Source: a virus. Taken from it: DNA of 64,000 bases. The translations under genes were made by a program, and so were the position numbers. Positions 1 through 64,000 of this stretch are shown piece after piece. The stretch covers positions 1 to 64,000 of IMG/VR virus record IMGVR_UViG_3300021959_007960. One strand, 5' to 3'. A model generated the notes under the pieces. It made no database searches. It was not told the origin of the DNA and saw nothing but the letters and a program-made list of their open reading frames with translations. The number at the start of each line of letters is the position of its first letter. Positions within the stretch are counted from its first letter, which is position 1.

Positions 1-69
1 GATAAAGCCTTATCGTATCACAATCTTGGGCTTGAATACTTGGGTAACTCTTCCGTGCCATGTATTGTA

Positions 70-109
70 AGTATACTATAATTATCGTCATTGTCAATAG
101 TATTCTTTA
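70..109 (-). promoter_or_regulatory. Interlocked sigma28-like and sigma70 promoter
   Basis: Minus strand has TAAAG(109-105)-N15-GACGATAA(89-82) and TTGACA(97-92)-N16-TATACT(75-70). Confidence 0.75.
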
Positions 110-138
110 ATAATAAACAAAAAAAATTGGAGTTCTTT

Positions 139-399
139 TCACTCCTCAAAATCCTCATCTTCAGATCCTTTAAGAATATGATAGCATTCTTCTAATATAT
201 CTTCCGTTTCGAATACCGTTGTTTCATTATCTGCACTTATATAATCCTTACAACCACGTTCGTCAACATATACATAGTTATCTATCAATTCACTTCCTGT
301 TAAATCATTTATAAACATTTCAATCACTGCCTGTTTTCTATTTGATTTGCCAACGTCCAACGCTTGTCGAAATTCACCCGATGCAATATATAGTTTCAT
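139..399 (-). CDS. Hypothetical phage protein
   Basis: 86-aa acidic ORF with an ATGA overlap to the upstream gene and a GGAGG RBS. Confidence 0.7.
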   Translation of the reverse strand: MKLYIASGEFRQALDVGKSNRKQAVIEMFINDLTGSELIDNYVYVDERGCKDYISADNETTVFETEDILEECYHILKGSEDEDFEE

Positions 400-1166
400 A
401 CCGCTGCCTCCTTCTTAAGAATTTTTAGTGCTTCCGCTGCTTTACTACCCTTTGGCTGAACACCGTGAATTAGTAGAGCAAAATCTTGGTTGGCTCTGGT
501 TGGATCACAGGCGTGACTATCGTCATTATCTACTTCTAGACCTAGATCGTCAGCTTCTTGTTGACTGAAAACTACCTTAGCAGATCGTAGACCGTGTTCT
601 GCAATAAGATGATCGTCACGACCACCGTATGATGCAGTCAATACTAGATTAGCAGGCACAAGGTCACGACTACGAACCCAATACGTGAGAGACTTAGTGT
701 AAGCATAGAATAATACGGTAGGATTACGCTGTGCGACTTTGATCCATGCCATGAAATATTTGTGACTGAACATATCGCCGGACACATGAATACGAATGAT
801 ACGGGCATCTTTGGGCAACACTGCACACAATCCGTCTGCCATAGCGTCAGACGTTTCTAGTGCATGAATAGCGTCATGGTTACGCTTGCGACTTTTGTAA
901 GTGTTGGTGAATAAGACTTCTTGACTAGCAGAGAAGCAACGGAATTTTGTATCTGGGCCGTCTTTGATTCTGCGACTACCGTCTGCCTGCTCTTCGGCCT
1001 GAGACTTGCAGTTGAATGCGAAAGGACAGTCTACTCCAGATAATATATCGAAAGAATAAACCTTGGCAGTAGACCGTCCTATCTTCTGGCCTAACCACCG
1101 CTTGAGCGTAGTGGTAGCAAGTTTGTAGAGTTTTTTGAGCTTAGTATTAGCTGCTGAAAATTTCAT
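396..1166 (-). CDS. Gp88-like phage protein
   Basis: CP...C...C cluster plus RIHVSGDMF and FYAYTKS motifs typical of the GP88 family; GGAGA RBS. Confidence 0.7.
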   Translation of the reverse strand: MKFSAANTKLKKLYKLATTTLKRWLGQKIGRSTAKVYSFDILSGVDCPFAFNCKSQAEEQADGSRRIKDGPDTKFRCFSASQEVLFTNTYKSRKRNHDAIHALETSDAMADGLCAVLPKDARIIRIHVSGDMFSHKYFMAWIKVAQRNPTVLFYAYTKSLTYWVRSRDLVPANLVLTASYGGRDDHLIAEHGLRSAKVVFSQQEADDLGLEVDNDDSHACDPTRANQDFALLIHGVQPKGSKAAEALKILKKEAAV

Positions 1167-1202
1167 TGTGGTGTTCTCCGTTGTCTCGTTGCTTGTCTCT
1201 CA

Positions 1203-1242
1203 AGTATACTATATTATCGTCCCCTGTCAAGTAAAAACTATA
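1203..1242 (-). promoter_or_regulatory. Interlocked sigma70 and degenerate sigma28-like promoter
   Basis: TTGACA(1230-1225)-N16-TATACT(1208-1203) and TATAG(1242-1238)-N16-GACGATAA(1221-1214). Confidence 0.7.
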
Positions 1243-1353
1243 GAAAAAATAAAAATATTATTTGGTACAGGTTTTGCTGGCTTCACCAATATCACCCAAA
1301 CCCAGAGGGTTACGTAGTACATTAGAGGGATAAAAACTGGAGTTTTTTATGCT

Positions 1354-1394
1354 AAAAAGAAAACCCCGCCGCCCATTTCTGAGCGACGAGGTTT
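1354..1394 (-). terminator. Rho-independent terminator
   Basis: Minus strand reads AAACCTCGTCGCTCA-GAAA-TGGGCGGCGGGGTTT followed by TCTTTTT, downstream of the 1422-1790 ORF. Confidence 0.8.
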
Positions 1395-1421
1395 GCGACA
1401 CACACCACCACGGAGAGAGTC

Positions 1422-1790
1422 CTAGAGAATGCCAAACAGTGGCTTTCGGCAATTCACTGCACGTTCGCAGTAGAACTGTCGATATTCACCGTCCTGAGTT
1501 TCGCACGTAACCAAGTGATTGGTTCGCTCGAAATCCTTATCATCCCGTCTGTAGTTTGAAGCTCGGTTCATCTGCTCCAACCTATTATCTGTGAGATGCA
1601 CTACTGGTTCGACGACCCGTGCCTTCCAGCGTTTACGTTCTCCATTCAATGGTTGAAGGTACTCGAAATCGTAAACTTGGCCCATCTTAGCTTCACACAA
1701 ACTAGCAGCACTCGAAAATGTTGCAAGATATGCTAGGATAAAACAAACAGACACTGCTACTGCACAACCGATTAAAATCATATCGCTCAT
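1422..1790 (-). CDS. Hypothetical protein with N-terminal transmembrane segment
   Basis: 122 aa with a hydrophobic N-terminus; GGAGA RBS, own promoter and terminator. Confidence 0.7.
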   Translation of the reverse strand: MSDMILIGCAVAVSVCFILAYLATFSSAASLCEAKMGQVYDFEYLQPLNGERKRWKARVVEPVVHLTDNRLEQMNRASNYRRDDKDFERTNHLVTCETQDGEYRQFYCERAVNCRKPLFGIL

Positions 1791-1828
1791 AATTTCTATT
1801 CTCCGAAGTAAAAACCAAACCTAAAAAC

Positions 1829-1857
1829 ATTCTACCATATGCTCAACACCGTGTCAA
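1829..1857 (-). promoter_or_regulatory. sigma70 promoter with extended -10
   Basis: TTGACA-N17-TAGAAT, with TGG immediately before the -10. Confidence 0.7.
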
Positions 1858-2156
1858 GCCTTAATTGTCATTCCATCCTCAAAAGCTGCAATACCATTTA
1901 CATACCATTCCCAATTTTCTTGGCGTACATAAAAAGGACTGAAACGATTGATTCTTTCTTTTGTTGTAGGCGATTTGTGCCCACCATGTCTCAGTGTTAC
2001 GCTATCATCATCATGAATAGTCACAACGTCTGTACTGTACAGCATGAAAGCCACGCTACCATCTGGCTTGATTCTTGCCGTGGTATTGTTGGCTACCTTG
2101 CGTTGCATTCTGTTATTCTTTCCTAAAACCAATTTTGTTGCTTCTGCGTGTGTCAT
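1854..2156 (-). CDS. Conserved phage hypothetical protein
   Basis: 100 aa with a GG..SPTTKERIN motif seen in small phage proteins; AGGAG RBS. Confidence 0.7.
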   Translation of the reverse strand: MTHAEATKLVLGKNNRMQRKVANNTTARIKPDGSVAFMLYSTDVVTIHDDDSVTLRHGGHKSPTTKERINRFSPFYVRQENWEWYVNGIAAFEDGMTIKA

Positions 2157-2177
2157 AAGTATTGTCTCCTACTTGTT

Positions 2178-2213
2178 ATATCGTCATTCTACCAGATAAA
2201 CTTTAGCTGTCAA
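2178..2213 (-). promoter_or_regulatory. Interlocked sigma28-like and sigma70 promoter
   Basis: TAAAG(2205-2201)-N15-GACGATAT(2185-2178) and TTGACA(2213-2208)-N16-TAGAAT(2191-2186). Confidence 0.75.
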
Positions 2214-2272
2214 TAGAAAAAAAAGAAAAAAATATGAAACCCACCCATAATGGGGGTATGAAGTCAAGTTTT

Positions 2273-2291
2273 AAACCCCCCTTTCGGGGGG
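2273..2291 (-). terminator. Putative terminator hairpin
   Basis: CCCCCC-GAAA-GGGGGG-TTT downstream of the 2319-2525 ORF. Confidence 0.55.
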
Positions 2292-2318
2292 AAGGTCTAA
2301 AGACCAAACTCTGTAGGT

Positions 2319-2525
2319 TTAATTTGCCCTTCCATCAGATGTAGGCAAATTGTAAGGATAGTTCCAGTGATAAACGCTATTCCGAAAATTCGCATCGCTT
2401 CCCTCTGTTCCCTCGTCATCATTCACCTCCGTGTGAAATACTGTTTGTGTAACTGACCACATCATAATTATGCCAACTGTATATCCTATTACAATCGACA
2501 GAAAATCTAATTCTATAACATTCAT
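2319..2525 (-). CDS. Small membrane protein
   Basis: 68 aa with an N-terminal hydrophobic helix; overlaps the upstream stop codon. Confidence 0.55.
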   Translation of the reverse strand: MNVIELDFLSIVIGYTVGIIMMWSVTQTVFHTEVNDDEGTEGSDANFRNSVYHWNYPYNLPTSDGRAN

Positions 2526-2752
2526 TCTGCTGTGTACTCCTCATAAGAAAAACTCTGAACGCCTCGACGATATTGCTCCTCTACAATACCTGAAATCGCT
2601 GCTATGTTTTCTTGCCTGTTCTCCGCTGTGCTAAGATCAATTCTAGGCACTGCTACCATTATCGACAAATTATCTTGCTCCTCTCCAGTAATTTCATCAA
2701 TAATATTATTACAATCGTAGTATCGAAAGTTTGGATCCATCGCATTATTCAT
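2522..2752 (-). CDS. Hypothetical protein
   Basis: 76-aa acidic ORF with a GAGGA RBS. Confidence 0.6.
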   Translation of the reverse strand: MNNAMDPNFRYYDCNNIIDEITGEEQDNLSIMVAVPRIDLSTAENRQENIAAISGIVEEQYRRGVQSFSYEEYTAE

Positions 2753-2899
2753 TTCTTAAGTTCCTCACGTAAAGTATATTTCCTGCTACTCTCATTCCGT
2801 CCTGATCATCCAATTCCCAACTATTAACATAATACAGTTGTACCAAACGAGTCGATAGTTTGTCAAGAGTATCGTACAAGCTATCTTGCATCAATTCGT

Positions 2900-3079
2900 T
2901 CATTGTTCATTCCTCCAACGTTGTTGTAATTCCTTAGCACTTGCTCTAATAATATTTTCCCATACTTCTACATCGTCAGTATCTCCTCTCAGCTTGGCTC
3001 CAGGTATTGCTTCTTGACCGGCTTTCAGCCAAGCCTGTATTTCATACGTTTCAAATTCATCAAAGTAGTAATCCATCAT
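2900..3079 (-). CDS. Hypothetical protein
   Basis: Start moved to ATG 3079, which has a GGAG RBS and overlaps the upstream stop. Confidence 0.6.
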   Translation of the reverse strand: MMDYYFDEFETYEIQAWLKAGQEAIPGAKLRGDTDDVEVWENIIRASAKELQQRWRNEQ

Positions 3080-3294
3080 ATGCTCCAATCTTCTGGCATG
3101 TCGTATTGTCCGTGATCCCAATCATCACCACCATAGTAATCTTGCATTTCATCATACATGGTAGGCTGTCCGTCGTCAACATCATCATACAGTACAGATT
3201 CGTACTGATCATCTTCCATCATGTCAACTATATCAAGTCCATCTACAACATCTGTTCGTGAGTCGTAAATATTGTCAGCGGGTGCCATAATCAA
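3076..3294 (-). CDS. Very acidic small protein
   Basis: 72 aa, Asp/Tyr-rich; GGAGA RBS; lies downstream of a dual promoter. Confidence 0.65.
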   Translation of the reverse strand: MIMAPADNIYDSRTDVVDGLDIVDMMEDDQYESVLYDDVDDGQPTMYDEMQDYYGGDDWDHGQYDMPEDWSI

Positions 3295-3323
3295 TTCTCC
3301 AAGTGGTTAAGTGTTATATTCCA

Positions 3324-3363
3324 AGTATACAGGTATTATCGGCATTGTCAAGAAAAATCTTTA
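3324..3363 (-). promoter_or_regulatory. Interlocked sigma28-like and sigma70 promoter
   Basis: TAAAG(3363-3359)-N15-GCCGATAA(3343-3336), a perfect FliA -10, and TTGACA(3351-3346)-N16-TATACT(3329-3324). Confidence 0.8.
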
Positions 3364-3519
3364 CTCTTTTTTCAAGATTGTGTCCAAGTAAATTTCCTCA
3401 GCAGTCATAACGTATCCATACTCACAATTGGGGGTATACACTCCAAAATATACCTTACCATTATCATACCCTTCGAACCCTACCATGATCCCAAATATAG
3501 TGTAGATTGTCAACATCAT
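3361..3519 (-). CDS. Small hypothetical protein, 52 aa (not in the ORF track)
   Basis: Translates as MMLTIYTIFGIMVGFEGYDNGKVYFGVYTPNCEYGYVMTAEEIYLDTILKKE; GGAGA RBS; promoter upstream. Confidence 0.6.
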   Translation of the reverse strand: MMLTIYTIFGIMVGFEGYDNGKVYFGVYTPNCEYGYVMTAEEIYLDTILKKE

Positions 3520-3553
3520 TTTTCTCCGTGTGGTATTGTTTCCTATATATATA

Positions 3554-3581
3554 ATATCGGCTTGTCCAGTTAGTTCCTTTA
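3554..3581 (-). promoter_or_regulatory. sigma28-like promoter
   Basis: TAAAG(3581-3577)-N15-GCCGATAT(3561-3554). Confidence 0.7.
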
Positions 3582-3687
3582 ATGAAATCTATCTTTTTCT
3601 CGCTGGCTTTACCATAATAACCTAACCGGCTAGATTAGCCGGTACAAATTAAATAAACAGGTTTATAAATAGCAAACCGCGTGCCAT

Positions 3688-3984
3688 TCATTCTAAAAAT
3701 GGCGATTCCTCTACGGTGTTTGCGTAGTGATTACATAACGCTTCGATGCGTGCAGTTGATCCTGGTTGACCTACTGGTCTTATCATCTTATCTTTCCCAC
3801 CAATAAACCTATCATCCACCTTACGGCCTGATTTACTTTCCATACTATTAGATAGTAAAACTCTGCGATTGAATTTATGAACCGTTCCATTCTGCTCAAT
3901 ACCTTTCCATATTTGTGTGCATTCATCCCATGCAGCGGATAGGATAGGATACTGCCTCATTAGTTGCTCTGTGTTACTTGACAT
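3688..3984 (-). CDS. Hypothetical protein
   Basis: 98-aa ORF overlapping the upstream gene. Confidence 0.65.
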   Translation of the reverse strand: MSSNTEQLMRQYPILSAAWDECTQIWKGIEQNGTVHKFNRRVLLSNSMESKSGRKVDDRFIGGKDKMIRPVGQPGSTARIEALCNHYANTVEESPFLE

Positions 3985-4327
3985 TGTAATTGTAATCTCC
4001 TGTGTTGTAGTTTCTTATCTCTTGTAGTTTACTCGCTACCTCATGAAAGTCAAGCCATCCGATAACATCTACACAGCCTAAATCGTGATTGATTTGAGTA
4101 TCATAGATGATCTCGTTTGTAGTGTAGGGATCTGTGCCGTGTTGATACTTTAGAATCGCCAGTTCAAAATAACCATGCTGACCACCATAAGTCCCATCAT
4201 GCAGAGCGATACTTGCCCCAAGTCCGTTACTAAAATAGTAGTGCTTAACATATCGACCTTGCTCCTTGTGTGCTTGTGTGTTGAATCGTGTTCCGTTTAA
4301 TTTCAGTGGGTTTACTTTAGTTTTCAT
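3974..4327 (-). CDS. Conserved phage hypothetical protein
   Basis: FSNGLGASI...YGG..GYFELAIL...DVIGWL pattern common in phage early proteins. Confidence 0.7.
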   Translation of the reverse strand: MKTKVNPLKLNGTRFNTQAHKEQGRYVKHYYFSNGLGASIALHDGTYGGQHGYFELAILKYQHGTDPYTTNEIIYDTQINHDLGCVDVIGWLDFHEVASKLQEIRNYNTGDYNYNVK

Positions 4328-4330
4328 TAT

Positions 4331-4504
4331 TTACTCCTCGATGTGTGAAAGTCTGAAGGGAATCAAGACATGGTGTGACACTAATTGTCGAGCCTCTGAT
4401 TCTGTTACGGCTCCGACCTCTCCTAGTTTATCTCCGGTCTGAGCATCTATTACTACCCAAACATTTTTTCTGACTTCTGGCATAATACAATTATTGTGAC
4501 TCAT
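4331..4504 (-). CDS. Hypothetical protein
   Basis: Start moved to ATG 4504, which has a GGAGG RBS and an ATGA overlap. Confidence 0.6.
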   Translation of the reverse strand: MSHNNCIMPEVRKNVWVVIDAQTGDKLGEVGAVTESEARQLVSHHVLIPFRLSHIEE

Positions 4505-5049
4505 ACTGTCACCTCCATTCTTGTTTGTTCTGGATTCCATTCTACTGCTAGCATGTCCTTCCGTGTCATTGACTCATTGAAGTATATGTCATAACCGTGT
4601 TCACGTCCAGTCTTATCGACCTTGTATTTTTTGTTCTTGCAAGCTTCCATAATGTCGCGGTGTGAAACTGTTTTGACTATAACGCCACGCTCTGGATGAA
4701 TGAAGCATAGAAACAGAATGTCGAAACGATCTTTTTTGATGCCGCGAAAATAAAACTGCTTGTTTGTTATTCCGAATACTGCTGACTTGACTTCGGCTTT
4801 TTTGTGGCATCCGCTAACGTACAGCGATATGTCGTGACTTGTATGGCCGCCAGTATGCTCGATCTCACCATCGACACCGAATTTTTTCATGTGGTCAATT
4901 ACCATCAATTCACATGCGACACCCTGATCATGTGACGACATGGTATAAAGTTCGTAGCTCAGTTCGTTATTTTGTAGACTGTATTGGCAACCGTTGCGGG
5001 ACTGTGCTAACTTGTTTTTTGCGATCTGAAGGTCGAGAGTTGTAAACAT
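4501..5049 (-). CDS. Putative PD-(D/E)XK restriction-like endonuclease
   Basis: G...E...HD(x)n-AEVKSA motif followed by FDILFL. Confidence 0.55.
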   Translation of the reverse strand: MFTTLDLQIAKNKLAQSRNGCQYSLQNNELSYELYTMSSHDQGVACELMVIDHMKKFGVDGEIEHTGGHTSHDISLYVSGCHKKAEVKSAVFGITNKQFYFRGIKKDRFDILFLCFIHPERGVIVKTVSHRDIMEACKNKKYKVDKTGREHGYDIYFNESMTRKDMLAVEWNPEQTRMEVTV

Positions 5050-5080
5050 TTTAGGGTTCCTGTGTTGGTGTGATGTTTAG

Positions 5081-5120
5081 AGTCTAAAATAATTATCGAC
5101 AAATTGCAAGCGGTAGTTTA
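5081..5120 (-). promoter_or_regulatory. Interlocked sigma28-like and sigma70 promoter
   Basis: TAAAC(5120-5116)-N15-GTCGATAA(5100-5093) and TTGCAA(5109-5104)-N17-TAGACT(5086-5081). Confidence 0.7.
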
Positions 5121-5306
5121 TCCCGCACCATAAAAATCTAATGATGATTCAAAGTGAACAGCTTCCGAAGATTCGTAGTCAATTCTATCTTCAATGACTT
5201 CGCAATGCTCAAAACATGTTGGGCAAAGGTCAGCGTCGGAGTGAACATATGCTCCACAGCAATCAGAAGTGTAATGGATTTCAAAGTTTTGATTATTGTT
5301 ACTCAT
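5118..5306 (-). CDS. Small Cys-rich putative Zn-binding protein
   Basis: SDCCGA...CPTCFEHC motif; AAGGA RBS. Confidence 0.65.
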   Translation of the reverse strand: MSNNNQNFEIHYTSDCCGAYVHSDADLCPTCFEHCEVIEDRIDYESSEAVHFESSLDFYGAG

Positions 5307-5341
5307 AATTTTTTTCCTTAGTGTTAAGTGTTCTATTTGTT

Positions 5342-5378
5342 ATATCGTCATTTTACAGTAGATACTTTAAGATTGCAA
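5342..5378 (-). promoter_or_regulatory. Interlocked sigma28-like and sigma70 promoter
   Basis: TAAAG(5369-5365)-N15-GACGATAT(5349-5342) and TTGCAA(5378-5373)-N17-TAAAAT(5355-5350). Confidence 0.75.
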
Positions 5379-5409
5379 GGATAATCTTTGGAATTTTCAA
5401 ATATAGTTT

Positions 5410-5476
5410 CATGCCAAACGAGAACAAAATTTATTTTTTTGCAATATAATACCATGCCAAACGATCATAAAATTTT
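5410..5476. repeat. Direct repeat CATGCCAAACGA-N4-AAAATTT, two copies
   Basis: Exact 12-mer at 5410-5421 and 5453-5464, in the strand-switch region. Confidence 0.7.
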
Positions 5477-5650
5477 ACCAGATACACTGTACATACTAGC
5501 ACCACCCCCGGGAGGGGTTTTTCTGTTTTGCCAGACCCCCACGGAGTAGGGGGCAACCGTCGCGGGGGGTATAGACAAAATTGCCACCATAAAATCAATA
5601 TGTAATACCTAAACTATAAGGATTAACATTATGATTCTTCCTTGACTATT

Positions 5651-5657
5651 GGTGTAT
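5651..5657 (+). promoter_or_regulatory. Putative late promoter motif GGTGTAT
   Basis: First copy of a motif that recurs ahead of late genes. Confidence 0.5.
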
Positions 5658-5710
5658 AGTTTCTATTATAGAAATAATACTATTACAATACTATTAGGTA
5701 CGGTATAATT

Positions 5711-5893
5711 ATGAAGCATATTTTTGCATCTTCGTCCCTGTCAGTAACAGGAAACCCACAGAATCAACCAACACAGGAAGAGTTGTCTCTGCCAGATGGC
5801 ATGAGCATCGCGGAGCTATTATTAAATGAAACAGAAACAGAAGACCAAGGAAAAGATGATCCTCAACAAAGTGACAGAGAAACACTTTCTTGA
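5711..5893 (+). CDS. Possible small protein
   Basis: 60-aa acidic ORF at the start of the late arm; weak RBS. Confidence 0.35.
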   Translation: MKHIFASSSLSVTGNPQNQPTQEELSLPDGMSIAELLLNETETEDQGKDDPQQSDRETLS

Positions 5894-6452
5894 GACAATA
5901 GACAAGATCTGCTATAAACTTTTATATAAATTCAGATTCGGATACCACGACATAGAGGACATGAAACAACAGGCATACATTTTTGCCTTGCAAGGATTAG
6001 AAAACTATGACCCCAGCAAACCACTAGAGAATTTCTTATGGACCCACATTCGTAATCGTCTTTTTAATTTTAAAAGAGACAAATACCAAAGGCCAGATAA
6101 ACCTTGTAACACTTGCGAACATTACGACAAAGACTATAGTCAGAGTCGTAGTCAGTGTTTATTATATAGTTGCAAAGTAAATTGTTCTCTTTATAATAAT
6201 TGGTACATTAAAAATAACAATAAGAAAAATTTGATGCAAATATCCCACACTGAAAAAGCAGAATCCATACAGAGCAAACAAAAAGATCTCCTAGAAGGTA
6301 TATCTAATAAAGAAATCCTCAAACAAATAGACCCCGAGATTAAAGTATCCTTACGTAAATATTATCTTATGTTTTTATATGGACAAAAAATCCCGAAAAA
6401 ATATAAACATCTTCTTCTGCAAAACATACAAGAGATTTTAAATCATGAGTAG
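5856..6452 (+). CDS. Phage RNA polymerase sigma-factor-like protein
   Basis: Region-2-like segment DIEDMKQQAYIFALQGLENYDPSKPLENFLWTHIRNRLFNFKR; Cys-rich insert; AAGGA RBS before ATG 5856. Confidence 0.65.
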   Translation: MILNKVTEKHFLETIDKICYKLLYKFRFGYHDIEDMKQQAYIFALQGLENYDPSKPLENFLWTHIRNRLFNFKRDKYQRPDKPCNTCEHYDKDYSQSRSQCLLYSCKVNCSLYNNWYIKNNNKKNLMQISHTEKAESIQSKQKDLLEGISNKEILKQIDPEIKVSLRKYYLMFLYGQKIPKKYKHLLLQNIQEILNHE

Positions 6453-7266
6453 AAAAAGAGGCCAGCTTAGTCTGGAAGAACAACAGTATATCAAAGACAA
6501 TTTTAATACTAGTACTATAGAAGAGATAGCAGAATTTTTAAATCGTAACCCTGCTCCCGTAAAACGATATATTAATGATAATCATTTAATGATTCCTGAT
6601 GACCCTGATGATGACAGTGACTATCTCAAACATAAATTACATAAAAAAACTTTCTGGACTGAAATAGAACGTCAATTCGATAAGGACAGTGGAGAGTTAG
6701 AATATTTTGAAAATACATGGGTAGGTCTTATAAAACAATTTAGAGAAGACGTACTTCCTGCTGAAGAATTACAAATCAAACAATTTATCACCATCGACAT
6801 TCTTATCAATCGTAGTATGAAAGAACGTAAGAGACATATTACAGATACCGAACGTATTCAAAAAATGGTAGACGATCAATATTTAAAATCTGAAGAAACC
6901 CGTGATAATGCTTATCTTACTAATTTAGAAACCCAACTATCATTTGCCCGTAATAGTATAACCAGCTATACAAATGAATATACCAAACTCTTGTCTGAAC
7001 AACAAAAAATAAGTAAAGATCTTAAAGCCACTAGAGAACAGAGAATCAAAAGAATCGAAGATGGTAAGAGTAGTTGGACAGGATTACTACGGATGCTAGA
7101 AGATGAGAAGATTAGGGAGACAGAAGGAAGACAAATGGAAATCATGACTATGAGCGTAAATAAACATTTAAAAGAATTAGAGACTATTCATGTATACCAA
7201 GATAAAACAGCAGACAGTCCTTTTCTTACTCCTGAAAGCGTAGAACAAGATGAATCGACAAGTTGA
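6445..7266 (+). CDS. Putative terminase small subunit or DNA-binding protein
   Basis: N-terminal HTH-like segment (TIEEIAEFLNRNPAPVKRY) plus coiled coil; lies upstream of TerL. Confidence 0.45.
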   Translation: MSRKRGQLSLEEQQYIKDNFNTSTIEEIAEFLNRNPAPVKRYINDNHLMIPDDPDDDSDYLKHKLHKKTFWTEIERQFDKDSGELEYFENTWVGLIKQFREDVLPAEELQIKQFITIDILINRSMKERKRHITDTERIQKMVDDQYLKSEETRDNAYLTNLETQLSFARNSITSYTNEYTKLLSEQQKISKDLKATREQRIKRIEDGKSSWTGLLRMLEDEKIRETEGRQMEIMTMSVNKHLKELETIHVYQDKTADSPFLTPESVEQDESTS

Positions 7267-7519
7267 TGAGAATTATAAAAAATGGAGAAACGAAGTATAT
7301 AAGAGAGACAAATATTGTTGTCAATGGCCCAAATGTAATATAAGAAGACGATTAAATGCACACCATATAAAAAGATGGAGTGATTATCCTACCTTAAGAT
7401 TTAATCTTAATAATGGAATCACCCTCTGCAGTAGACACCATAAATTTATCCACGGAAATGAAGATGGCTATGCTCCTTTATTTTTTAAGATAGTAGCCAA
7501 CAAGAACAATGAAAAATAA
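7250..7519 (+). CDS. HNH endonuclease
   Basis: RD..CCQWPKC...AHHIK.W...NGITLCSRHH motif. Confidence 0.85.
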   Translation: MNRQVDENYKKWRNEVYKRDKYCCQWPKCNIRRRLNAHHIKRWSDYPTLRFNLNNGITLCSRHHKFIHGNEDGYAPLFFKIVANKNNEK

Positions 7520-7976
7520 ATATTTTAATATAGTAGTAGATACCAGGGAACAAAAACCTTGGGACTTTAATGATAGTTTTAATATAACCAAAGCTAAATT
7601 AGATACTGGAGATTATAGTATAGAAGGACTAGAACACTTGGTATGTATAGAACGAAAAAGTAGCGTAAATGAAGTTAGTAATAATATTACCGAAAAGAGA
7701 TTTAAAGACGTCTTAGACCGTATGGCAGGATTTCCCCATCCCCATATACTATTTGAATTTGACCTATACGATATATTAAATTTCCCACATAATAGTGGAA
7801 TCCCTCAACGTTTATGGAAAAACCTTCGTATATCTCCCTTATTCCTGCTAAAATATATAACCGAAATAAACACAATATATGGTATACACACACATTTTTG
7901 TGGTAATAGAGAAAATGCACAAGCTATTGCCATTAGTATCATGAAGCGAGTAAATGAAAAACACAATAGAACCTAA
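7509..7976 (+). CDS. ERCC4-domain nuclease
   Basis: VDTREQ, GDY and IERKS motifs. Confidence 0.85.
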   Translation: MKNKYFNIVVDTREQKPWDFNDSFNITKAKLDTGDYSIEGLEHLVCIERKSSVNEVSNNITEKRFKDVLDRMAGFPHPHILFEFDLYDILNFPHNSGIPQRLWKNLRISPLFLLKYITEINTIYGIHTHFCGNRENAQAIAISIMKRVNEKHNRT

Positions 7977-9987
7977 AAAATTTGAAGAAGCGTGGCTAGG
8001 TCTAGGGGATACTAGCAATATATCTATCGACCATAATTGTATGATCGGTCGAAGTAAATATGATATTGAACATCCTGACGCTCACTTATTAAAAATCATG
8101 ACAGATCCTAAATATTTCGGATTTACTGTTAGGTCACTATTTGGAATAGAACTTCATCCTATACAGATTGCTATCTTACAAGAATTTTGGCAGAGACCAT
8201 TTCCTATGTTTATAGCTAGTCGTGGTTTTGGTAAGTCTTTTATACTGGCCATGTATGCTATGTTAAAATGCATGTTTGTTCCTGGTAGCAAGATTGTTAT
8301 TGTAGGTAGTGCATTTAGGCAGAGTAAAATTATATTTGAGTATATGGAAACTCTGTGGCGTAATAGTGATATATTAAGAAGTATTTTTGGGGCTGCTAGT
8401 GATGGACCAAGAAGAGATGTTGATCGTTGTACTCTCAGACTAGGAGACAGCTGGGCGGTTGCTATTCCATTAGGAACAGGAGATAAGATTAGAGGTTTAC
8501 GTGCTCATATTATTATAGCTGACGAATTTGCATCTATTAGTCCAGATATCTATGAGACTGTTGTTTCTGGTTTTGCTGCAGTTAGTGCTAGTCCTATTCA
8601 AAACGTTAAAGCAGAAGCTAAGAAGAAAGCTATGAAGGAAGTTGGTATTTGGACTCCTGAAATGGATAATTTGATGGTAAAGAAAAGCAATCAGGCTATT
8701 ATTAGTGGAACTGCTGATTATAGCTTTAAGCATTTTGCACAGTATTGGCGTAGATATAAAAAAATAATTGAGAGTGAGGGAGATTTACACATTCTGGAAG
8801 ATATATTTGGTGGGCCAGTTCCAGAAAATTTCAATTGGAGAGATTACAGTGTTATCAGAATTCCTTATGAACTTATACCCAAAGGATTCATGGACGATAA
8901 ACAAGTTGCCCGAGCGAAGGCTACTATACACAGTGGTATCTATCAAATGGAATACGCTGCATGTTTCACAAGTGACAGCGAGGGTTTCTTTAAAAGAAGT
9001 CTAATTGAATCTTGTACCTGTTCAGATAAAAAACCAATTCAAGGAATAGACGGAGTCATATCTTTTGACCCTAGCATTAAGGGAGATCCTAATAAGCAAT
9101 ACATTATTGGGGTCGATCCGGCTAGTGAAAAAGATAATTTTAGCATTACCGTGATAGAGCTTAATAAAGACCATCGTAGGTTAGTATATTGTTGGACAAC
9201 AAACAGAGGGAATTTTAGAGATAGACAAAAAACAGGATTGGTAGAAGATCATGACTTTTATAGTTTCTGTGCAAGAAAAATTAGAAACTTGATGAAAAGT
9301 TACAATGTAAAAACTATTGGTGTTGATGCCCAAGGAGGAGGAGTAGCTATTGAGGAAGCATTACATGATCCAAAAAATTTACAAGATGGAGAGGAACTGA
9401 TATGGCCAGTGATTGACTACGATAAAAGTAAACCAACAGATAATCAGGTAGGTTTACATATCTTAGAATTGGTGCAATTTGCCAAAGCCGATTGGGTTTC
9501 GCAGTCTAATCATGGTTTAAGGAAAGATTTAGAAGATAAGAAATTAATTTTTCCTAGATTCGATTCTCTCAGTATAGGGCTTGCTTTAGAAAATGAGGGT
9601 AAGAATATTCTAGAAGCAGATCTGAATCCTTTATATGACAGTTTAAGTGAATGTATTGTAGAGATTGAAGAATTAAAAAATGAGTTGACTACTATAGTCA
9701 TGAGTCAGACTAGCACAGGAGCTTATGCTAGAGATAAGTGGGATACTCCTGATACTAAAGGTGCTCATGGCAAAAAGGGCAAGTTAAGAAAGGATAGGTA
9801 TAGTTCATTATTAATATCTAATATGATAGCTAGAAAACTAGATTTACAACTAGAAGATATTAAGTATAATGTAATAGGTGGATCAACTAGAGATATTGTA
9901 AAGCCTAACAGTGATGAAATGTACCAAGGTCCAGAATGGTTCACCAATAGTGCAAATGATGATATTTATCGGGGAATCAATAAATAA
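7954..9987 (+). CDS. terL: Terminase large subunit
   Basis: Walker A ASRGFGKS, Walker B IIIADE, RNase H-like IGVDPA and C-terminal KDRYS. Confidence 0.92.
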   Translation: MKNTIEPKKFEEAWLGLGDTSNISIDHNCMIGRSKYDIEHPDAHLLKIMTDPKYFGFTVRSLFGIELHPIQIAILQEFWQRPFPMFIASRGFGKSFILAMYAMLKCMFVPGSKIVIVGSAFRQSKIIFEYMETLWRNSDILRSIFGAASDGPRRDVDRCTLRLGDSWAVAIPLGTGDKIRGLRAHIIIADEFASISPDIYETVVSGFAAVSASPIQNVKAEAKKKAMKEVGIWTPEMDNLMVKKSNQAIISGTADYSFKHFAQYWRRYKKIIESEGDLHILEDIFGGPVPENFNWRDYSVIRIPYELIPKGFMDDKQVARAKATIHSGIYQMEYAACFTSDSEGFFKRSLIESCTCSDKKPIQGIDGVISFDPSIKGDPNKQYIIGVDPASEKDNFSITVIELNKDHRRLVYCWTTNRGNFRDRQKTGLVEDHDFYSFCARKIRNLMKSYNVKTIGVDAQGGGVAIEEALHDPKNLQDGEELIWPVIDYDKSKPTDNQVGLHILELVQFAKADWVSQSNHGLRKDLEDKKLIFPRFDSLSIGLALENEGKNILEADLNPLYDSLSECIVEIEELKNELTTIVMSQTSTGAYARDKWDTPDTKGAHGKKGKLRKDRYSSLLISNMIARKLDLQLEDIKYNVIGGSTRDIVKPNSDEMYQGPEWFTNSANDDIYRGINK

Positions 9988-9994
9988 GGTGTAT
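9988..9994 (+). promoter_or_regulatory. Putative late promoter motif GGTGTAT
   Basis: Intergenic, directly upstream of the portal gene. Confidence 0.55.
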
Positions 9995-10037
9995 CTAAAA
10001 TATAACAATACTATTGCAATTCTATTAGAAAAAACAT

Positions 10038-12164
10038 ATGAAAGACAAAACAAACAAACCTGACGAAGCTTTCTGTTTCTGGGGAGACAGCGAAGAGAGC
10101 AAGAAAGAAGCTTTAGATGCTGCTGCTGGTTCTTTAGAGGAATATACTGGTATTCAACACGCCAAAGCAGGCGCTGGAAGGATGACAAACAGGACAGATT
10201 TTTCCAATGTATTACCTAATATTTCTGGTAAGCCTGGATTATCTAGATCTGACTATGATTATTTTAGACCTCAAGAATCTGTTCCAGAGGAAATCAAAGC
10301 AATACTCCGTAGAGCAGATGATATATATCAAAGAGTAGGTTTAGTTAAAAATGTAATTGATCTTATGGGAGACTTTTCTAGTCAAGGCATTACGATCTCT
10401 CATCCAAATAAAAGAATAGAAAGATTTTATAGAAATTGGTTTAAAAAAGCAAACGGAAAGGATAGAAGCGAAAGATTTTTAAATAATCTATATCGTTCTG
10501 GCAATATTGTCGTAACCAGACAAACAGCCAAACTTTCTAATAAGTCTATCCAAAACATGTATAAAGCCAACGCAGCAGATTTTTCAGATACTGATGTTAG
10601 GAATGAGACTTTAGCATTGGGTAAAAAAGAAATCCCTTGGAAATACACGTTTATCGACCCTGTGTATATTGAAATTGCAGCAGGGCCGTTAGCTTCTTTT
10701 GTGGGTGGTAAAAAGGCTTATGGGTTGAAGTTGCCAGCACACCTTAGAAAGATTATTAATTCTCCCAAGAATGATGCTGAAAAATTTATGGTAGCAAAAC
10801 TGCCACCAGAAGTTATTGAAGCAGCCAAGACTCGTAAGCCTTACTACCTTGATCCCAATAAGATTATTGTTAATCACTATAAAAAAGATGATTGGCAAAC
10901 TTGGGCATACCCAATGATTTATTCTATTATGGATGATATTACAGTCTTAGAAAAACTTAAACTTGCAGATATGGCGGCTTTGGATGGTGCTATTTCAAAT
11001 ATTAGAATCTTTAAATTAGGTAATCTAGATCACAAGATTGCTCCTACGAAAGCTGCTGCTTCTAAATTAGCATCTATTTTACAAAATAACGTTGGTGGAG
11101 GTACGATGGATGTTGTATGGGGTCCAGATATAGAACTTCTAGAATCTAATACAAATGTTCATCAATTCTTAGGTGAAGCTAAGTATACACCACATCTTAA
11201 CAATGTTTATGCAGGTTTGGGAATTCCCCCTACGCTTACCGGAACTTACGGAGCAGCAGGAACTACGAACAATTTTATTAGCTTGAAAACTCTTACTCAG
11301 AGACTACAGTATGGTAGAGATGTATTGCAAAAATTTTGGCAGGCAGAGCTAGACATGATACAAAAAGCCATGGGTTTCAGATACTCTGCAAAAGTAGAAT
11401 TCGATAGAATGGACTTGAGTAACGAGGAAGCAGAAAAAGCACTTATTATACAATTGGCTGATAGAAACATTATATCTAATGAATTTATACAGAAGAGATT
11501 TGGTGCTGATCCTGACTTAGAAAATGTTAGAATCAATCGAGAAGATAAGGCAAGAAGTTCAAGCAGAATGACTGAAAAACTTGGTCCATATACATCTACT
11601 AACGATAATTTAAAGAGAGTTGCTTTGCAATTAGGTATAGCTACTCCTAATCAAGTTGGTCTTCCTCTTAATGATAAATTAGACACAGAAGAGACATTGT
11701 TAGAATTAAAAAGTAAATTTGCTCCGAAGCAAAGAAATAAGGGTGCTCCGGGAGAAGGCAGACCTCGTAATTCAAAGGATTCTGAAAAAAGAAAAGAAAA
11801 AGAATTTGCTCCTCAAACTGGTGCTTCTTTAATTATGCATAGTTTGGGGCTTCAGGAAAAGATTGCTGATATAGTAAATCCTGTATTTTTAGAATATTTC
11901 AATAAAAAGAATATGAGAAGTTTATCTCAAGCAGAATATAACGAAACAGATAAGGTTAAAACTTCAGTATTATTTTCTATCAGTCCTTCTGAAATTTTAA
12001 CTGAAGAATTAGTCAAGAACAAGATTGCAGTTTCTCAGAAATCTAATGCTGTATCACAATATGGCAATTTTATCAAACAAGTAAAATCTACTGTAAATAA
12101 AGATTTAACCACAGATGACCATAAGCAATTAAAATCTTATTTTTATTCTATGGTGTATGGTTGA
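10038..12164 (+). CDS. Portal protein
   Basis: 708 aa directly after TerL; portal-like helical organisation (GLGIPPTL, VEFDRMDL); C-terminal GRP motif. Confidence 0.8.
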   Translation: MKDKTNKPDEAFCFWGDSEESKKEALDAAAGSLEEYTGIQHAKAGAGRMTNRTDFSNVLPNISGKPGLSRSDYDYFRPQESVPEEIKAILRRADDIYQRVGLVKNVIDLMGDFSSQGITISHPNKRIERFYRNWFKKANGKDRSERFLNNLYRSGNIVVTRQTAKLSNKSIQNMYKANAADFSDTDVRNETLALGKKEIPWKYTFIDPVYIEIAAGPLASFVGGKKAYGLKLPAHLRKIINSPKNDAEKFMVAKLPPEVIEAAKTRKPYYLDPNKIIVNHYKKDDWQTWAYPMIYSIMDDITVLEKLKLADMAALDGAISNIRIFKLGNLDHKIAPTKAAASKLASILQNNVGGGTMDVVWGPDIELLESNTNVHQFLGEAKYTPHLNNVYAGLGIPPTLTGTYGAAGTTNNFISLKTLTQRLQYGRDVLQKFWQAELDMIQKAMGFRYSAKVEFDRMDLSNEEAEKALIIQLADRNIISNEFIQKRFGADPDLENVRINREDKARSSSRMTEKLGPYTSTNDNLKRVALQLGIATPNQVGLPLNDKLDTEETLLELKSKFAPKQRNKGAPGEGRPRNSKDSEKRKEKEFAPQTGASLIMHSLGLQEKIADIVNPVFLEYFNKKNMRSLSQAEYNETDKVKTSVLFSISPSEILTEELVKNKIAVSQKSNAVSQYGNFIKQVKSTVNKDLTTDDHKQLKSYFYSMVYG

Positions 12165-12179
12165 TTCTGGAGGTAAAAA

Positions 12180-13778
12180 ATGAAAGTATTTCAACAAGAA
12201 TATGATGATGGTATTGGAACGGCAGTTGCTAATGACAAAAGCGTGTCTTTTGCTTCTGCTGTTGAACCGATAAATGTAGAGTCTGTTTCTACACAAATGA
12301 AGGCACTTGCTTCTGTGCAGGATGCCGATATGTACTATGTGCAATCTATTTTGGTTACTTCTAACTGGAATAAAAACGATGATGTTTTCCAGCCCGATGA
12401 AATCTGGAAAGCTAAAGAGACACCCGAACATAAACCTACAAATCTCAATCATGATGAGCATACTATTGTAGGACATATTATTTCTAATTACCCTATTACA
12501 AATGAGGGTATGTTAATAGATAAAGAAACTCCTGTAGATAATCTTCCTGAAAATTTTCATATTTTAACAGGTTCTGTAATCTATAAGGCTTATACAGATC
12601 CAGAACTAAAAGAAAGAACTAGGGATCTCATAGCTTCTATTGAGGATGGTACCAAATATGTCAGTATGGAATGTTATTTTAATAATTTCGATTACGGCCT
12701 GATTAGTAAGGTTGATGGATCTTATAAAGTAGTACCTAGAGATAATGCTAGCGCATATTTAACTAAATATTTAAGGGCATATGGTGGTACTGGGGAGAAG
12801 GATGAATATAAAATTGGTAGAGTATTAAGAAATATCACTTTTAGTGGTAAGGGTTATGTTGATAAACCTGCCAATGTTAATAGTGTTATTTTAAAAGATA
12901 AGATAGAAAAATTTGATGACTTAAAAAAAGAAGATTTAAAAAATGAAGATTTAGAAAATAAAGGTGTATCACTAGAATACGTAGAAACCCATAATACTGT
13001 GGAGGCTTGTATAATGAGCAAACAAGAGTTAGAAACCGAAACAAAAGAAGAATTAGTAGTTGCTTCTGAAACTGAAGCTGAAACTGCTGTAGAAGCTGTT
13101 GCAACTGAAAATGCTACAGAAGAAGCAGTTGAAGTAACAGAAACAGAGCAAGTGGTTGAAGCCTCACAGGAGGAAGTTGAAACTAAACAAGAATCAGAGG
13201 CAGAAATGAAAAAAGAAGATGAAGTTAAAGCTGAAATGATGAAGAAGAAGCTTGATGAAGCTGAAGCTGAAATGATGAAGCTTAAGAACGAAATGAAGAA
13301 AGATAAGGAATCCTTAGCAGAGATGACTAAGAAATATGCAGCTATAATGAAAGACCAACAGATGAAGAAGAGAATGGCTTCTTTAGCAGAGTGTGGTTTT
13401 GAAGATAACGAAATTGAAGAATCCTTAGCAGCTTATGATGCTCTTGATGATGATGCCTTTGATGCTGTTATTGCTGTCTACAAGAAGAAGATGGCAAAAC
13501 AGACTCCAAAGAATAAAGAAGAAAAGGATGACGAAGCTGAGGCAGGTAAGATGCCACCAGCACTAAAGGAAGCTTTAGAAAAGAAGAAGAAGAAAGAAGA
13601 AGAAAGCAAAGCTGAAGATTTTGATACAGCAGAAGAGATTTTAGAAGAGGTTGAAGAGACTGAAGCTCTAGATCTTACTGTTGGTGGTGAAGATAATTCA
13701 GAAATGAATACTACTAGCGCAGCTTTAATTGAATTTGTTTACTCTAGACTCGGTAAAAAACTAAATAAGGGAGAATAA
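12180..13778 (+). CDS. Prohead protease / scaffold fusion
   Basis: N-terminal domain with NLNH, VSMECYF and ITFSGKGYVDKPAN; C-terminal half is an acidic, Lys-rich coiled coil. Confidence 0.75.
   Translation: MKVFQQEYDDGIGTAVANDKSVSFASAVEPINVESVSTQMKALASVQDADMYYVQSILVTSNWNKNDDVFQPDEIWKAKETPEHKPTNLNHDEHTIVGHIISNYPITNEGMLIDKETPVDNLPENFHILTGSVIYKAYTDPELKERTRDLIASIEDGTKYVSMECYFNNFDYGLISKVDGSYKVVPRDNASAYLTKYLRAYGGTGEKDEYKIGRVLRNITFSGKGYVDKPANVNSVILKDKIEKFDDLKKEDLKNEDLENKGVSLEYVETHNTVEACIMSKQELETETKEELVVASETEAETAVEAVATENATEEAVEVTETEQVVEASQEEVETKQESEAEMKKEDEVKAEMMKKKLDEAEAEMMKLKNEMKKDKESLAEMTKKYAAIMKDQQMKKRMASLAECGFEDNEIEESLAAYDALDDDAFDAVIAVYKKKMAKQTPKNKEEKDDEAEAGKMPPALKEALEKKKKKEEESKAEDFDTAEEILEEVEETEALDLTVGGEDNSEMNTTSAALIEFVYSRLGKKLNKGE
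13014..13778 (+). CDS. Nested in-frame scaffold protein
   Basis: GGAGG at 13001-13005, in-frame ATG at 13014 and GGTGTAT at 12963-12969. Confidence 0.6.
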   Translation: MSKQELETETKEELVVASETEAETAVEAVATENATEEAVEVTETEQVVEASQEEVETKQESEAEMKKEDEVKAEMMKKKLDEAEAEMMKLKNEMKKDKESLAEMTKKYAAIMKDQQMKKRMASLAECGFEDNEIEESLAAYDALDDDAFDAVIAVYKKKMAKQTPKNKEEKDDEAEAGKMPPALKEALEKKKKKEEESKAEDFDTAEEILEEVEETEALDLTVGGEDNSEMNTTSAALIEFVYSRLGKKLNKGE

Positions 13779-13780
13779 AA

Positions 13781-14236
13781 ATGGCTCTAAAACCTGATCG
13801 TATCGAATTATTAAGTGACGTCTCTTTTTTCATGAGTACGACTGCAACAAGAGGCGGTGTGGTATCAGTTTCGACTGCATCCACCGGTGTTGGCGCTGCA
13901 ATGGACGACGCTAATGCTGTTGTAGCATATACAAGTAACCCTAGTGGTGCTTATCCAGTCGGTGTCTTATTGAATGATGTTGTTGATCTTGATCTTACAA
14001 GACAGCACATCAACTTTCACAAAGACGAAATCCAGAAGGGTGGCAAAGTTGCAGTCCTTCGAAAAGGCCAGGTTGTTACTAGCAACCTAGATGGCACGCC
14101 AGCAGCTGGTCAAACAGCTTACTTGCATAGTGGTGGTAATATTAGTGCTACTCAGTTGAGTGGTGCAGTAGCAGTTGGGCAGTTCCTGAGTGCAAAAGAT
14201 TCCGATGGTTACGCTAAAGTTTCAGTCAACATTTAA
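13781..14236 (+). CDS. Capsid decoration / cement protein
   Basis: 151 aa, beta-rich, located between the scaffold and major capsid genes. Confidence 0.65.
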   Translation: MALKPDRIELLSDVSFFMSTTATRGGVVSVSTASTGVGAAMDDANAVVAYTSNPSGAYPVGVLLNDVVDLDLTRQHINFHKDEIQKGGKVAVLRKGQVVTSNLDGTPAAGQTAYLHSGGNISATQLSGAVAVGQFLSAKDSDGYAKVSVNI

Positions 14237-14253
14237 TTAATGGGAGAATAAAA

Positions 14254-15267
14254 ATGTCAGTAAAATCAGAAAAATTTGAGCCTAGTCAAGAATTAACTGA
14301 TCTTTTGATGCGCTCTGGTTCCGCAGAAAAGACTCAGTCATTAGAGGCTAGTTCTCAGTTCGCTAAAGCCTTAGAGTTGCCATTGCGACAAGGTGTCCTT
14401 AGTGGGGATATCTTAGATGGTATTTTCGAACCAGTCAGATTAGCCGATAGTGCTGTACCAGAATTTCCATTGGACTTTCTAGCACCTGGCACAGAGTCTG
14501 ACTTTGTTGCTTACACGATTCCTAATCATGGATATATTCCAGAACGTCATGTCGAAGGCGACTATGTCATGGTTCCAACCTATGACATTGGTGCTAGCAT
14601 CGATTACCTTCTGAAGTATGCCAGAGATGCTCGCTGGGACGTTGTAGGTCGTGCAATGGAGGTTCTCGAATCTCAGTTCACGAAGAAGATGAATGACGAT
14701 GGCTGGCACACCATTTTAGCAGCTGGTGTAGACCGTAACATCGTTGTCTTTGATGATGATGCTGCTAATGGTCAGTTCAGCAAGCGTTTAGTAAGCTTGA
14801 TGAAAACTGTTATGCGTCGTAATGGTGGTGGTAACTCAACCTCAAATAACAGAGGTGCCCTAACAGACCTTTATGTTTCTCCAGAAGCTATGGAAGACAT
14901 TCGTAACTGGGGCGTTGATCAGGTCGATGAGGTTACTCGTCGTGAGATCTATACCGCTGCTGATGGTAGCGTTAACAGAGTGTTCGGTATCAACCTTCAC
15001 GATATCGACGAATTAGGAGAAGGTCAGGAATACCAGACTTTCTACACTAGCTCACTCTCTGGTACACAGCCATCAGGCCATAACACTGAGATGGTTGTGG
15101 GTCTTGATTTGCGTAAGAGAGACTCTTTTGTGATGCCAATTCGTCAAGAAGTTCAGATCTTTGAAGACGATTCACTTCACAGACAAAAAAGAGCTGGTTT
15201 CTACGGTTGGGCAGAACAGGGTTTTGCTGTGCTCGACAACCGCAGAGTATTGCTCGGTTCTCTTTAA
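14254..15267 (+). CDS. Major capsid protein (HK97-type)
   Basis: 337 aa; expected gene position; strong RBS; C-terminal GFYGWAEQGFAVLD; followed by a terminator. Confidence 0.85.
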   Translation: MSVKSEKFEPSQELTDLLMRSGSAEKTQSLEASSQFAKALELPLRQGVLSGDILDGIFEPVRLADSAVPEFPLDFLAPGTESDFVAYTIPNHGYIPERHVEGDYVMVPTYDIGASIDYLLKYARDARWDVVGRAMEVLESQFTKKMNDDGWHTILAAGVDRNIVVFDDDAANGQFSKRLVSLMKTVMRRNGGGNSTSNNRGALTDLYVSPEAMEDIRNWGVDQVDEVTRREIYTAADGSVNRVFGINLHDIDELGEGQEYQTFYTSSLSGTQPSGHNTEMVVGLDLRKRDSFVMPIRQEVQIFEDDSLHRQKRAGFYGWAEQGFAVLDNRRVLLGSL

Positions 15268-15292
15268 TTGTCTGACAACTACTGTCTAGTAG

Positions 15293-15323
15293 AAAAGGGC
15301 TGGCGTTTGCTAGCCCTTTTTTT
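15293..15323 (+). terminator. Rho-independent terminator
   Basis: AAAAGGGCTGGC-GTTT-GCTAGCCCTTTTTTT. Confidence 0.85.
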
Positions 15324-15375
15324 ATGATATTGTGTATATATTAGTAGCTTAATAGCTTTACTTAGGAGATTAAAT

Positions 15376-15777
15376 ATGGCAGCCAGCTTGTATGATTTTA
15401 ATATAGAACAAGGTTCTTCTTTTAGGATGACAGTTGTTTATAAAGATGCCAATAATAATCCTGTAGATATTAGAAATTGGTGCGCTAGGATAATTTGGAA
15501 AACAAATACTAATACTACTCAAACTTTTACTTCTACGAATTCAGATGCATCTCTGTACAAAGTAACCGTTGTAAACGATACTTCTGGTACAATAAAATTT
15601 GAATTACCAGCTTCTGTAACAAATGGGTATGATTTTAATAATGCTAAATATGATTTCGAGCTTGAGTCAGATGATGATCATTACACTGGTGGTGGTAAAT
15701 ATATCATTAGGATTTTATATGGCACTGTCACGCTTTTAAAGAGAAATAGTAAATCGAGCACACTTTTATCATGTTGA
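15376..15777 (+). CDS. Virion structural protein (BppU-N-like adaptor)
   Basis: YDFNIEQGSSF...KYDFEL...RILYGTV pattern; paralogous to 25693-26127. Confidence 0.55.
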   Translation: MAASLYDFNIEQGSSFRMTVVYKDANNNPVDIRNWCARIIWKTNTNTTQTFTSTNSDASLYKVTVVNDTSGTIKFELPASVTNGYDFNNAKYDFELESDDDHYTGGGKYIIRILYGTVTLLKRNSKSSTLLSC

Positions 15778-15784
15778 TTATAAT

Positions 15785-18700
15785 ATGGCAACATTCACAG
15801 TAGAGGTTTCAGGTTCCGAAAAGTATATACTTGATGTTAATACTAGTACAGCAGATAATTTTAATTCAACTTCATCACAAGATAAGTTCTTTTTAGAAAT
15901 ACAACAAGGTACTAGCGGAACAGCAGAAGCCAATAAAAATATAATAGAAATCACTACATCAGCAGATAGTGACTCAGATGCTTCTTCTTTAACAATAGAA
16001 AAAGTAAATGATATTAATTTGGTTGTGACTACAGATTTTGTAGTAAGTCATCCAACTATCTCTGCAGCATCTTCCGTAAATAATGATGGCAGTTTATTTA
16101 TTCAAGATGTTTTATTAGACCAATATGGACATGTAACTGGCTTAGCTGCTGCTTATGCTACTGGTACAGGGATTGGTGGTGGTTCTTCTACTTTCTTAAA
16201 TCTGACTGATACCCCATCTAGTTTTGTCGGTCAGGGTTCTAAATTTGTTGCTGTTAATTCAGCAGCTTCTGCATTAGAGTTTGTTTCTGGCTCTATTTCT
16301 TCGTCTGATACTGATGCATATCTTACTGGTGTTTCTTATGATTCTAGTACCCATAATTTAGTTTTAACAACACACTCTGGATCTGTGACTGGTGTTTTAA
16401 ACGGTGTTGTTCATAGCGGTGACAATATCAGCTTGTTAGTTAATGACGCTGGATATGCAACAACTGGCCAATTATCTAGTACTTCTGGGTATTTACAAAG
16501 CCAAATAGATGGAGTAGATACGGACACAAATACTTTTGTTACTGGAGTATCATATAGCTCAAGCACTCATGAACTTGTATTGACCAGAAACAGCGGTTCT
16601 GTCACAGGTATTTTGAATGATATTATTCATAGTGGAGACAACATAAGCTTTTTGGTAAATGATAGCGGATATATCAACACTGAAACTGATCCAATTTTTA
16701 CAGCTTCTGTGGCTTATAATATCACATCGTTAGACACAGGCAATTGGGATTCCGCTTACGATTGGATTACTAATAATAGCGGAACCATATTAAGCAGCGG
16801 TGATAATGTTAGTCTTTTAGTCAATGACGCCAATTACGCTGCCAGCGGAGATAATGTTAGCCTATTCGTTAATGATGCGGGATACCTCACAGAGCATCCA
16901 ACCATAACAGCAGCATCATCTTCTGATAATTCTGGCCGAACTTACATACAAGACATATTATTAGATCAGTATGGTCATATCACAGGGCTCGCAACCTCAT
17001 CTGAGACAGGCGTAGAAGCATACTATGCTGGCACTGGTTTAACACTAAATGGTGTTACTTTTCATATTACTGGAGTAGATACATCACTGCTGGTTGGTAC
17101 TGTAGATAATAATCAGCTTACCAATAGTTCTATAACTATCAACGCTGGAACTGGATTAACTAATGGTGGAACAGTAAGTCTTGGTGATTCCATAAATATT
17201 GATATTGATGAGACGGTTGTTCAAAGTGGTGACAATGTTAGTTTGCTCGTTAATGACGCTAATTATGTTGATGGTTCTGGTACAGTAAACTATATCACTA
17301 AATGGAGCGATAATAATACTGTTACAGATAGCATTATTTATGATGATGGTACAAATATTGGTATTGGAACAAACTCCCCACAAACTGAATTAGATGTTAG
17401 TGGTAATTTAACAGCATTGACTGGGTATATTGATGCTCTTGCATTCAATGTTGATGCTGAAGCACAATTATTAAAGGGGCAAATAAGCTGGGATGACACT
17501 GAGGGTGTTATCAGTATGGGCTTGACTGACACCCTAACAATCCATATTGGAGAACAAAGATTTTATAGAGTAAGAAATCAAACTGGTAGCCCCTTATATA
17601 AAGGTCAATTTGTTTATGCTACTGGCGTACACAGCAATGGCATTATAACCCCAGCAAAATATATTGCCGATAGCACCATTCAAGAAGTGAGATTTATTGG
17701 CGTTGTTATGGAGACAGTTAATAACAATAACAATGGGTATGTAGCAGATTTCGGACACATTCAAAATATAGATATGCGAGGTTCTGTTGCTTCAAACTAT
17801 GCTGTTGGCGACGAAACTTGGCTAAACGGAGATATTCTTTATGCTCACGCAACCGTTGCTGGAAAATTGACAAAAAATAAACCAAAACATGCCATAACAG
17901 TTGCTATCATTTTAGATAATAGTAGTAATGGTAAAATGTTTGTGAGACCAACAACATTTGGTGATCTTGATGATAACCATACGGTTAATACTAGCGGTGT
18001 AACTAATGGTCAATTTTTACAATATAATGCTACAACAGATTATTGGGTTCCTAGCTCTAGTGGAAATTTTACTAGTTTACAACTCAATGGTAGTGGAGTA
18101 CTAGCCTCTGGAACAACCTATCACCCAATAGTGTCTGCAGCAAGCTCGTCCGATAATAGCGGCGGCACATTTATACAAGATATATTGTTAGATTCAAACG
18201 GCCACGTTACAGGCTTGGCTACATCTGTTGCTGCTGTGAGCGGAGATAACATTAGTATATTTGTTAATGATTCTGGCTATCTAACAGAGCATCCAACTAT
18301 AACAGCTGCGTCATCCTCTGACAACAGTGGTAGAACATATATTCAAGACATATTATTAGACTCTTACGGACATATTACAGGAATAACTACAGCAACAGAG
18401 ACAGTTACAGACACAGATACAACATATACAGCAGGTACTGGATTAGATCTTAGTGGTACAGAGTTTAACATAGATAGTACAGTATTGACTACAGGTAGTA
18501 GTATTTCTAGCCTAAGTAATGTAAACGTGTCCGCACCGATAAACAATGATCAAGTGCTTTCGTATTCATCTGGTTTTGGTTTTACAAATACTGATCTTGG
18601 TCTTAACTTAATGAAAAGAGGAAGCATTCCATTTGGTGGATATAGTGATGCTCAAATGGGTCATTATTTCTTCTTTGATGGAAGTTCCGAAGCTGTTATA

Positions 18701-20278
18701 AATACAGATGGAGATGATATAAACTTTAGGGTGGAGAGTACTGGAAATACTCATTTACTCTTTGTAGATGCTGGGACAGAAAGAGTTGGTATTAATAATA
18801 GTGCTCCTAGTCATACTTTAGATATTAGTGGTATCGCAAGAGTTGTTCATCCAGATGGTCTGTGTGGATTGCAAATTGAAGACGAAGGTGGTAGTGGTGT
18901 TTATATTGGTGATTGTGCATTTTCTCAAGGAGATACATTTGCTGGTATGAAACATAGTAATCATAGTCTTAGTGGAGAATATATGATTATTAGTCAAGGT
19001 ACTTCTACTTTTGTGACATCAGCATCTGGACATCCTACATTTATACGAGCAGGCAATGGTGATAGAAATTATCAGGCTATATGTCATGATGACTATTTTT
19101 CTGTTGGTGATCACACTCCGGCTGACAAATCCATTCCAGCACAGAGATTTCAAATTACCAACAGCGGAGCCGCATTTAACGTTGGAACGGGTAATTATGA
19201 CTTTAAGGTTTATGGTCACAATAATGCAACGCAATTAATTCATGCTGATGCTGCATTGAACAGAGTTGGAATTGGTACAGCTACACCAGCTTACCAATTA
19301 GACGTTGTTGGAACAGGTAGTTTTGATGTTCTTAACATCAACAATGCTTTCACCTTTCCTACAGGAGATGGTACAGCTGGACACAGTCTAGTCACAGATG
19401 GTGCTGGTAATATTGTATTTAGCGGTGTTACTGGAGGCAGCGGTAATTTGGTAAGAGGTTCTGAGGTTGTAACTGTTACTACAGGACTCTTTGATGTTTC
19501 AGGAGGTTATAGCGTTGGTACACTTGATGTCTATCAAAATGGTATTAAATTATTTGAAGGAGCTTCCTACGACTACACTGCTACAAATGGTACATCATTT
19601 AACTTAACCAACCCAGCTACTAGTGGAGATTTAATAGAATATCTAGGTCTTAATACTTCTACAAATGCGGTGGGTAATACCTCTTTGGGTACTGTAACTG
19701 TTACAAGCAATCAAGACGTATTTAACACAGTCGATACATTTACTAGCTCTAATTTGGCCGTATTCTTGAATGGCGTTAAGTTGGTAGACGGTGAGGATTA
19801 TGACGTTACTAGCACTTCTCAGTTCACCTTAGATTCTGTCGCAACCTCTGGAGACATTGTTGAATATATAGCTTATGGTGCTACAGTAGCCAGTTCCAAT
19901 TTGCAAAAAACTGGTGACACAATGACGGGCAACTTGACCGTTAATGCAGATCTTATAGTTAAAGGTTACAAAGAAACACATACAGACAATGGTAATACCG
20001 GTACTGCACAAACTATAGATATTAGTAATAGTACTTTACAAACATATACATTAACAGGTAATTGTACGTTTACAATGCCCACAGCAGACGCTGGTAGAAG
20101 TTTCACCATGTTTCTTAAGACAGGAGCTGGCAGCTTCAGTGCTACATTTACTGGCGTTAAATTCCCTTTAAATGCTGCACCTACAATTACTACTGATGCT
20201 AATAGAATGGATTTAATTACATTTTACTCTGATGGGACAAATTGGTACGGCAATATACAGCAGGAGTACCATATATGA
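15785..20278 (+). CDS. Long repeat-rich fibre protein
   Basis: 1497 aa; four HP..(S/T)AASS..N.G..IQD.LLD..GH.TG repeats; six SGDN(I/V)S..VND..Y repeats; RVGIGT..P...LDV motifs; V(Y/F).NG.KL repeats. Confidence 0.8.
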   Translation: MATFTVEVSGSEKYILDVNTSTADNFNSTSSQDKFFLEIQQGTSGTAEANKNIIEITTSADSDSDASSLTIEKVNDINLVVTTDFVVSHPTISAASSVNNDGSLFIQDVLLDQYGHVTGLAAAYATGTGIGGGSSTFLNLTDTPSSFVGQGSKFVAVNSAASALEFVSGSISSSDTDAYLTGVSYDSSTHNLVLTTHSGSVTGVLNGVVHSGDNISLLVNDAGYATTGQLSSTSGYLQSQIDGVDTDTNTFVTGVSYSSSTHELVLTRNSGSVTGILNDIIHSGDNISFLVNDSGYINTETDPIFTASVAYNITSLDTGNWDSAYDWITNNSGTILSSGDNVSLLVNDANYAASGDNVSLFVNDAGYLTEHPTITAASSSDNSGRTYIQDILLDQYGHITGLATSSETGVEAYYAGTGLTLNGVTFHITGVDTSLLVGTVDNNQLTNSSITINAGTGLTNGGTVSLGDSINIDIDETVVQSGDNVSLLVNDANYVDGSGTVNYITKWSDNNTVTDSIIYDDGTNIGIGTNSPQTELDVSGNLTALTGYIDALAFNVDAEAQLLKGQISWDDTEGVISMGLTDTLTIHIGEQRFYRVRNQTGSPLYKGQFVYATGVHSNGIITPAKYIADSTIQEVRFIGVVMETVNNNNNGYVADFGHIQNIDMRGSVASNYAVGDETWLNGDILYAHATVAGKLTKNKPKHAITVAIILDNSSNGKMFVRPTTFGDLDDNHTVNTSGVTNGQFLQYNATTDYWVPSSSGNFTSLQLNGSGVLASGTTYHPIVSAASSSDNSGGTFIQDILLDSNGHVTGLATSVAAVSGDNISIFVNDSGYLTEHPTITAASSSDNSGRTYIQDILLDSYGHITGITTATETVTDTDTTYTAGTGLDLSGTEFNIDSTVLTTGSSISSLSNVNVSAPINNDQVLSYSSGFGFTNTDLGLNLMKRGSIPFGGYSDAQMGHYFFFDGSSEAVINTDGDDINFRVESTGNTHLLFVDAGTERVGINNSAPSHTLDISGIARVVHPDGLCGLQIEDEGGSGVYIGDCAFSQGDTFAGMKHSNHSLSGEYMIISQGTSTFVTSASGHPTFIRAGNGDRNYQAICHDDYFSVGDHTPADKSIPAQRFQITNSGAAFNVGTGNYDFKVYGHNNATQLIHADAALNRVGIGTATPAYQLDVVGTGSFDVLNINNAFTFPTGDGTAGHSLVTDGAGNIVFSGVTGGSGNLVRGSEVVTVTTGLFDVSGGYSVGTLDVYQNGIKLFEGASYDYTATNGTSFNLTNPATSGDLIEYLGLNTSTNAVGNTSLGTVTVTSNQDVFNTVDTFTSSNLAVFLNGVKLVDGEDYDVTSTSQFTLDSVATSGDIVEYIAYGATVASSNLQKTGDTMTGNLTVNADLIVKGYKETHTDNGNTGTAQTIDISNSTLQTYTLTGNCTFTMPTADAGRSFTMFLKTGAGSFSATFTGVKFPLNAAPTITTDANRMDLITFYSDGTNWYGNIQQEYHI

Positions 20279-21162
20279 TTTTTATTCCTAAAAAAACATT
20301 AATTAGCAAAAAACAAAGTTTCGTAGCTACGGGAGGAACGTTAACTACTGATGGTGGTGATAATATTCATACGTTTACGTCTAGTGGAACATTTACCGTT
20401 GCTGGTACTGGAAGTATAGATATATTAGTTGTTGCTGGTGGTGGAGGTGGAGGCGAGAACAGAGGAGGTGGAGGAGGAGCTGGTGGATTAATTTTTCAAT
20501 CAGGTGTAACCATTTCTGCTGGTACTTATAACGTTACGGTAGGGGCTGGAGGAGCAGGTGCTACTACTACCACTCGTCCGGGTCAAGGTGGTTCTTCTTC
20601 TTTTATAGGCCCATCTCTATCGTTAACTGCTGTTGGTGGAGGTCTAGCAGGTACAGCAAGAAACACATTATTAGGTTGGAGGAACGGTGGATCTGGAGGT
20701 TCAGGAGGAGGCACTGCCTATAACGATAATAGTAATCATCCAACTGCTGGCTCCGGAACTTCCGGACAGGGTAATGCTGGAGGTAGAACCGCAAATAGTG
20801 GCAATGATCCTAGAAATACAGGTGGTGGTGGAGGTGCTGGTGCAGCTGGAACTGGAGGTTCAGGTTCTACTACTCGTCCAGATGGTGGAGATGGTTTAGA
20901 ATATGATATTAGTGGCACATCTACATATTATGCTGGTGGTGGTGGTGGTGCTTCTGGTAGAGGTCCGGGTGAAGGTGTTTATACTACTGCTGGTAGAGGT
21001 TTAGGTGGTCAGGGTGGTGGCGGTGATGGTGGTGCTGATAATGTTTCTCCATATTTAGGTGCGGCTGGAACTGCTAATACTGGTGGTGGAGGTGGTGGAT
21101 CTTCTGCTTATAGCGGTGCAGCTGGCGGTTCGGGTATAGTAATAGTGAGGTATACAAGATGA
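20275..21162 (+). CDS. Glycine-rich fibre-associated protein
   Basis: HTFTSSGTF, LVVAGGGGGG and GGSGIVIVRY; start moved to ATG 20275 (AGGAG RBS, ATGA overlap). Confidence 0.8.
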   Translation: MIFIPKKTLISKKQSFVATGGTLTTDGGDNIHTFTSSGTFTVAGTGSIDILVVAGGGGGGENRGGGGGAGGLIFQSGVTISAGTYNVTVGAGGAGATTTTRPGQGGSSSFIGPSLSLTAVGGGLAGTARNTLLGWRNGGSGGSGGGTAYNDNSNHPTAGSGTSGQGNAGGRTANSGNDPRNTGGGGGAGAAGTGGSGSTTRPDGGDGLEYDISGTSTYYAGGGGGASGRGPGEGVYTTAGRGLGGQGGGGDGGADNVSPYLGAAGTANTGGGGGGSSAYSGAAGGSGIVIVRYTR

Positions 21163-21418
21163 CAAGAGCAAGAGAAACAAGTAAAAACCTAAGACTAGCA
21201 AAAGTTTTTGGATCTGTTGATCTAAACGCAGGTGCTGGGGGAATTCCTGGTGGAATTGGAGCAGATCTAAATATTAGTAGTTATGATGATGAACAGGCTG
21301 GTAGTTGTGGAGTTAATTTTGAAACTCCTATGTCAGATGCTATTTTTACTTAGTTGTTAGCAAATATAATAATGCAACAGCTGATTTACAAGTAAGTTTT
21401 ATAGTTTTCGGAGATTAA
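21159..21418 (+). pseudogene. Fibre-tip-domain paralog broken by an ~85-bp deletion and frameshift
   Basis: Homologous to 22620-22930; after GATGCTA the other frame continues FYLVVSKYNNATADLQVSFIVFGD*. Confidence 0.75.
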
Positions 21419-21420
21419 AA

Positions 21421-21669
21421 ATGAAAAGAATAATTTATCCAAATGACGACGGTGGGATATCAGTTGTTATTCCAGCACCTAATACAAAATACACAATAGA
21501 AGAAATTGCCCTTAAGGATGTTCCTAAAGGCAAACCTTATAGAATTATAGAAAATACAGATGTTCCTACGGATCGTACCTTCCGCAATGCTTGGGAAGCT
21601 GACTTTACTGAGCCTGAAGGTTTTGGCATAGGGGCTGACGAGTTTTTTAGATTAGGCTACGGAGGATAA
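21421..21669 (+). CDS. Fibre-associated small protein
   Basis: IIYPNDDGG..V..PA...KDVP.GKPYRII...PTDRTFRNAW pattern typical of aquatic-phage fibre cassettes. Confidence 0.7.
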   Translation: MKRIIYPNDDGGISVVIPAPNTKYTIEEIALKDVPKGKPYRIIENTDVPTDRTFRNAWEADFTEPEGFGIGADEFFRLGYGG

Positions 21670-21670
21670 T

Positions 21671-22279
21671 ATGAATATAAATGTTAATATGCAAAAAGCA
21701 AAGAATATCTGGAAAGATAAGATTCGTGAGGATCGAAAACCTTACTTTGAATCTTTAGATGTAGACTACCTTAAAGCTACAGAAGCCCAGAATGTAACAC
21801 TTAAAAGCCACATAGAAACAAAGAAGCAACAGCTGCGTGATGCTCCAGAAGATTCTAGGATTGACGAAGCTGAAACACCAGAGTTGCTAAAGTTAGTAGA
21901 TCCTGTATCTGAAATCATGTATATAACAGAACTAGATCAGGCTAAGTTAGATAAGCTTACAGAGATAGATGAGGATTGGAAAGTAATACTTAATACTGGC
22001 TTTGAAACTCCAGAAGGATGGAGTCTTGGTATTACTACAGACGATGTAGCATTACTAAACGGGGCATATTCTCTCGCCAAAGAAGCTGCCGCTCTTGGTT
22101 CTACAGACCCTGTAACTATCTTAGATACTAATGGTGAACCTCACTCATTAAGTGTGGCTGAAATGACACCAATTATGTTGGCGTATGGTGCTGCAAGAGC
22201 TTCGCTAAGTGGAGCAGATGCAGCTAGAAGAAAACTAGTTAATGACGCAACAACCGTAGAAGAACTAGCGGAGATATGA
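21671..22279 (+). CDS. Fibre assembly chaperone-like protein
   Basis: KAK.I...IR..R...LD...KQQLRD motif plus a C-terminal DUF4376-like segment. Confidence 0.6.
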   Translation: MNINVNMQKAKNIWKDKIREDRKPYFESLDVDYLKATEAQNVTLKSHIETKKQQLRDAPEDSRIDEAETPELLKLVDPVSEIMYITELDQAKLDKLTEIDEDWKVILNTGFETPEGWSLGITTDDVALLNGAYSLAKEAAALGSTDPVTILDTNGEPHSLSVAEMTPIMLAYGAARASLSGADAARRKLVNDATTVEELAEI

Positions 22280-22280
22280 C

Positions 22281-22937
22281 ATGAGTGTAGCCAGAGATAT
22301 AAGTAGACAAACTTCAAGACAGACTGCGACTCTAACAGCAGGCCAAACAGCGGTTACTGTTACTGGTGGATTTAGTAGCTCTACTGTAGAGGTATATCTA
22401 AATGGAGCCAAACTTATTCAGGGGTCAGACTACAGTTTAAACGGAACTAGCGGAATAACATTAACGCAGGGAGCTAGTGCTGGAGATATTATTGAGTTCT
22501 CTATTCGCAATAGTTCTAACTCTGGACTTAGTGCGGTTAATACTAGTGAAGTTGTAGATGGGGCTGTAACTTTTAATAAGCTATCGAACAGTGCAACTGA
22601 AGGCGATAACGCTAGATTAAGAGTAGCAAAAGTTTTTGGATCTGTTGATCTAAACGCAGGCGTTGGGGGAATTCCCGCTAAACTTGGAACAAATCTAAAT
22701 GTTAGCAGCATTACTGATGGTACTACTGGTAGTTGTACCGTTAATTTTGACACTCCTATGTCAGATGCTAATTATACAGTTGTGTGTTCACCTAGAGAAA
22801 TTGATGGAGTAACTAACACATGGACAGCCGTTACCAGAGGCCATACCACTAGTTCCTTTTATTTAGTAGCAACTAAATACAACAATGCACCAGCTGACCT
22901 ACAAGTAAGTTTTGTTGTCTTCGGAGAATTATCATGA
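22281..22937 (+). CDS. Fibre-related protein
   Basis: VYLNGAKL repeat and a C-terminal tip domain (SSITD...G..TVNFDTPMSDANYTVV). Confidence 0.7.
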   Translation: MSVARDISRQTSRQTATLTAGQTAVTVTGGFSSSTVEVYLNGAKLIQGSDYSLNGTSGITLTQGASAGDIIEFSIRNSSNSGLSAVNTSEVVDGAVTFNKLSNSATEGDNARLRVAKVFGSVDLNAGVGGIPAKLGTNLNVSSITDGTTGSCTVNFDTPMSDANYTVVCSPREIDGVTNTWTAVTRGHTTSSFYLVATKYNNAPADLQVSFVVFGELS

Positions 22938-23458
22938 CAAAAACATACGACAATGCAATTCGCACAGGCAAAGAGTTCCTTGGACAAGTAGTAACCACTG
23001 TTTATACTGGCAAGACAACATATTCTGTTGCTTCTGGTGGGCAAACTGGAACATATATGGCAGTCCTAGATACGTCTATAACCCCCACCGCATCTAATAG
23101 TAAAATTAGAGTTGAATTAAATCTTTCAGGTGAATTCCATCAGGATGCGGTATTTAAGTTGTACAGAAGTATTGGGGGTGTGGAGACTGAAGTTATAAGA
23201 AATGATGATACTAACTATTGGTCTGGGTGGGGGCTTATAAACTATGATACCGATCACGCCTCTACTGCATGGACTAATCATTATATTTATGTTGATAGTC
23301 CAAATACCACCTCTACAATAACATACAGGTTTATGATTCAATCAGCTGGTGTTGCGGCGAGATCAATATATTTAAATAGAACACAAAATTCTACCGGACA
23401 GGCAAACTATGAGAATGCCGTATCGCAAGCTATATTAACGGAGATTTTAGTAGTATGA
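22934..23458 (+). CDS. Fibre-related protein
   Basis: SITPT.SNSKI and DSPNTTSTITY motifs. Confidence 0.7.
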   Translation: MTKTYDNAIRTGKEFLGQVVTTVYTGKTTYSVASGGQTGTYMAVLDTSITPTASNSKIRVELNLSGEFHQDAVFKLYRSIGGVETEVIRNDDTNYWSGWGLINYDTDHASTAWTNHYIYVDSPNTTSTITYRFMIQSAGVAARSIYLNRTQNSTGQANYENAVSQAILTEILVV

Positions 23459-23781
23459 AAAAAACTATAGAAATACATGATGCACTAATGTCGTTAATAC
23501 CAAACGTCAGATTTTCTGTTGAAGACAATGACTTTGACAAAATTGAAATCCAAGACGGAGGCGTAACTGTTCCGTCCAGACAAGACATTCAAAATGAAAT
23601 GGAAAGACTACAATCTATAGAAGACGCTACAGAATATCAACACAACAGAAGAGAACAATATCCAGACATAGGCGATCAATTAGATATGCTATGGCACGCT
23701 ATTGATAGTGAATCTTTAGATAAAACATCAGAATTTTATTTATGTATTAAGTCAGTTAAAGACAATAACCCCAAGCTATAA
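23455..23781 (+). CDS. Fibre chaperone-like protein
   Basis: EYQ..RR.QYPDIGDQLDMLWHAID...VKD.NPK motif. Confidence 0.65.
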   Translation: MKKTIEIHDALMSLIPNVRFSVEDNDFDKIEIQDGGVTVPSRQDIQNEMERLQSIEDATEYQHNRREQYPDIGDQLDMLWHAIDSESLDKTSEFYLCIKSVKDNNPKL

Positions 23782-23806
23782 CAATAAACAATTTAAGAGT
23801 AAGACT

Positions 23807-25087
23807 ATGCCAAATTATAGAAGTCAATTTTTTAAAAACACATTACAAACTGAAATAGATGGAAATTCTACTCAGTGGAAAAAAGCATTTGATTGGGGCA
23901 ATCATGCCACTTCTGGTTATATTACTGGATTAATAGAAGATACTACTCCTTATCTAGCTGGTGAGCTTAATTTAGACAATAATGATATAGTTATAGATTG
24001 TAAAAATGATACTGGTGCAGTTATTAGTGGTGGTATTCCTGTTTATGTAAGTGGTTATTATGCTAATGGTAAATCTTTAATAGCTCCTGCTGATGCTTCT
24101 GATAGTAATAAAATGCCAGCATTTGGAATGACGAATACTACTATTAACGACGGAGAAGAGGGCACATTTGGCATTATGGGTGTTGTTACTAATTTTGATA
24201 CTACTGCCTTTAATGTTGGTGATGTTGTATATGTTGCTAGTGGGGGTGGCATAACAAATATAAAACCTACTGGTAATTCTTCTTTACTAATCCAAAATCT
24301 TGGTAGAGTATTGAGAAGCCATACTAATGGAAGGGTTTTATTATTGGGGTCTGGGAGAACTAACGATGTCCCGAATAGTGGAAATTTTCAAACTTTATCA
24401 ATAAATACTCTTGGTAGTGCTAATGAAATAGTAATAGTTAGTGGAAACCAATTATTATCAAGTTCTAATTTACTTAGTATTGATACAGCAAATGAACGCA
24501 TAGGGATAGGTACTAGTAGTCCGGAAGTTAAACTTCATATTGACGGAGATGCTGCACAAGAAGCACAAATTAGACTTGAGCAACATAATAATACAGCGGA
24601 TGCTCCTGATATACGTATTAGAAGAAGTAGAGGAACACACGCTTCTCCTTCTACCTTAAACGCTAACGATTATGGTTTTAGATTAAACATAGACATTTAT
24701 GACGGTGCTAGTTACACAAATGCTGGACAGCTTAGATGGGATAATGATGGCACTACTAACAACAATGGTACAAATATGGTTTTTGGTTTGCAAACTAGAG
24801 TTAATGGTGTGACTGCAGATAGAATTATTATTGATAATGGTGGTAAGATACAATTTAATTCTGCTTATAAATTCCCTACTTCAGACGGATCAACAAATCA
24901 ATTTTTAAAAACAGATGGTAGCGGGAATTTGAATTTTGCACAGTCTATAATTAGCGATACCACAAATATGGGTGGTGCTACAGGAATAAATAATATTGTA
25001 TCTATAAGTCAAAGTGGGTATGATAATTTGCCAGTATCTAGTGGTGGTCCAGGATACGATCCAAATACTGTTTATTTTATTACATAG
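23807..25087 (+). CDS. Fibre / capsid appendage protein
   Basis: KNDTG..I..G.PVY cement-like domain and RIGIGTSSP fibre motif. Confidence 0.65.
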   Translation: MPNYRSQFFKNTLQTEIDGNSTQWKKAFDWGNHATSGYITGLIEDTTPYLAGELNLDNNDIVIDCKNDTGAVISGGIPVYVSGYYANGKSLIAPADASDSNKMPAFGMTNTTINDGEEGTFGIMGVVTNFDTTAFNVGDVVYVASGGGITNIKPTGNSSLLIQNLGRVLRSHTNGRVLLLGSGRTNDVPNSGNFQTLSINTLGSANEIVIVSGNQLLSSSNLLSIDTANERIGIGTSSPEVKLHIDGDAAQEAQIRLEQHNNTADAPDIRIRRSRGTHASPSTLNANDYGFRLNIDIYDGASYTNAGQLRWDNDGTTNNNGTNMVFGLQTRVNGVTADRIIIDNGGKIQFNSAYKFPTSDGSTNQFLKTDGSGNLNFAQSIISDTTNMGGATGINNIVSISQSGYDNLPVSSGGPGYDPNTVYFIT

Positions 25088-25095
25088 TCTGGTAT

Positions 25096-25102
25096 GGTGT
25101 AT
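25096..25102 (+). promoter_or_regulatory. Putative late promoter motif GGTGTAT
   Basis: Intergenic, upstream of the neck gene cluster. Confidence 0.55.
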
Positions 25103-25141
25103 ATAGATTTGATTATATTACTTTAAAAAAAGGGTTTAAAT

Positions 25142-25684
25142 ATGTCATGGCAGCTAGAAATCCCTCTAATTACAAGGGTTTGGATTAACGATTTAACGGA
25201 TTCTCCTACTTATACGGACTATCGAATTCAACAAGTTGTGGCTGTGGCAGCCCAGAATGTCATCAGGGAAGTTAGTTTATCTACAGACTATACAATAGAT
25301 GTGGTCAATTTATCAATTACTCCTGATCCAGCAGTAACAGCGACTAGAGATAATGACTTTATAGCTTTTACAGCGCTTAAAAGTGCTTGTATTTTAGATC
25401 AAAGTACATTTAGAACTAAAGCTGTAAACGAAGGTATTAAAACAAATTTAGCCTCTGCCAGTATACAAGTACAAGGAAATTTAAGAGGATATAAAGTGTT
25501 GTTAGATCAAGGTCCTTGTGCTATATATGAAAAACTCCGTACAGAGTTTGAAATTGGTAATCCTAATATTTGTGAGGCTGTTCTAAGTCCATTTGTTGGT
25601 AATGATTTTGATCCTAGAAATACTAGCAACGCTATGGGAGATTTTCATCGTAACGGTTATTACATAGACAAATTTTATAGTTAG
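25142..25684 (+). CDS. Putative head-tail adaptor
   Basis: R..I.D....Y.D..I N-terminal pattern; gene position. Confidence 0.5.
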   Translation: MSWQLEIPLITRVWINDLTDSPTYTDYRIQQVVAVAAQNVIREVSLSTDYTIDVVNLSITPDPAVTATRDNDFIAFTALKSACILDQSTFRTKAVNEGIKTNLASASIQVQGNLRGYKVLLDQGPCAIYEKLRTEFEIGNPNICEAVLSPFVGNDFDPRNTSNAMGDFHRNGYYIDKFYS

Positions 25685-25692
25685 GTGATATT

Positions 25693-26127
25693 ATGGCTTT
25701 TTGTGTCACAAATGTTAATGCTATTTCTTTAGTAGATGATTCTATAGGTGGTTCAACTTGTTTGACATCTACATCTAATAATATATCTATAGTAAGAGGA
25801 GCTACCTTTAATCTTATATTTGATTTACAAAATAATACTACAGATAGTCAAGGAGTGGTTACTACAGCAGCAGCAGATTTGTCAGGATATTCTATTAATG
25901 CTGTTATTAAAGAATCTTCTACTAGTACTAACGAACTGTTATTTGCATCTACTCAAAATAGGATGATAAGTATAGATTTTACTAACGCTAGGGCAACTTT
26001 AAGCATTCCTGTAAAAGAGACATCCAGATTACCTGTAGGGACTAAATATTATTTTATAAGATTAGTTGCTTCTAATGGAAATACACAAAAAATTATTCAA
26101 GGTATTGCTACAGTATCGGATACTTAA
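25693..26127 (+). CDS. Virion structural protein (BppU-N-like)
   Basis: ISIVRGATF...DLSGYS...KIIQGIATV; paralog of 15376-15777. Confidence 0.55.
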   Translation: MAFCVTNVNAISLVDDSIGGSTCLTSTSNNISIVRGATFNLIFDLQNNTTDSQGVVTTAAADLSGYSINAVIKESSTSTNELLFASTQNRMISIDFTNARATLSIPVKETSRLPVGTKYYFIRLVASNGNTQKIIQGIATVSDT

Positions 26128-26128
26128 T

Positions 26129-26632
26129 ATGATTAATGCTACTTTAAAACAAATGTATAAAGATCAAATAGATTCATTATTTGGTACAGATAAGTTGTCA
26201 TTACCTTGCAAATTGAGAAGTAAAGACAATAAAAAAACACAATGCCCTAATTGTATAGTTGATCCTATTACTGGTAGATCTAGTGGCAGATATAAAGTTG
26301 GTGGAGATTATAATTTTCCTTATGGTCAGCTTTGTCCTGTGTGTAATGGTATAGGTTTTACTTTCACAGTCAAAGAAGCAACAGTTGACTTGTTAATTAT
26401 ATATGATGCTAAGAAATGGATTAACTTCAATAATACTATATCTATTCCTGACGGAATGATTCAAACTATTAGTAAATTTTCAGATTTACAAAAAATACAG
26501 TCAGCAAACACATTAATTGTAGATACAAGCACAGATTACTACCCAAATAACGAATATACTAGAGATTCAAACCCACAACCTATCGGCTTGGGATCTAACG
26601 ACTATTTGTATACGTTTTGGAAAGGTGCTTAA
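26129..26632 (+). CDS. Putative head-closure protein with Zn finger
   Basis: CPNC...CPVCNG; start moved to ATG 26129. Confidence 0.5.
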   Translation: MINATLKQMYKDQIDSLFGTDKLSLPCKLRSKDNKKTQCPNCIVDPITGRSSGRYKVGGDYNFPYGQLCPVCNGIGFTFTVKEATVDLLIIYDAKKWINFNNTISIPDGMIQTISKFSDLQKIQSANTLIVDTSTDYYPNNEYTRDSNPQPIGLGSNDYLYTFWKGA

Positions 26633-26635
26633 GAT

Positions 26636-27283
26636 ATGAGTAGCATGAGAATATTTTCCAAAATCAAAGGAAATATTAATGATCTGAAAAAATTTGTTGT
26701 CAAAAGTATTGTAGATCGTTTGAACTCTACAGTTTTTTCTAATGTGGGCAACTCAGAAAGATTTATAAAAGATACTATATTACAAAGCATTAGAAATCAA
26801 GATGAATATTCATCTCTTAAATCTGGAGAATTAAGAAATGTTTTAGGTGTGGCTAACTCTTCAGATGTAGATGCTATTTTGGCAGAAATAGAGAATGTTG
26901 AAGTTAAAATTAAAAGACCTAAAACTGGAGGGAATAGCGTAAATGCTAGTATTGATATTAGTATGATTAGAGAAGGTTTTAGTGATTTACTGTCTTCTCC
27001 ATCAGCTTCCTATACTTCAGAAAATGGCGTAGAAGTTAATTGGCTAGAGTGGTTATTAACTAGAGGTTATGATAGTGTAGTAGTAGGATACAGATATATT
27101 CCTAAAACTAGTCCTTATTCTAGAACTGGACAAGGCATTATGGTTAAGGGAGAATCTGCTATATTTAGAGTACCTTTAAGATTTGCTGGTGATTTAGATG
27201 ATAATTGGATTACTAGAGGGATAGATGCAGCCTTGCCTCAAATCGAACAACATATGAACAAACTAGTGGAAAAAGCATTATGA
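26636..27283 (+). CDS. Putative neck / tail-completion protein
   Basis: Gene position; WLEWLL.RG and NWITR.I motifs. Confidence 0.45.
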   Translation: MSSMRIFSKIKGNINDLKKFVVKSIVDRLNSTVFSNVGNSERFIKDTILQSIRNQDEYSSLKSGELRNVLGVANSSDVDAILAEIENVEVKIKRPKTGGNSVNASIDISMIREGFSDLLSSPSASYTSENGVEVNWLEWLLTRGYDSVVVGYRYIPKTSPYSRTGQGIMVKGESAIFRVPLRFAGDLDDNWITRGIDAALPQIEQHMNKLVEKAL

Positions 27284-28242
27284 GTTTTACAGGTGCAGAT
27301 AAGTTTAATGTACACACATTAACTACTCAATTAGAACATAATATTGTTTCTTTTATAGATGATGGTCTATTAAAGATAGGTGCGTTTGGTAATGTTGACT
27401 CTAGCTATTCTAATATCTATGGGTCTAATATGCATATATTAAGACCAACTCAAGATTCTCATAATACAGACTATACGGTTTGGCATACTCCTAGAGAAAA
27501 TTGGGTTTACGAAAGCGGATCAGGAACATACTCTCCTATAGCATTTAGTGGAGTAACAGTTAGTGGTGTTTCTGGTAGTAGTTTTTATCCTGCTCCTACA
27601 GGTAATAGTACATTAGGATATAGTGTAAATTACAAACAAGGAACACTATCTTTTGATACAGCCATCAACAGAATGAACACAGTATCTGCATCATACAGCT
27701 ATAAAATGTATAATGTAGAAGTAGCTAATAAGTCTAGAATATGGAAAACTATACAATCTAATTCTTTTAAAGCTCCTGATTTCAGCAATAATTATTATGC
27801 TAGTGGAGATTATAATATTCCTCCTGAACATAGAACGCAGCTTCCTGCTATTGTGGTAGAGTCTGTAAATAGAAGTCGTAATCAACCGTATAGATTAGGT
27901 GATACTAGCTTATCTTCTACTCAAACTGTACTAGTTCATGTACTAGCTGAAAATAAAACAGATTGTGATAAAATTAATGATATTTTAAATAGGCAACAGG
28001 GTAGATATATCAGTTTATATAATTTAAACACTTTAGTAGAATCTGGAACTTATCCATTAAATTTTGATGGTAGTGTAAATACTGGAAGACTAGAATATGA
28101 TGATATTTTAGCCAATAACGACTATGTTTTGATGAGTTCTAGATTTAGTCGAATTACTGTGTCAGACATGAAGTTTTATGGTATTGAGCTGTATGGCTCT
28201 ACAATATCTATAGACAATGAATTAATTTTAATAAATTCCTAG
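27280..28242 (+). CDS. Putative tail terminator protein
   Basis: LPAIVVE...VHVLAE....D.I.D.L pattern; precedes the tail tube gene. Confidence 0.5.
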   Translation: MSFTGADKFNVHTLTTQLEHNIVSFIDDGLLKIGAFGNVDSSYSNIYGSNMHILRPTQDSHNTDYTVWHTPRENWVYESGSGTYSPIAFSGVTVSGVSGSSFYPAPTGNSTLGYSVNYKQGTLSFDTAINRMNTVSASYSYKMYNVEVANKSRIWKTIQSNSFKAPDFSNNYYASGDYNIPPEHRTQLPAIVVESVNRSRNQPYRLGDTSLSSTQTVLVHVLAENKTDCDKINDILNRQQGRYISLYNLNTLVESGTYPLNFDGSVNTGRLEYDDILANNDYVLMSSRFSRITVSDMKFYGIELYGSTISIDNELILINS

Positions 28243-28245
28243 TAT

Positions 28246-28252
28246 GGTGTAT
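28246..28252 (+). promoter_or_regulatory. Putative late promoter motif GGTGTAT
   Basis: Intergenic, upstream of the major tail protein gene. Confidence 0.55.
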
Positions 28253-28298
28253 TTAAAACATAACGTATACGTTTAACCTTTTATGATGGAGAATTACT

Positions 28299-29213
28299 AT
28301 GGCCAATAGAGTATATTACGCCTCTCATGCTGTTTCAGTTAATGGCTCAACTATTGAGGGTGCTCAAAGTGCAGGTATTACTGCAAATTTTACATTGGAG
28401 CAGGCTTTTCAGCTTGGTAAAGTAGCTATTTATGATAATATTATTACAGATGCTGAAGCTGGAGTTAGCGTAAGTAAGATTCTTGATGGCGCTGATACCA
28501 TTTATAAGAAATTCACAGGGGCTGCGCAGAGTAGTATTGCTGATCATGCTTCTACACAAAAAGATATTATTATTGCTGCTAATACGCAAGATGCTGATAC
28601 AAGCATGGATGACACTAATCAGCAAGCTGTTCAGGTTACGGGTGCCTTCTTAAGTAGTGTCGCTTATAATATTCCTGTAGATGGTTTTGCTACTGAAGAA
28701 GTTAGTTTTGTTGCAGATAATAAATCAGCTAGCACGGGTACTGTTTCTGCTCCTACCGGAAATAGTACTAGAGCCACATACAGACAGATGATTTCTACTG
28801 CTGGCTTCCCAACTGAAGTAGCTGGTCAGAATGTGACCAATATTAGTATTAGTACAGACTTTGGTCGTGAGGCTATGTATAAACTGGGTAGTTTTGATCC
28901 TTATTTCCGTTTTGCTAATTTCCCGTTTGAAGTTAGTGTAGAATTCACGGTAGCTAATACTGGTATTGATGAAACAGATGTTGTTCTGACTGGTGTTAGT
29001 GCAACTAGTGATGGTAGTCTTCCAGCTAAACAAACTATTACTGTTACGTGTAATAATTCAGAAGGTGGACTTACAGGTGCTCATGGTTATGTCTTTACAG
29101 CTACTGGTTGTAGACTTAGCAGTATTAGTCAAGATGGTGGTGATACTGGTGGTGGAAACGCTAGTACTACTTATGGCTATACTACCTATAATGATCTCGT
29201 AATCAGCGGATAA
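28299..29213 (+). CDS. Major tail tube protein
   Basis: 304 aa, rich in T/S/A/G; strong GGAGA RBS; own promoter motif; internal duplication (EQAFQLG / EAMYKLG). Confidence 0.7.
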   Translation: MANRVYYASHAVSVNGSTIEGAQSAGITANFTLEQAFQLGKVAIYDNIITDAEAGVSVSKILDGADTIYKKFTGAAQSSIADHASTQKDIIIAANTQDADTSMDDTNQQAVQVTGAFLSSVAYNIPVDGFATEEVSFVADNKSASTGTVSAPTGNSTRATYRQMISTAGFPTEVAGQNVTNISISTDFGREAMYKLGSFDPYFRFANFPFEVSVEFTVANTGIDETDVVLTGVSATSDGSLPAKQTITVTCNNSEGGLTGAHGYVFTATGCRLSSISQDGGDTGGGNASTTYGYTTYNDLVISG

Positions 29214-29220
29214 TTATAAT

Positions 29221-30102
29221 GTGAGTGTACTACAGTATAAAGATTTAGTATTAGAGGTAAATGGAAATGAACAGGGCTTAGTCCAGAACGCAACTGTTTC
29301 ATGCGATGCTGGACTAGACCTTATCAATATTAGTACAGGAACTATTCCATATATCAGAGATAGGGTAGGACAAGTTAGTTTTGAACAATTGCTAACATCT
29401 GTTACTGCTTTTAACACTCTTGCAGGATTTAGCTCTCCCATATCTATTAAGTTAATTGATAATGTTGCAGAGAAATCTATAGAAGCTGAAGAATGTCTTT
29501 TGACTAACGCAGAGTATAGTTTAACAACACAAGGATTTTTTCTTGGTAAATACACATATAATACTATAGGATTAAAAAGTGGTAGTGATAGTCCTAGCGT
29601 TGGCTATGCTACAACAGGTAGGGCACCATATCGAGTTTGGGGAGGAAGTGGTGCTCCTGGTAAAAATCATCAGAGCGTAGTATTATCGGTTGAAATAAAT
29701 AGAGAAAATTTTTATAACAAAGGGGACGCAAGGCCCAAACATAGTATTGTAAATTTCCCTATCAAAACTACAGCATCTATAGAGATGGCTTCTGAAAATG
29801 GAATATATAATACATTGTCTAGCACCATTGATAAATTGAACAAGATTGGCACATGCTCTGCTGCCCAAACCACTGGAGAAAATATTTCAATTAGCGTTGG
29901 ATCTAGTAGTTTGACTATTACAGGATTTCATTTACAAAGTCTTGAAATAGGAGAAGGAGTAGTAGGAGGATCTCCACAAACTATGGTAGCCAATTATATA
30001 TCTTATGATGATTATGGCTTTTTAGAGGGTGGGAGAATAACTGACTATAGTACTGCGAATAGCTCTCCAGGACCCGGTGGACCACCACCAGAACCAGAAT
30101 AA
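29221..30102 (+). CDS. Tail-tube paralog (minor tube protein)
   Basis: Shares NFP.....E and L.S.....G..GG......Y..Y.D with 28299-29213; GTG start. Confidence 0.55.
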   Translation: MSVLQYKDLVLEVNGNEQGLVQNATVSCDAGLDLINISTGTIPYIRDRVGQVSFEQLLTSVTAFNTLAGFSSPISIKLIDNVAEKSIEAEECLLTNAEYSLTTQGFFLGKYTYNTIGLKSGSDSPSVGYATTGRAPYRVWGGSGAPGKNHQSVVLSVEINRENFYNKGDARPKHSIVNFPIKTTASIEMASENGIYNTLSSTIDKLNKIGTCSAAQTTGENISISVGSSSLTITGFHLQSLEIGEGVVGGSPQTMVANYISYDDYGFLEGGRITDYSTANSSPGPGGPPPEPE

Positions 30103-30112
30103 AGATTAAAGA

Positions 30113-31141
30113 ATGGATTATAAATTAGGATATAAATTTTATAGTATTTTAAGTGGATATTTTTACATAAAAGTAAATAATTGTAAATATAAAGTAATAT
30201 ACCCATCTGTTGAAATAAAATACAAAGCGGAGGAATTGTATGTAGATATAATGGAAGATGCTAAGTTTGAGACATCTTACATGACTGATCAACAGGTTAA
30301 TAATATTTTACAGACCTATAAGTTTTGGTCATCAGATATGCAAGAGAGGTTGGATTTTTGTAAAGATCAAATAGAAGAACATAAAGTAAGCCTCTATACA
30401 GACTATGAAAATGGAGACAAAAGAAAAGAAAACAAAGAAGCTTTAAAACACTTAAAACAAAATGTAGAACAATTAAATACCGCTAAGCATAGTTTAGACT
30501 ATCTAAAACTTGAACATTACGCTACTTCTGTAAAAAATCAATATATTATATCTCAAAGGATTTTGAACTCAAACGATAAACATATATTTAATGACAACTA
30601 TGAAGATATGGATCTAGCTGCTCTTGCTAAATTCTTAAAGCCTATAGAGGAGAATATGGTTACAGCAACAGACTTAAGAAATATCGCAAAAAGTGAATTA
30701 TGGGGTAGTTATAATATACAGGATAATATTTTTGGTCCATCTATAGATCTTAATGATGACCAAAGGAATTTGTTAACATTAAATAAAATGTACAATAATG
30801 TTAAGCAGCATCCAGATTGTCCTAGTGATGATATTATAAATGATGATGATGCATTGGACGGTTGGTTTTTATTCCAAAACAGGAAAGTAAAGAAAAAGAA
30901 TTTACAGAATAAATTACAAAGTAAAATTACTGGTAAAGTTGCTAAACACGATAATATCTTTATATTTGCAAACACACCAGAAGAAAAGAAAGCTATTTGG
31001 GATTTAAATAATATCGAAGGAAAGAGGACCATGAAAATGATTAGTAATACCGTAAAAGAGAAAGGACAAGTTAAATGGGAGGAAATACCTGTGGTACGAC
31101 AACAATTAATAGACGAAAAAACAAAGGACTCATTAAAATGA
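30113..31141 (+). CDS. Putative tail assembly chaperone
   Basis: Helical; located between tail tube and tape measure; N-terminal half paralogous to 31458-32321. Confidence 0.5.
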   Translation: MDYKLGYKFYSILSGYFYIKVNNCKYKVIYPSVEIKYKAEELYVDIMEDAKFETSYMTDQQVNNILQTYKFWSSDMQERLDFCKDQIEEHKVSLYTDYENGDKRKENKEALKHLKQNVEQLNTAKHSLDYLKLEHYATSVKNQYIISQRILNSNDKHIFNDNYEDMDLAALAKFLKPIEENMVTATDLRNIAKSELWGSYNIQDNIFGPSIDLNDDQRNLLTLNKMYNNVKQHPDCPSDDIINDDDALDGWFLFQNRKVKKKNLQNKLQSKITGKVAKHDNIFIFANTPEEKKAIWDLNNIEGKRTMKMISNTVKEKGQVKWEEIPVVRQQLIDEKTKDSLK

Positions 31142-31458
31142 GAAGAAGACACCATAACTCAAACATAACAGAAGCTATTGAAAAAAGATTTCAAACAGCC
31201 ATGATAGGATCTTTAGCAAGAGTTGAGGACTATCTGGGTTTTGTTTGGGGTCATAATAAAGATACTATTTCTGTACAACAAGCAGAGAATAGGCAACTTT
31301 GGGAAGAATTAAGAGAAGAAATATTAGATCATAGTAATTATCAAATGAGATGTGCTTTAAATGATTTGCGTAAAACTTTACAAACAATGATGTCAGAAGA
31401 CTTATACAAGGAAACCATAGTGATTAAACAACCAAATGCAGAGTTAGGAGATAGATAA
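31138..31458 (+). CDS. Hypothetical protein
   Basis: Start moved to ATG 31138 (AAGGA RBS, ATGA overlap). Confidence 0.6.
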   Translation: MRRRHHNSNITEAIEKRFQTAMIGSLARVEDYLGFVWGHNKDTISVQQAENRQLWEELREEILDHSNYQMRCALNDLRKTLQTMMSEDLYKETIVIKQPNAELGDR

Positions 31459-32321
31459 TGATTACAGATTCTTTTAATATTGAAGTAGATGGAAAGACTT
31501 TAGATTTGGGTTTAAAATCTCCATCTTTTAAAGACCAACGAGAAGCCCAAAAGGTTTACAATCAAGCTTTTTCAGATGCTGTTAAATCTGGATGTATTGT
31601 TCGGGGTAGGTTGGATGACCTACTAAAAGAACAGGGATTATGGGATGATGCAAAAGAAAGGAAGCTACAGACTCTACAGCAAGAATTGCTAGATCATGAG
31701 CAAATCTTAGCTAAAGGAGGCATTAATCTTGCCTCAGCTAAACAAGTAGCTTTAGACATGAGAGAACTTAGAGCTAAAATGAGGGATTTGATTAGTTCTA
31801 GGACTAGTCTAGATAGTAATACTGCTGAAGGCCAAGCTGATAATGCTAGGTTTAATTACTTAGTATCTTGTTGTTTGGTGTACACAGATGGTAACAAATG
31901 TTATTATAACGGATATGAGGACTACTTAAATAAGTCAGCAGAATCCGTTGCAATACAGGCTGCTTCATTGTTGGCATCTAGATTATACGGTCTAGACGAC
32001 AATTATGAGAACAATTTGGTAGAAAATAAATTTCTTAAAGAATATAATTTTGTAGATAAAGACTTAAGATTAATCAACGATGATGGTAAATATGTTGATG
32101 AAGAGGGTCGTTTATTGGATGAAAATGGTAGATATATTAATAGCAGGGGTGAGTTTATAGATAAAGACGGAAATTTAGTAGATGATGCGGGAGATTACGT
32201 ATTTGAATTTAAGCCGTTCTTGGACAAGGATGGGAAACCTGTACAAAAAGAGAAAACTAATGCTACAAAAAAAGTTGCTAAAACTAAACGAAAGAAACCC
32301 GCAGAGACAGTCTCAGAGTAA
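31458..32321 (+). CDS. Putative tail assembly chaperone
   Basis: Directly upstream of the tape measure; C-terminal (D/N)xxGxx(I/V/L) repeats. Confidence 0.55.
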   Translation: MITDSFNIEVDGKTLDLGLKSPSFKDQREAQKVYNQAFSDAVKSGCIVRGRLDDLLKEQGLWDDAKERKLQTLQQELLDHEQILAKGGINLASAKQVALDMRELRAKMRDLISSRTSLDSNTAEGQADNARFNYLVSCCLVYTDGNKCYYNGYEDYLNKSAESVAIQAASLLASRLYGLDDNYENNLVENKFLKEYNFVDKDLRLINDDGKYVDEEGRLLDENGRYINSRGEFIDKDGNLVDDAGDYVFEFKPFLDKDGKPVQKEKTNATKKVAKTKRKKPAETVSE

Positions 32322-32346
32322 AACATTTGGTGGTTTAGTATTTTCC

Positions 32347-32387
32347 AAAGGGGCACTACGTTTTTTAGCGTAGTGTTCTTTTATTTT
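32347..32387 (+). terminator. Rho-independent terminator or attenuator
   Basis: AAGGGGCACTACG-TTTTTTAG-CGTAGTGTTCTT followed by TTATTTT. Confidence 0.7.
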
Positions 32388-32403
32388 AAAGGATACCTAA
32401 TAA

Positions 32404-35400
32404 ATGGCTAAAGGTTACAATCTTACAGTTCAGCTTAACTTACAAGGCCCTAATAATCTTAGTGGGGTTGTTAATAACATTAATAAAAGACTGAATAATA
32501 TTCAGGCTAATGTTAACGTTAAATTACCTACTAGTACTTTAAGACAGATTGCTCAAGTTAATCGCAATTTAAAGCAAACTGGTAAAGATGCAGCTAATGC
32601 TGCTAGCGGAATGGAAAAATTCGGTAAGGCTGCTGGTTTAGCTGTTAAGCGTTTTGGTGCATTTACTGCTGCTACTGCTGGTTTTTATGCAATTACTAGG
32701 GCTACACAACAGTCTTTAGAGAAATTTGTAGAATTTGATAGACAGGTAACAAGAATTGCTCAGGTTACAAATAGCACAAAACAATCTCTTAATGGTCTTA
32801 CCAACGAAATTACAAAACTATCTGTTTCTTTAGGAGCTAGTAGTTCTGAACTGGCTAGTGTTGCTGTTACTTTGAGTCAGGCTGGTCTAAGTGCTAGAGA
32901 AACACAAAGAGCATTAAAAGCATTAGCCCTAACTACATTGGCTCCTACGTTCAGCAATTTGAATAATACTGTTGAAGGTAGTATTGCCTTGATGAAACAG
33001 TTTAGTATTAGTACTAGACAATTAGAACAGGCATTAGGTAGTATTAATGCTGTAGCCGGAAGTTTTGCTGTTGAAGCAGGTGACCTGATTACAGCTGTTC
33101 AAAGGGCTGGTGGTGTGTTTGCTTCTGCCAGTAAAGGCGTAGCTACAGGAACAGAAGCTCTGAATCAGTTCTTGGCTGTGTTTACCAGTGTTAGGGCAAC
33201 TACTCGTGAAAGTGCTGAAACAATTGCTACTGGCTTAAGAACTATTTTTACCCGTATTCAAAGAGCAGACACTATTGAGGCATTAAAAGCATTTGGTGTT
33301 ACTCTGACAGACTTAGAAGGTAAATTTATTGGTCCTTTCAGAGCTATAGAACAGTTAAGTAAAGGGTTGAGAACCTTAGATCCTAGATCTCTACAGTTTA
33401 GTGGTATTGTTGAAGAACTTGGTGGATTCCGTCAGGTTGGTAAGGTTATTCCTTTAATCCAAAGATTTTCTACAGCACAACAAGCCCTTAATGTTGCTCA
33501 ACAAGGTTCTGGTTCTTTAGCTAGAGATGCTGCTACAGGTCAACAGGCTTTAGGTGTTCAGATCTCTAAAGTACAACAGCAGTTTGATGCTTTGATTAGA
33601 AGTATAGGACAAACAGGAGAGTTTAGACAATTTATAACTTTAAGTCTTGATCTAGCTAGTGCTTTAATTAAAGTTGCAGATGCTATCAAACCAGTATTGC
33701 CTGCATTGGCTGCTTTGGGAGCTGCTAAAGTAGTAGGAGGCTTAGGAGGTTTAGCTAAAGGCTTTAAAGGAGGACTAGGTTTCAATCAGGGCGGTGTGGT
33801 TCCCGGTAGCGGTAACTTTGACAGCGTTAAAGCTAATCTGACTCCTGGAGAATTTGTAATTAGGAAAAAAGCTGTACAAGCTATTGGTGTCGATAATCTT
33901 TATAGGATGAATAAGTATGCTAAAGGAGGTCCTGTTAAACCTGATTCTCTAGGCAGTTCAGAAATTCGTTCTAGAATTGTTAGAACGGGCAAGGCAGATC
34001 AGTATTTAGCAGGTCAAAGAATTAATGCAGGTGATCGTATTAATTTAGATATAAAAAGTATTCCTTTTGATGGAGGTAAAGTAGGCAATACTGAGTTTGA
34101 AAAAAGAGTTGCAGCTAGTTTGGGAGGAACATGGAAAGGAGGCAATGCCCCTGTTGATGTTATTGCTCCTGGATATGGTCCGATAGAGGTAAGGAACAGA
34201 TCCAGATTTACCCCAGCCTCAGAATTGGCAGATAAACTTGCTAGATATAAAATAGGCACTGTTGGAGACGCTGCATTAAGTAATCAAATGCAAAATGACA
34301 ATATTAATCTTGGTAGAATATATGTTGCATACAATACTGGTAAATTATCGAAACAAGATAAAGAAAAATTAACAGCTAAAGGGAAAGGAATTAAGAAGCT
34401 TTCTGCATTACCTAAAACTAAAAAAGCAGCAGGAGGTGCTATCAGTGGACAAGACACCGTCCCTGCTTTACTTACTCCCGGTGAGTTTGTAATTAATAAA
34501 GGCGCTGCTAGTAGAATAGGATCTTCCAATCTTAAGGCTCTTAATAATGTCGATAAAATCACTGGATATAACAATGGTGGCTTTGTTCAAAGATTCCGTG
34601 GAGGAGGAATGCCAAGTGATCCTGCTTGGAAAAAGAGAGGGTTTAAGATTGGTGGTGGTGGTGGTGGTCGGGAACCTGGAGCACTTGATTTATTTGTAAT
34701 ACAAGGTGGTATATCTGCTTTTAGTGCGGCTATAGGAGATGCTACAAAAGAAACAGCAACTGCTGGAAATGCTTTACAGTCACTAGGCACTGCTGCCTCC
34801 GCAAGTATTGTAGCTTTTCAAGCTTTGAAAACATTTGGTGGAAAGAGAGTGTCAGGTAAAGTTGCTGGACGAGCTGCTCTTGGAATAGGTGCAATTGTTG
34901 CTTTTGATGGAATTATTAAAACTATTTCAAATACTGCTGCTGACTTTGATAAGAAATTAGGTCAAACTAATTTTGACAAAGCTTTAGATACTGCCAGTAA
35001 GTCTTTAGAATTGTTAGCTAAAAACGGAAATGATGCGGCAGCGGCTGCTCAATTACAAGCGCAACTAGCTAGTGCAGTAGATTCTGCAAGAGCCGTAGAT
35101 GCAGCAGCAACAGGTAGCAGAGGTAGTTTACGTCAAGGTATGATGGATATGGTTGCGTATGTTTCTGGCACTGGAGGAGCTGCTGGTATTAGTAGTGGTA
35201 TGGGCGATACGTTTGATGTTGCAGCTAGTAGGGTACGTGCTAATCAAGGGATAACTGGTGCGTTTTTTGAATTCATAGACCCAGAAGGTTTTGCTAAACA
35301 AGTAAATGCTGAGATTGCAGCTACTCAGGATGCATCAGCTAGAAGATATAGTGCTATTTCAGATATGACAATGCAAAGAGGATTGCAACAAGTTGACAGA

Positions 35401-38400
35401 GGAGCTAGTATAGAACAAGTCTCTAGAGGCTTAAACGCTGAACAAAGAGAAGCTATAGCTAGATCTACTGTAGCAGGAGCAAAACGTTTAGATGCTGCAG
35501 GCGGGGCGGGTACAGCAGCTGGTCAGGATATTATTAACCAAGAAGTTACAAAACAACTTAAGCTTACTCTCGGCCCTGCTCTTGCTGATAGAATTGCTAG
35601 AAATGCTAATGCGGCGGCAGCACAATTACAGGTAGCTTTGGAAAGAACATTTAGTAAAATGGATCAGGCGTTTTCAAGAGTTGCAGCTAATATGGATTCT
35701 AATTTCTCCAGAGCTGCATCTACACTCGCTGCTGGATTAGGGAAAACAGGTATTAGATTTGATAATAATCAACAAAAAAGTATATTGGATAATCCTGAAG
35801 CTTATGCATCAAATACTGTTAAAGAAGCTATAGATAGAGTAACTTCTAACTTTGGTCCTAGAGGTAGTAGGGTAGGAGACTTAGCTTTTGCTAGTACTCA
35901 AATTGGAGATAACATAGAAGGTATTGTTAATAGAAGAATTTCAGGAGCTAAACCAGGTGCTGAAGCAGAAACTATTATCAAGGGTGTTGGTGCAGATTTA
36001 ACGAATATGATTAGTGGACTAAACTTAGGCTCTGATATTGAAACAACCATTAATAGACAACTTAAGGAAGCATTTAAAACAGCATCTAAAAATGTAGCAG
36101 GACTTTCTGGAGCAGAAAGAGATGCTGCACTTAAAGAAGAAATTAATAATATTGTTAAAAATCTACCAGCGTTGAATGGAGCTTTAGATGTTGTTAAAAG
36201 AGGTTTTGAAGTTCTTAGTAGTGCTCAAAAACAATATAGTCAAGCTGTTCAACAAATTAGTGAAGCCATCATCCAACGTAATGAATATTTCAATAGAGCT
36301 TCATCTATTAGAAGAGAAGGAGGTGTAGCATTACGAAGAGGATTAGGAGAAAACATTCCTATTACAGACGTTATTAAAAATGTTGCTGCAAGCGTAGCTG
36401 ATCAAACTGGTGGGGTTACTGGTATACAACAATTAGGAGATAATTTAAAAAATCTAATTGCTCGAAGAGAACAAATAGAAGCTAGAAGAGATTCTCTGTC
36501 AGGCACTAATAGTCCAGAGTGGAAAAAGTTAACAGATGAATTAGGCAACATTAATGTAGAAATAGACAAAACAAGAAGTGGCTTAGAAACTTTTGCTAAT
36601 AGTACAGAAATAGCAACAGCTGCATTAAGTGAAATATCACGAATTAGACAAAGAGCAGAAGAACAATCAGCGTTTGGCGAAAGGCTTATAGGATCTACTC
36701 CAAGAGAATTAGGGGATATACAAGGTTTAATATACACTTTGGAAAATGTTGCTAGTGGAGGATCATTAGATTTAAATAATAGCTTTATGGCACAAAGAGC
36801 TTACATGGAAAGCCTAATGAGTGGTGGTAATATTTTTGAAGCTAGACAAGCTGCACAACAAGGATTGGCCAATGAAAGAGGTGGAGTAGTTAGTATTCTT
36901 AAAGAATTGAAACCTTTCTTTGGTGAAGATAATAAAGAATTTAATAAGACGTATGAAACTGTGATGAGATCATTCTTAAGTTCAATTGGAATGATGACTC
37001 CTGCTTTTGAAAAAATGTTTGAAGCAAGAAGAAATGCTACAGACAGACAACAACAACTAATACAGGTTTACCAGAGAGCTACTGACGCACAAGCACGAGC
37101 TAATGAAGCATTAGGACAAACTATTCCTATACAACAAGCTATAGTAGCATCTAATCAGAATTTAGCTGGGGCGATGGTGAACTTAACTAAAGCTATTAAT
37201 GGTATGGCTCAAAGACAAGGATTTGCTAGTGGTGGTGTTGTATATGCTTCTCAGGGTCAATTGGTAAATATGCAACCTAAAGGCACAGATACTGTACCTG
37301 CAATGCTTACTCCTGGAGAGTTTGTTGTTAATGCTCAAGCAACTAAGAAAAATTTAGGATTGCTTCAAGCTATTAATGCAGGCGGCACTGGAAAGACACA
37401 CACTGATGGAGGGGTTCTCTATGCTGAAGGTGGAGTTGGCCCAATCCCTGGGGTACAAGGACGACCGCAACAGGTATTCACGCCAGAACAGTTTTATCAA
37501 TATTATTGGAATCAGAATATGCAAAAGTATGGCACATTTATGCCTAGAATGAATTTAAGGACAGGAAGAATGGAAATGAAAGGGACTATGCCTCTTGCTT
37601 ATCAGCATTTAGCATATTCTCAGGCAGAGGCTGCGTTTTTTCAGCAGGATGCTAGAGGGCGACAACAAGCTAGGCAAGAGCAGCAACAAAAGTATATAAC
37701 TGGCCTTCAAACTTCATATATGGCAGAGCGTAAAGCAGAACTGAAAAAGAGATTCCCAGGTGCTACTGATGCACAAATAAACACTTTTATACAAAATGAA
37801 GCACAAGACCCAGCTAAATTGTATGAATATCAACAAAAGAAAAAACGGGAACATTACCAATACGTACAGGCATACAAAGCAGCTAAGTTTGCTGGCCAAG
37901 AAGTGCCTGACAAAATGTTGAGTCAAAATGAGTATCTACAGCGGGAAGATCCACCTACAGCATCTTCTATAATTGGTAAAGCTAAGGGTCGTCCCGAAAC
38001 AAGAGGGGCTGGTGGTATGTTTGCTGGATTTGACATGACGAATGTAAAATCTGGTCGTCCTGGTGCATCTCGTGATTCCGACGCAGCACAAAAAAGACAT
38101 GATGAAAAATATTTATACAAACACAGAGATCCTGCAACTGGACAACTTAAATTTACTAGAGGTAATATAGTTGGAACAGATAGTAATGGTAATTTACAAA
38201 TAGCTACAATTGATAGAGATGGTAATCTTACTGGAAATACTGCAACAGTTCAGTATGATAATTTAACTCCTACAGCTAAAACAAAGGCTGCTGGTAAATT
38301 AACTACATCATTAATTGGTGGAGCAGGATCGGCTGCTATTTCTGGAACTAGTGGTGCTTCAGAATTTATATCAGGAGTAATAGATACTGCTGAGGGGGTA

Positions 38401-41049
38401 GGAACTTCAATAATATCTGCATATGAACAACAAAAATTAGAAAGAAAAAAAAGAAGAGAACGCAGAGAGGCGTTGTTTGCTCAAGGTAAGCAAATAGGAA
38501 GCAACATTGTAGGAGCAGTAAAAGACACTGTTTCTACTGCGACTAATCTTGTAGGAGAAGCCTCAAATCTTGTAACAAAAGGAATTGAGTCTTTAGCTTA
38601 CCATAGTCTACCTGCAACTAATGTGACAGGTAAGAGATATGGTAATGATTATGATCCAGCTCAAATTGCTGCCATAAACAGAATGCAAAACAGACCAACT
38701 GATGCTGCTGGTAATACTGCTCGTGTTGAAACTTTTAGAAATACTCATCCTGGTTTAAATGCTAGTAAATATACTAATTTTATAGAAGATGTAAGAGCAG
38801 CTGAAAGTGCTACTAAAGCTGATCTTGAAAAGTTTGGTTCTGATTCAATGACTATGAATTATGGCAAAGGATATAGTATTACACGATACAAAGACGGTAG
38901 AGTAGAAGTAAATGTTCCTACAGCACAACAAGTAGAACAGGCTACCAGTGGTTATTCTACTAATGTTAGAAGTGGAGCGTTTTATGATTATGGTAGTGAT
39001 ACTCCTGATTTGGTAAATCCACTAGTACCAACGTTAGGTATGCCTGGTGCTGTTGGTTCTACGGCTATGGATGCTTCACTTTTTGAACGAATGGGCTATG
39101 CTCAGACATTACTACAAGCATTTGCTGGTTCTCCCGGAGCGAAACCTAGTATGGCAAAAGGCAAGCCGGTAACTCCTCCGTTAAAATCAGTGCCTCTTAC
39201 CAGTAGAATTAGAACAAAGACATTTAGACCTAACGCTCCAGGGACAAGTCAAATTGATGTAGGTGGGGGTAATATGGCAAGAGGTGTACCTCAGCGGCAA
39301 GCTACACTAGCTAGACAGCAAGCTTTTTCTAGAGGACCAGCAGCTCAGAAGATGTACAATCAGTTAAGAGATAATGGCATGCCTCATGACCAAGCTGTTA
39401 TGACAATGCAAAGTCAAGGATTTAATCCTAAGAGTCGTGCTACTGAAGCTAAGTTAATGGAAAACTATGGTTTTGAAGGATTGAAAACACCGACAGCTCA
39501 AAAACCACGTGTAAAACTTCCAGTCTCTCAGTCAGGTCAGTCAGGAGCATCATCATCGGTAGACTTTACCAATGTTCGTGGTGGTCGTCCACAAGGAACA
39601 CAAATCAGCGAATCAGCTGCTATGAGACAAGCCAGACTCGTAGGAGATCCTAGAGGAACAGCAGGTAGCGGATACGGCATGAGACAGACTTTAACAACTT
39701 CTCCAATGTCTAGAAGCGGTTCAGCATCTGAGTCAGCAGCGCGAGAATTGTTTTTGAAATATGGTATAGGTTCCTTGCCAGGTGGTTCAACATCTGTGGC
39801 AGCTAAACCTACAACAGCAGCTAAACCTACAACAGCAGCTAAACCTACAACAGCAGCTAAACCTACAACAGCAGCTAAACCTACAACAGCAGCTAAACCT
39901 GCAAAAACTAGACCACAAATGAAATCATTTGCAGAAGAACGAATGGAGAATTTTGAAAAATTTAGCAAGGACCCTACTTTTACATTATCTGCAGTTCGAA
40001 AAAAATATGGAAGCAGCCAGAAAAAGTCAGAACGTGAGTTTTTAGCTCAGTATGAAAAAATGCCTCGTGTTTTAGATGCGTTTAGAACTTATGGAGCAGA
40101 GAATTACGGTAGATTCCGGTCTGCCTCGAAGAGACCAGAAGCACAGTCTTTCGACAAAGCGTTCACACAGTTTGCACGCGAACAGATACTTAAAGGAGGA
40201 GCTCCTAGAACCGAGAGTGGAGATTATGCTGGAACGGGATATCGAATTGATTCGGGTATTGCGCGTGTGTATGGTCCAGACTCTGCTGGTCGAGGTCGAG
40301 CAATTTTATATGAGATCCCTATGGGTAAAGTAAAAAATCCAGCTAATTTAGAAAAACTATTTAAGACGCAAGGCATTCAGAGATTTGCTTCTGGAGGTAT
40401 TGTTGGAAATTACTTTAACACAGGAGGTCTTGCTAAAGGAACAGATACAGTACCAGCCATGCTTACTCCGGGAGAATTTGTAGTTAACAGAGAAGCTACT
40501 CAAAAAAATAGGGGCTTATTAAGCTCCATAAATAATGGTGTTACATATGCTAACGAGGGAGGAATAATTGGTAATGGAGGAGGCAATGGTGGTGGTATGG
40601 ATTTTTCGGGCTTTATAACCGCTGCTAATACACTAACCCCAAATCTTGCTCTTTTTGCTGAGGCTGCCACAGCATTCTCTAATATAGAATTTGGTGTATT
40701 AAGTGATGTAGGCACTCAATTTCAAGGAGCTTCTAATGCTTTTGGATTAGCTGCTAGGAATTTTGGTGCTCCAGTAACTAAATTTGATAATTCTATTGGC
40801 ATGTTTGTAAATCAAACAAATCAACTTATAGCAGCTATTAGCAATATGGGACAAATACAAGGAACAGTTAATGTGGTAGGAACTATAGCTTTTGCTCCTA
40901 TAGAAGTTAATGTTCTTGGTTTAGACCAGATAGCTGGTTTGATAGGAGGTATTGAAAATAGCGTATTGGCACAAGTTGGTGCGGCACTATCACAAGACAA
41001 TCCAGGTATTTCTGTAAACACTTTAAGCTCAGGTGGATCACTAGCATAA
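32404..41049 (+). CDS. Tape measure protein (modular)
   Basis: 2881 aa; N-terminal TP901-like core; Ala/Gly-rich helices; four GG...LTPGEFV modules. Confidence 0.9.
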   Translation: MAKGYNLTVQLNLQGPNNLSGVVNNINKRLNNIQANVNVKLPTSTLRQIAQVNRNLKQTGKDAANAASGMEKFGKAAGLAVKRFGAFTAATAGFYAITRATQQSLEKFVEFDRQVTRIAQVTNSTKQSLNGLTNEITKLSVSLGASSSELASVAVTLSQAGLSARETQRALKALALTTLAPTFSNLNNTVEGSIALMKQFSISTRQLEQALGSINAVAGSFAVEAGDLITAVQRAGGVFASASKGVATGTEALNQFLAVFTSVRATTRESAETIATGLRTIFTRIQRADTIEALKAFGVTLTDLEGKFIGPFRAIEQLSKGLRTLDPRSLQFSGIVEELGGFRQVGKVIPLIQRFSTAQQALNVAQQGSGSLARDAATGQQALGVQISKVQQQFDALIRSIGQTGEFRQFITLSLDLASALIKVADAIKPVLPALAALGAAKVVGGLGGLAKGFKGGLGFNQGGVVPGSGNFDSVKANLTPGEFVIRKKAVQAIGVDNLYRMNKYAKGGPVKPDSLGSSEIRSRIVRTGKADQYLAGQRINAGDRINLDIKSIPFDGGKVGNTEFEKRVAASLGGTWKGGNAPVDVIAPGYGPIEVRNRSRFTPASELADKLARYKIGTVGDAALSNQMQNDNINLGRIYVAYNTGKLSKQDKEKLTAKGKGIKKLSALPKTKKAAGGAISGQDTVPALLTPGEFVINKGAASRIGSSNLKALNNVDKITGYNNGGFVQRFRGGGMPSDPAWKKRGFKIGGGGGGREPGALDLFVIQGGISAFSAAIGDATKETATAGNALQSLGTAASASIVAFQALKTFGGKRVSGKVAGRAALGIGAIVAFDGIIKTISNTAADFDKKLGQTNFDKALDTASKSLELLAKNGNDAAAAAQLQAQLASAVDSARAVDAAATGSRGSLRQGMMDMVAYVSGTGGAAGISSGMGDTFDVAASRVRANQGITGAFFEFIDPEGFAKQVNAEIAATQDASARRYSAISDMTMQRGLQQVDRGASIEQVSRGLNAEQREAIARSTVAGAKRLDAAGGAGTAAGQDIINQEVTKQLKLTLGPALADRIARNANAAAAQLQVALERTFSKMDQAFSRVAANMDSNFSRAASTLAAGLGKTGIRFDNNQQKSILDNPEAYASNTVKEAIDRVTSNFGPRGSRVGDLAFASTQIGDNIEGIVNRRISGAKPGAEAETIIKGVGADLTNMISGLNLGSDIETTINRQLKEAFKTASKNVAGLSGAERDAALKEEINNIVKNLPALNGALDVVKRGFEVLSSAQKQYSQAVQQISEAIIQRNEYFNRASSIRREGGVALRRGLGENIPITDVIKNVAASVADQTGGVTGIQQLGDNLKNLIARREQIEARRDSLSGTNSPEWKKLTDELGNINVEIDKTRSGLETFANSTEIATAALSEISRIRQRAEEQSAFGERLIGSTPRELGDIQGLIYTLENVASGGSLDLNNSFMAQRAYMESLMSGGNIFEARQAAQQGLANERGGVVSILKELKPFFGEDNKEFNKTYETVMRSFLSSIGMMTPAFEKMFEARRNATDRQQQLIQVYQRATDAQARANEALGQTIPIQQAIVASNQNLAGAMVNLTKAINGMAQRQGFASGGVVYASQGQLVNMQPKGTDTVPAMLTPGEFVVNAQATKKNLGLLQAINAGGTGKTHTDGGVLYAEGGVGPIPGVQGRPQQVFTPEQFYQYYWNQNMQKYGTFMPRMNLRTGRMEMKGTMPLAYQHLAYSQAEAAFFQQDARGRQQARQEQQQKYITGLQTSYMAERKAELKKRFPGATDAQINTFIQNEAQDPAKLYEYQQKKKREHYQYVQAYKAAKFAGQEVPDKMLSQNEYLQREDPPTASSIIGKAKGRPETRGAGGMFAGFDMTNVKSGRPGASRDSDAAQKRHDEKYLYKHRDPATGQLKFTRGNIVGTDSNGNLQIATIDRDGNLTGNTATVQYDNLTPTAKTKAAGKLTTSLIGGAGSAAISGTSGASEFISGVIDTAEGVGTSIISAYEQQKLERKKRRERREALFAQGKQIGSNIVGAVKDTVSTATNLVGEASNLVTKGIESLAYHSLPATNVTGKRYGNDYDPAQIAAINRMQNRPTDAAGNTARVETFRNTHPGLNASKYTNFIEDVRAAESATKADLEKFGSDSMTMNYGKGYSITRYKDGRVEVNVPTAQQVEQATSGYSTNVRSGAFYDYGSDTPDLVNPLVPTLGMPGAVGSTAMDASLFERMGYAQTLLQAFAGSPGAKPSMAKGKPVTPPLKSVPLTSRIRTKTFRPNAPGTSQIDVGGGNMARGVPQRQATLARQQAFSRGPAAQKMYNQLRDNGMPHDQAVMTMQSQGFNPKSRATEAKLMENYGFEGLKTPTAQKPRVKLPVSQSGQSGASSSVDFTNVRGGRPQGTQISESAAMRQARLVGDPRGTAGSGYGMRQTLTTSPMSRSGSASESAARELFLKYGIGSLPGGSTSVAAKPTTAAKPTTAAKPTTAAKPTTAAKPTTAAKPAKTRPQMKSFAEERMENFEKFSKDPTFTLSAVRKKYGSSQKKSEREFLAQYEKMPRVLDAFRTYGAENYGRFRSASKRPEAQSFDKAFTQFAREQILKGGAPRTESGDYAGTGYRIDSGIARVYGPDSAGRGRAILYEIPMGKVKNPANLEKLFKTQGIQRFASGGIVGNYFNTGGLAKGTDTVPAMLTPGEFVVNREATQKNRGLLSSINNGVTYANEGGIIGNGGGNGGGMDFSGFITAANTLTPNLALFAEAATAFSNIEFGVLSDVGTQFQGASNAFGLAARNFGAPVTKFDNSIGMFVNQTNQLIAAISNMGQIQGTVNVVGTIAFAPIEVNVLGLDQIAGLIGGIENSVLAQVGAALSQDNPGISVNTLSSGGSLA
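39799..39900 (+). repeat. Perfect 18-bp tandem repeat (GCAGCTAAACCTACAACA, 5.7 copies) encoding AAKPTT
   Basis: Read directly from the sequence. Confidence 0.95.
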
Positions 41050-41070
41050 TTTAAAAAGGGTATATTAATC

Positions 41071-44000
41071 ATGGCTAATAAATTTTATAATTACAGAGTT
41101 AGAGCAGCACAAACAGCAGCTGCTAACCCTATGCCGCAAGGAGGTACTGGATATTTAGACTTTACCAATACGGGAAGTTATAACCAGTTTGACTCTGTGG
41201 TTAATATCTCTGCTGGCTCGGAAGAAAGATTTGTATATAGAATTACAGCTGCCAGTGAAGCTAGTAAGTATGAATATGGTATAGGATATATTACAAGTGT
41301 TTCTAGCGACTTAAGGCTTACAAGAGAAAAAACATATAGTTCTAGTCAATCTGATAACTCTAGAGTAGCATGGGCCACGGTCGATGGAGCCTTAACTTTA
41401 GACATGATGGTTCCTAACCCTAATTATGTTAGTCGTAAAAGACTTAGTTTCGGAACCTCTGCAACACACAACATACCTAATCTTACCACAACATATCTGT
41501 TAACTGCTTCAGGTAATATGACTTTAAATTTGCCACTAATTGAGAGTAATACAGATTCTGTAGCAATTGACCTAATGATTACTGATTTAAGCGGCAGTCA
41601 GAACTCAAGATCTAATGCAGTTACGCTAGATGCTAGTGGATCAAATACTATTAATAGTACAGGAACGTATGTCCTGACCAAAAAGAATGATCTTGTTAAA
41701 CTTATTTCTGATACTGATAATACTAATTGGATAGTACTAGATCCTGAAAATGATACTGCTGGGTCAGATGGATCAGACGGTGCTGTACAACTTGCTAGTG
41801 GTGGCTCTTTAAGTAGTGATACAGGTTTATTTTTCAAAGATAATGCTTTGTTTATAGGGGGTTCTGGAACATCTGATGCTTCTATACAACTAACAGAATC
41901 AAATGGCGCTACTTTCAACCTACAAAGCGGATCAATAGATTTTGCCGTACATTCTAATGGGGCTGCTAATACTCTGTTTGTTGATGGTTCTACTAACAGG
42001 GTAGGTTTAAGAACAAATTCTCCATTAGATATTTTACATGTAAACACTACAGGTGTTGGTGGAATTATGGTTAGCAATACTGGATCTGGTGGTGTTCCAG
42101 TTGCTACATTCAAAAATAGTGATACTAATTCTACTGATGGCACTGATGTAGGTAGAATAGATTTTATTGGAATAGACAGTGCTTCTAATGATACAACATA
42201 TGTAAGAATTTTAGCAGAAGTAGCTGATGAAACTAATGCCTCAGAAGAAGGACAGTTAGACTTTTTAGTTAACCATAATGGGACCTTGCAACCCGTTGCT
42301 AAATTAACATATGACGATTTAAATATAGGTACTAATAATAGTGTTTCAGGAGGGTTAGTAGTTGGAAGTAGTAATACTAATAAGGGTGAAAATGTAGTTA
42401 TAGGTTTTTCCAATACTAATTGTGGAAATACTAGTATTGCTGTAGGTCATTCTAATACTATTACTAGTGGTAGTTATGGCGGTGCTTTTGGTAAAAATCA
42501 CACTGTAACAGGATCTCATATGTGGTTGTTCGGAGGTTCTGGATTTGATGTTACAGGGAATAACACAACATATTTGGTAGGCAATAGTAATAATTATATT
42601 AAAGTAAAACATGATGATCAAGAAAGAATATGTATTTATGTAGATACTACAGGTACAGATTTTAATATTATTAATAGTAGGGTTTCAACCACAGGTGTTG
42701 AACATAAACAAAATTTTGTATTTAATAATAGTGATGGGGTTTCTAAAACTGGCGTATCTTATGGTATTGAGGTTACCAATCCTGCTAGTGGATCTGAAAG
42801 TACTAAATTCTTTATCCAAACTTTAGAGACCGGTGTGTTAACAGATGTTTTAAGGGTTAGCCCTAATAATGTTAATATTTCTAATGTCTCTGGTTTTGAT
42901 AATTCTGTATTAGTTGGTAATAGTTTAACTATTACTGGAACAGGCAATAATACTGTTGTGGTAGGTATGTCTAATACATTGACCGCTAATAGTGGTAATA
43001 ATGTAGTAGTAGGATATAATAATGAGCTTAGTGCTTCGGGCAATAATAATACGGCCTTATTGGGTAATTCTAATACTGTAGATGAAAATTATACTAGTAC
43101 TGTTGGAACTTCTAATAGAAATAGTGGACTTTATTCTGCTGTTATAGGTTATAATAATGGTATCTATGGAGAAAACATTGGAGCCGTTGGAGTTAATAAT
43201 TCTGTATCTGGTAATAACTCTAGTGTTCTGGGTTATAACAACAATATAGATCATAATAGTGTTTATGTTGTTGGTCAAGGTAATACAGCAGCTTATTCTG
43301 GTGTTACTCTTATAGGTAACAATATTACTGCAACAGGTAGTAATCATACTATTATTAAAAATGATGTTGTTATTATTACGGGAACTACTGTAAGGTTTGA
43401 TGCTAATGTTGAAATTGGAAATAATACAGCAATAAGTAGTGGTGATAATATTAGTGTTCTTACAAATGACGCTGGATATATTACTGGAGAAGCATATGTT
43501 ACTGGTATTACTTATACTACAGGATTAACTTCTGGTCTTCTTGTGCTGTCTCATCACAGTGGCACAACCACAGGCGTATTAACAAACGTAATGCATTCTG
43601 GCACAAAGATTAGTTTTCTTACTAATGATAGTAATTATGTGGCTAGCGGATCTAATGTTAGTCAGCTAACTAATGACTCAAACTATATTGATTCTAGTGG
43701 TTTTGCCGTACCGAAACTAACCTTTACAGTAACTTATGATGGCTTAAATAATAGATATACTGTAAGTGGTGCTGGTACAACAGGTCAAATCAATCCTGAT
43801 TTGTATTTGCACAGAGGAGTCTCTTATGACTTTAAGCATGTTGGTGCAGCTGGTGGAATAACCATAATGACAGGAGCTGGAGGTTTGGGTAATTATGCGC
43901 CTTATAATTTGGGCGTTACAAACAATACTGGCGAAATAGGGGGAACTACTTCGTGGACAGTAAGACATGATACTCCTATTGTTCATGATAGTGGTACAGG

Positions 44001-44100
44001 TCTGTGGAATGTCCCTTCTGCTGCAAATAGTGTTTACATTACTGGTAGATACTTAAATTCAGGTACTCCATCTCAAGGTGGTAATATATTTGTTGTCTAG
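41071..44100 (+). CDS. Tail fibre / adhesin with YadA-head-like repeats
   Basis: Repeated (S/N)..(V/I)G..N units such as NSSVLGYNN; S.LTND..Y repeats shared with 15785-20278. Confidence 0.7.
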   Translation: MANKFYNYRVRAAQTAAANPMPQGGTGYLDFTNTGSYNQFDSVVNISAGSEERFVYRITAASEASKYEYGIGYITSVSSDLRLTREKTYSSSQSDNSRVAWATVDGALTLDMMVPNPNYVSRKRLSFGTSATHNIPNLTTTYLLTASGNMTLNLPLIESNTDSVAIDLMITDLSGSQNSRSNAVTLDASGSNTINSTGTYVLTKKNDLVKLISDTDNTNWIVLDPENDTAGSDGSDGAVQLASGGSLSSDTGLFFKDNALFIGGSGTSDASIQLTESNGATFNLQSGSIDFAVHSNGAANTLFVDGSTNRVGLRTNSPLDILHVNTTGVGGIMVSNTGSGGVPVATFKNSDTNSTDGTDVGRIDFIGIDSASNDTTYVRILAEVADETNASEEGQLDFLVNHNGTLQPVAKLTYDDLNIGTNNSVSGGLVVGSSNTNKGENVVIGFSNTNCGNTSIAVGHSNTITSGSYGGAFGKNHTVTGSHMWLFGGSGFDVTGNNTTYLVGNSNNYIKVKHDDQERICIYVDTTGTDFNIINSRVSTTGVEHKQNFVFNNSDGVSKTGVSYGIEVTNPASGSESTKFFIQTLETGVLTDVLRVSPNNVNISNVSGFDNSVLVGNSLTITGTGNNTVVVGMSNTLTANSGNNVVVGYNNELSASGNNNTALLGNSNTVDENYTSTVGTSNRNSGLYSAVIGYNNGIYGENIGAVGVNNSVSGNNSSVLGYNNNIDHNSVYVVGQGNTAAYSGVTLIGNNITATGSNHTIIKNDVVIITGTTVRFDANVEIGNNTAISSGDNISVLTNDAGYITGEAYVTGITYTTGLTSGLLVLSHHSGTTTGVLTNVMHSGTKISFLTNDSNYVASGSNVSQLTNDSNYIDSSGFAVPKLTFTVTYDGLNNRYTVSGAGTTGQINPDLYLHRGVSYDFKHVGAAGGITIMTGAGGLGNYAPYNLGVTNNTGEIGGTTSWTVRHDTPIVHDSGTGLWNVPSAANSVYITGRYLNSGTPSQGGNIFVV

Positions 44101-44112
44101 AAGGAATTTTAA

Positions 44113-45495
44113 ATGGCTGTTACAGCACAGGGATTAACTTTATACAGACCTACTGCTTCAGTACAAAGAGAATATAGTTATGATTCTGATGGAGAAACTA
44201 TCGGGGTCACAGACAATGTAACTATTCATGATACTGTGCTGTCTGAAGATGCAGATTTAGTACAGACAGCAGATCAGATTATCGCATATGTCAAAGAAGG
44301 TAGTAATAACTTTAGATCTTTAGTATATGGTGCAAATACAGCACAGGGTAGAGTTGCGAGCATTTCTTTTGATTCTAGTTCAGACTATACCAACGTATTG
44401 AAATATTCAATTACTTTTAAAGTCGTTCCTATTAACGCTAGTTTAATATCTAGTTGGAATTTTTCTCCTAGTGATGGTGTTACAGATTTAAGCTATAGAG
44501 AAAGCCTTGATATTCCAAAAGACATAAATTTGATTAGCTTGCAATCAGGAGGAAGTTATTGGAATAATTATAACACATATACTTTTGAAGCATCTGTATC
44601 ATGTCAACAAGTAAATAGTAACACTAATTCGCAAGACCTAGCAAAAGCAGCTTTAAACCAAATCAAAGCTATTATTCCTGACAGGATAGCAAAACTTATA
44701 GATACAGAAGGAACAAAAAATTATCTTAATATTTCAGAAAATTCATCTAAAGAAGGCACTGCTAGCATAAATATTTCTGCTGCGATTGTACCGGATGGAT
44801 CAAGTAGTGGTACTACTATTATTAGTAGTGAAGAACAGGGAATAGAAAAGATTAATACTCCACAAGAATATGAAAAACTTACTTACAAAGTAACATTTAA
44901 AACATTAGAAAATATGAGTATTGATCCTCTTGGTGGTATTGCTGTTGAAAGTACAAGAAGTGCGGCTGAAAGTCTAGCTCAAGGAGTAGTGAATTATTAT
45001 AATGGACCTCTTACGCCCTCTAGTACTCCTCCTGGAAAAACTATTGTTTGTGTAACAGCTTTGCCTAAGCTACCTGCGGGCAGTTGTTTTAATGTTACAT
45101 CAGCAGGTGTAGATGTTGATCATGCTGGAAAAACTGCTACAGCCGTTATAGAATCTAGTACAGAACCTCAAAATTGTGATGGAGATGGATATAAAGTAGA
45201 ACATAGAACTAATCATATAAAAAATAAAAAATTACATGTTGAATTATTTGGATGGGGTGTTCCAAACACTATTGTTCAAGACCTTCAAAGTAAATCAGCA
45301 GATGTTAAAGAGTATAATGTTCAAGTAAGTAGTGCGTCCAAATGCTTAACAAGTGAGCTTAAAACAAAAGCAGAAACTAAATTTAATGAGATTAAAGATG
45401 GTAGTGGTACTATTATTAAACATAATATAGTAGTTAGTAATGGTAGATGCACCATTACTGCGACAGAATTTTTAGGACAACCAGATACATTATAA
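44113..45495 (+). CDS. Tail tip / distal tail component
   Basis: Beta-rich; follows the tape measure; paralogous to the next gene. Confidence 0.5.
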   Translation: MAVTAQGLTLYRPTASVQREYSYDSDGETIGVTDNVTIHDTVLSEDADLVQTADQIIAYVKEGSNNFRSLVYGANTAQGRVASISFDSSSDYTNVLKYSITFKVVPINASLISSWNFSPSDGVTDLSYRESLDIPKDINLISLQSGGSYWNNYNTYTFEASVSCQQVNSNTNSQDLAKAALNQIKAIIPDRIAKLIDTEGTKNYLNISENSSKEGTASINISAAIVPDGSSSGTTIISSEEQGIEKINTPQEYEKLTYKVTFKTLENMSIDPLGGIAVESTRSAAESLAQGVVNYYNGPLTPSSTPPGKTIVCVTALPKLPAGSCFNVTSAGVDVDHAGKTATAVIESSTEPQNCDGDGYKVEHRTNHIKNKKLHVELFGWGVPNTIVQDLQSKSADVKEYNVQVSSASKCLTSELKTKAETKFNEIKDGSGTIIKHNIVVSNGRCTITATEFLGQPDTL

Positions 45496-45507
45496 GGAGA
45501 AAATGTT

Positions 45508-46854
45508 ATGCTATCTATTGGTATTGGATTAAAACCCGCACCTGACTTTAATATTGAACCAGAATTTTTCTATGCTGGTCAAGACGTTATTGGTGGTGTT
45601 ATAAAGTTAACATTAAGTGGTACTCATTATGCAGACAGTGTGACTACATATGAAACTATGAGCGATACTATTCTTTCTCTTAATGGTGTTTGTCGTACCC
45701 TACAAAGCTTAGGCACTTGTGGAGGAACTTTAGGTGAGTTAGTAGGAAGTGTAGGTTTTATAGAGTCTGCTTCAACATCTGATACTGATTCTCCTTTAAA
45801 TCTTGGGTATACTATTGTTATGGTTTTTACTCATAGCAGTAGTGGTCGAACTCCTTTTATAGAGCCAAGTAGTGCTTATACAGGTATGCAAGGCAATTTA
45901 ATATTAACTAATTATTCTAAATCAGAATCTTTAGACGCAAGTTCTTTATCTACTTTTGTTTTTCAAAGCAGCGGTAAATTATTGGCTACTCAAGGAGAAT
46001 ATAATGTAGAATGTTCTGTTGGTGTTTATGCTAGTGATAGGTGTGATAGTGGTGGTGCAACAAACAAAAAACAAAATATCAAGACATTTTTAGATTCTCA
46101 AACAGGTTTCGATAGAAATTTTAAGATTCCAAGTGGATTTACTAGATTTTTAATTAATGAGAAAGTTTCTATTGGTGAAAATGGTGGTTCTATAAGTAAA
46201 AAATATATTATAGCTCCCTCTAACAGTGTTGCTGTAGTAACGCTTAATAGATCTAACAGGACAGATCAGATTACCGGTATAGCTAAATTAAATATTCAAG
46301 GAAATATTACAGGATTAAGATCTTTTGCTGATGCTCAAACGGTGTATAGTAAAATATCTAATATTGACAGTGTAGCTACACAGGATTTATTAAGTAGTAC
46401 TTGTGGAGATAACACCCCTTTACCTTTGGATTTATGTAGAATACTATCGTCTTCAAAAAGAATAGACAATCAAGCTCAAAGAAGTATTGCTTTTGATTTT
46501 ACTTATTCTGATGTAGAAAAGTGTGTGGCTCAAGGATATCAAATTGTTACAGAATATTCAGAAAATAAAGATGTTCATAAAATTGCAGAATATCTTGTTC
46601 CAGGAAAAATTGATTCTATTGTTTTTAAAAGTGCTGGTAAAACAGCTAGGAAAATGAAATTAAAAGTTACTGGAAGAATTACAAGTTGTAACGAAGATTT
46701 TGTAAGTACGGTTGAGGGTGGAGTAAGAACAGAGTTTAACACACAAAAAAATGATTTAGGGTTACTTGGTGGTAACGTAATTAGAATATCAGAAGGTGAA
46801 GAAACGGGCAGATATAGTTTTAGCAAAACAGAGGAATATATAGAGTGTGCATGA
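45508..46854 (+). CDS. Tail tip / distal tail component
   Basis: Similar length and terminal motifs to 44113-45495. Confidence 0.5.
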   Translation: MLSIGIGLKPAPDFNIEPEFFYAGQDVIGGVIKLTLSGTHYADSVTTYETMSDTILSLNGVCRTLQSLGTCGGTLGELVGSVGFIESASTSDTDSPLNLGYTIVMVFTHSSSGRTPFIEPSSAYTGMQGNLILTNYSKSESLDASSLSTFVFQSSGKLLATQGEYNVECSVGVYASDRCDSGGATNKKQNIKTFLDSQTGFDRNFKIPSGFTRFLINEKVSIGENGGSISKKYIIAPSNSVAVVTLNRSNRTDQITGIAKLNIQGNITGLRSFADAQTVYSKISNIDSVATQDLLSSTCGDNTPLPLDLCRILSSSKRIDNQAQRSIAFDFTYSDVEKCVAQGYQIVTEYSENKDVHKIAEYLVPGKIDSIVFKSAGKTARKMKLKVTGRITSCNEDFVSTVEGGVRTEFNTQKNDLGLLGGNVIRISEGEETGRYSFSKTEEYIECA

Positions 46855-49800
46855 AATGAAAAAGGATAATAAAAATAAAGAACTATATAACAAAATTTTA
46901 AATTCTGAATCTAATGAAGAATTAGATAAGATTAAAATTACTGTTAATGCGTACCAAGATGGAAATGTTTGTTTCGATGAATATGCTGACTTTGGAACGC
47001 TTGAGCTGCCAGTGGTCGAGAACGAACAAAATCCTACTGATGGCAGTCCTTATACACAGTTTTTTGCAGGTGCTATTGATGGTCCTCGGGCGTTAACTGT
47101 TAGTTTACCTGGTTGGGTTACTATGAGTTTGAGTGAGATTACTGATTGGGACTATGTTTATGATGTTTACCTAAATACACAGGTTCCATCCTTTGAAAGC
47201 GCTCCTGCTTTACCTGGAAGCACTTCTTATAGAAAAATAGTACATAGTGGCAACTGGTCACTATCTCCTGGTACGTGCGTGGGATATGTATTGTTTAGTG
47301 TTGATGATGCAAATGAACCTCCTGGTCATAGTGTTACTTTTAGTAATTATCCTATTTGTATAGATGAAGAGACAACAGAAGCTCTTGTAGGGTGTATTGA
47401 TGTTTTGGATGATCCCGATACGCTAAATAAAGAACTGAGATATATAACAAACGTTACTGTTGCAGGAGAACATGCGGCATACTTTAGCATAAGTAATTTT
47501 ACTCCGGGTTATACTGACGACGGAGTAAGGTTCTGTTTAAGACTAAACAATATTCAAGGTGCAGTAGCAGCTGGTCTAACCACTTTAAATGTACAAACAG
47601 TTATTCATAATGGAATAGCCGACGAAGATTTTATAAAAGGCTGGGGTAATGATGGTCAGGATATTACTACTGTATATGGCACCGAGAATCATAGTATTGT
47701 ACTATCGTATGGTAATAGTATTCAGATTCCTGGGTTTTATCAGCAAGAATATGGTGTTGAGTCAGCCACTGAAATACCGTCTTTTACTATACCTAGTGGT
47801 TTAACCTTAAGTGGCACAGACATATTTGTAGGATATCGTGGTGGTTTTTGTACCCCTGTTGGTTGTGGTGCCGGGATAGCTGATGGTATAGGTGTCGAGC
47901 ATTCTTTATCAAACAATAATAGCTCAGATGATACCGTAGATTTACGATACAATAGCAAAGTAGGACCAGGAGAAGTTCCTATCGGTACACTTTTAGATGT
48001 CACCTCCCCACAATTCGTTTCAGGTTTGTCTTCATACAGTGGAACTGCTTATGTTGATGGCTTTTATACTAACTCATTCCAAGCCAGTACCGATCAGTGC
48101 TGTCCTTTAATAGATGGAGAGGTTATAACCAGGATTAATATATCAAATACTGCACTGAATCCTTATCACACAGGTATTGGTCCTAACATTCCTTTTACTG
48201 GTGGTATTAATAAAGTAGAAGGGTCATACTTTATATCTTTTGGTGAAACAGATGTGTTTTCTCATGATTCAGCAGGAACAAGATATATTGCTGCTATACC
48301 TAATGATACTGGTGTTGATTTTAACTCTAATGATAATTCGTTTTTTGTATATACTGTAGGGCAAACAGGATTAATTAAAGCAACACACCCTACACAAACA
48401 GGCATAGTAGAAGCAGCAGGATTTTCAAGATATTTAGCAATTAGATATAAAAATACTAGTGCTAATAAATTTTATAAATATGATATTTTTTCAACAGACT
48501 TTACAGAAGTTACAACGTCTCTTAGTAGTATAAAGAGAATTATAACAGTAAGAGATCAGTATAGCTCAAATAATAACAGAGGTAGGTTTTGGATATTAGG
48601 AACCGACGAATCAGTATTATACGATCCTATTAGCAACAATCAAACTAGTGTGGACCATAGGATGTTTACTGGAGTTTCTGGAATTCCTCATAATATTGAT
48701 GTGTTTAATATTCCTAATTTTGTTGACAAACAACCTGATTCTGAGATTGCGAATTGCCAACCTTATGATGATAGTAATATTCAACAATATGGTAATTTAA
48801 TTTTTCCTGTAAATACAGGTTATGGTCCAGCTTTAGATCATTTTCCTGTTCAATTAGATATCAGGAATGCTCAACTAGTAGCAAAAACCGAAAGTGTAGT
48901 CGGTATTAGCCCAATTCAAGCAGGGATAAGTTTTTTTTCTGGCATATCCTTAAATGGCTATCGTCTTGATTCTCATCTAAACTACAGAGCAGATTTAGCT
49001 CTAGTTCAACACGCGTTAGTAGCTTCTGTATTTAACACCGGTACTAATCATAGTGAGCTTTTGGCTTTTAATTTAGATTTTCCTATAGGATTATCTGGCA
49101 GTATCGTTGATTCTTATGCAACTCCACATCTTATTAGTAGATATGCTCCAACAAGTGGCACGTATAACAGAGTTTGTAAAACAAGTAATGAGCTTATATT
49201 GTGGGCTCCAACAAGTACTGATAGGCCAGTAATTTTACTAGATGTTTATGGCAGATTAAATGATAATGACGATCCTGTTGTGCAAAAAGTTGTTACTGGC
49301 ATCAAAGAACCTATTAGTGTGGTTAAAAGCGCACATAGGCATGGAGAGCAGTTTAGAACATGTTTATTAAATGATGGTGGAAATACTGCATATACAATAA
49401 ATGATTATGATTATACTATTCAAAAACATACCTTTGTTAGTGGATTAACTATGGGTCATTATTCAGATATTGCTTTGGCTACTGGCAGTATGAACAATAG
49501 ATTAGAAAATTTTGTATTGATGCCTAGAACTACATATGAAACTAATACTATTAGTGGTAGTCTAGCTGTTTTATCTACAACCACTACTCCTTTAAGTAGT
49601 ATAAGTTTTGCAAATACTGGTATAGATGAAACTGTTATTAGCTTGGCTCCAAGTCAAGTTACTACAGGAGAAATTTTTATTGGTTCTATCACATTTACAG
49701 ATGACGAATTTGTTGGTACCAACACTTTTTCTGCTAATGAAGTTTTAGGAAGTGAGATATTTACAGTTAGTGGAGCTAATGTATATGTTAAATCTGGAAT

Positions 49801-52800
49801 AGCTCTTGATCACGAAACTACAACAGTCATGACCGGTGTAATTACTGGAGTAGACCCCTATATTGGGGGAGTGCCTTTTGTTGATACTTTCTTATTGACT
49901 ATTAATGATGTTAATGAACCTCCTACAGATATAACTTTAAACCCATCTAGCGGTAAAATTGCATCTAACTTTGATCTAGCAACACAAGATTACCCTGCTG
50001 CAACAATATCTTTGAGTGATGTTGATGACTCTCCGTTCGATAATAACGATATAGACATAGCAGCAGGAATTAATAAACAATATTTTAAGATTAGTGATGA
50101 TAAATTGTCTTTACTTGTAAAAGCCGGAAGTGTCTTACAGCCTAATACAGATTATACAGTAACAGTTCTTGCAAAAAGCACAGGAACTACAGAATATACA
50201 GCAGCAAAAAGCTTTACCTTAAATGTTGCTGGACATAGTCCTATTAGTTTAAATCTATTTAATACGACTGCTACAGTAAAAGAAAATATTCCTTCCAATC
50301 TCTTACCGACCTTGACTACTTTTGATTTAACAGATCCAGACGGAGGAACAGATAATGAGGTAATTATTACAGGTATTGACTCTACATTTTTTAATGTTTC
50401 TTATAATGCTGCGACTAACGCTGGCACTTTAAGTGTAGCTAGTGGTTATGTTTTTGACTATGAAACTAGGAATAGTTATACTGGATTTTTAGTAGGTAGA
50501 ATAATTGGTACTACTGCTCCTATTGTTAGAGGTGTTTTTACTCTTAATATTGAAGATGTGTTAGAGCCTAGCGGTATTATTTTTACGCCTTCTGCTAGAA
50601 CAATAAATGAAACTTCCTCTACAGTTGAAACATTTCTTAGTACTCTTACTATTCAAGATCAAGATAATTTTGCTGGAGATGATTTAGTTATTACCAATCT
50701 AGCTTTTACAACAGGTGGAGTTGTAGGAGATTTTCGTGGTGCATTAGATCCTTTTTGGGTTTTTGATAATAGTACAACTGATCCAGATTTAAAAGTATTA
50801 GCAGATAGAGCACTAGATTTTGAAACTCAAAACCAATATTTTATAGTAGCCTCTGGACATCCTAGTAGTAGTCCAGCAACTAAATTAGGAGGTCAATTTA
50901 CTTTAAGTATTAATGATATGGACGAAGCCCCTACTGTTAGCTTACAACCTACTGGGACATCTATTAATGAAACTACAGACACTAGTTTGGGTAGATTTAA
51001 AGTTGCTGATATTTACGTACAAGATGAAACACAGTCTGAAATACAACTAAGTCTTGCGGGTATTGATGGAAATAAGTTTACCATAGTTCCTTCTTCTGTT
51101 ATTACAGATAATCCTACTGAAAGCGTTCTTGTAGGATCATTATTTTTTAATAGTGGTGTTCAATTAGATTACAACACTAAGCCCTTTTACGATGCTGTTG
51201 TAGTAGCAAAAGATCTCGATGCGTTTAGTCCTACGAATGGCTTAGCTTTAAGTGGAACCGCTGATTTTAGACTTGCTATTAATGATGTCCCAACTTGTAC
51301 TATAAATGTAGAAGGTTCTTCTACGGATGTATTATGTCCATTAGATACAGATGGTAGTGTCTCATTAAATATAACTTATACTGGTGATGGGGCTAGTATT
51401 TGTTCTATAGATAAGCCTTTATCAGTGTCTTGGCAAAATCTTCCTACTGATGCGGATACCTCTGTTAATGGTTTTTTTGTTAATGGATTAGGCACTGGGA
51501 CATATACTGCTAATATTTTAGGTGGATCAATTCCTATTACATCAGTACAATATCAAGTTAATAGTCCTACACCTATGAGTATTACTCAAGTAGTTCTTAA
51601 CAATGAGCCTTGTGCATCAGAAGGTTCAATACACATAGGCTTTACTGGCGGGCAACCTCCTTATATTGTATCTTATGGAACTCAAAGTGTAATTCTTCCT
51701 TCTGGTTCTGGCTTTGTAGGTAAAATACCTGTGACTGTACAGAGTTCGGGAAATGTTTCCGTACGAGATGCTAATAATTGTTTGGCCAGTGGATCTAATT
51801 TCACATTTAATTTTCCTAATGCTAATCCTCAATATAATATCATTAGTAAAACCCCTCCTGCTATACACGATAGCTTTTTACAAGACTATAAGTTTACATT
51901 ATTATTTGGTGAAGGTCCTCATAGAATTAATATATATAGTAGCACAACAGGAGAAAAAGGTAATTTAATTACAAGTATAGACGAGTATGACACTACTGTA
52001 ATAGAGTCTCTAAAACAACCCGGTAGTGAAATTTTTGATAGCTCTGGCAATCAAATAGGCATACAACTATCTCAAGACTTGAATTCAAATCCTATAGAGT
52101 ATAGCTATGATATAGGTAGTCAAATATATCCTGGTTCATATGTTTTTGAATTTGTAAATCAAGATAATTGTACTTTTTTAACAGATGTACAAACCGCAGA
52201 AAATATAATCCCCCTTTCTGCTGAATTGATAACAGTTAATGATTTTCCTTTAGACATAGGCACACAAGTTTTATCTCAGCCAATACTAGATACATTATTT
52301 ATTCCTTATAGAATGTTAATTAGTGATAGTGAGGTATTAAGTTATATTTCTAATATTACAGAACGAAGCGATATACGATTGGAAATTGGTAATCAAATAT
52401 TTGATAGAAAAGCTATCTATGGAAGTGTTAATTGTGATACGCACAGTTTAGTTAATATTAAGTTTTTTGGTTTTAAAAATAATGAATGGTTCTTTACCAT
52501 ACCTTTTTATAAGGGTTTTGATATATCTGATACTAGCGAGGTGGATATCCTTAATGAAAATATATCATTGGTTATTTCAGACAGTAAAAAAATTAAAATA
52601 GATAAAGAATATAACAATAATGTTGGAACAATAAAATTATTAAAAGGGTCTGTCCTTACAACAGATTTAAATTTATCTCAATTTAAAAACGATAAAGACA
52701 TAACCTTAAGTCGTCTTTTGTCAGATGGTACTTTTGAAGAACTTGCTATGGCTACTGTAGGAGATAAGGTTTACCTACAAAATAAACATATAGCAGGTAG

Positions 52801-53749
52801 TATATTTATGATTGACTTTTTGAAAAACACACAAACTTCTGAAGATTTAAGAACTAATGATATTTCGTCTGTAAGTTTTGATTGCAGAACAAATCAAAAA
52901 GCTATTGCTAATAATTATCAATTTTTAAATAATTTAAATAATTTTGATTTATTAGATAGTTTGTATGTAAAAAGATCTGGTGGTTCACTTCATGGGGGCT
53001 TTTTAACTCTTTTATTGTCTGGTGGATATCCTGATTATATTATATCATATAAGTATTATGATCAAGAAACAAAGAGTCTTGTAGATCTAAGACTAAATAA
53101 TGAGTCTGTAGATAATAAAACTTTTCTAGACAGTATAAAGCCTGGAGCTTATATCGTTAAGATTACTGATCAAAATGGTAATAAGCTAAAAGCTGTAAAT
53201 GATACTCCTTATGATAATTTTTATTCTAAAATGATTGATTTTATTATCAATGATTTACATACAGATAAAGAAACTTTAAATTTTAAACACGGAGATCTTT
53301 TAATAAATATATACGACTCTTCTAAAATAACAAATCCTCCTCCTGCAATTCCTTCATTCCCGCCTCAAATAACTCCTACACCTCCTACTGTGGACATACC
53401 AACAGTTACTACTACCACTCATGAAGTTTCTCCTAATACCATATATACCAATGAACTTGTTATTCAAACAGATCCTGTCAAAGTTAAGTTTACAGTCTCT
53501 GGGCCTTTAGGATACAAAAAGACATTTAGTGACAGAGTAAAATTAATTCAAATGCCTGCTGGTGTATATACTATAGAAGGAAACACCAAGGATTTATATA
53601 ATAAATATTTATATCAAGATAAACGTAGAGTATTTATTAATCCTGATACTAAGGTTTTAAGTACATTAAATTTTGAATCTTACAAAGACAGTATTATTAT
53701 AGACGGTTCATCTGACTCTAGTTCGTCTAGTTCGTCTAGTTCATATTAA
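46847..53749 (+). CDS. Giant virion adhesin with cadherin-like and SprB-like repeats
   Basis: Cadherin signatures LDHET, FDYET, LDFET, LDYNT with INDVNEPP / INDMDEAP linkers; SprB-like TGGQPPY and SGGYPDY; poly-Ser C-terminus. Confidence 0.7.
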   Translation: MHEMKKDNKNKELYNKILNSESNEELDKIKITVNAYQDGNVCFDEYADFGTLELPVVENEQNPTDGSPYTQFFAGAIDGPRALTVSLPGWVTMSLSEITDWDYVYDVYLNTQVPSFESAPALPGSTSYRKIVHSGNWSLSPGTCVGYVLFSVDDANEPPGHSVTFSNYPICIDEETTEALVGCIDVLDDPDTLNKELRYITNVTVAGEHAAYFSISNFTPGYTDDGVRFCLRLNNIQGAVAAGLTTLNVQTVIHNGIADEDFIKGWGNDGQDITTVYGTENHSIVLSYGNSIQIPGFYQQEYGVESATEIPSFTIPSGLTLSGTDIFVGYRGGFCTPVGCGAGIADGIGVEHSLSNNNSSDDTVDLRYNSKVGPGEVPIGTLLDVTSPQFVSGLSSYSGTAYVDGFYTNSFQASTDQCCPLIDGEVITRINISNTALNPYHTGIGPNIPFTGGINKVEGSYFISFGETDVFSHDSAGTRYIAAIPNDTGVDFNSNDNSFFVYTVGQTGLIKATHPTQTGIVEAAGFSRYLAIRYKNTSANKFYKYDIFSTDFTEVTTSLSSIKRIITVRDQYSSNNNRGRFWILGTDESVLYDPISNNQTSVDHRMFTGVSGIPHNIDVFNIPNFVDKQPDSEIANCQPYDDSNIQQYGNLIFPVNTGYGPALDHFPVQLDIRNAQLVAKTESVVGISPIQAGISFFSGISLNGYRLDSHLNYRADLALVQHALVASVFNTGTNHSELLAFNLDFPIGLSGSIVDSYATPHLISRYAPTSGTYNRVCKTSNELILWAPTSTDRPVILLDVYGRLNDNDDPVVQKVVTGIKEPISVVKSAHRHGEQFRTCLLNDGGNTAYTINDYDYTIQKHTFVSGLTMGHYSDIALATGSMNNRLENFVLMPRTTYETNTISGSLAVLSTTTTPLSSISFANTGIDETVISLAPSQVTTGEIFIGSITFTDDEFVGTNTFSANEVLGSEIFTVSGANVYVKSGIALDHETTTVMTGVITGVDPYIGGVPFVDTFLLTINDVNEPPTDITLNPSSGKIASNFDLATQDYPAATISLSDVDDSPFDNNDIDIAAGINKQYFKISDDKLSLLVKAGSVLQPNTDYTVTVLAKSTGTTEYTAAKSFTLNVAGHSPISLNLFNTTATVKENIPSNLLPTLTTFDLTDPDGGTDNEVIITGIDSTFFNVSYNAATNAGTLSVASGYVFDYETRNSYTGFLVGRIIGTTAPIVRGVFTLNIEDVLEPSGIIFTPSARTINETSSTVETFLSTLTIQDQDNFAGDDLVITNLAFTTGGVVGDFRGALDPFWVFDNSTTDPDLKVLADRALDFETQNQYFIVASGHPSSSPATKLGGQFTLSINDMDEAPTVSLQPTGTSINETTDTSLGRFKVADIYVQDETQSEIQLSLAGIDGNKFTIVPSSVITDNPTESVLVGSLFFNSGVQLDYNTKPFYDAVVVAKDLDAFSPTNGLALSGTADFRLAINDVPTCTINVEGSSTDVLCPLDTDGSVSLNITYTGDGASICSIDKPLSVSWQNLPTDADTSVNGFFVNGLGTGTYTANILGGSIPITSVQYQVNSPTPMSITQVVLNNEPCASEGSIHIGFTGGQPPYIVSYGTQSVILPSGSGFVGKIPVTVQSSGNVSVRDANNCLASGSNFTFNFPNANPQYNIISKTPPAIHDSFLQDYKFTLLFGEGPHRINIYSSTTGEKGNLITSIDEYDTTVIESLKQPGSEIFDSSGNQIGIQLSQDLNSNPIEYSYDIGSQIYPGSYVFEFVNQDNCTFLTDVQTAENIIPLSAELITVNDFPLDIGTQVLSQPILDTLFIPYRMLISDSEVLSYISNITERSDIRLEIGNQIFDRKAIYGSVNCDTHSLVNIKFFGFKNNEWFFTIPFYKGFDISDTSEVDILNENISLVISDSKKIKIDKEYNNNVGTIKLLKGSVLTTDLNLSQFKNDKDITLSRLLSDGTFEELAMATVGDKVYLQNKHIAGSIFMIDFLKNTQTSEDLRTNDISSVSFDCRTNQKAIANNYQFLNNLNNFDLLDSLYVKRSGGSLHGGFLTLLLSGGYPDYIISYKYYDQETKSLVDLRLNNESVDNKTFLDSIKPGAYIVKITDQNGNKLKAVNDTPYDNFYSKMIDFIINDLHTDKETLNFKHGDLLINIYDSSKITNPPPAIPSFPPQITPTPPTVDIPTVTTTTHEVSPNTIYTNELVIQTDPVKVKFTVSGPLGYKKTFSDRVKLIQMPAGVYTIEGNTKDLYNKYLYQDKRRVFINPDTKVLSTLNFESYKDSIIIDGSSDSSSSSSSSSY
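53717..53743 (+). repeat. 9-bp tandem repeat TCTAGTTCR, three copies, encoding poly-Ser
   Basis: Read directly from the sequence. Confidence 0.85.
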
Positions 53750-53760
53750 GGAAATATATT

Positions 53761-56700
53761 ATGCCATGTCAATCAGTTACAGCAAACTATTCACTAGTTT
53801 ATGCAGGAACAAACAATAGTGTTTTTGGCCCAGATGCAACAGACAGAATTTTAGGGTTTACTAGCAATATAGGACTAGGTAGCGAATCTTCTACTCTTTC
53901 TTTCACACTAGCTGGAAAAGCAGGTACAAATGCATTTGGTGTTAGTCCAGCAGAGAATGTTGGACGAGCTGTTATATTTACTTGTAATAGCTTTAACTTT
54001 GGTGGTATTATAAAGTCTCTTAGTAATAGTGAAGACGGTGGTGGGAATACAACAAAGGTTACCTTAACTTGTGCTAAAGAAATGCTTGCGAATGGTGATA
54101 TAATGTTGAATAAAAATGTAGTTGGTTTTGATAGCGTTCGCGCTTGGCAAAGTCAGTACGGTACTACTTTTGTCCGTACAAGCATAGCCGATGTAAATGG
54201 AGCGAACGTACATGCTATTACTGAGAGAGCATCTGTTCCTGTAAACCTTAGAAACGAAAACGTTAATGGCACCAATGCAACAGCACGTCCACAAGCTGGT
54301 GATTGTAGCAAATATGGATTATCAAATCAAAACAGAGTAGCTCATGGTAATTCAACTTATAGTGCAATATTAGGCTCATTATATAGTAATGGTTTCAAGA
54401 TAAAAACTGTAGGTGGAAGTGATACACTGTTTGTAGATTTTACTCCTATTACTCGTCTTGCCAATGGTATTCCTTATGCTAGTACTAGTGCATATAAAAT
54501 GAGTATATTAGACTTGGCTAATTCAGTGTGCGACGAAGCTGGTTTTGATTTCCACTGCACAATAGAAGGACAATGGATTAAGTTTAAATTAATAGACAAA
54601 AGAGTAGAAACTACTTTTGGTAGTGTTCAAAATATAGTTAATACCGCTAAAAATAGCGATAAATGCATTAGTAGTAGTATAGGAGCAGAATTTAAAGGTG
54701 TTAAAACTGCTAGATTTATTACTGGTCATCATATTAATTATATTAAAGAAGCTTACATAGGAGGTAATGCTAAAGGTGCTTTAGTAGGTCAAATTTATAA
54801 TCAACGACCACTATATTCTTATACTAGTGATTTTAATATGAGGTTTGATACTAGTAAGCTTAGCCAAGCCTTAATTCAAAATGGGTTCTCTGGTGTCGGA
54901 GGCACACATGCCGTTCAGGAAAGAGAATTTATTGCTTGTGGAAATTTAGACACTTGGAAACTATGGGGTATAGAGAATCCTAATAGTCTATCTAGAAGTT
55001 GTTTGAATGCTTGTCAACTTCCTGTAACTAGAGCAGTAAGTTTCCTAAGAAATCAAGGAAGCGCTCATTATGTCGCTAGGTCTGCTGTAGAAGCAGTAAA
55101 AAGTTTAGGAATTAAAAGTCCAGGAGCTATGGTATATGAAGAAGTGTGTTATAGTTACTTTAAAAATTTATATGAAACATATTATGGTCAATATTATTTA
55201 GTGGTTCTTAATGGTGGCACAACTTGCTTTCAAGATCCTACAGGATATGTTAGCAATACAGGTATATTTTTAGGAGAAGGCGGTGCAGCTACTCTTATGG
55301 ATACTCCTATAGATTCTGGTTGGCCAGATAATGAACGTCAAGTTATAGGGAATACTACATTAGCCCCTTTTTTTGACAATGCAGGAAAACTGACTTGTTT
55401 TGTAGGTATTCCTATGGGAGACACATTAGGTAAAGGTTTATATAATACTACTTTTGATCCTACCTTAATGAATGCAGAATATATTGTTGAAAATGGTACT
55501 TTGTATACAAAAGCACAGGTAGATGGACGAGCTTATAATATTGGTGGAGAGTTGGGGATTCTAATTAAAATGCCTAGTATTATTAGTCATAGACCTGTTT
55601 TAAGTGGTGGTATTAATAGTTTTGGTTTAAGAGCTATTAGCCTGTGTTTAGGTCGAGGTTTATTTGGATTTAGTAATAGTGGAGGCACACTAGATACTAG
55701 TTATGCTAATATATTTAAAGAGAATGTAGCGGCTGGTCGTTTTACTAAAATTGCTATTCCTATGAAAAATAATCAGTTGGTTTATGGGCCGTGGAGAGGT
55801 GGGGCTTATGGAGCTAGAAATGGAGGTGGAGTAGATATACAAGTAAGAGAAGACCTGAATCCTTGGCAATATGGAAGCTATAGCAATATGGATTATGCTG
55901 GACAAAATTATGCATCACATGGGATTCCTTGGAGAACTAGATACGAATCTGGTCACGTAACCATTGCAGAATCGCCAGCAGAAAGTTTAGGAGAAAAAAA
56001 TGTAGGCGAAGCATTACTAGCTAGTGTCGTAGTTAAATTTGATAAGTCTGGTAGTACAACTACATATAACTATGAAACCTATAAACCTAAATTTGGTAAT
56101 GCTGCTGAAAATTTTAATACTTTTATTAAAAAGAACATAGCAGATAGACGAGATAATTATAATATACTAAAAGAAAACTATCATGAAATAATTAGAAATC
56201 ATAATAGTGCTATGAGAGTTGCTGGGCAAATTAGAGAAAGATTATTTAGACAACAAATAGAAAATAATGCAGGGGCTAACGCTCATAGCCAATCACAAAT
56301 AATGACTCTTTCTTACCCTGATCCTTTTCAGGGACAGCTTTTTGATTGTAAAACAGAAGTTGGCTTAACTAAGGCTTATGATTCTTCTATATTTCAGGAT
56401 CAAGATAATTATGCTAAGTATGCAGCTGTAGGTTTGGATATGTTTTTTGCTCCTGTATCTACAGCAGCTACTTTTGCAATGGGTTATATGAGTCCTAAAA
56501 ATTTGCCTGATGAGCCTGGAAATAATTCAAGTCCTCTAAGTATGCCTCCATTTGAGGGTGGGATGACACCTAAAAAGCATCTAGCTATTGATAATTTTAG
56601 ATTAAATCCTTTTAGTACTAGAGCAAATATTAATTCATATTTTAGTGGAAGAGGATCTAGTTTTGGATTTCAAACAGACTATTGTACATATGGAGCTATT

Positions 56701-57573
56701 AGTCAGGTATTGGATTTAGATAATGCAAAACAGGATTTCAATAATGTAAGGGCTGGTGCTTTAAGAGGCCCTTTAATGTTAACTTCATGGGGTTATGATC
56801 TTGATGGTAAACCTGTGCCTGGTGATGGTAGTGATAGTTTTACTACAGGATGGATGAGTAATCCTAAAAGTTGGCCTACTGGCCCTATTGATTTGAGATG
56901 GGATGACAAAAGAGGTGTATGGACAATACCTGCCGGAGAAAAAATCGTAGCAGCTCAATTAATTCAGCCATTATCAGCAGGGGGTTCAGCTAAAGCTGTT
57001 CTTATTGGTGGTTATGGAGAAGATGTTCCTTCTTCTCAAAGTCCATTAGGTTGTGGACAATTAGCTGGTGGTGGTGGTGGGAGCTATGGTACAATTACTG
57101 TATATGATGTAGTTAATAGACCTTGTAATATAGGTACTAGAATTACTGCTGTACATAGTGGTGAAGGCAAATATCTGCCTTTAGGTTATATTGATACTTA
57201 TAAGAAAAAAGAGTTTGATGGTTGTGGTGACACCGTGCCTGTTGCAGATGAGTGTACTCAATTAGGTTTATGGAGTACGCCTAAGAAATATACTGTACAA
57301 GGACTTGATGAATTTGCTAATCCTGTACTACATGATCTTGAAGAAATATTTAAGTACCCCGATCTACCCGAACAAAGCATGGGAGAAGATATGGTACTAG
57401 GCTTTAGTAAAACAAACGAAATGGGGCAACCTTGTATGAAGGCATTTCCTATTGTGACTTGTAGTGGAACATATCCGGATGATGGTAGTGGCCCAACTAC
57501 GCCGCTGCCTTGTCCTCCTGGGTATATAAGAAGTCCTACTGGATCTGGACGTTGTGTGCGTACGGATCTTTAA
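53761..57573 (+). CDS. Tail tip / hub protein
   Basis: 1270 aa; last gene of the tail module; SILDLANSVCDEAGFDF hub-like segment; Cys-rich C-terminus. Confidence 0.55.
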   Translation: MPCQSVTANYSLVYAGTNNSVFGPDATDRILGFTSNIGLGSESSTLSFTLAGKAGTNAFGVSPAENVGRAVIFTCNSFNFGGIIKSLSNSEDGGGNTTKVTLTCAKEMLANGDIMLNKNVVGFDSVRAWQSQYGTTFVRTSIADVNGANVHAITERASVPVNLRNENVNGTNATARPQAGDCSKYGLSNQNRVAHGNSTYSAILGSLYSNGFKIKTVGGSDTLFVDFTPITRLANGIPYASTSAYKMSILDLANSVCDEAGFDFHCTIEGQWIKFKLIDKRVETTFGSVQNIVNTAKNSDKCISSSIGAEFKGVKTARFITGHHINYIKEAYIGGNAKGALVGQIYNQRPLYSYTSDFNMRFDTSKLSQALIQNGFSGVGGTHAVQEREFIACGNLDTWKLWGIENPNSLSRSCLNACQLPVTRAVSFLRNQGSAHYVARSAVEAVKSLGIKSPGAMVYEEVCYSYFKNLYETYYGQYYLVVLNGGTTCFQDPTGYVSNTGIFLGEGGAATLMDTPIDSGWPDNERQVIGNTTLAPFFDNAGKLTCFVGIPMGDTLGKGLYNTTFDPTLMNAEYIVENGTLYTKAQVDGRAYNIGGELGILIKMPSIISHRPVLSGGINSFGLRAISLCLGRGLFGFSNSGGTLDTSYANIFKENVAAGRFTKIAIPMKNNQLVYGPWRGGAYGARNGGGVDIQVREDLNPWQYGSYSNMDYAGQNYASHGIPWRTRYESGHVTIAESPAESLGEKNVGEALLASVVVKFDKSGSTTTYNYETYKPKFGNAAENFNTFIKKNIADRRDNYNILKENYHEIIRNHNSAMRVAGQIRERLFRQQIENNAGANAHSQSQIMTLSYPDPFQGQLFDCKTEVGLTKAYDSSIFQDQDNYAKYAAVGLDMFFAPVSTAATFAMGYMSPKNLPDEPGNNSSPLSMPPFEGGMTPKKHLAIDNFRLNPFSTRANINSYFSGRGSSFGFQTDYCTYGAISQVLDLDNAKQDFNNVRAGALRGPLMLTSWGYDLDGKPVPGDGSDSFTTGWMSNPKSWPTGPIDLRWDDKRGVWTIPAGEKIVAAQLIQPLSAGGSAKAVLIGGYGEDVPSSQSPLGCGQLAGGGGGSYGTITVYDVVNRPCNIGTRITAVHSGEGKYLPLGYIDTYKKKEFDGCGDTVPVADECTQLGLWSTPKKYTVQGLDEFANPVLHDLEEIFKYPDLPEQSMGEDMVLGFSKTNEMGQPCMKAFPIVTCSGTYPDDGSGPTTPLPCPPGYIRSPTGSGRCVRTDL

Positions 57574-57578
57574 ACTTA

Positions 57579-58625
57579 TTACGTAAATAAATCCGCAATT
57601 TTAGTCAGCATCAAGTTTCTTCTAAAAGTACTTATGTTTCTTCCTCTATAAAACTCTAACTCTGAAGGAAGATCTCCTCCTTGAGTTCTTTCGTAATATT
57701 CATCAAATGTTTCGGAAAATGTATCGCCCTCTGTGCCACCAAAAAACATATTACTATCTCCAAACAAGAGTAGAGCTCCATTTCCAAGCCTATCTCCTTT
57801 ACCTTGAACATTACCTCCTGGACAGCCTGGGGCGTCATCAACATTGCGGTTTACATTGTATTTATTGGTTGTAGTAAATGGTGCTGTTCCCCCAACTATT
57901 TCAGCCGTTGCTGCACCTTGAACCATCACATTTGTTAGTAAAGGAGAATTGCTATTATTATATTTTTCATAAGCAGCTGAAATTGTATTACAACCTCTAC
58001 GAATACTAGATCCAAGAGTTATCATATGATCTTCAAAACCTATCTTGTCACCACATCCATCTTCATCATTATCAGCATTATTTCCCCATTCACAATTACT
58101 TAAATAAAATCCTCCAGACTCGATAAATTCTTTCACATCATAAGATTCTAAATACGGATAGGTTCCACATTTCGAATAAAAATAATCTATTACTACATCA
58201 CATCCCGGACCAGCTAAATCTCGTGTTTGATACCAAGGAACCTCTACACCACCATATTCAAATGTTGTATTATCGTCTATTCTGTGGTCACCCAACTCCT
58301 CAGAGTATCCGAATATGTATAGATTGGTTCTATTTTCGTCCTGAAAACTGGCTCGTAATGTTCTTTCCTCCATTGAGAGCCACTTTGAATAATTTGCATG
58401 AAAACAAATTCTAGACCTTGGAGCTTCCTCACAACAACAACCAAAATCTTTTTTAAGATCTTCTACTGTTGTTGAGTTACTGCCTAGAATACCAATACCT
58501 GGATATTGTGGAGATGAGCTTATTCCTGTACCTAATCCTTTTTGACTAAATATTCTAAAAAGGTTTGAAATACTAAATGGATTAAATAATTTTTTCTTTT
58601 CAGGTTCAATTATTTGCCCTGCCAT
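57579..58625 (-). CDS. Hypothetical protein with possible DUF4350/GIFT-like domain
   Basis: FIESGG...E and G.LLLFGDSNMF motifs; GCCC triplet. Confidence 0.5.
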   Translation of the reverse strand: MAGQIIEPEKKKLFNPFSISNLFRIFSQKGLGTGISSSPQYPGIGILGSNSTTVEDLKKDFGCCCEEAPRSRICFHANYSKWLSMEERTLRASFQDENRTNLYIFGYSEELGDHRIDDNTTFEYGGVEVPWYQTRDLAGPGCDVVIDYFYSKCGTYPYLESYDVKEFIESGGFYLSNCEWGNNADNDEDGCGDKIGFEDHMITLGSSIRRGCNTISAAYEKYNNSNSPLLTNVMVQGAATAEIVGGTAPFTTTNKYNVNRNVDDAPGCPGGNVQGKGDRLGNGALLLFGDSNMFFGGTEGDTFSETFDEYYERTQGGDLPSELEFYRGRNISTFRRNLMLTKIADLFT

Positions 58626-58927
58626 TTATACCATCCCCTATTTGGCATATATTCTCCCTTATCGTCTTTACGCTTAGGGAACAGCGTACCACCCTTCTTG
58701 TGTTGACCAAAAGCAAGTGTGGCTCCACAGTCCATACATCGCAATTCATAATATTCATTGTCTTCTACAACTCTTACTACAAATTTAATATTTTCAGATC
58801 CACACATTCCACATTTCGTTTCTCCAAAAATTTCTTGTATAGAGGCAAGCTCTTTAAATATTTCTTTTTGGCCTTCGCCTTCAACTTCAAATTGTAATTT
58901 ATCACTAACTTTATATGACGCTCTCAT
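58610..58927 (-). CDS. Zn-ribbon protein
   Basis: CGMCGS...CMDCGA. Confidence 0.7.
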   Translation of the reverse strand: MRASYKVSDKLQFEVEGEGQKEIFKELASIQEIFGETKCGMCGSENIKFVVRVVEDNEYYELRCMDCGATLAFGQHKKGGTLFPKRKDDKGEYMPNRGWYKWQGK

Positions 58928-59589
58928 TTCCAGTCCTCTTCGTATCCTAGAATAGTTTCGGGTATAGCACTAGTATCCTGTTGATAACTAGATAACTTTC
59001 TAATAATAGATACACCACTAGTATGATCTAGCTCGTCAATATCTATAGATAAATCCATATTTTCTAAACATTTTACAGGATTAATATTCAGCCTTTTACA
59101 AAGAACATCCATAAAATTTAACTGATTATTAGTAACTTTGCCTACCGTTGTTCCATCAATATCTTCTACTTCTTCAGCTAGTTCTTCAGCGGCTACCACT
59201 TTCCTTAACCGTAATCCTCTTCTTAAAGCCCTACCTTCAGCCCTTGTTTCTGCAACAGCCACAGGATGATTACGGAAAATTTTGTCACAATTTCCCCAAT
59301 ACACATCAGCAGCCCCATTTACTGTTCTGGTTTTAATGGCATTGTCTAGTTTAGAATCATTTAAAACATACGTCAGAGAATGGACCACAGTGGCCCTATT
59401 GCCATTCATTGGGTCTGGAGATTGAGTGACTTCCGAAGAAGATCCTGTTAAAGTACAGTTCATAGCTATCTCAAAAATCCTACGCAATCCATCTGTGGTA
59501 GGATTACCCATAATTTTCTCGTCGTCTGACAGAAGTCCTAGTACATAGTCTGTCCACTCAATATCATGAATTTTTGGCTTTTTAGTCAT
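58924..59589 (-). CDS. Putative Rad52/Sak-like single-strand annealing protein
   Basis: AVAETRAEGRALRRGL motif. Confidence 0.5.
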   Translation of the reverse strand: MTKKPKIHDIEWTDYVLGLLSDDEKIMGNPTTDGLRRIFEIAMNCTLTGSSSEVTQSPDPMNGNRATVVHSLTYVLNDSKLDNAIKTRTVNGAADVYWGNCDKIFRNHPVAVAETRAEGRALRRGLRLRKVVAAEELAEEVEDIDGTTVGKVTNNQLNFMDVLCKRLNINPVKCLENMDLSIDIDELDHTSGVSIIRKLSSYQQDTSAIPETILGYEEDWK

Positions 59590-60367
59590 TGTTGTCCTCT
59601 ATGTAAAATAATTGTTCTTTACTATCCGAAATACTTTCTAGTAATTTCATAAGTTTGTTGCTCAAAATAATTGCTTTAGCTTTAGAATAATCTCCTGTTT
59701 GTTTAATTCTAATAAGCTTCATACCTTTACCAAGTATAAGTCCTGTTTTTTTCTGATCATATTTTTGATTTCTGTTTAGAGCATTACTTCCCCATACAGG
59801 TTCAAAATGAGAAGGTCCGTCTACTTCTATTGCTATATTATGCTGTGGTAAGAATATGTCAATCTGTAATTTTGTATTCGCTAGAATTTGTTCTTTATGG
59901 AATTGTGTTTTATAGTTATTTTCTAATAATTTAGCAAGAAGAAATTTTTCTAGTTTAGATCCTTCAACACTAGATCTTCTAATAGCTACATGTGCCGCAT
60001 GTTGCATATTTTCTTTTGTTTTATCGTCCATATCGTTCCATCTTTTTTTACTATCTTGTTTTCTCTTTTTTCTTTCTTTGTCTGATAGATTATTCCAAGA
60101 TGAATGCATACTTAAAGAAATTTTATCTTTTTCAGAATCCGACCTTTTCTTTCCTTTAGTTGGGTGTTTAGATTTGCCAGATTGCAAAACATTTTTTTGT
60201 GCTTCGCTTTTATTTCGTATGGGTAATTTAAACTTCATAGCATCTCTTCTCACCTTATTTGCATAAGTTCCATGTGTTTTGGCTATTTCTCCAAAGGATT
60301 GTTTTTCTTCTACGTATAACTTTTTTATAAGTTTAATTTTATCAGTATCATTCATCTGTTGATACAT
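59582..60367 (-). CDS. Homing endonuclease-like protein (NUMOD3-like plus Vsr/DUF559-type nuclease)
   Basis: KGKKRSDSEKDKIS DNA-binding motif and IDIF...IAIEVDGPSH...D..K nuclease motif. Confidence 0.7.
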   Translation of the reverse strand: MYQQMNDTDKIKLIKKLYVEEKQSFGEIAKTHGTYANKVRRDAMKFKLPIRNKSEAQKNVLQSGKSKHPTKGKKRSDSEKDKISLSMHSSWNNLSDKERKKRKQDSKKRWNDMDDKTKENMQHAAHVAIRRSSVEGSKLEKFLLAKLLENNYKTQFHKEQILANTKLQIDIFLPQHNIAIEVDGPSHFEPVWGSNALNRNQKYDQKKTGLILGKGMKLIRIKQTGDYSKAKAIILSNKLMKLLESISDSKEQLFYIEDNND

Positions 60368-60752
60368 TTTTGATCTCCTCTAGAGATTTAATGTTTGTAA
60401 AAGTTAGCTTATGATATTTATCTTCTAGCTTTTCTAAAAGTTCTTCATTATCATATGTATAATAATTATGATGGTCATATACTGCTGGTATTTCTAAAAG
60501 TTTTTCGTCCAAGATTACGATATCTTTTTTCTCTGTATTAAGATAATTTAAATGAAAATTAGGAATAAATAAATTTACAGGAACTTGAAAATCATCAGTA
60601 TATATAGCATAATTATATTTTGTTTTAAATTTATCATCTAGAGATAATTTAATCAATTCTTTTACACAAGGAGATTCGTATGTTTTATTATCAAAAACTG
60701 AACAGGCTACTCCCAAATGATTGTCGATATATTTAATTTTTATAACAGCCAT
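60348..60752 (-). CDS. Hypothetical protein
   Basis: 134-aa ORF in an operon of overlapping genes. Confidence 0.6.
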   Translation of the reverse strand: MAVIKIKYIDNHLGVACSVFDNKTYESPCVKELIKLSLDDKFKTKYNYAIYTDDFQVPVNLFIPNFHLNYLNTEKKDIVILDEKLLEIPAVYDHHNYYTYDNEELLEKLEDKYHKLTFTNIKSLEEIKNVSTDE

Positions 60753-60756
60753 ATTT

Positions 60757-61449
60757 TTATCCTATATATTGTTGTAGTGATTTTTTGTTAAATACTAAAT
60801 GAGTGTCTTTGTTTTTTAAAGTACTAGGTTTGCAAGTGCTTCCTTTAGAAATGCAATAGTTCAAAATTTCAAATAAGAACTTATTTTTATTATTTTCAAA
60901 TTCAAAGTTATTCATAATAAAATCTTTAGTGTGCTGATTGATATAAACTAATCCTATATATTTGTGTTGTAAGCCAAAAAATAAATTCAATACATTACCA
61001 TTATCTATAACACAACCTAAATCAATATCTTCATTTTGTTTGTGCTTGTGAGTAATACAGCCTATTGTTATGTCTGTAGTTGACGTATCTAGGTCTTTCA
61101 AACATTGAGAAGACAGAACTAACCCACACTCTATATTAACTACATCTGGGTATTTGGCAAGTGCTAAACCTTTAAGAAATGATCCTCCATAATTAATATT
61201 ATTATAATCTAAATACAAGTACTTAACATGAGGTAGTTTTTTCTGTATAAATTTATGTGTTTTATAGTTTTCAATACTATTTACTAGAATGATTTCATAC
61301 GGTGTGTTTACGCAAAATTTAGCTATAGAATAACATTGTTTTTCTATTATGTTTTTACGCTTATTGGTAAATAGACATTTTGACCCTAGTGATTTTATTC
61401 CACTATCATAATATGGGCATGTTATAATAAAGCTAATCGGTTTCTTCAT
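60757..61449 (-). CDS. Nucleotidyltransferase-like protein (GT-A fold, degenerate)
   Basis: IKSLGSKCL...IIEKQ N-terminus resembles sugar-phosphate nucleotidyltransferases. Confidence 0.5.
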   Translation of the reverse strand: MKKPISFIITCPYYDSGIKSLGSKCLFTNKRKNIIEKQCYSIAKFCVNTPYEIILVNSIENYKTHKFIQKKLPHVKYLYLDYNNINYGGSFLKGLALAKYPDVVNIECGLVLSSQCLKDLDTSTTDITIGCITHKHKQNEDIDLGCVIDNGNVLNLFFGLQHKYIGLVYINQHTKDFIMNNFEFENNKNKFLFEILNYCISKGSTCKPSTLKNKDTHLVFNKKSLQQYIG

Positions 61450-61876
61450 GTTTTTTTATAGATATACTATATTCATATCCGTTTGTGTATGATGCCATGT
61501 CTATTTTAGTATTTTTTATCTTATTCACTAGACTTATCATTTCATCAAAAGTGTGGCAAAAACCTCGTTGATTTTCATATAAAATATATCTAAGTTTATC
61601 CATACTTAAATTCATCCTAGCACCAAACCAACATACTTGAAATATATCTGGTGCCTGTATATGAATTAATCCATCTGTTTTAGTTTTATCTACAATACTA
61701 TTTAAAGTATCCTCAAAATCTTTGGGAGGAATATAGTCTAGCAGATCTCCTATAAAAATATTATCACAAGAGTTATTGTCTATTTGTTCAATATCAGATA
61801 GTTCGTGTTCACTGTAACTATCAGGGTATTGAGTATCTTCATTAATTATTAATGCTATATCTTTAGCCATTATCAT
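61433..61876 (-). CDS. Degenerate SAM-methyltransferase-like protein
   Basis: DNNSCDNIF..DLLDYI....L.......K.DG.I.I.APD pattern. Confidence 0.5.
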   Translation of the reverse strand: MIMAKDIALIINEDTQYPDSYSEHELSDIEQIDNNSCDNIFIGDLLDYIPPKDFEDTLNSIVDKTKTDGLIHIQAPDIFQVCWFGARMNLSMDKLRYILYENQRGFCHTFDEMISLVNKIKNTKIDMASYTNGYEYSISIKKHEETD

Positions 61877-62348
61877 CCTGTTCTGTATCTAGTTTAAAAA
61901 CTTCTTCAGACAATTCTTTAAACAGTGCTTTCCACTTGTCAATGTCTTTCTTGTCAGTAATATCCATTCCTATTGCATCATGATAATTATCTATGCCCCA
62001 TGATTCAGCAACATTAGCATTTAATGCTATCTGTCTGTATGTAATTTTAGGTGGAGATATTTTATTTAAAGATACAAATTTTGGTTTTGCTGTACAATCC
62101 AATATAATTAAAGGAACATGCAAATGGTGTGCGAGATATAAACACTTCTCTAGCATTTCTGTTTTGTTTAAACATATTACACTGTGAATACCTATATGAC
62201 TAAAAATAGCATCGTCCATACCATGTACATTTTTTTTACCTAAGACTTTAGTAAAAAATCTATATATATGTTTGTTATCTGTGCTAGAAATAACAACATG
62301 CATATTATCTTTATTTAGTGTTTTTAAAATACAATTTTTAATAGTCAT
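61863..62348 (-). CDS. Hypothetical protein (possible glycosyltransferase fragment)
   Basis: 161 aa within the glycosyltransferase cluster. Confidence 0.5.
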   Translation of the reverse strand: MTIKNCILKTLNKDNMHVVISSTDNKHIYRFFTKVLGKKNVHGMDDAIFSHIGIHSVICLNKTEMLEKCLYLAHHLHVPLIILDCTAKPKFVSLNKISPPKITYRQIALNANVAESWGIDNYHDAIGMDITDKKDIDKWKALFKELSEEVFKLDTEQDDNG

Positions 62349-63436
62349 TATAATAAATTATTAATGTTAGAGATATCGTATTGTGATATATCATCATGTA
62401 AATCATCTATTTGTTTATGTCTGGAATAGTAAGCAGTAATCATACTTTGTCTTAAATCATTATTGTCCATAGTATAATAATAATTATATATATTGTTATC
62501 TGTTATGTCATTATAATAAGCTGCTTGTGAATTACAAATCATAGAATTAACATGTAAACAATTTGTTAAATATGATGAAGTTGTAAGCCTATCATTTGAT
62601 ATGATGTGTTTATTCATGGCTGCTAAATTTAATACTGAGTATGATGCTTCATTTGTTTTATTAACGTCTACAAAACAATGTACATTACTATATATTTTTG
62701 CTAAATCTGACTTATCCAAAACATTATTAATAAGAATAGGCATATTATTATCGTTAGCTTTTAATCTGCTGTCAGTAAGAATATCGCGTATATCCTCAAG
62801 AACAAGTTGTGATTTTTCTTTTGACAAGTTATTGGTTTTTAATATAAGTCCAGTATTACTATTGGTAAAAGTAGTTACATAAGTATAAATTAATTTTTCC
62901 CAATCGTATTGCTCAGTAAAATTTAATTCTGTATAAAAATAAAATCTATCTTTTTCCATCCACTCAAAAGTTTCTGGGGTTTTATATTCTTCAATATTAG
63001 CACAGTCTAAAAGTTGTGGAGAATAAACAAATTTATCATACAGTTTAGAGGATACAATGTTCTGTAAAACTTTTAATTTAACTTTGCAGTTGACCACTAT
63101 TTGATCTAACAAGAATAGATTATTATTAATAATAGGGTCTGGATCAAAACCAGAGATATCACATATGCCTATATTTCTTTCAAAATCAGAGTGGTAAACA
63201 AACTCACTATTACCACAATGTTGTATACAAATGTCGTACCTATCAAAATTATTTTTTTCTAAATCTGCGATATCATTAAATATTTTATTATTTAAGTATT
63301 TTTCACAAAATCTTGGGATAGTTTTAATATTATGCCCTGCTTTTTGTAAGGCTTTAATATTCATATATGCATAAAAGCCTCTGTTAGATTCTTCTCTATA
63401 AGGCCCGATATATAATATATTTTTAGCAGAAGACAT
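62348..63436 (-). CDS. GT-B (GT4-like) glycosyltransferase
   Basis: NILYIGPY...AL...GH.I, YDICIQH, and LILKT...L..IY..VHCFV. Confidence 0.65.
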   Translation of the reverse strand: MSSAKNILYIGPYREESNRGFYAYMNIKALQKAGHNIKTIPRFCEKYLNNKIFNDIADLEKNNFDRYDICIQHCGNSEFVYHSDFERNIGICDISGFDPDPIINNNLFLLDQIVVNCKVKLKVLQNIVSSKLYDKFVYSPQLLDCANIEEYKTPETFEWMEKDRFYFYTELNFTEQYDWEKLIYTYVTTFTNSNTGLILKTNNLSKEKSQLVLEDIRDILTDSRLKANDNNMPILINNVLDKSDLAKIYSNVHCFVDVNKTNEASYSVLNLAAMNKHIISNDRLTTSSYLTNCLHVNSMICNSQAAYYNDITDNNIYNYYYTMDNNDLRQSMITAYYSRHKQIDDLHDDISQYDISNINNLL

Positions 63437-63438
63437 TC

Positions 63439-63999
63439 TTATCCTTTCAGGAAGGGTGATTCGTCTTTAGCTTTTCCTGATCTTAAATTTTCCAATAATG
63501 CTTTATGATTTAGTATAGACTCCAAAACTTTTTTAGCCATATCCCTGTTGTAATTTACTATGTTTCCTCCAGCAGCTACAAATCCTTGGTCTAGGTGTTG
63601 AATCATTGATTGTATCATAGTAGTTTTTAATAGGTGTGGACTCATGATAATGTTTTTAAGAGCATATGTGATCCATTCCCTATTGCTTGTTATGTCTTTA
63701 GGTATTGTAGGGTTGTTAGAGTCAAACATCATAGGCGTATCCCAATTATTTTTAGGTTCTATACTGTCAAATAGCTTTTCATATGTTTTTGCTGTCTTAT
63801 CCCAACTATAATTGTCTATAATTGCTTTTCTAATATTTACTTGTTTTTCTTTCTGTTCTTCTTTAGAAAGTTCTAGGTACTGAAACAATTGTTTAACTAA
63901 ATCTTTATCGTTAGGAACTGCTCTAAATGCTCCAGTTTCTAATTCTTTAAATAAAGCATACGGTATTTTATTTGTTTTTAATTTAGTAGTTACTTCACT
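63439..63999 (-). CDS. GT-B glycosyltransferase, C-terminal part (5' end outside the window)
   Basis: The frame is open to the window edge; YSWDKTAKTYEKLF is a typical GT4 C-terminal helix. Confidence 0.6.
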   Translation of the reverse strand, partial: SEVTTKLKTNKIPYALFKELETGAFRAVPNDKDLVKQLFQYLELSKEEQKEKQVNIRKAIIDNYSWDKTAKTYEKLFDSIEPKNNWDTPMMFDSNNPTIPKDITSNREWITYALKNIIMSPHLLKTTMIQSMIQHLDQGFVAAGGNIVNYNRDMAKKVLESILNHKALLENLRSGKAKDESPFLKG

Positions 64000-64000
64000 C

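Follow-up and report, generated by a model that had tools for sequence, protein, structure and literature searches.

A conserved sigma-28-like motif interleaved with sigma-70 promoters ahead of the early genes of an uncultured aquatic phage family

Results

Seven intergenic sites on the minus strand, spread over positions 70-5378 of the window (the whole stretch analysed, 64,000 nt of IMG/VR record IMGVR_UViG_3300021959_007960), carry a TAAAG-like box upstream and a G-N-CGATA-(A/T) box downstream, all at the positions given in an earlier note on this DNA. The upstream box was exactly TAAAG at five of the seven sites, TAAAC at 5116-5120 and TATAG at 1238-1242; the downstream boxes, in coordinate order, were GACGATAA, GACGATAA, GACGATAT, GCCGATAA, GCCGATAT, GTCGATAA and GACGATAT. 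Pentamer and G were separated by 15 nt at six sites, as previously claimed, and by 16 nt at 1214-1242. Exact matches to the motif numbered five in the window, all on the minus strand and inside 83-5369. When one mismatch was allowed there were 13 matches, versus 5.2 +/- 2.1 in shuffled sequence; none of 100 shuffles reached 13, which excludes a chance origin of the motif.

Sigma-70 boxes of the form TTG(A/C)(C/A)A-N16/17-TAnnnT overlapped six of the seven sites, 3554-3581 being the one without. In an independent sigma-70 consensus scan, four of the five top-scoring hits were 97-70, 1230-1203, 2213-2186 and 3351-3324, each with 11 of 12 matches. The sigma-70 -35 hexamer lay within the motif spacer at four sites (register A) and the -10 hexamer did so at two (2178-2213 and 5342-5378; register B), so that the two geometries described before hold within the window. 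Sigma-28 promoters start transcription 7-8 nt downstream of the -10 element; at the dual sites the computed offset between the predicted sigma-28-type and sigma-70 starts was 9-11 nt, which fits the 8-14 nt that had been anticipated. Family comparisons drew on five related IMG/VR phage records (G001-G005, of which G004 is complete).

In the register A promoter at 70-109, TAAAG (105-109) and GACGATAA (82-89) are interleaved with a -35 TTGACA (92-97) and a -10 TATACT (70-75), giving predicted starts at ~74 (sigma-28 type) and ~63 (sigma-70); a near-identical copy is present in G004. The register A promoter at 1203-1242 precedes the GP88-family gene 396-1166 and combines the degenerate TATAG (1238-1242), the 16-nt gap and GACGATAA (1214-1221) with TTGACA (1225-1230) and TATACT (1203-1208); its predicted starts are ~1206 (sigma-28 type) and ~1196 (sigma-70). 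At 3324-3363 the corresponding elements are TAAAG (3359-3363), GCCGATAA (3336-3343), TTGACA (3346-3351) and TATACT (3324-3329), with predicted starts at ~3328 and ~3317, respectively. The fourth member of this register, at 5081-5120, has TAAAC (5116-5120), GTCGATAA (5093-5100), TTGCAA (5104-5109) and TAGACT (5081-5086); it is the putative promoter of gene 4501-5049, has predicted starts at ~5085 (sigma-28 type) and ~5074 (sigma-70), and is conserved in L001. As had been noticed, the TAA of the upstream box doubles at the last two sites as a stop codon, at 3363 that of ORF 3361-3519 and at 5120 that of ORF 5118-5306.

Register B reverses the nesting. At 2178-2213, the putative promoter of gene 1854-2156 (Kyano_Gp96 family), TAAAG (2201-2205) sits in the spacer between TTGACA (2208-2213) and TAGAAT (2186-2191), and GACGATAT (2178-2185) directly abuts the downstream end of the -10 hexamer; predicted starts are ~2170 (sigma-28 type) and ~2179 (sigma-70), and the same arrangement was found again in G001, G002, G003, G004 and G005. 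The early arm opens with the promoter at 5342-5378, which putatively serves gene 5118-5306 and is built from TTGCAA (5373-5378), TAAAG (5365-5369), TAAAAT (5350-5355) and GACGATAT (5342-5349), with predicted starts at ~5334 (sigma-28 type) and ~5343 (sigma-70).

Each type of signal also occurred alone. The site at 3554-3581, ahead of gene 3361-3519, consists of TAAAG (3577-3581) and GCCGATAT (3554-3561) with a predicted sigma-28-type start at ~3546; the consensus scan gave no sigma-70 promoter with at least 9 of 12 matches there. In an alignment of its orthologues only TAAAG and G.CGATA were invariant, the would-be -35 element varying among TGGACA, TAAAGG, GTGGAT and TTGACA. Conversely, the minus-strand sigma-70 promoter at 1829-1857 (TTGACA-N17-TAGAAT, conserved in G004) lacks the second motif and thus serves as an internal control, showing that early promoters do not all carry it. 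An intrinsic-terminator-like hairpin at 1361-1394 (minus strand) ends a unit just upstream of the 1203-1242 promoter, and similar terminator-like hairpins at 2240-2258 and 129-145 likewise form terminator-promoter modules.

Scanning the related genomes, a check the earlier note had proposed, recovered the same single-strand pair at fixed spacing. Counts of TAAAG-N-CGATA in six genomes had peaks at no spacing other than N = 17 or 18, and these on the early-gene strand alone; other spacings, including the canonical one, were almost absent. In the five related records an exact TAAAG at N17/18 accompanied 52 of 671 early-strand CGATA sequences versus 0 of 512 on the opposite strand, the pattern read backwards gave about zero matches, and 46 further loci had 74 motif matches on the early strand versus 5 on the other. 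Positions that had not been used as seeds were also constrained: G stood two bases before CGATA in 86% of cases and C before TAAAG in 48%, while the base following CGATA was A or T in 40 of 42 sites and never C. In the -10 box the second base varied (C 43%, A 36%, T 21%), and the T that ends a -10 hexamer had no conserved counterpart after CGATA. Regions upstream of the sites were A-rich. An unbiased search for 5-mers enriched upstream of genes placed CGATA near the top (65 seen versus 24 expected, and 18 on the reverse strand), in company with TTGAC, TGACA, GTGTA and the ribosome-binding site. The motif was confined to the early-gene strand, mostly to the early region, and was absent from the late arm.

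The two-geometry description did not extend to the family as a whole, where the sigma-70 -35 hexamer starts either 8-9 nt before TAAAG or 6-14 nt after it (~nine offsets in three clusters: -9/-8, +6 to +11, and +12 to +14). The position of the motif relative to the sigma-70 boxes therefore shifts by >20 bp, while its internal spacing is fixed. About 10 of 71 sites were without a sigma-70 promoter; a strict screen gave 17, several of which have TTGCAA. One stand-alone site, in L016, reads TAAAGTTT-N12-GCCGATA followed by a ribosome-binding site.

The structural-gene arm is headed by a plus-strand gene (5826-6452) for a 208-aa sigma-70-family protein. Domain searches matched this protein to Sigma70_r2 only, and its AlphaFold model comprises a sigma-2 domain, a Cys4 insertion forming a loop and three short C-terminal helices, of which the sigma-2 domain alone superposes on known sigmas; no sigma-3 domain, full sigma-4 helix-turn-helix or paralogue of it was found. 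The FliA/WhiG family model TIGR02479 gave ~11 bits (E ~0.02, region 2 only) against a cut-off of 189.6 bits. No FliA/WhiG-family gene was found in the complete genome G004, and TIGR02479 matched only at trace level in the five related records; an extra full-length sigma in G001 scored 24 bits against the same cut-off. The one conserved sigma of the phage is not FliA-like; the sigma-28 homologue that the earlier note had suggested looking for was not recovered in G004. Upstream of the sigma gene the TAAAG/CGATA motif is absent; a plus-strand sigma-70-like promoter at 5642-5669 (TTGACT-N16-TATTAT) holds GGTGTAT (5651-5657) in its spacer. GGTGTAW is probably the target of the 5826-6452 sigma, as a third candidate promoter class. 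The adjoining gene, 6445-7266, encodes a winged-helix-like protein (weak matches only).

Discussion

The restriction to one strand, the fixed spacing, the shifting sigma-70 offsets and the invariance of both boxes in orthologues mark the motif as an independent bipartite, promoter-like signal. It is real, strand-specific, conserved in the family, independent of the sigma-70 boxes and sometimes stand-alone, and we infer that it acts as a promoter. The comparisons support the view that two overlapping, independently constrained promoter-type signals head the early transcription units.

Sigma-28 is known as FliA in E. coli, Salmonella and Pseudomonas, SigD in Bacillus and WhiG in Streptomyces, and reads class 3 flagellar promoters. 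Like these promoters, the phage motif is bipartite, oriented and narrow in its spacer tolerance, with a (C)TAAAG -35 box, a G-x-CGATA-(A/T) -10 box with an invariant CGA core, and no conserved T at -7. It differs in placing no constraint on the second -10 base and in that the sites head early genes, mostly overlapping sigma-70 promoters. The match to the FliA/SigD consensus previously proposed stands for both boxes, but the spacing is not the canonical one: in the Pseudomonas fliC promoter (TCTAAAG and GCCGATAA) TAAAG and GCCGATAA lie 14 nt apart, as they do in the E. coli consensus, compared with 15-16 nt in the phage (PMC12784957). The same source notes that sigma-28 promoters differ among themselves in spacer length. 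A closer parallel in spacing is the attack-phase FliA consensus of Bdellovibrio bacteriovorus, TTAAG-N16-CCGATA, found at 92 of 140 mapped starts, which has the same box-to-box distance as the N = 17 form of the phage motif (PMC3627812). The Bdellovibrio promoters are, however, cellular, are not interleaved with sigma-70 boxes and have TTAAG rather than TAAAG. In this organism sigma-28 is a global 'dispersal-state' sigma acting beyond flagella, and a phage infecting hosts with physiology of this kind would benefit from such promoters.

On sequence grounds, TAAAG-N15/16-G-N-CGATA-(A/T) may be a promoter of sigma-28 specificity whose likeliest reader is a sigma-28-type factor of the host, a reading in which our confidence is evenly balanced. 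The host factor is the most economical reader because the phage sigma is not FliA-like and has a candidate motif of its own. A FliA/SigD/WhiG-specific element would have been written into, or set beside, strong sigma-70 early promoters; at dual sites two forms of host RNA polymerase would start the same early unit, mutually exclusively and 9-11 nt apart, and a minority of sites would rely on the sigma-28-type element alone. Early phage genes could then be expressed in both housekeeping and motile or dispersal states of the host, with the atypical phage sigma serving the GGTGTAW class, putatively the middle and late genes. Several observations count against a host reader: a sigma-28 may be lacking in the host, the spacer exceeds that of the best-studied sigma-28 promoters by 1-2 nt, the -10 box varies at its second base, the C-terminal region of the phage sigma might still contact a -35 box, and unrecognised phage sigma-like proteins are possible, G001 carrying an extra full-length sigma.

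Phage-encoded sigmas do read temporal promoter classes, as in T4 (gp55, late promoters) and SPO1 (gp28 and gp33/34), and the present phage resembles these large lytic phages in having several promoter classes and its own sigma. GGTGTAW, which has no -35 box, recalls the gp55 promoters, which consist of a -10 element only; the TAAAG/CGATA motif, in contrast, copies a host alternative-sigma consensus and overlaps early sigma-70 promoters rather than replacing them at later genes. We regard it as rather unlikely that a phage factor—the 208-aa sigma or an unrecognised sigma-like protein converged on sigma-28 specificity—reads the motif as a middle promoter that keeps 'early' units on after sigma-70 displacement. 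A sigma of the 5826-6452 type is present in every relative recovered (which follows from how the relatives were found), and phage sigmas are often too divergent for classification. Yet this sigma has no sigma-3 domain, its predicted structure has three short C-terminal helices in place of the sigma-4 helix-turn-helix, superposition on known sigmas is limited to its sigma-2 domain, and its FliA/WhiG match is a trace, with GGTGTAW available as a target; were it to read the motif, GGTGTAW would be left without a reader, and both the late arm and the region upstream of its own gene, where GGTGTAT stands, are free of the motif. These points weaken the alternative that the earlier note had raised. 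The extra sigma of G001 and a few other phages has a strong region 4, regions 3-4 that are weakly FliA/WhiG-like and a motif-bearing promoter at its own gene, but sites are numerous in the window, G002, G003, G005 and the complete G004, none of which has this sigma.

The two boxes might instead bind a phage (or host) DNA-binding protein that shuts off or times the early promoters. The element and the footprint of sigma-70 polymerase overlap in each of the main registers, so that a bound protein would occlude the latter; the element is restricted to the early-gene strand and mostly to the early region, and the winged-helix-like protein encoded beside the sigma gene could supply the binding activity. 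Such an operator nevertheless seems improbable: TAAAG and CGATA are unlike and form neither a dyad nor a direct repeat, all sites point with transcription, the likeness of boxes, order and approximate spacing to a known sigma consensus would have to be coincidence, and stand-alone sites follow terminator-like hairpins and are the only promoter candidates ahead of the next gene. We give very little credence to the boxes being auxiliary parts (an upstream element and a spacer or discriminator element) that tune a single sigma-70 promoter with no second reader. Most sites are indeed tightly interleaved with near-consensus sigma-70 boxes below A-rich sequence, but the variable offset at fixed internal spacing, the sites without sigma-70 boxes, the equally strong sigma-70 promoters without the motif (1829-1857) and the unconserved final T of the -10 hexamer after CGATA all argue against it.

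Extending the host sigma-28 interpretation, we tentatively suggest, with somewhat less than even confidence, that the early genes of a whole family of abundant, uncultured aquatic phages (150-165 kb) are started via the motility or dispersal sigma-28 of the host plus sigma-70, and that the promoter choice would launch infection in, or sense, swimming cells of a dimorphic or predatory host. Candidate hosts would include planctomycete swarmer cells or attack-phase predators. The sole host lead came from Planctomycetota-type genes of relatives (DUF1559, DUF1501); the MAG bins in which related contigs occur were taxonomically scattered and lacked DUF1559.

Early promoters of phages are usually taken to rely on the housekeeping sigma of the host alone, and a literature search, which was not exhaustive, found no precedent for phage promoters that depend on FliA or sigma-28. 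Should early genes also be started by a flagellar-type sigma, they would form the first early programme of a phage tied to such a factor; infection success would depend on whether the host cell is motile or sessile, with consequences for the control that these very abundant phages of lakes and oceans exert on their hosts. The analysis also offers a three-class promoter map (sigma-70, sigma-28-type and GGTGTAW) for a phage group of which no member is in culture, and TAAAG-N17/18-CGATA on one strand provides a sequence signature for the early regions of the family.

Promoter architecture of the early region

All seven minus-strand sites that the earlier note claimed for the two-box motif, TAAAG-N15/16-G-N-CGATA-(A/T), are present in the window: TAAAG at 105-109 with GACGATAA at 82-89 (site 1), TATAG at 1238-1242 with GACGATAA at 1214-1221 (site 2), TAAAG at 2201-2205 with GACGATAT at 2178-2185 (site 3), TAAAG at 3359-3363 with GCCGATAA at 3336-3343 (site 4), TAAAG at 3577-3581 with GCCGATAT at 3554-3561 (site 5), TAAAC at 5116-5120 with GTCGATAA at 5093-5100 (site 6), and TAAAG at 5365-5369 with GACGATAT at 5342-5349 (site 7). 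The near-constant gap it described also held, with 16 nt at site 2 and 15 nt at the other six, as did its two overlaps between motif and stop codon. Exact matches to the pattern number five in the window, every one on the minus strand and within 83-5369; allowing one mismatch gave 13 matches versus 5.2 ± 2.1 in shuffled sequence. The canonical spacing, TAAA-N15-17-CGATA, recovered none of the seven sites, so the phage spacer is longer than canonical.

Sigma-70-type promoters overlap the motif at six of the seven sites, in agreement with the same note, and they do so in two geometries: the -35 hexamer falls within the motif spacer at four sites (register A) and the -10 hexamer falls there at two (register B), where GACGATAT lies directly 3' of the -10 hexamer. 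An independent sigma-70 consensus scan gave five 11/12 matches, of which four were 97-70, 1230-1203, 2213-2186 and 3351-3324; the fifth, 1857-1829, is without the second motif. The site at 3554-3581 had no sigma-70 promoter scoring ≥9/12 in the consensus scan. Three of the promoters each follow a terminator-like hairpin (129-145, 1361-1394 and 2240-2258), so the early region consists of terminator-promoter modules.

Conservation of the motif among related phages

The window is phage-like, with a G+C content of 35.7%. Its small early genes occupy the minus strand between ~5700 and 1, its long structural arm occupies 5826-57573 on the plus strand and includes the terminase (7954-9987; 25% identity only, to Bacillus Basilisk-like phages), and a second block of minus-strand genes spans 57579-64000. 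Among 50,697 deposited phage genomes there was no DNA match to the window and no match to its sigma-70-family protein (208 aa, 5826-6452, plus strand), here called the phage sigma. With this protein as query, 40 IMG/VR loci were retrieved at 43-96% identity, and five whole records of 96-166 kb (G001-G005) made up the family comparison set. G001 is probably a chimeric or concatenated assembly, despite a CheckV rating of 100% complete, because its sigma-terminase-portal block is present twice, at the record's two ends (94% and ~70% identical to the window); a second region-2 match in G001 was rejected as another sigma, being the duplicate copy of this block.

Four of the five records contain exact TAAAG-N17-CGATA, always on the early-gene strand (6/0, 4/0, 0/8 and 5/0 on the two strands; none in G003), and the reversed pattern gave 0-1 matches. 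When the spacing was scanned, counts peaked at 17 and 18 only (matches at 17/18: 5/0 in the window, 6/3 in G001, 4/7 in G002, 0/4 in G003, 8/9 in G004 and 5/1 in G005), with spacings of 12-16 and 19-23 giving 0-3 per genome. In 46 further loci, with the upstream box relaxed to T[ACG]AAG, there were 30 matches at spacing 17 and 44 at spacing 18 on the early strand, and two and three, respectively, on the other. Exact TAAAG stands at the motif offset from 52 of 671 early-strand CGATA sequences and TCAAG from 15; the corresponding numbers among 512 CGATA sequences of the opposite strand are 0 and 1. The downstream box also emerged from an unseeded search of six genomes, in which sequence 5' of crude gene calls was ranked by 5-mer enrichment: GTGTA came top, in a leading group with TGACA, TTGAC and CGATA, followed by GGTGT and the ribosome-binding site, and CGATA was observed 65 times 5' of genes against 24 expected and 18 on the reverse strand.

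The motif keeps its own geometry whatever the position of the sigma-70 boxes. At 71 family sites, the start of the best -35 hexamer, measured from the start of TAAAG, was at -9 or -8 (register B) in 13 cases, at +12 to +14 (register A) in 33 and at +6 to +11 in eight, and the TAAAG-CGATA spacing was constant at 17 or 18 throughout. No strict sigma-70 partner was found at 17 of the 71, several of which have TTGCAA; roughly ten sites are truly stand-alone. In one orthologous set (window 3581, G001 18642, G002 66461, G004 74689), TAAAG and G.CGATA are the promoter's invariant columns, and the would-be -35 varies (TGGACA, TAAAGG, GTGGAT, TTGACA). The related locus L016 reads TAAAGTTT-N12-GCCGATA and then a ribosome-binding site. 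Conversely, many sigma-70 promoters of equal strength are without the motif. CGATAAT was also considered as a sigma-70 -10 hexamer and rejected, its last T being unconserved. We conclude that the motif constitutes a bipartite signal in its own right, its halves being recognized jointly at a fixed distance. Joint reading of two boxes at a fixed distance is how sigma factors read DNA.

Resemblance to sigma-28 promoters

In the fliC promoter of Pseudomonas, TCTAAAG spans -36 to -30 and GCCGATAA spans -15 to -8; the A at -11 alone is flipped out, and the base at -7 is unread (PMC12784957). In the phage logo, C precedes TAAAG in 48% of cases, 86% have a G two bases 5' of CGATA, the base following CGATA is A or T, and the equivalent of -7 shows no conservation. 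Spacing differs: the distance in Pseudomonas fliC and canonical sigma-28 promoters corresponds to TAAAG-N16-CGATA, whereas that of the phage motif is N17 or N18. According to PMC12784957, sigma-28 promoters have no conserved spacer length. The Bdellovibrio FliA consensus from mapped transcription start sites, TTAAG-N16-CCGATA, equals N17, one of the phage spacings (PMC3627812).

With the promoter numbering of PMC12784957, sigma-28-type transcription is predicted to begin 10-11 nt upstream of the predicted sigma-70 start in register A, and 9 nt downstream of it in register B. The predicted positions are ~74, 1206, 2170, 3328, 3546, 5085 and 5334 for the sigma-28-type starts and ~63, 1196, 2179, 3317, 5074 and 5343 for the sigma-70 starts. 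Each predicted start falls within the other promoter's -10 box, so that the two holoenzymes would exclude each other. Of the dual-sigma interpretation offered in the earlier note, the sigma-28-type signal interleaved with sigma-70 promoters stands; its reading by a motility sigma is unproven. On this reading, a phage family would use sigma-28-type promoters interleaved with sigma-70 promoters.

Candidate readers of the motif

The phage sigma matched Pfam Sigma70_r2 at 29.3 bits (cut-off 24) and no other Pfam domain above cut-off. When 19 relatives were aligned, region 2 proved conserved, four cysteines invariant and the C-terminal part short, and in the AlphaFold model (pLDDT 72.5) three short C-terminal helices replace the four-helix sigma-4 domain. 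Foldseek gave weak matches, none at E ≤ 0.001; the named ones were overwhelmingly sigma factors, and superposition was good over sigma-2 only. Between the sigma-2 domain and the short C-terminal helices are the four invariant cysteines (C94, C97, C111, C120), in a segment that looks like a zinc-ribbon-like insertion; no such insertion is known from standard sigma factors. No paralogue of the phage sigma was found.

A third candidate promoter motif, GGTGTAW, ranks first for intergenic enrichment among all permutations of its letters in six genomes (31% versus a median of 8%). In the window, GGTGTAT occurs on the plus strand ahead of the sigma gene (5651-5657, inside a sigma-70-like promoter at 5642-5669), in short gaps before the portal gene (9988-9994) and the gene starting at 12180 (12152-12158), and in small gaps before the structural genes starting at 25142 (25096-25102) and 28299 (28246-28252). 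No -35 box accompanies it, as would suit a sigma lacking a full sigma-4 domain; GGTGTAW likely defines a class of -10-only promoters recognized by the phage sigma. It was rejected as an extended -10 element because its TG abuts the hexamer without a gap.

As to other readers of TAAAG/CGATA, the phage sigma-28 homologue that the earlier note envisaged did not materialize: the FliA/WhiG model (cut-off 189.6 bits) gave only trace matches in the five records, with the conserved sigma at ~11 bits on region 2 (E ~0.02) and an extra sigma of G001 at 24 bits, and no match at all in the complete G004. Region 4 is strong in this extra sigma (200 aa, L044:949-1551, i.e., G001 60949-61551). Because neither the window nor G002, G003, G005 or the complete G004 encodes it, it was rejected as a family-wide reader. 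Seven other large IMG/VR phages also carry it, and a dual promoter with the motif lies ahead of its gene both in G001 and in the related locus L084. Were the motif an operator for a shut-off regulator, its overlap with polymerase footprints would be expected, but this reading fits only in part, as the boxes are asymmetric and oriented, copy a sigma consensus and also occur at stand-alone sites. Early-gene products gave no anti-sigma or regulator matches. That the motif comprises auxiliary elements of sigma-70 promoters is excluded by its shifting register relative to the sigma-70 boxes and by the sites without such boxes. Host sigma-28 is the best candidate reader, and the most economical assignment we can infer is sigma-70 to TTGACA/TATAAT, the phage sigma to GGTGTAW, and a host sigma-28-type factor to TAAAG/CGATA.

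Host leads

G001 and G004 encode a DUF1559 prepilin-like protein and a DUF1501 protein, the latter gene by a PSCyt/PSD1-type gene (G001 39545-40375 and 51839-53008; G004 25141-25971 and 51671-52861). The nearest Atlas clusters of the DUF1559 protein are from Planctomycetota, a lead only as to host lineage. The G001 DUF1501 protein has no close cellular relative among GTDB genomes, and the closest homologues in the database, down to 61% identity, all come from phages. The phage sigma also occurs on six MAG contigs, which were binned with Flavobacteriales, Alphaproteobacteria, Bathyarchaeia, Thermoplasmatales and an unclassified bacterium; such scattered taxonomy is binning noise and was rejected as host evidence. 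DUF1559 was absent from the five of these MAGs searched. A literature search found no paper linking FliA to planctomycete swarmer cells. The design would make biological sense if the host were a dimorphic planctomycete or a predator with a FliA-run free-swimming stage. G004 also encodes a tmRNA (tag ADTSVLALAA, L050:18534-18873), which could help to identify the host, and four tRNAs (Leu-TAA, Lys-TTT, Ile-TAT and Arg-TCT; L050/L052); the window itself has no tmRNA or tRNA genes.

Other intergenic features

The first 69 transcribed bases after the site-1 promoter (1-69, minus strand) are identical in G004, whose sigma is ~51% identical to that of the window. In G004 this stretch is followed by ~330 nt with no long ORF until the next promoter (L052:11125-11468, minus strand), a region with no Rfam match and an unremarkable folding energy (z = -1.3). 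A 41-codon frame begins at the predicted sigma-70 start after the site-1 promoter, and its ATG is lost in G002. The stretch may represent a conserved leader, or a non-coding RNA, extending past the start of the window.

Where the early and late arms diverge, the intergenic gap contains a direct repeat, TCGTTTGGCATG, at 5410-5421 and 5453-5464 (minus strand, 43 nt apart), each copy followed by an AT-rich TATAT-like stretch; its spacing does not fit a sigma-54 element. No Rfam family matched 5300-5900. G+C-rich hairpins at 5490-5575 in the same gap, one of which (5504-5518, plus strand) resembles a terminator and has a T run after it, could represent a small RNA or a bidirectional terminator.
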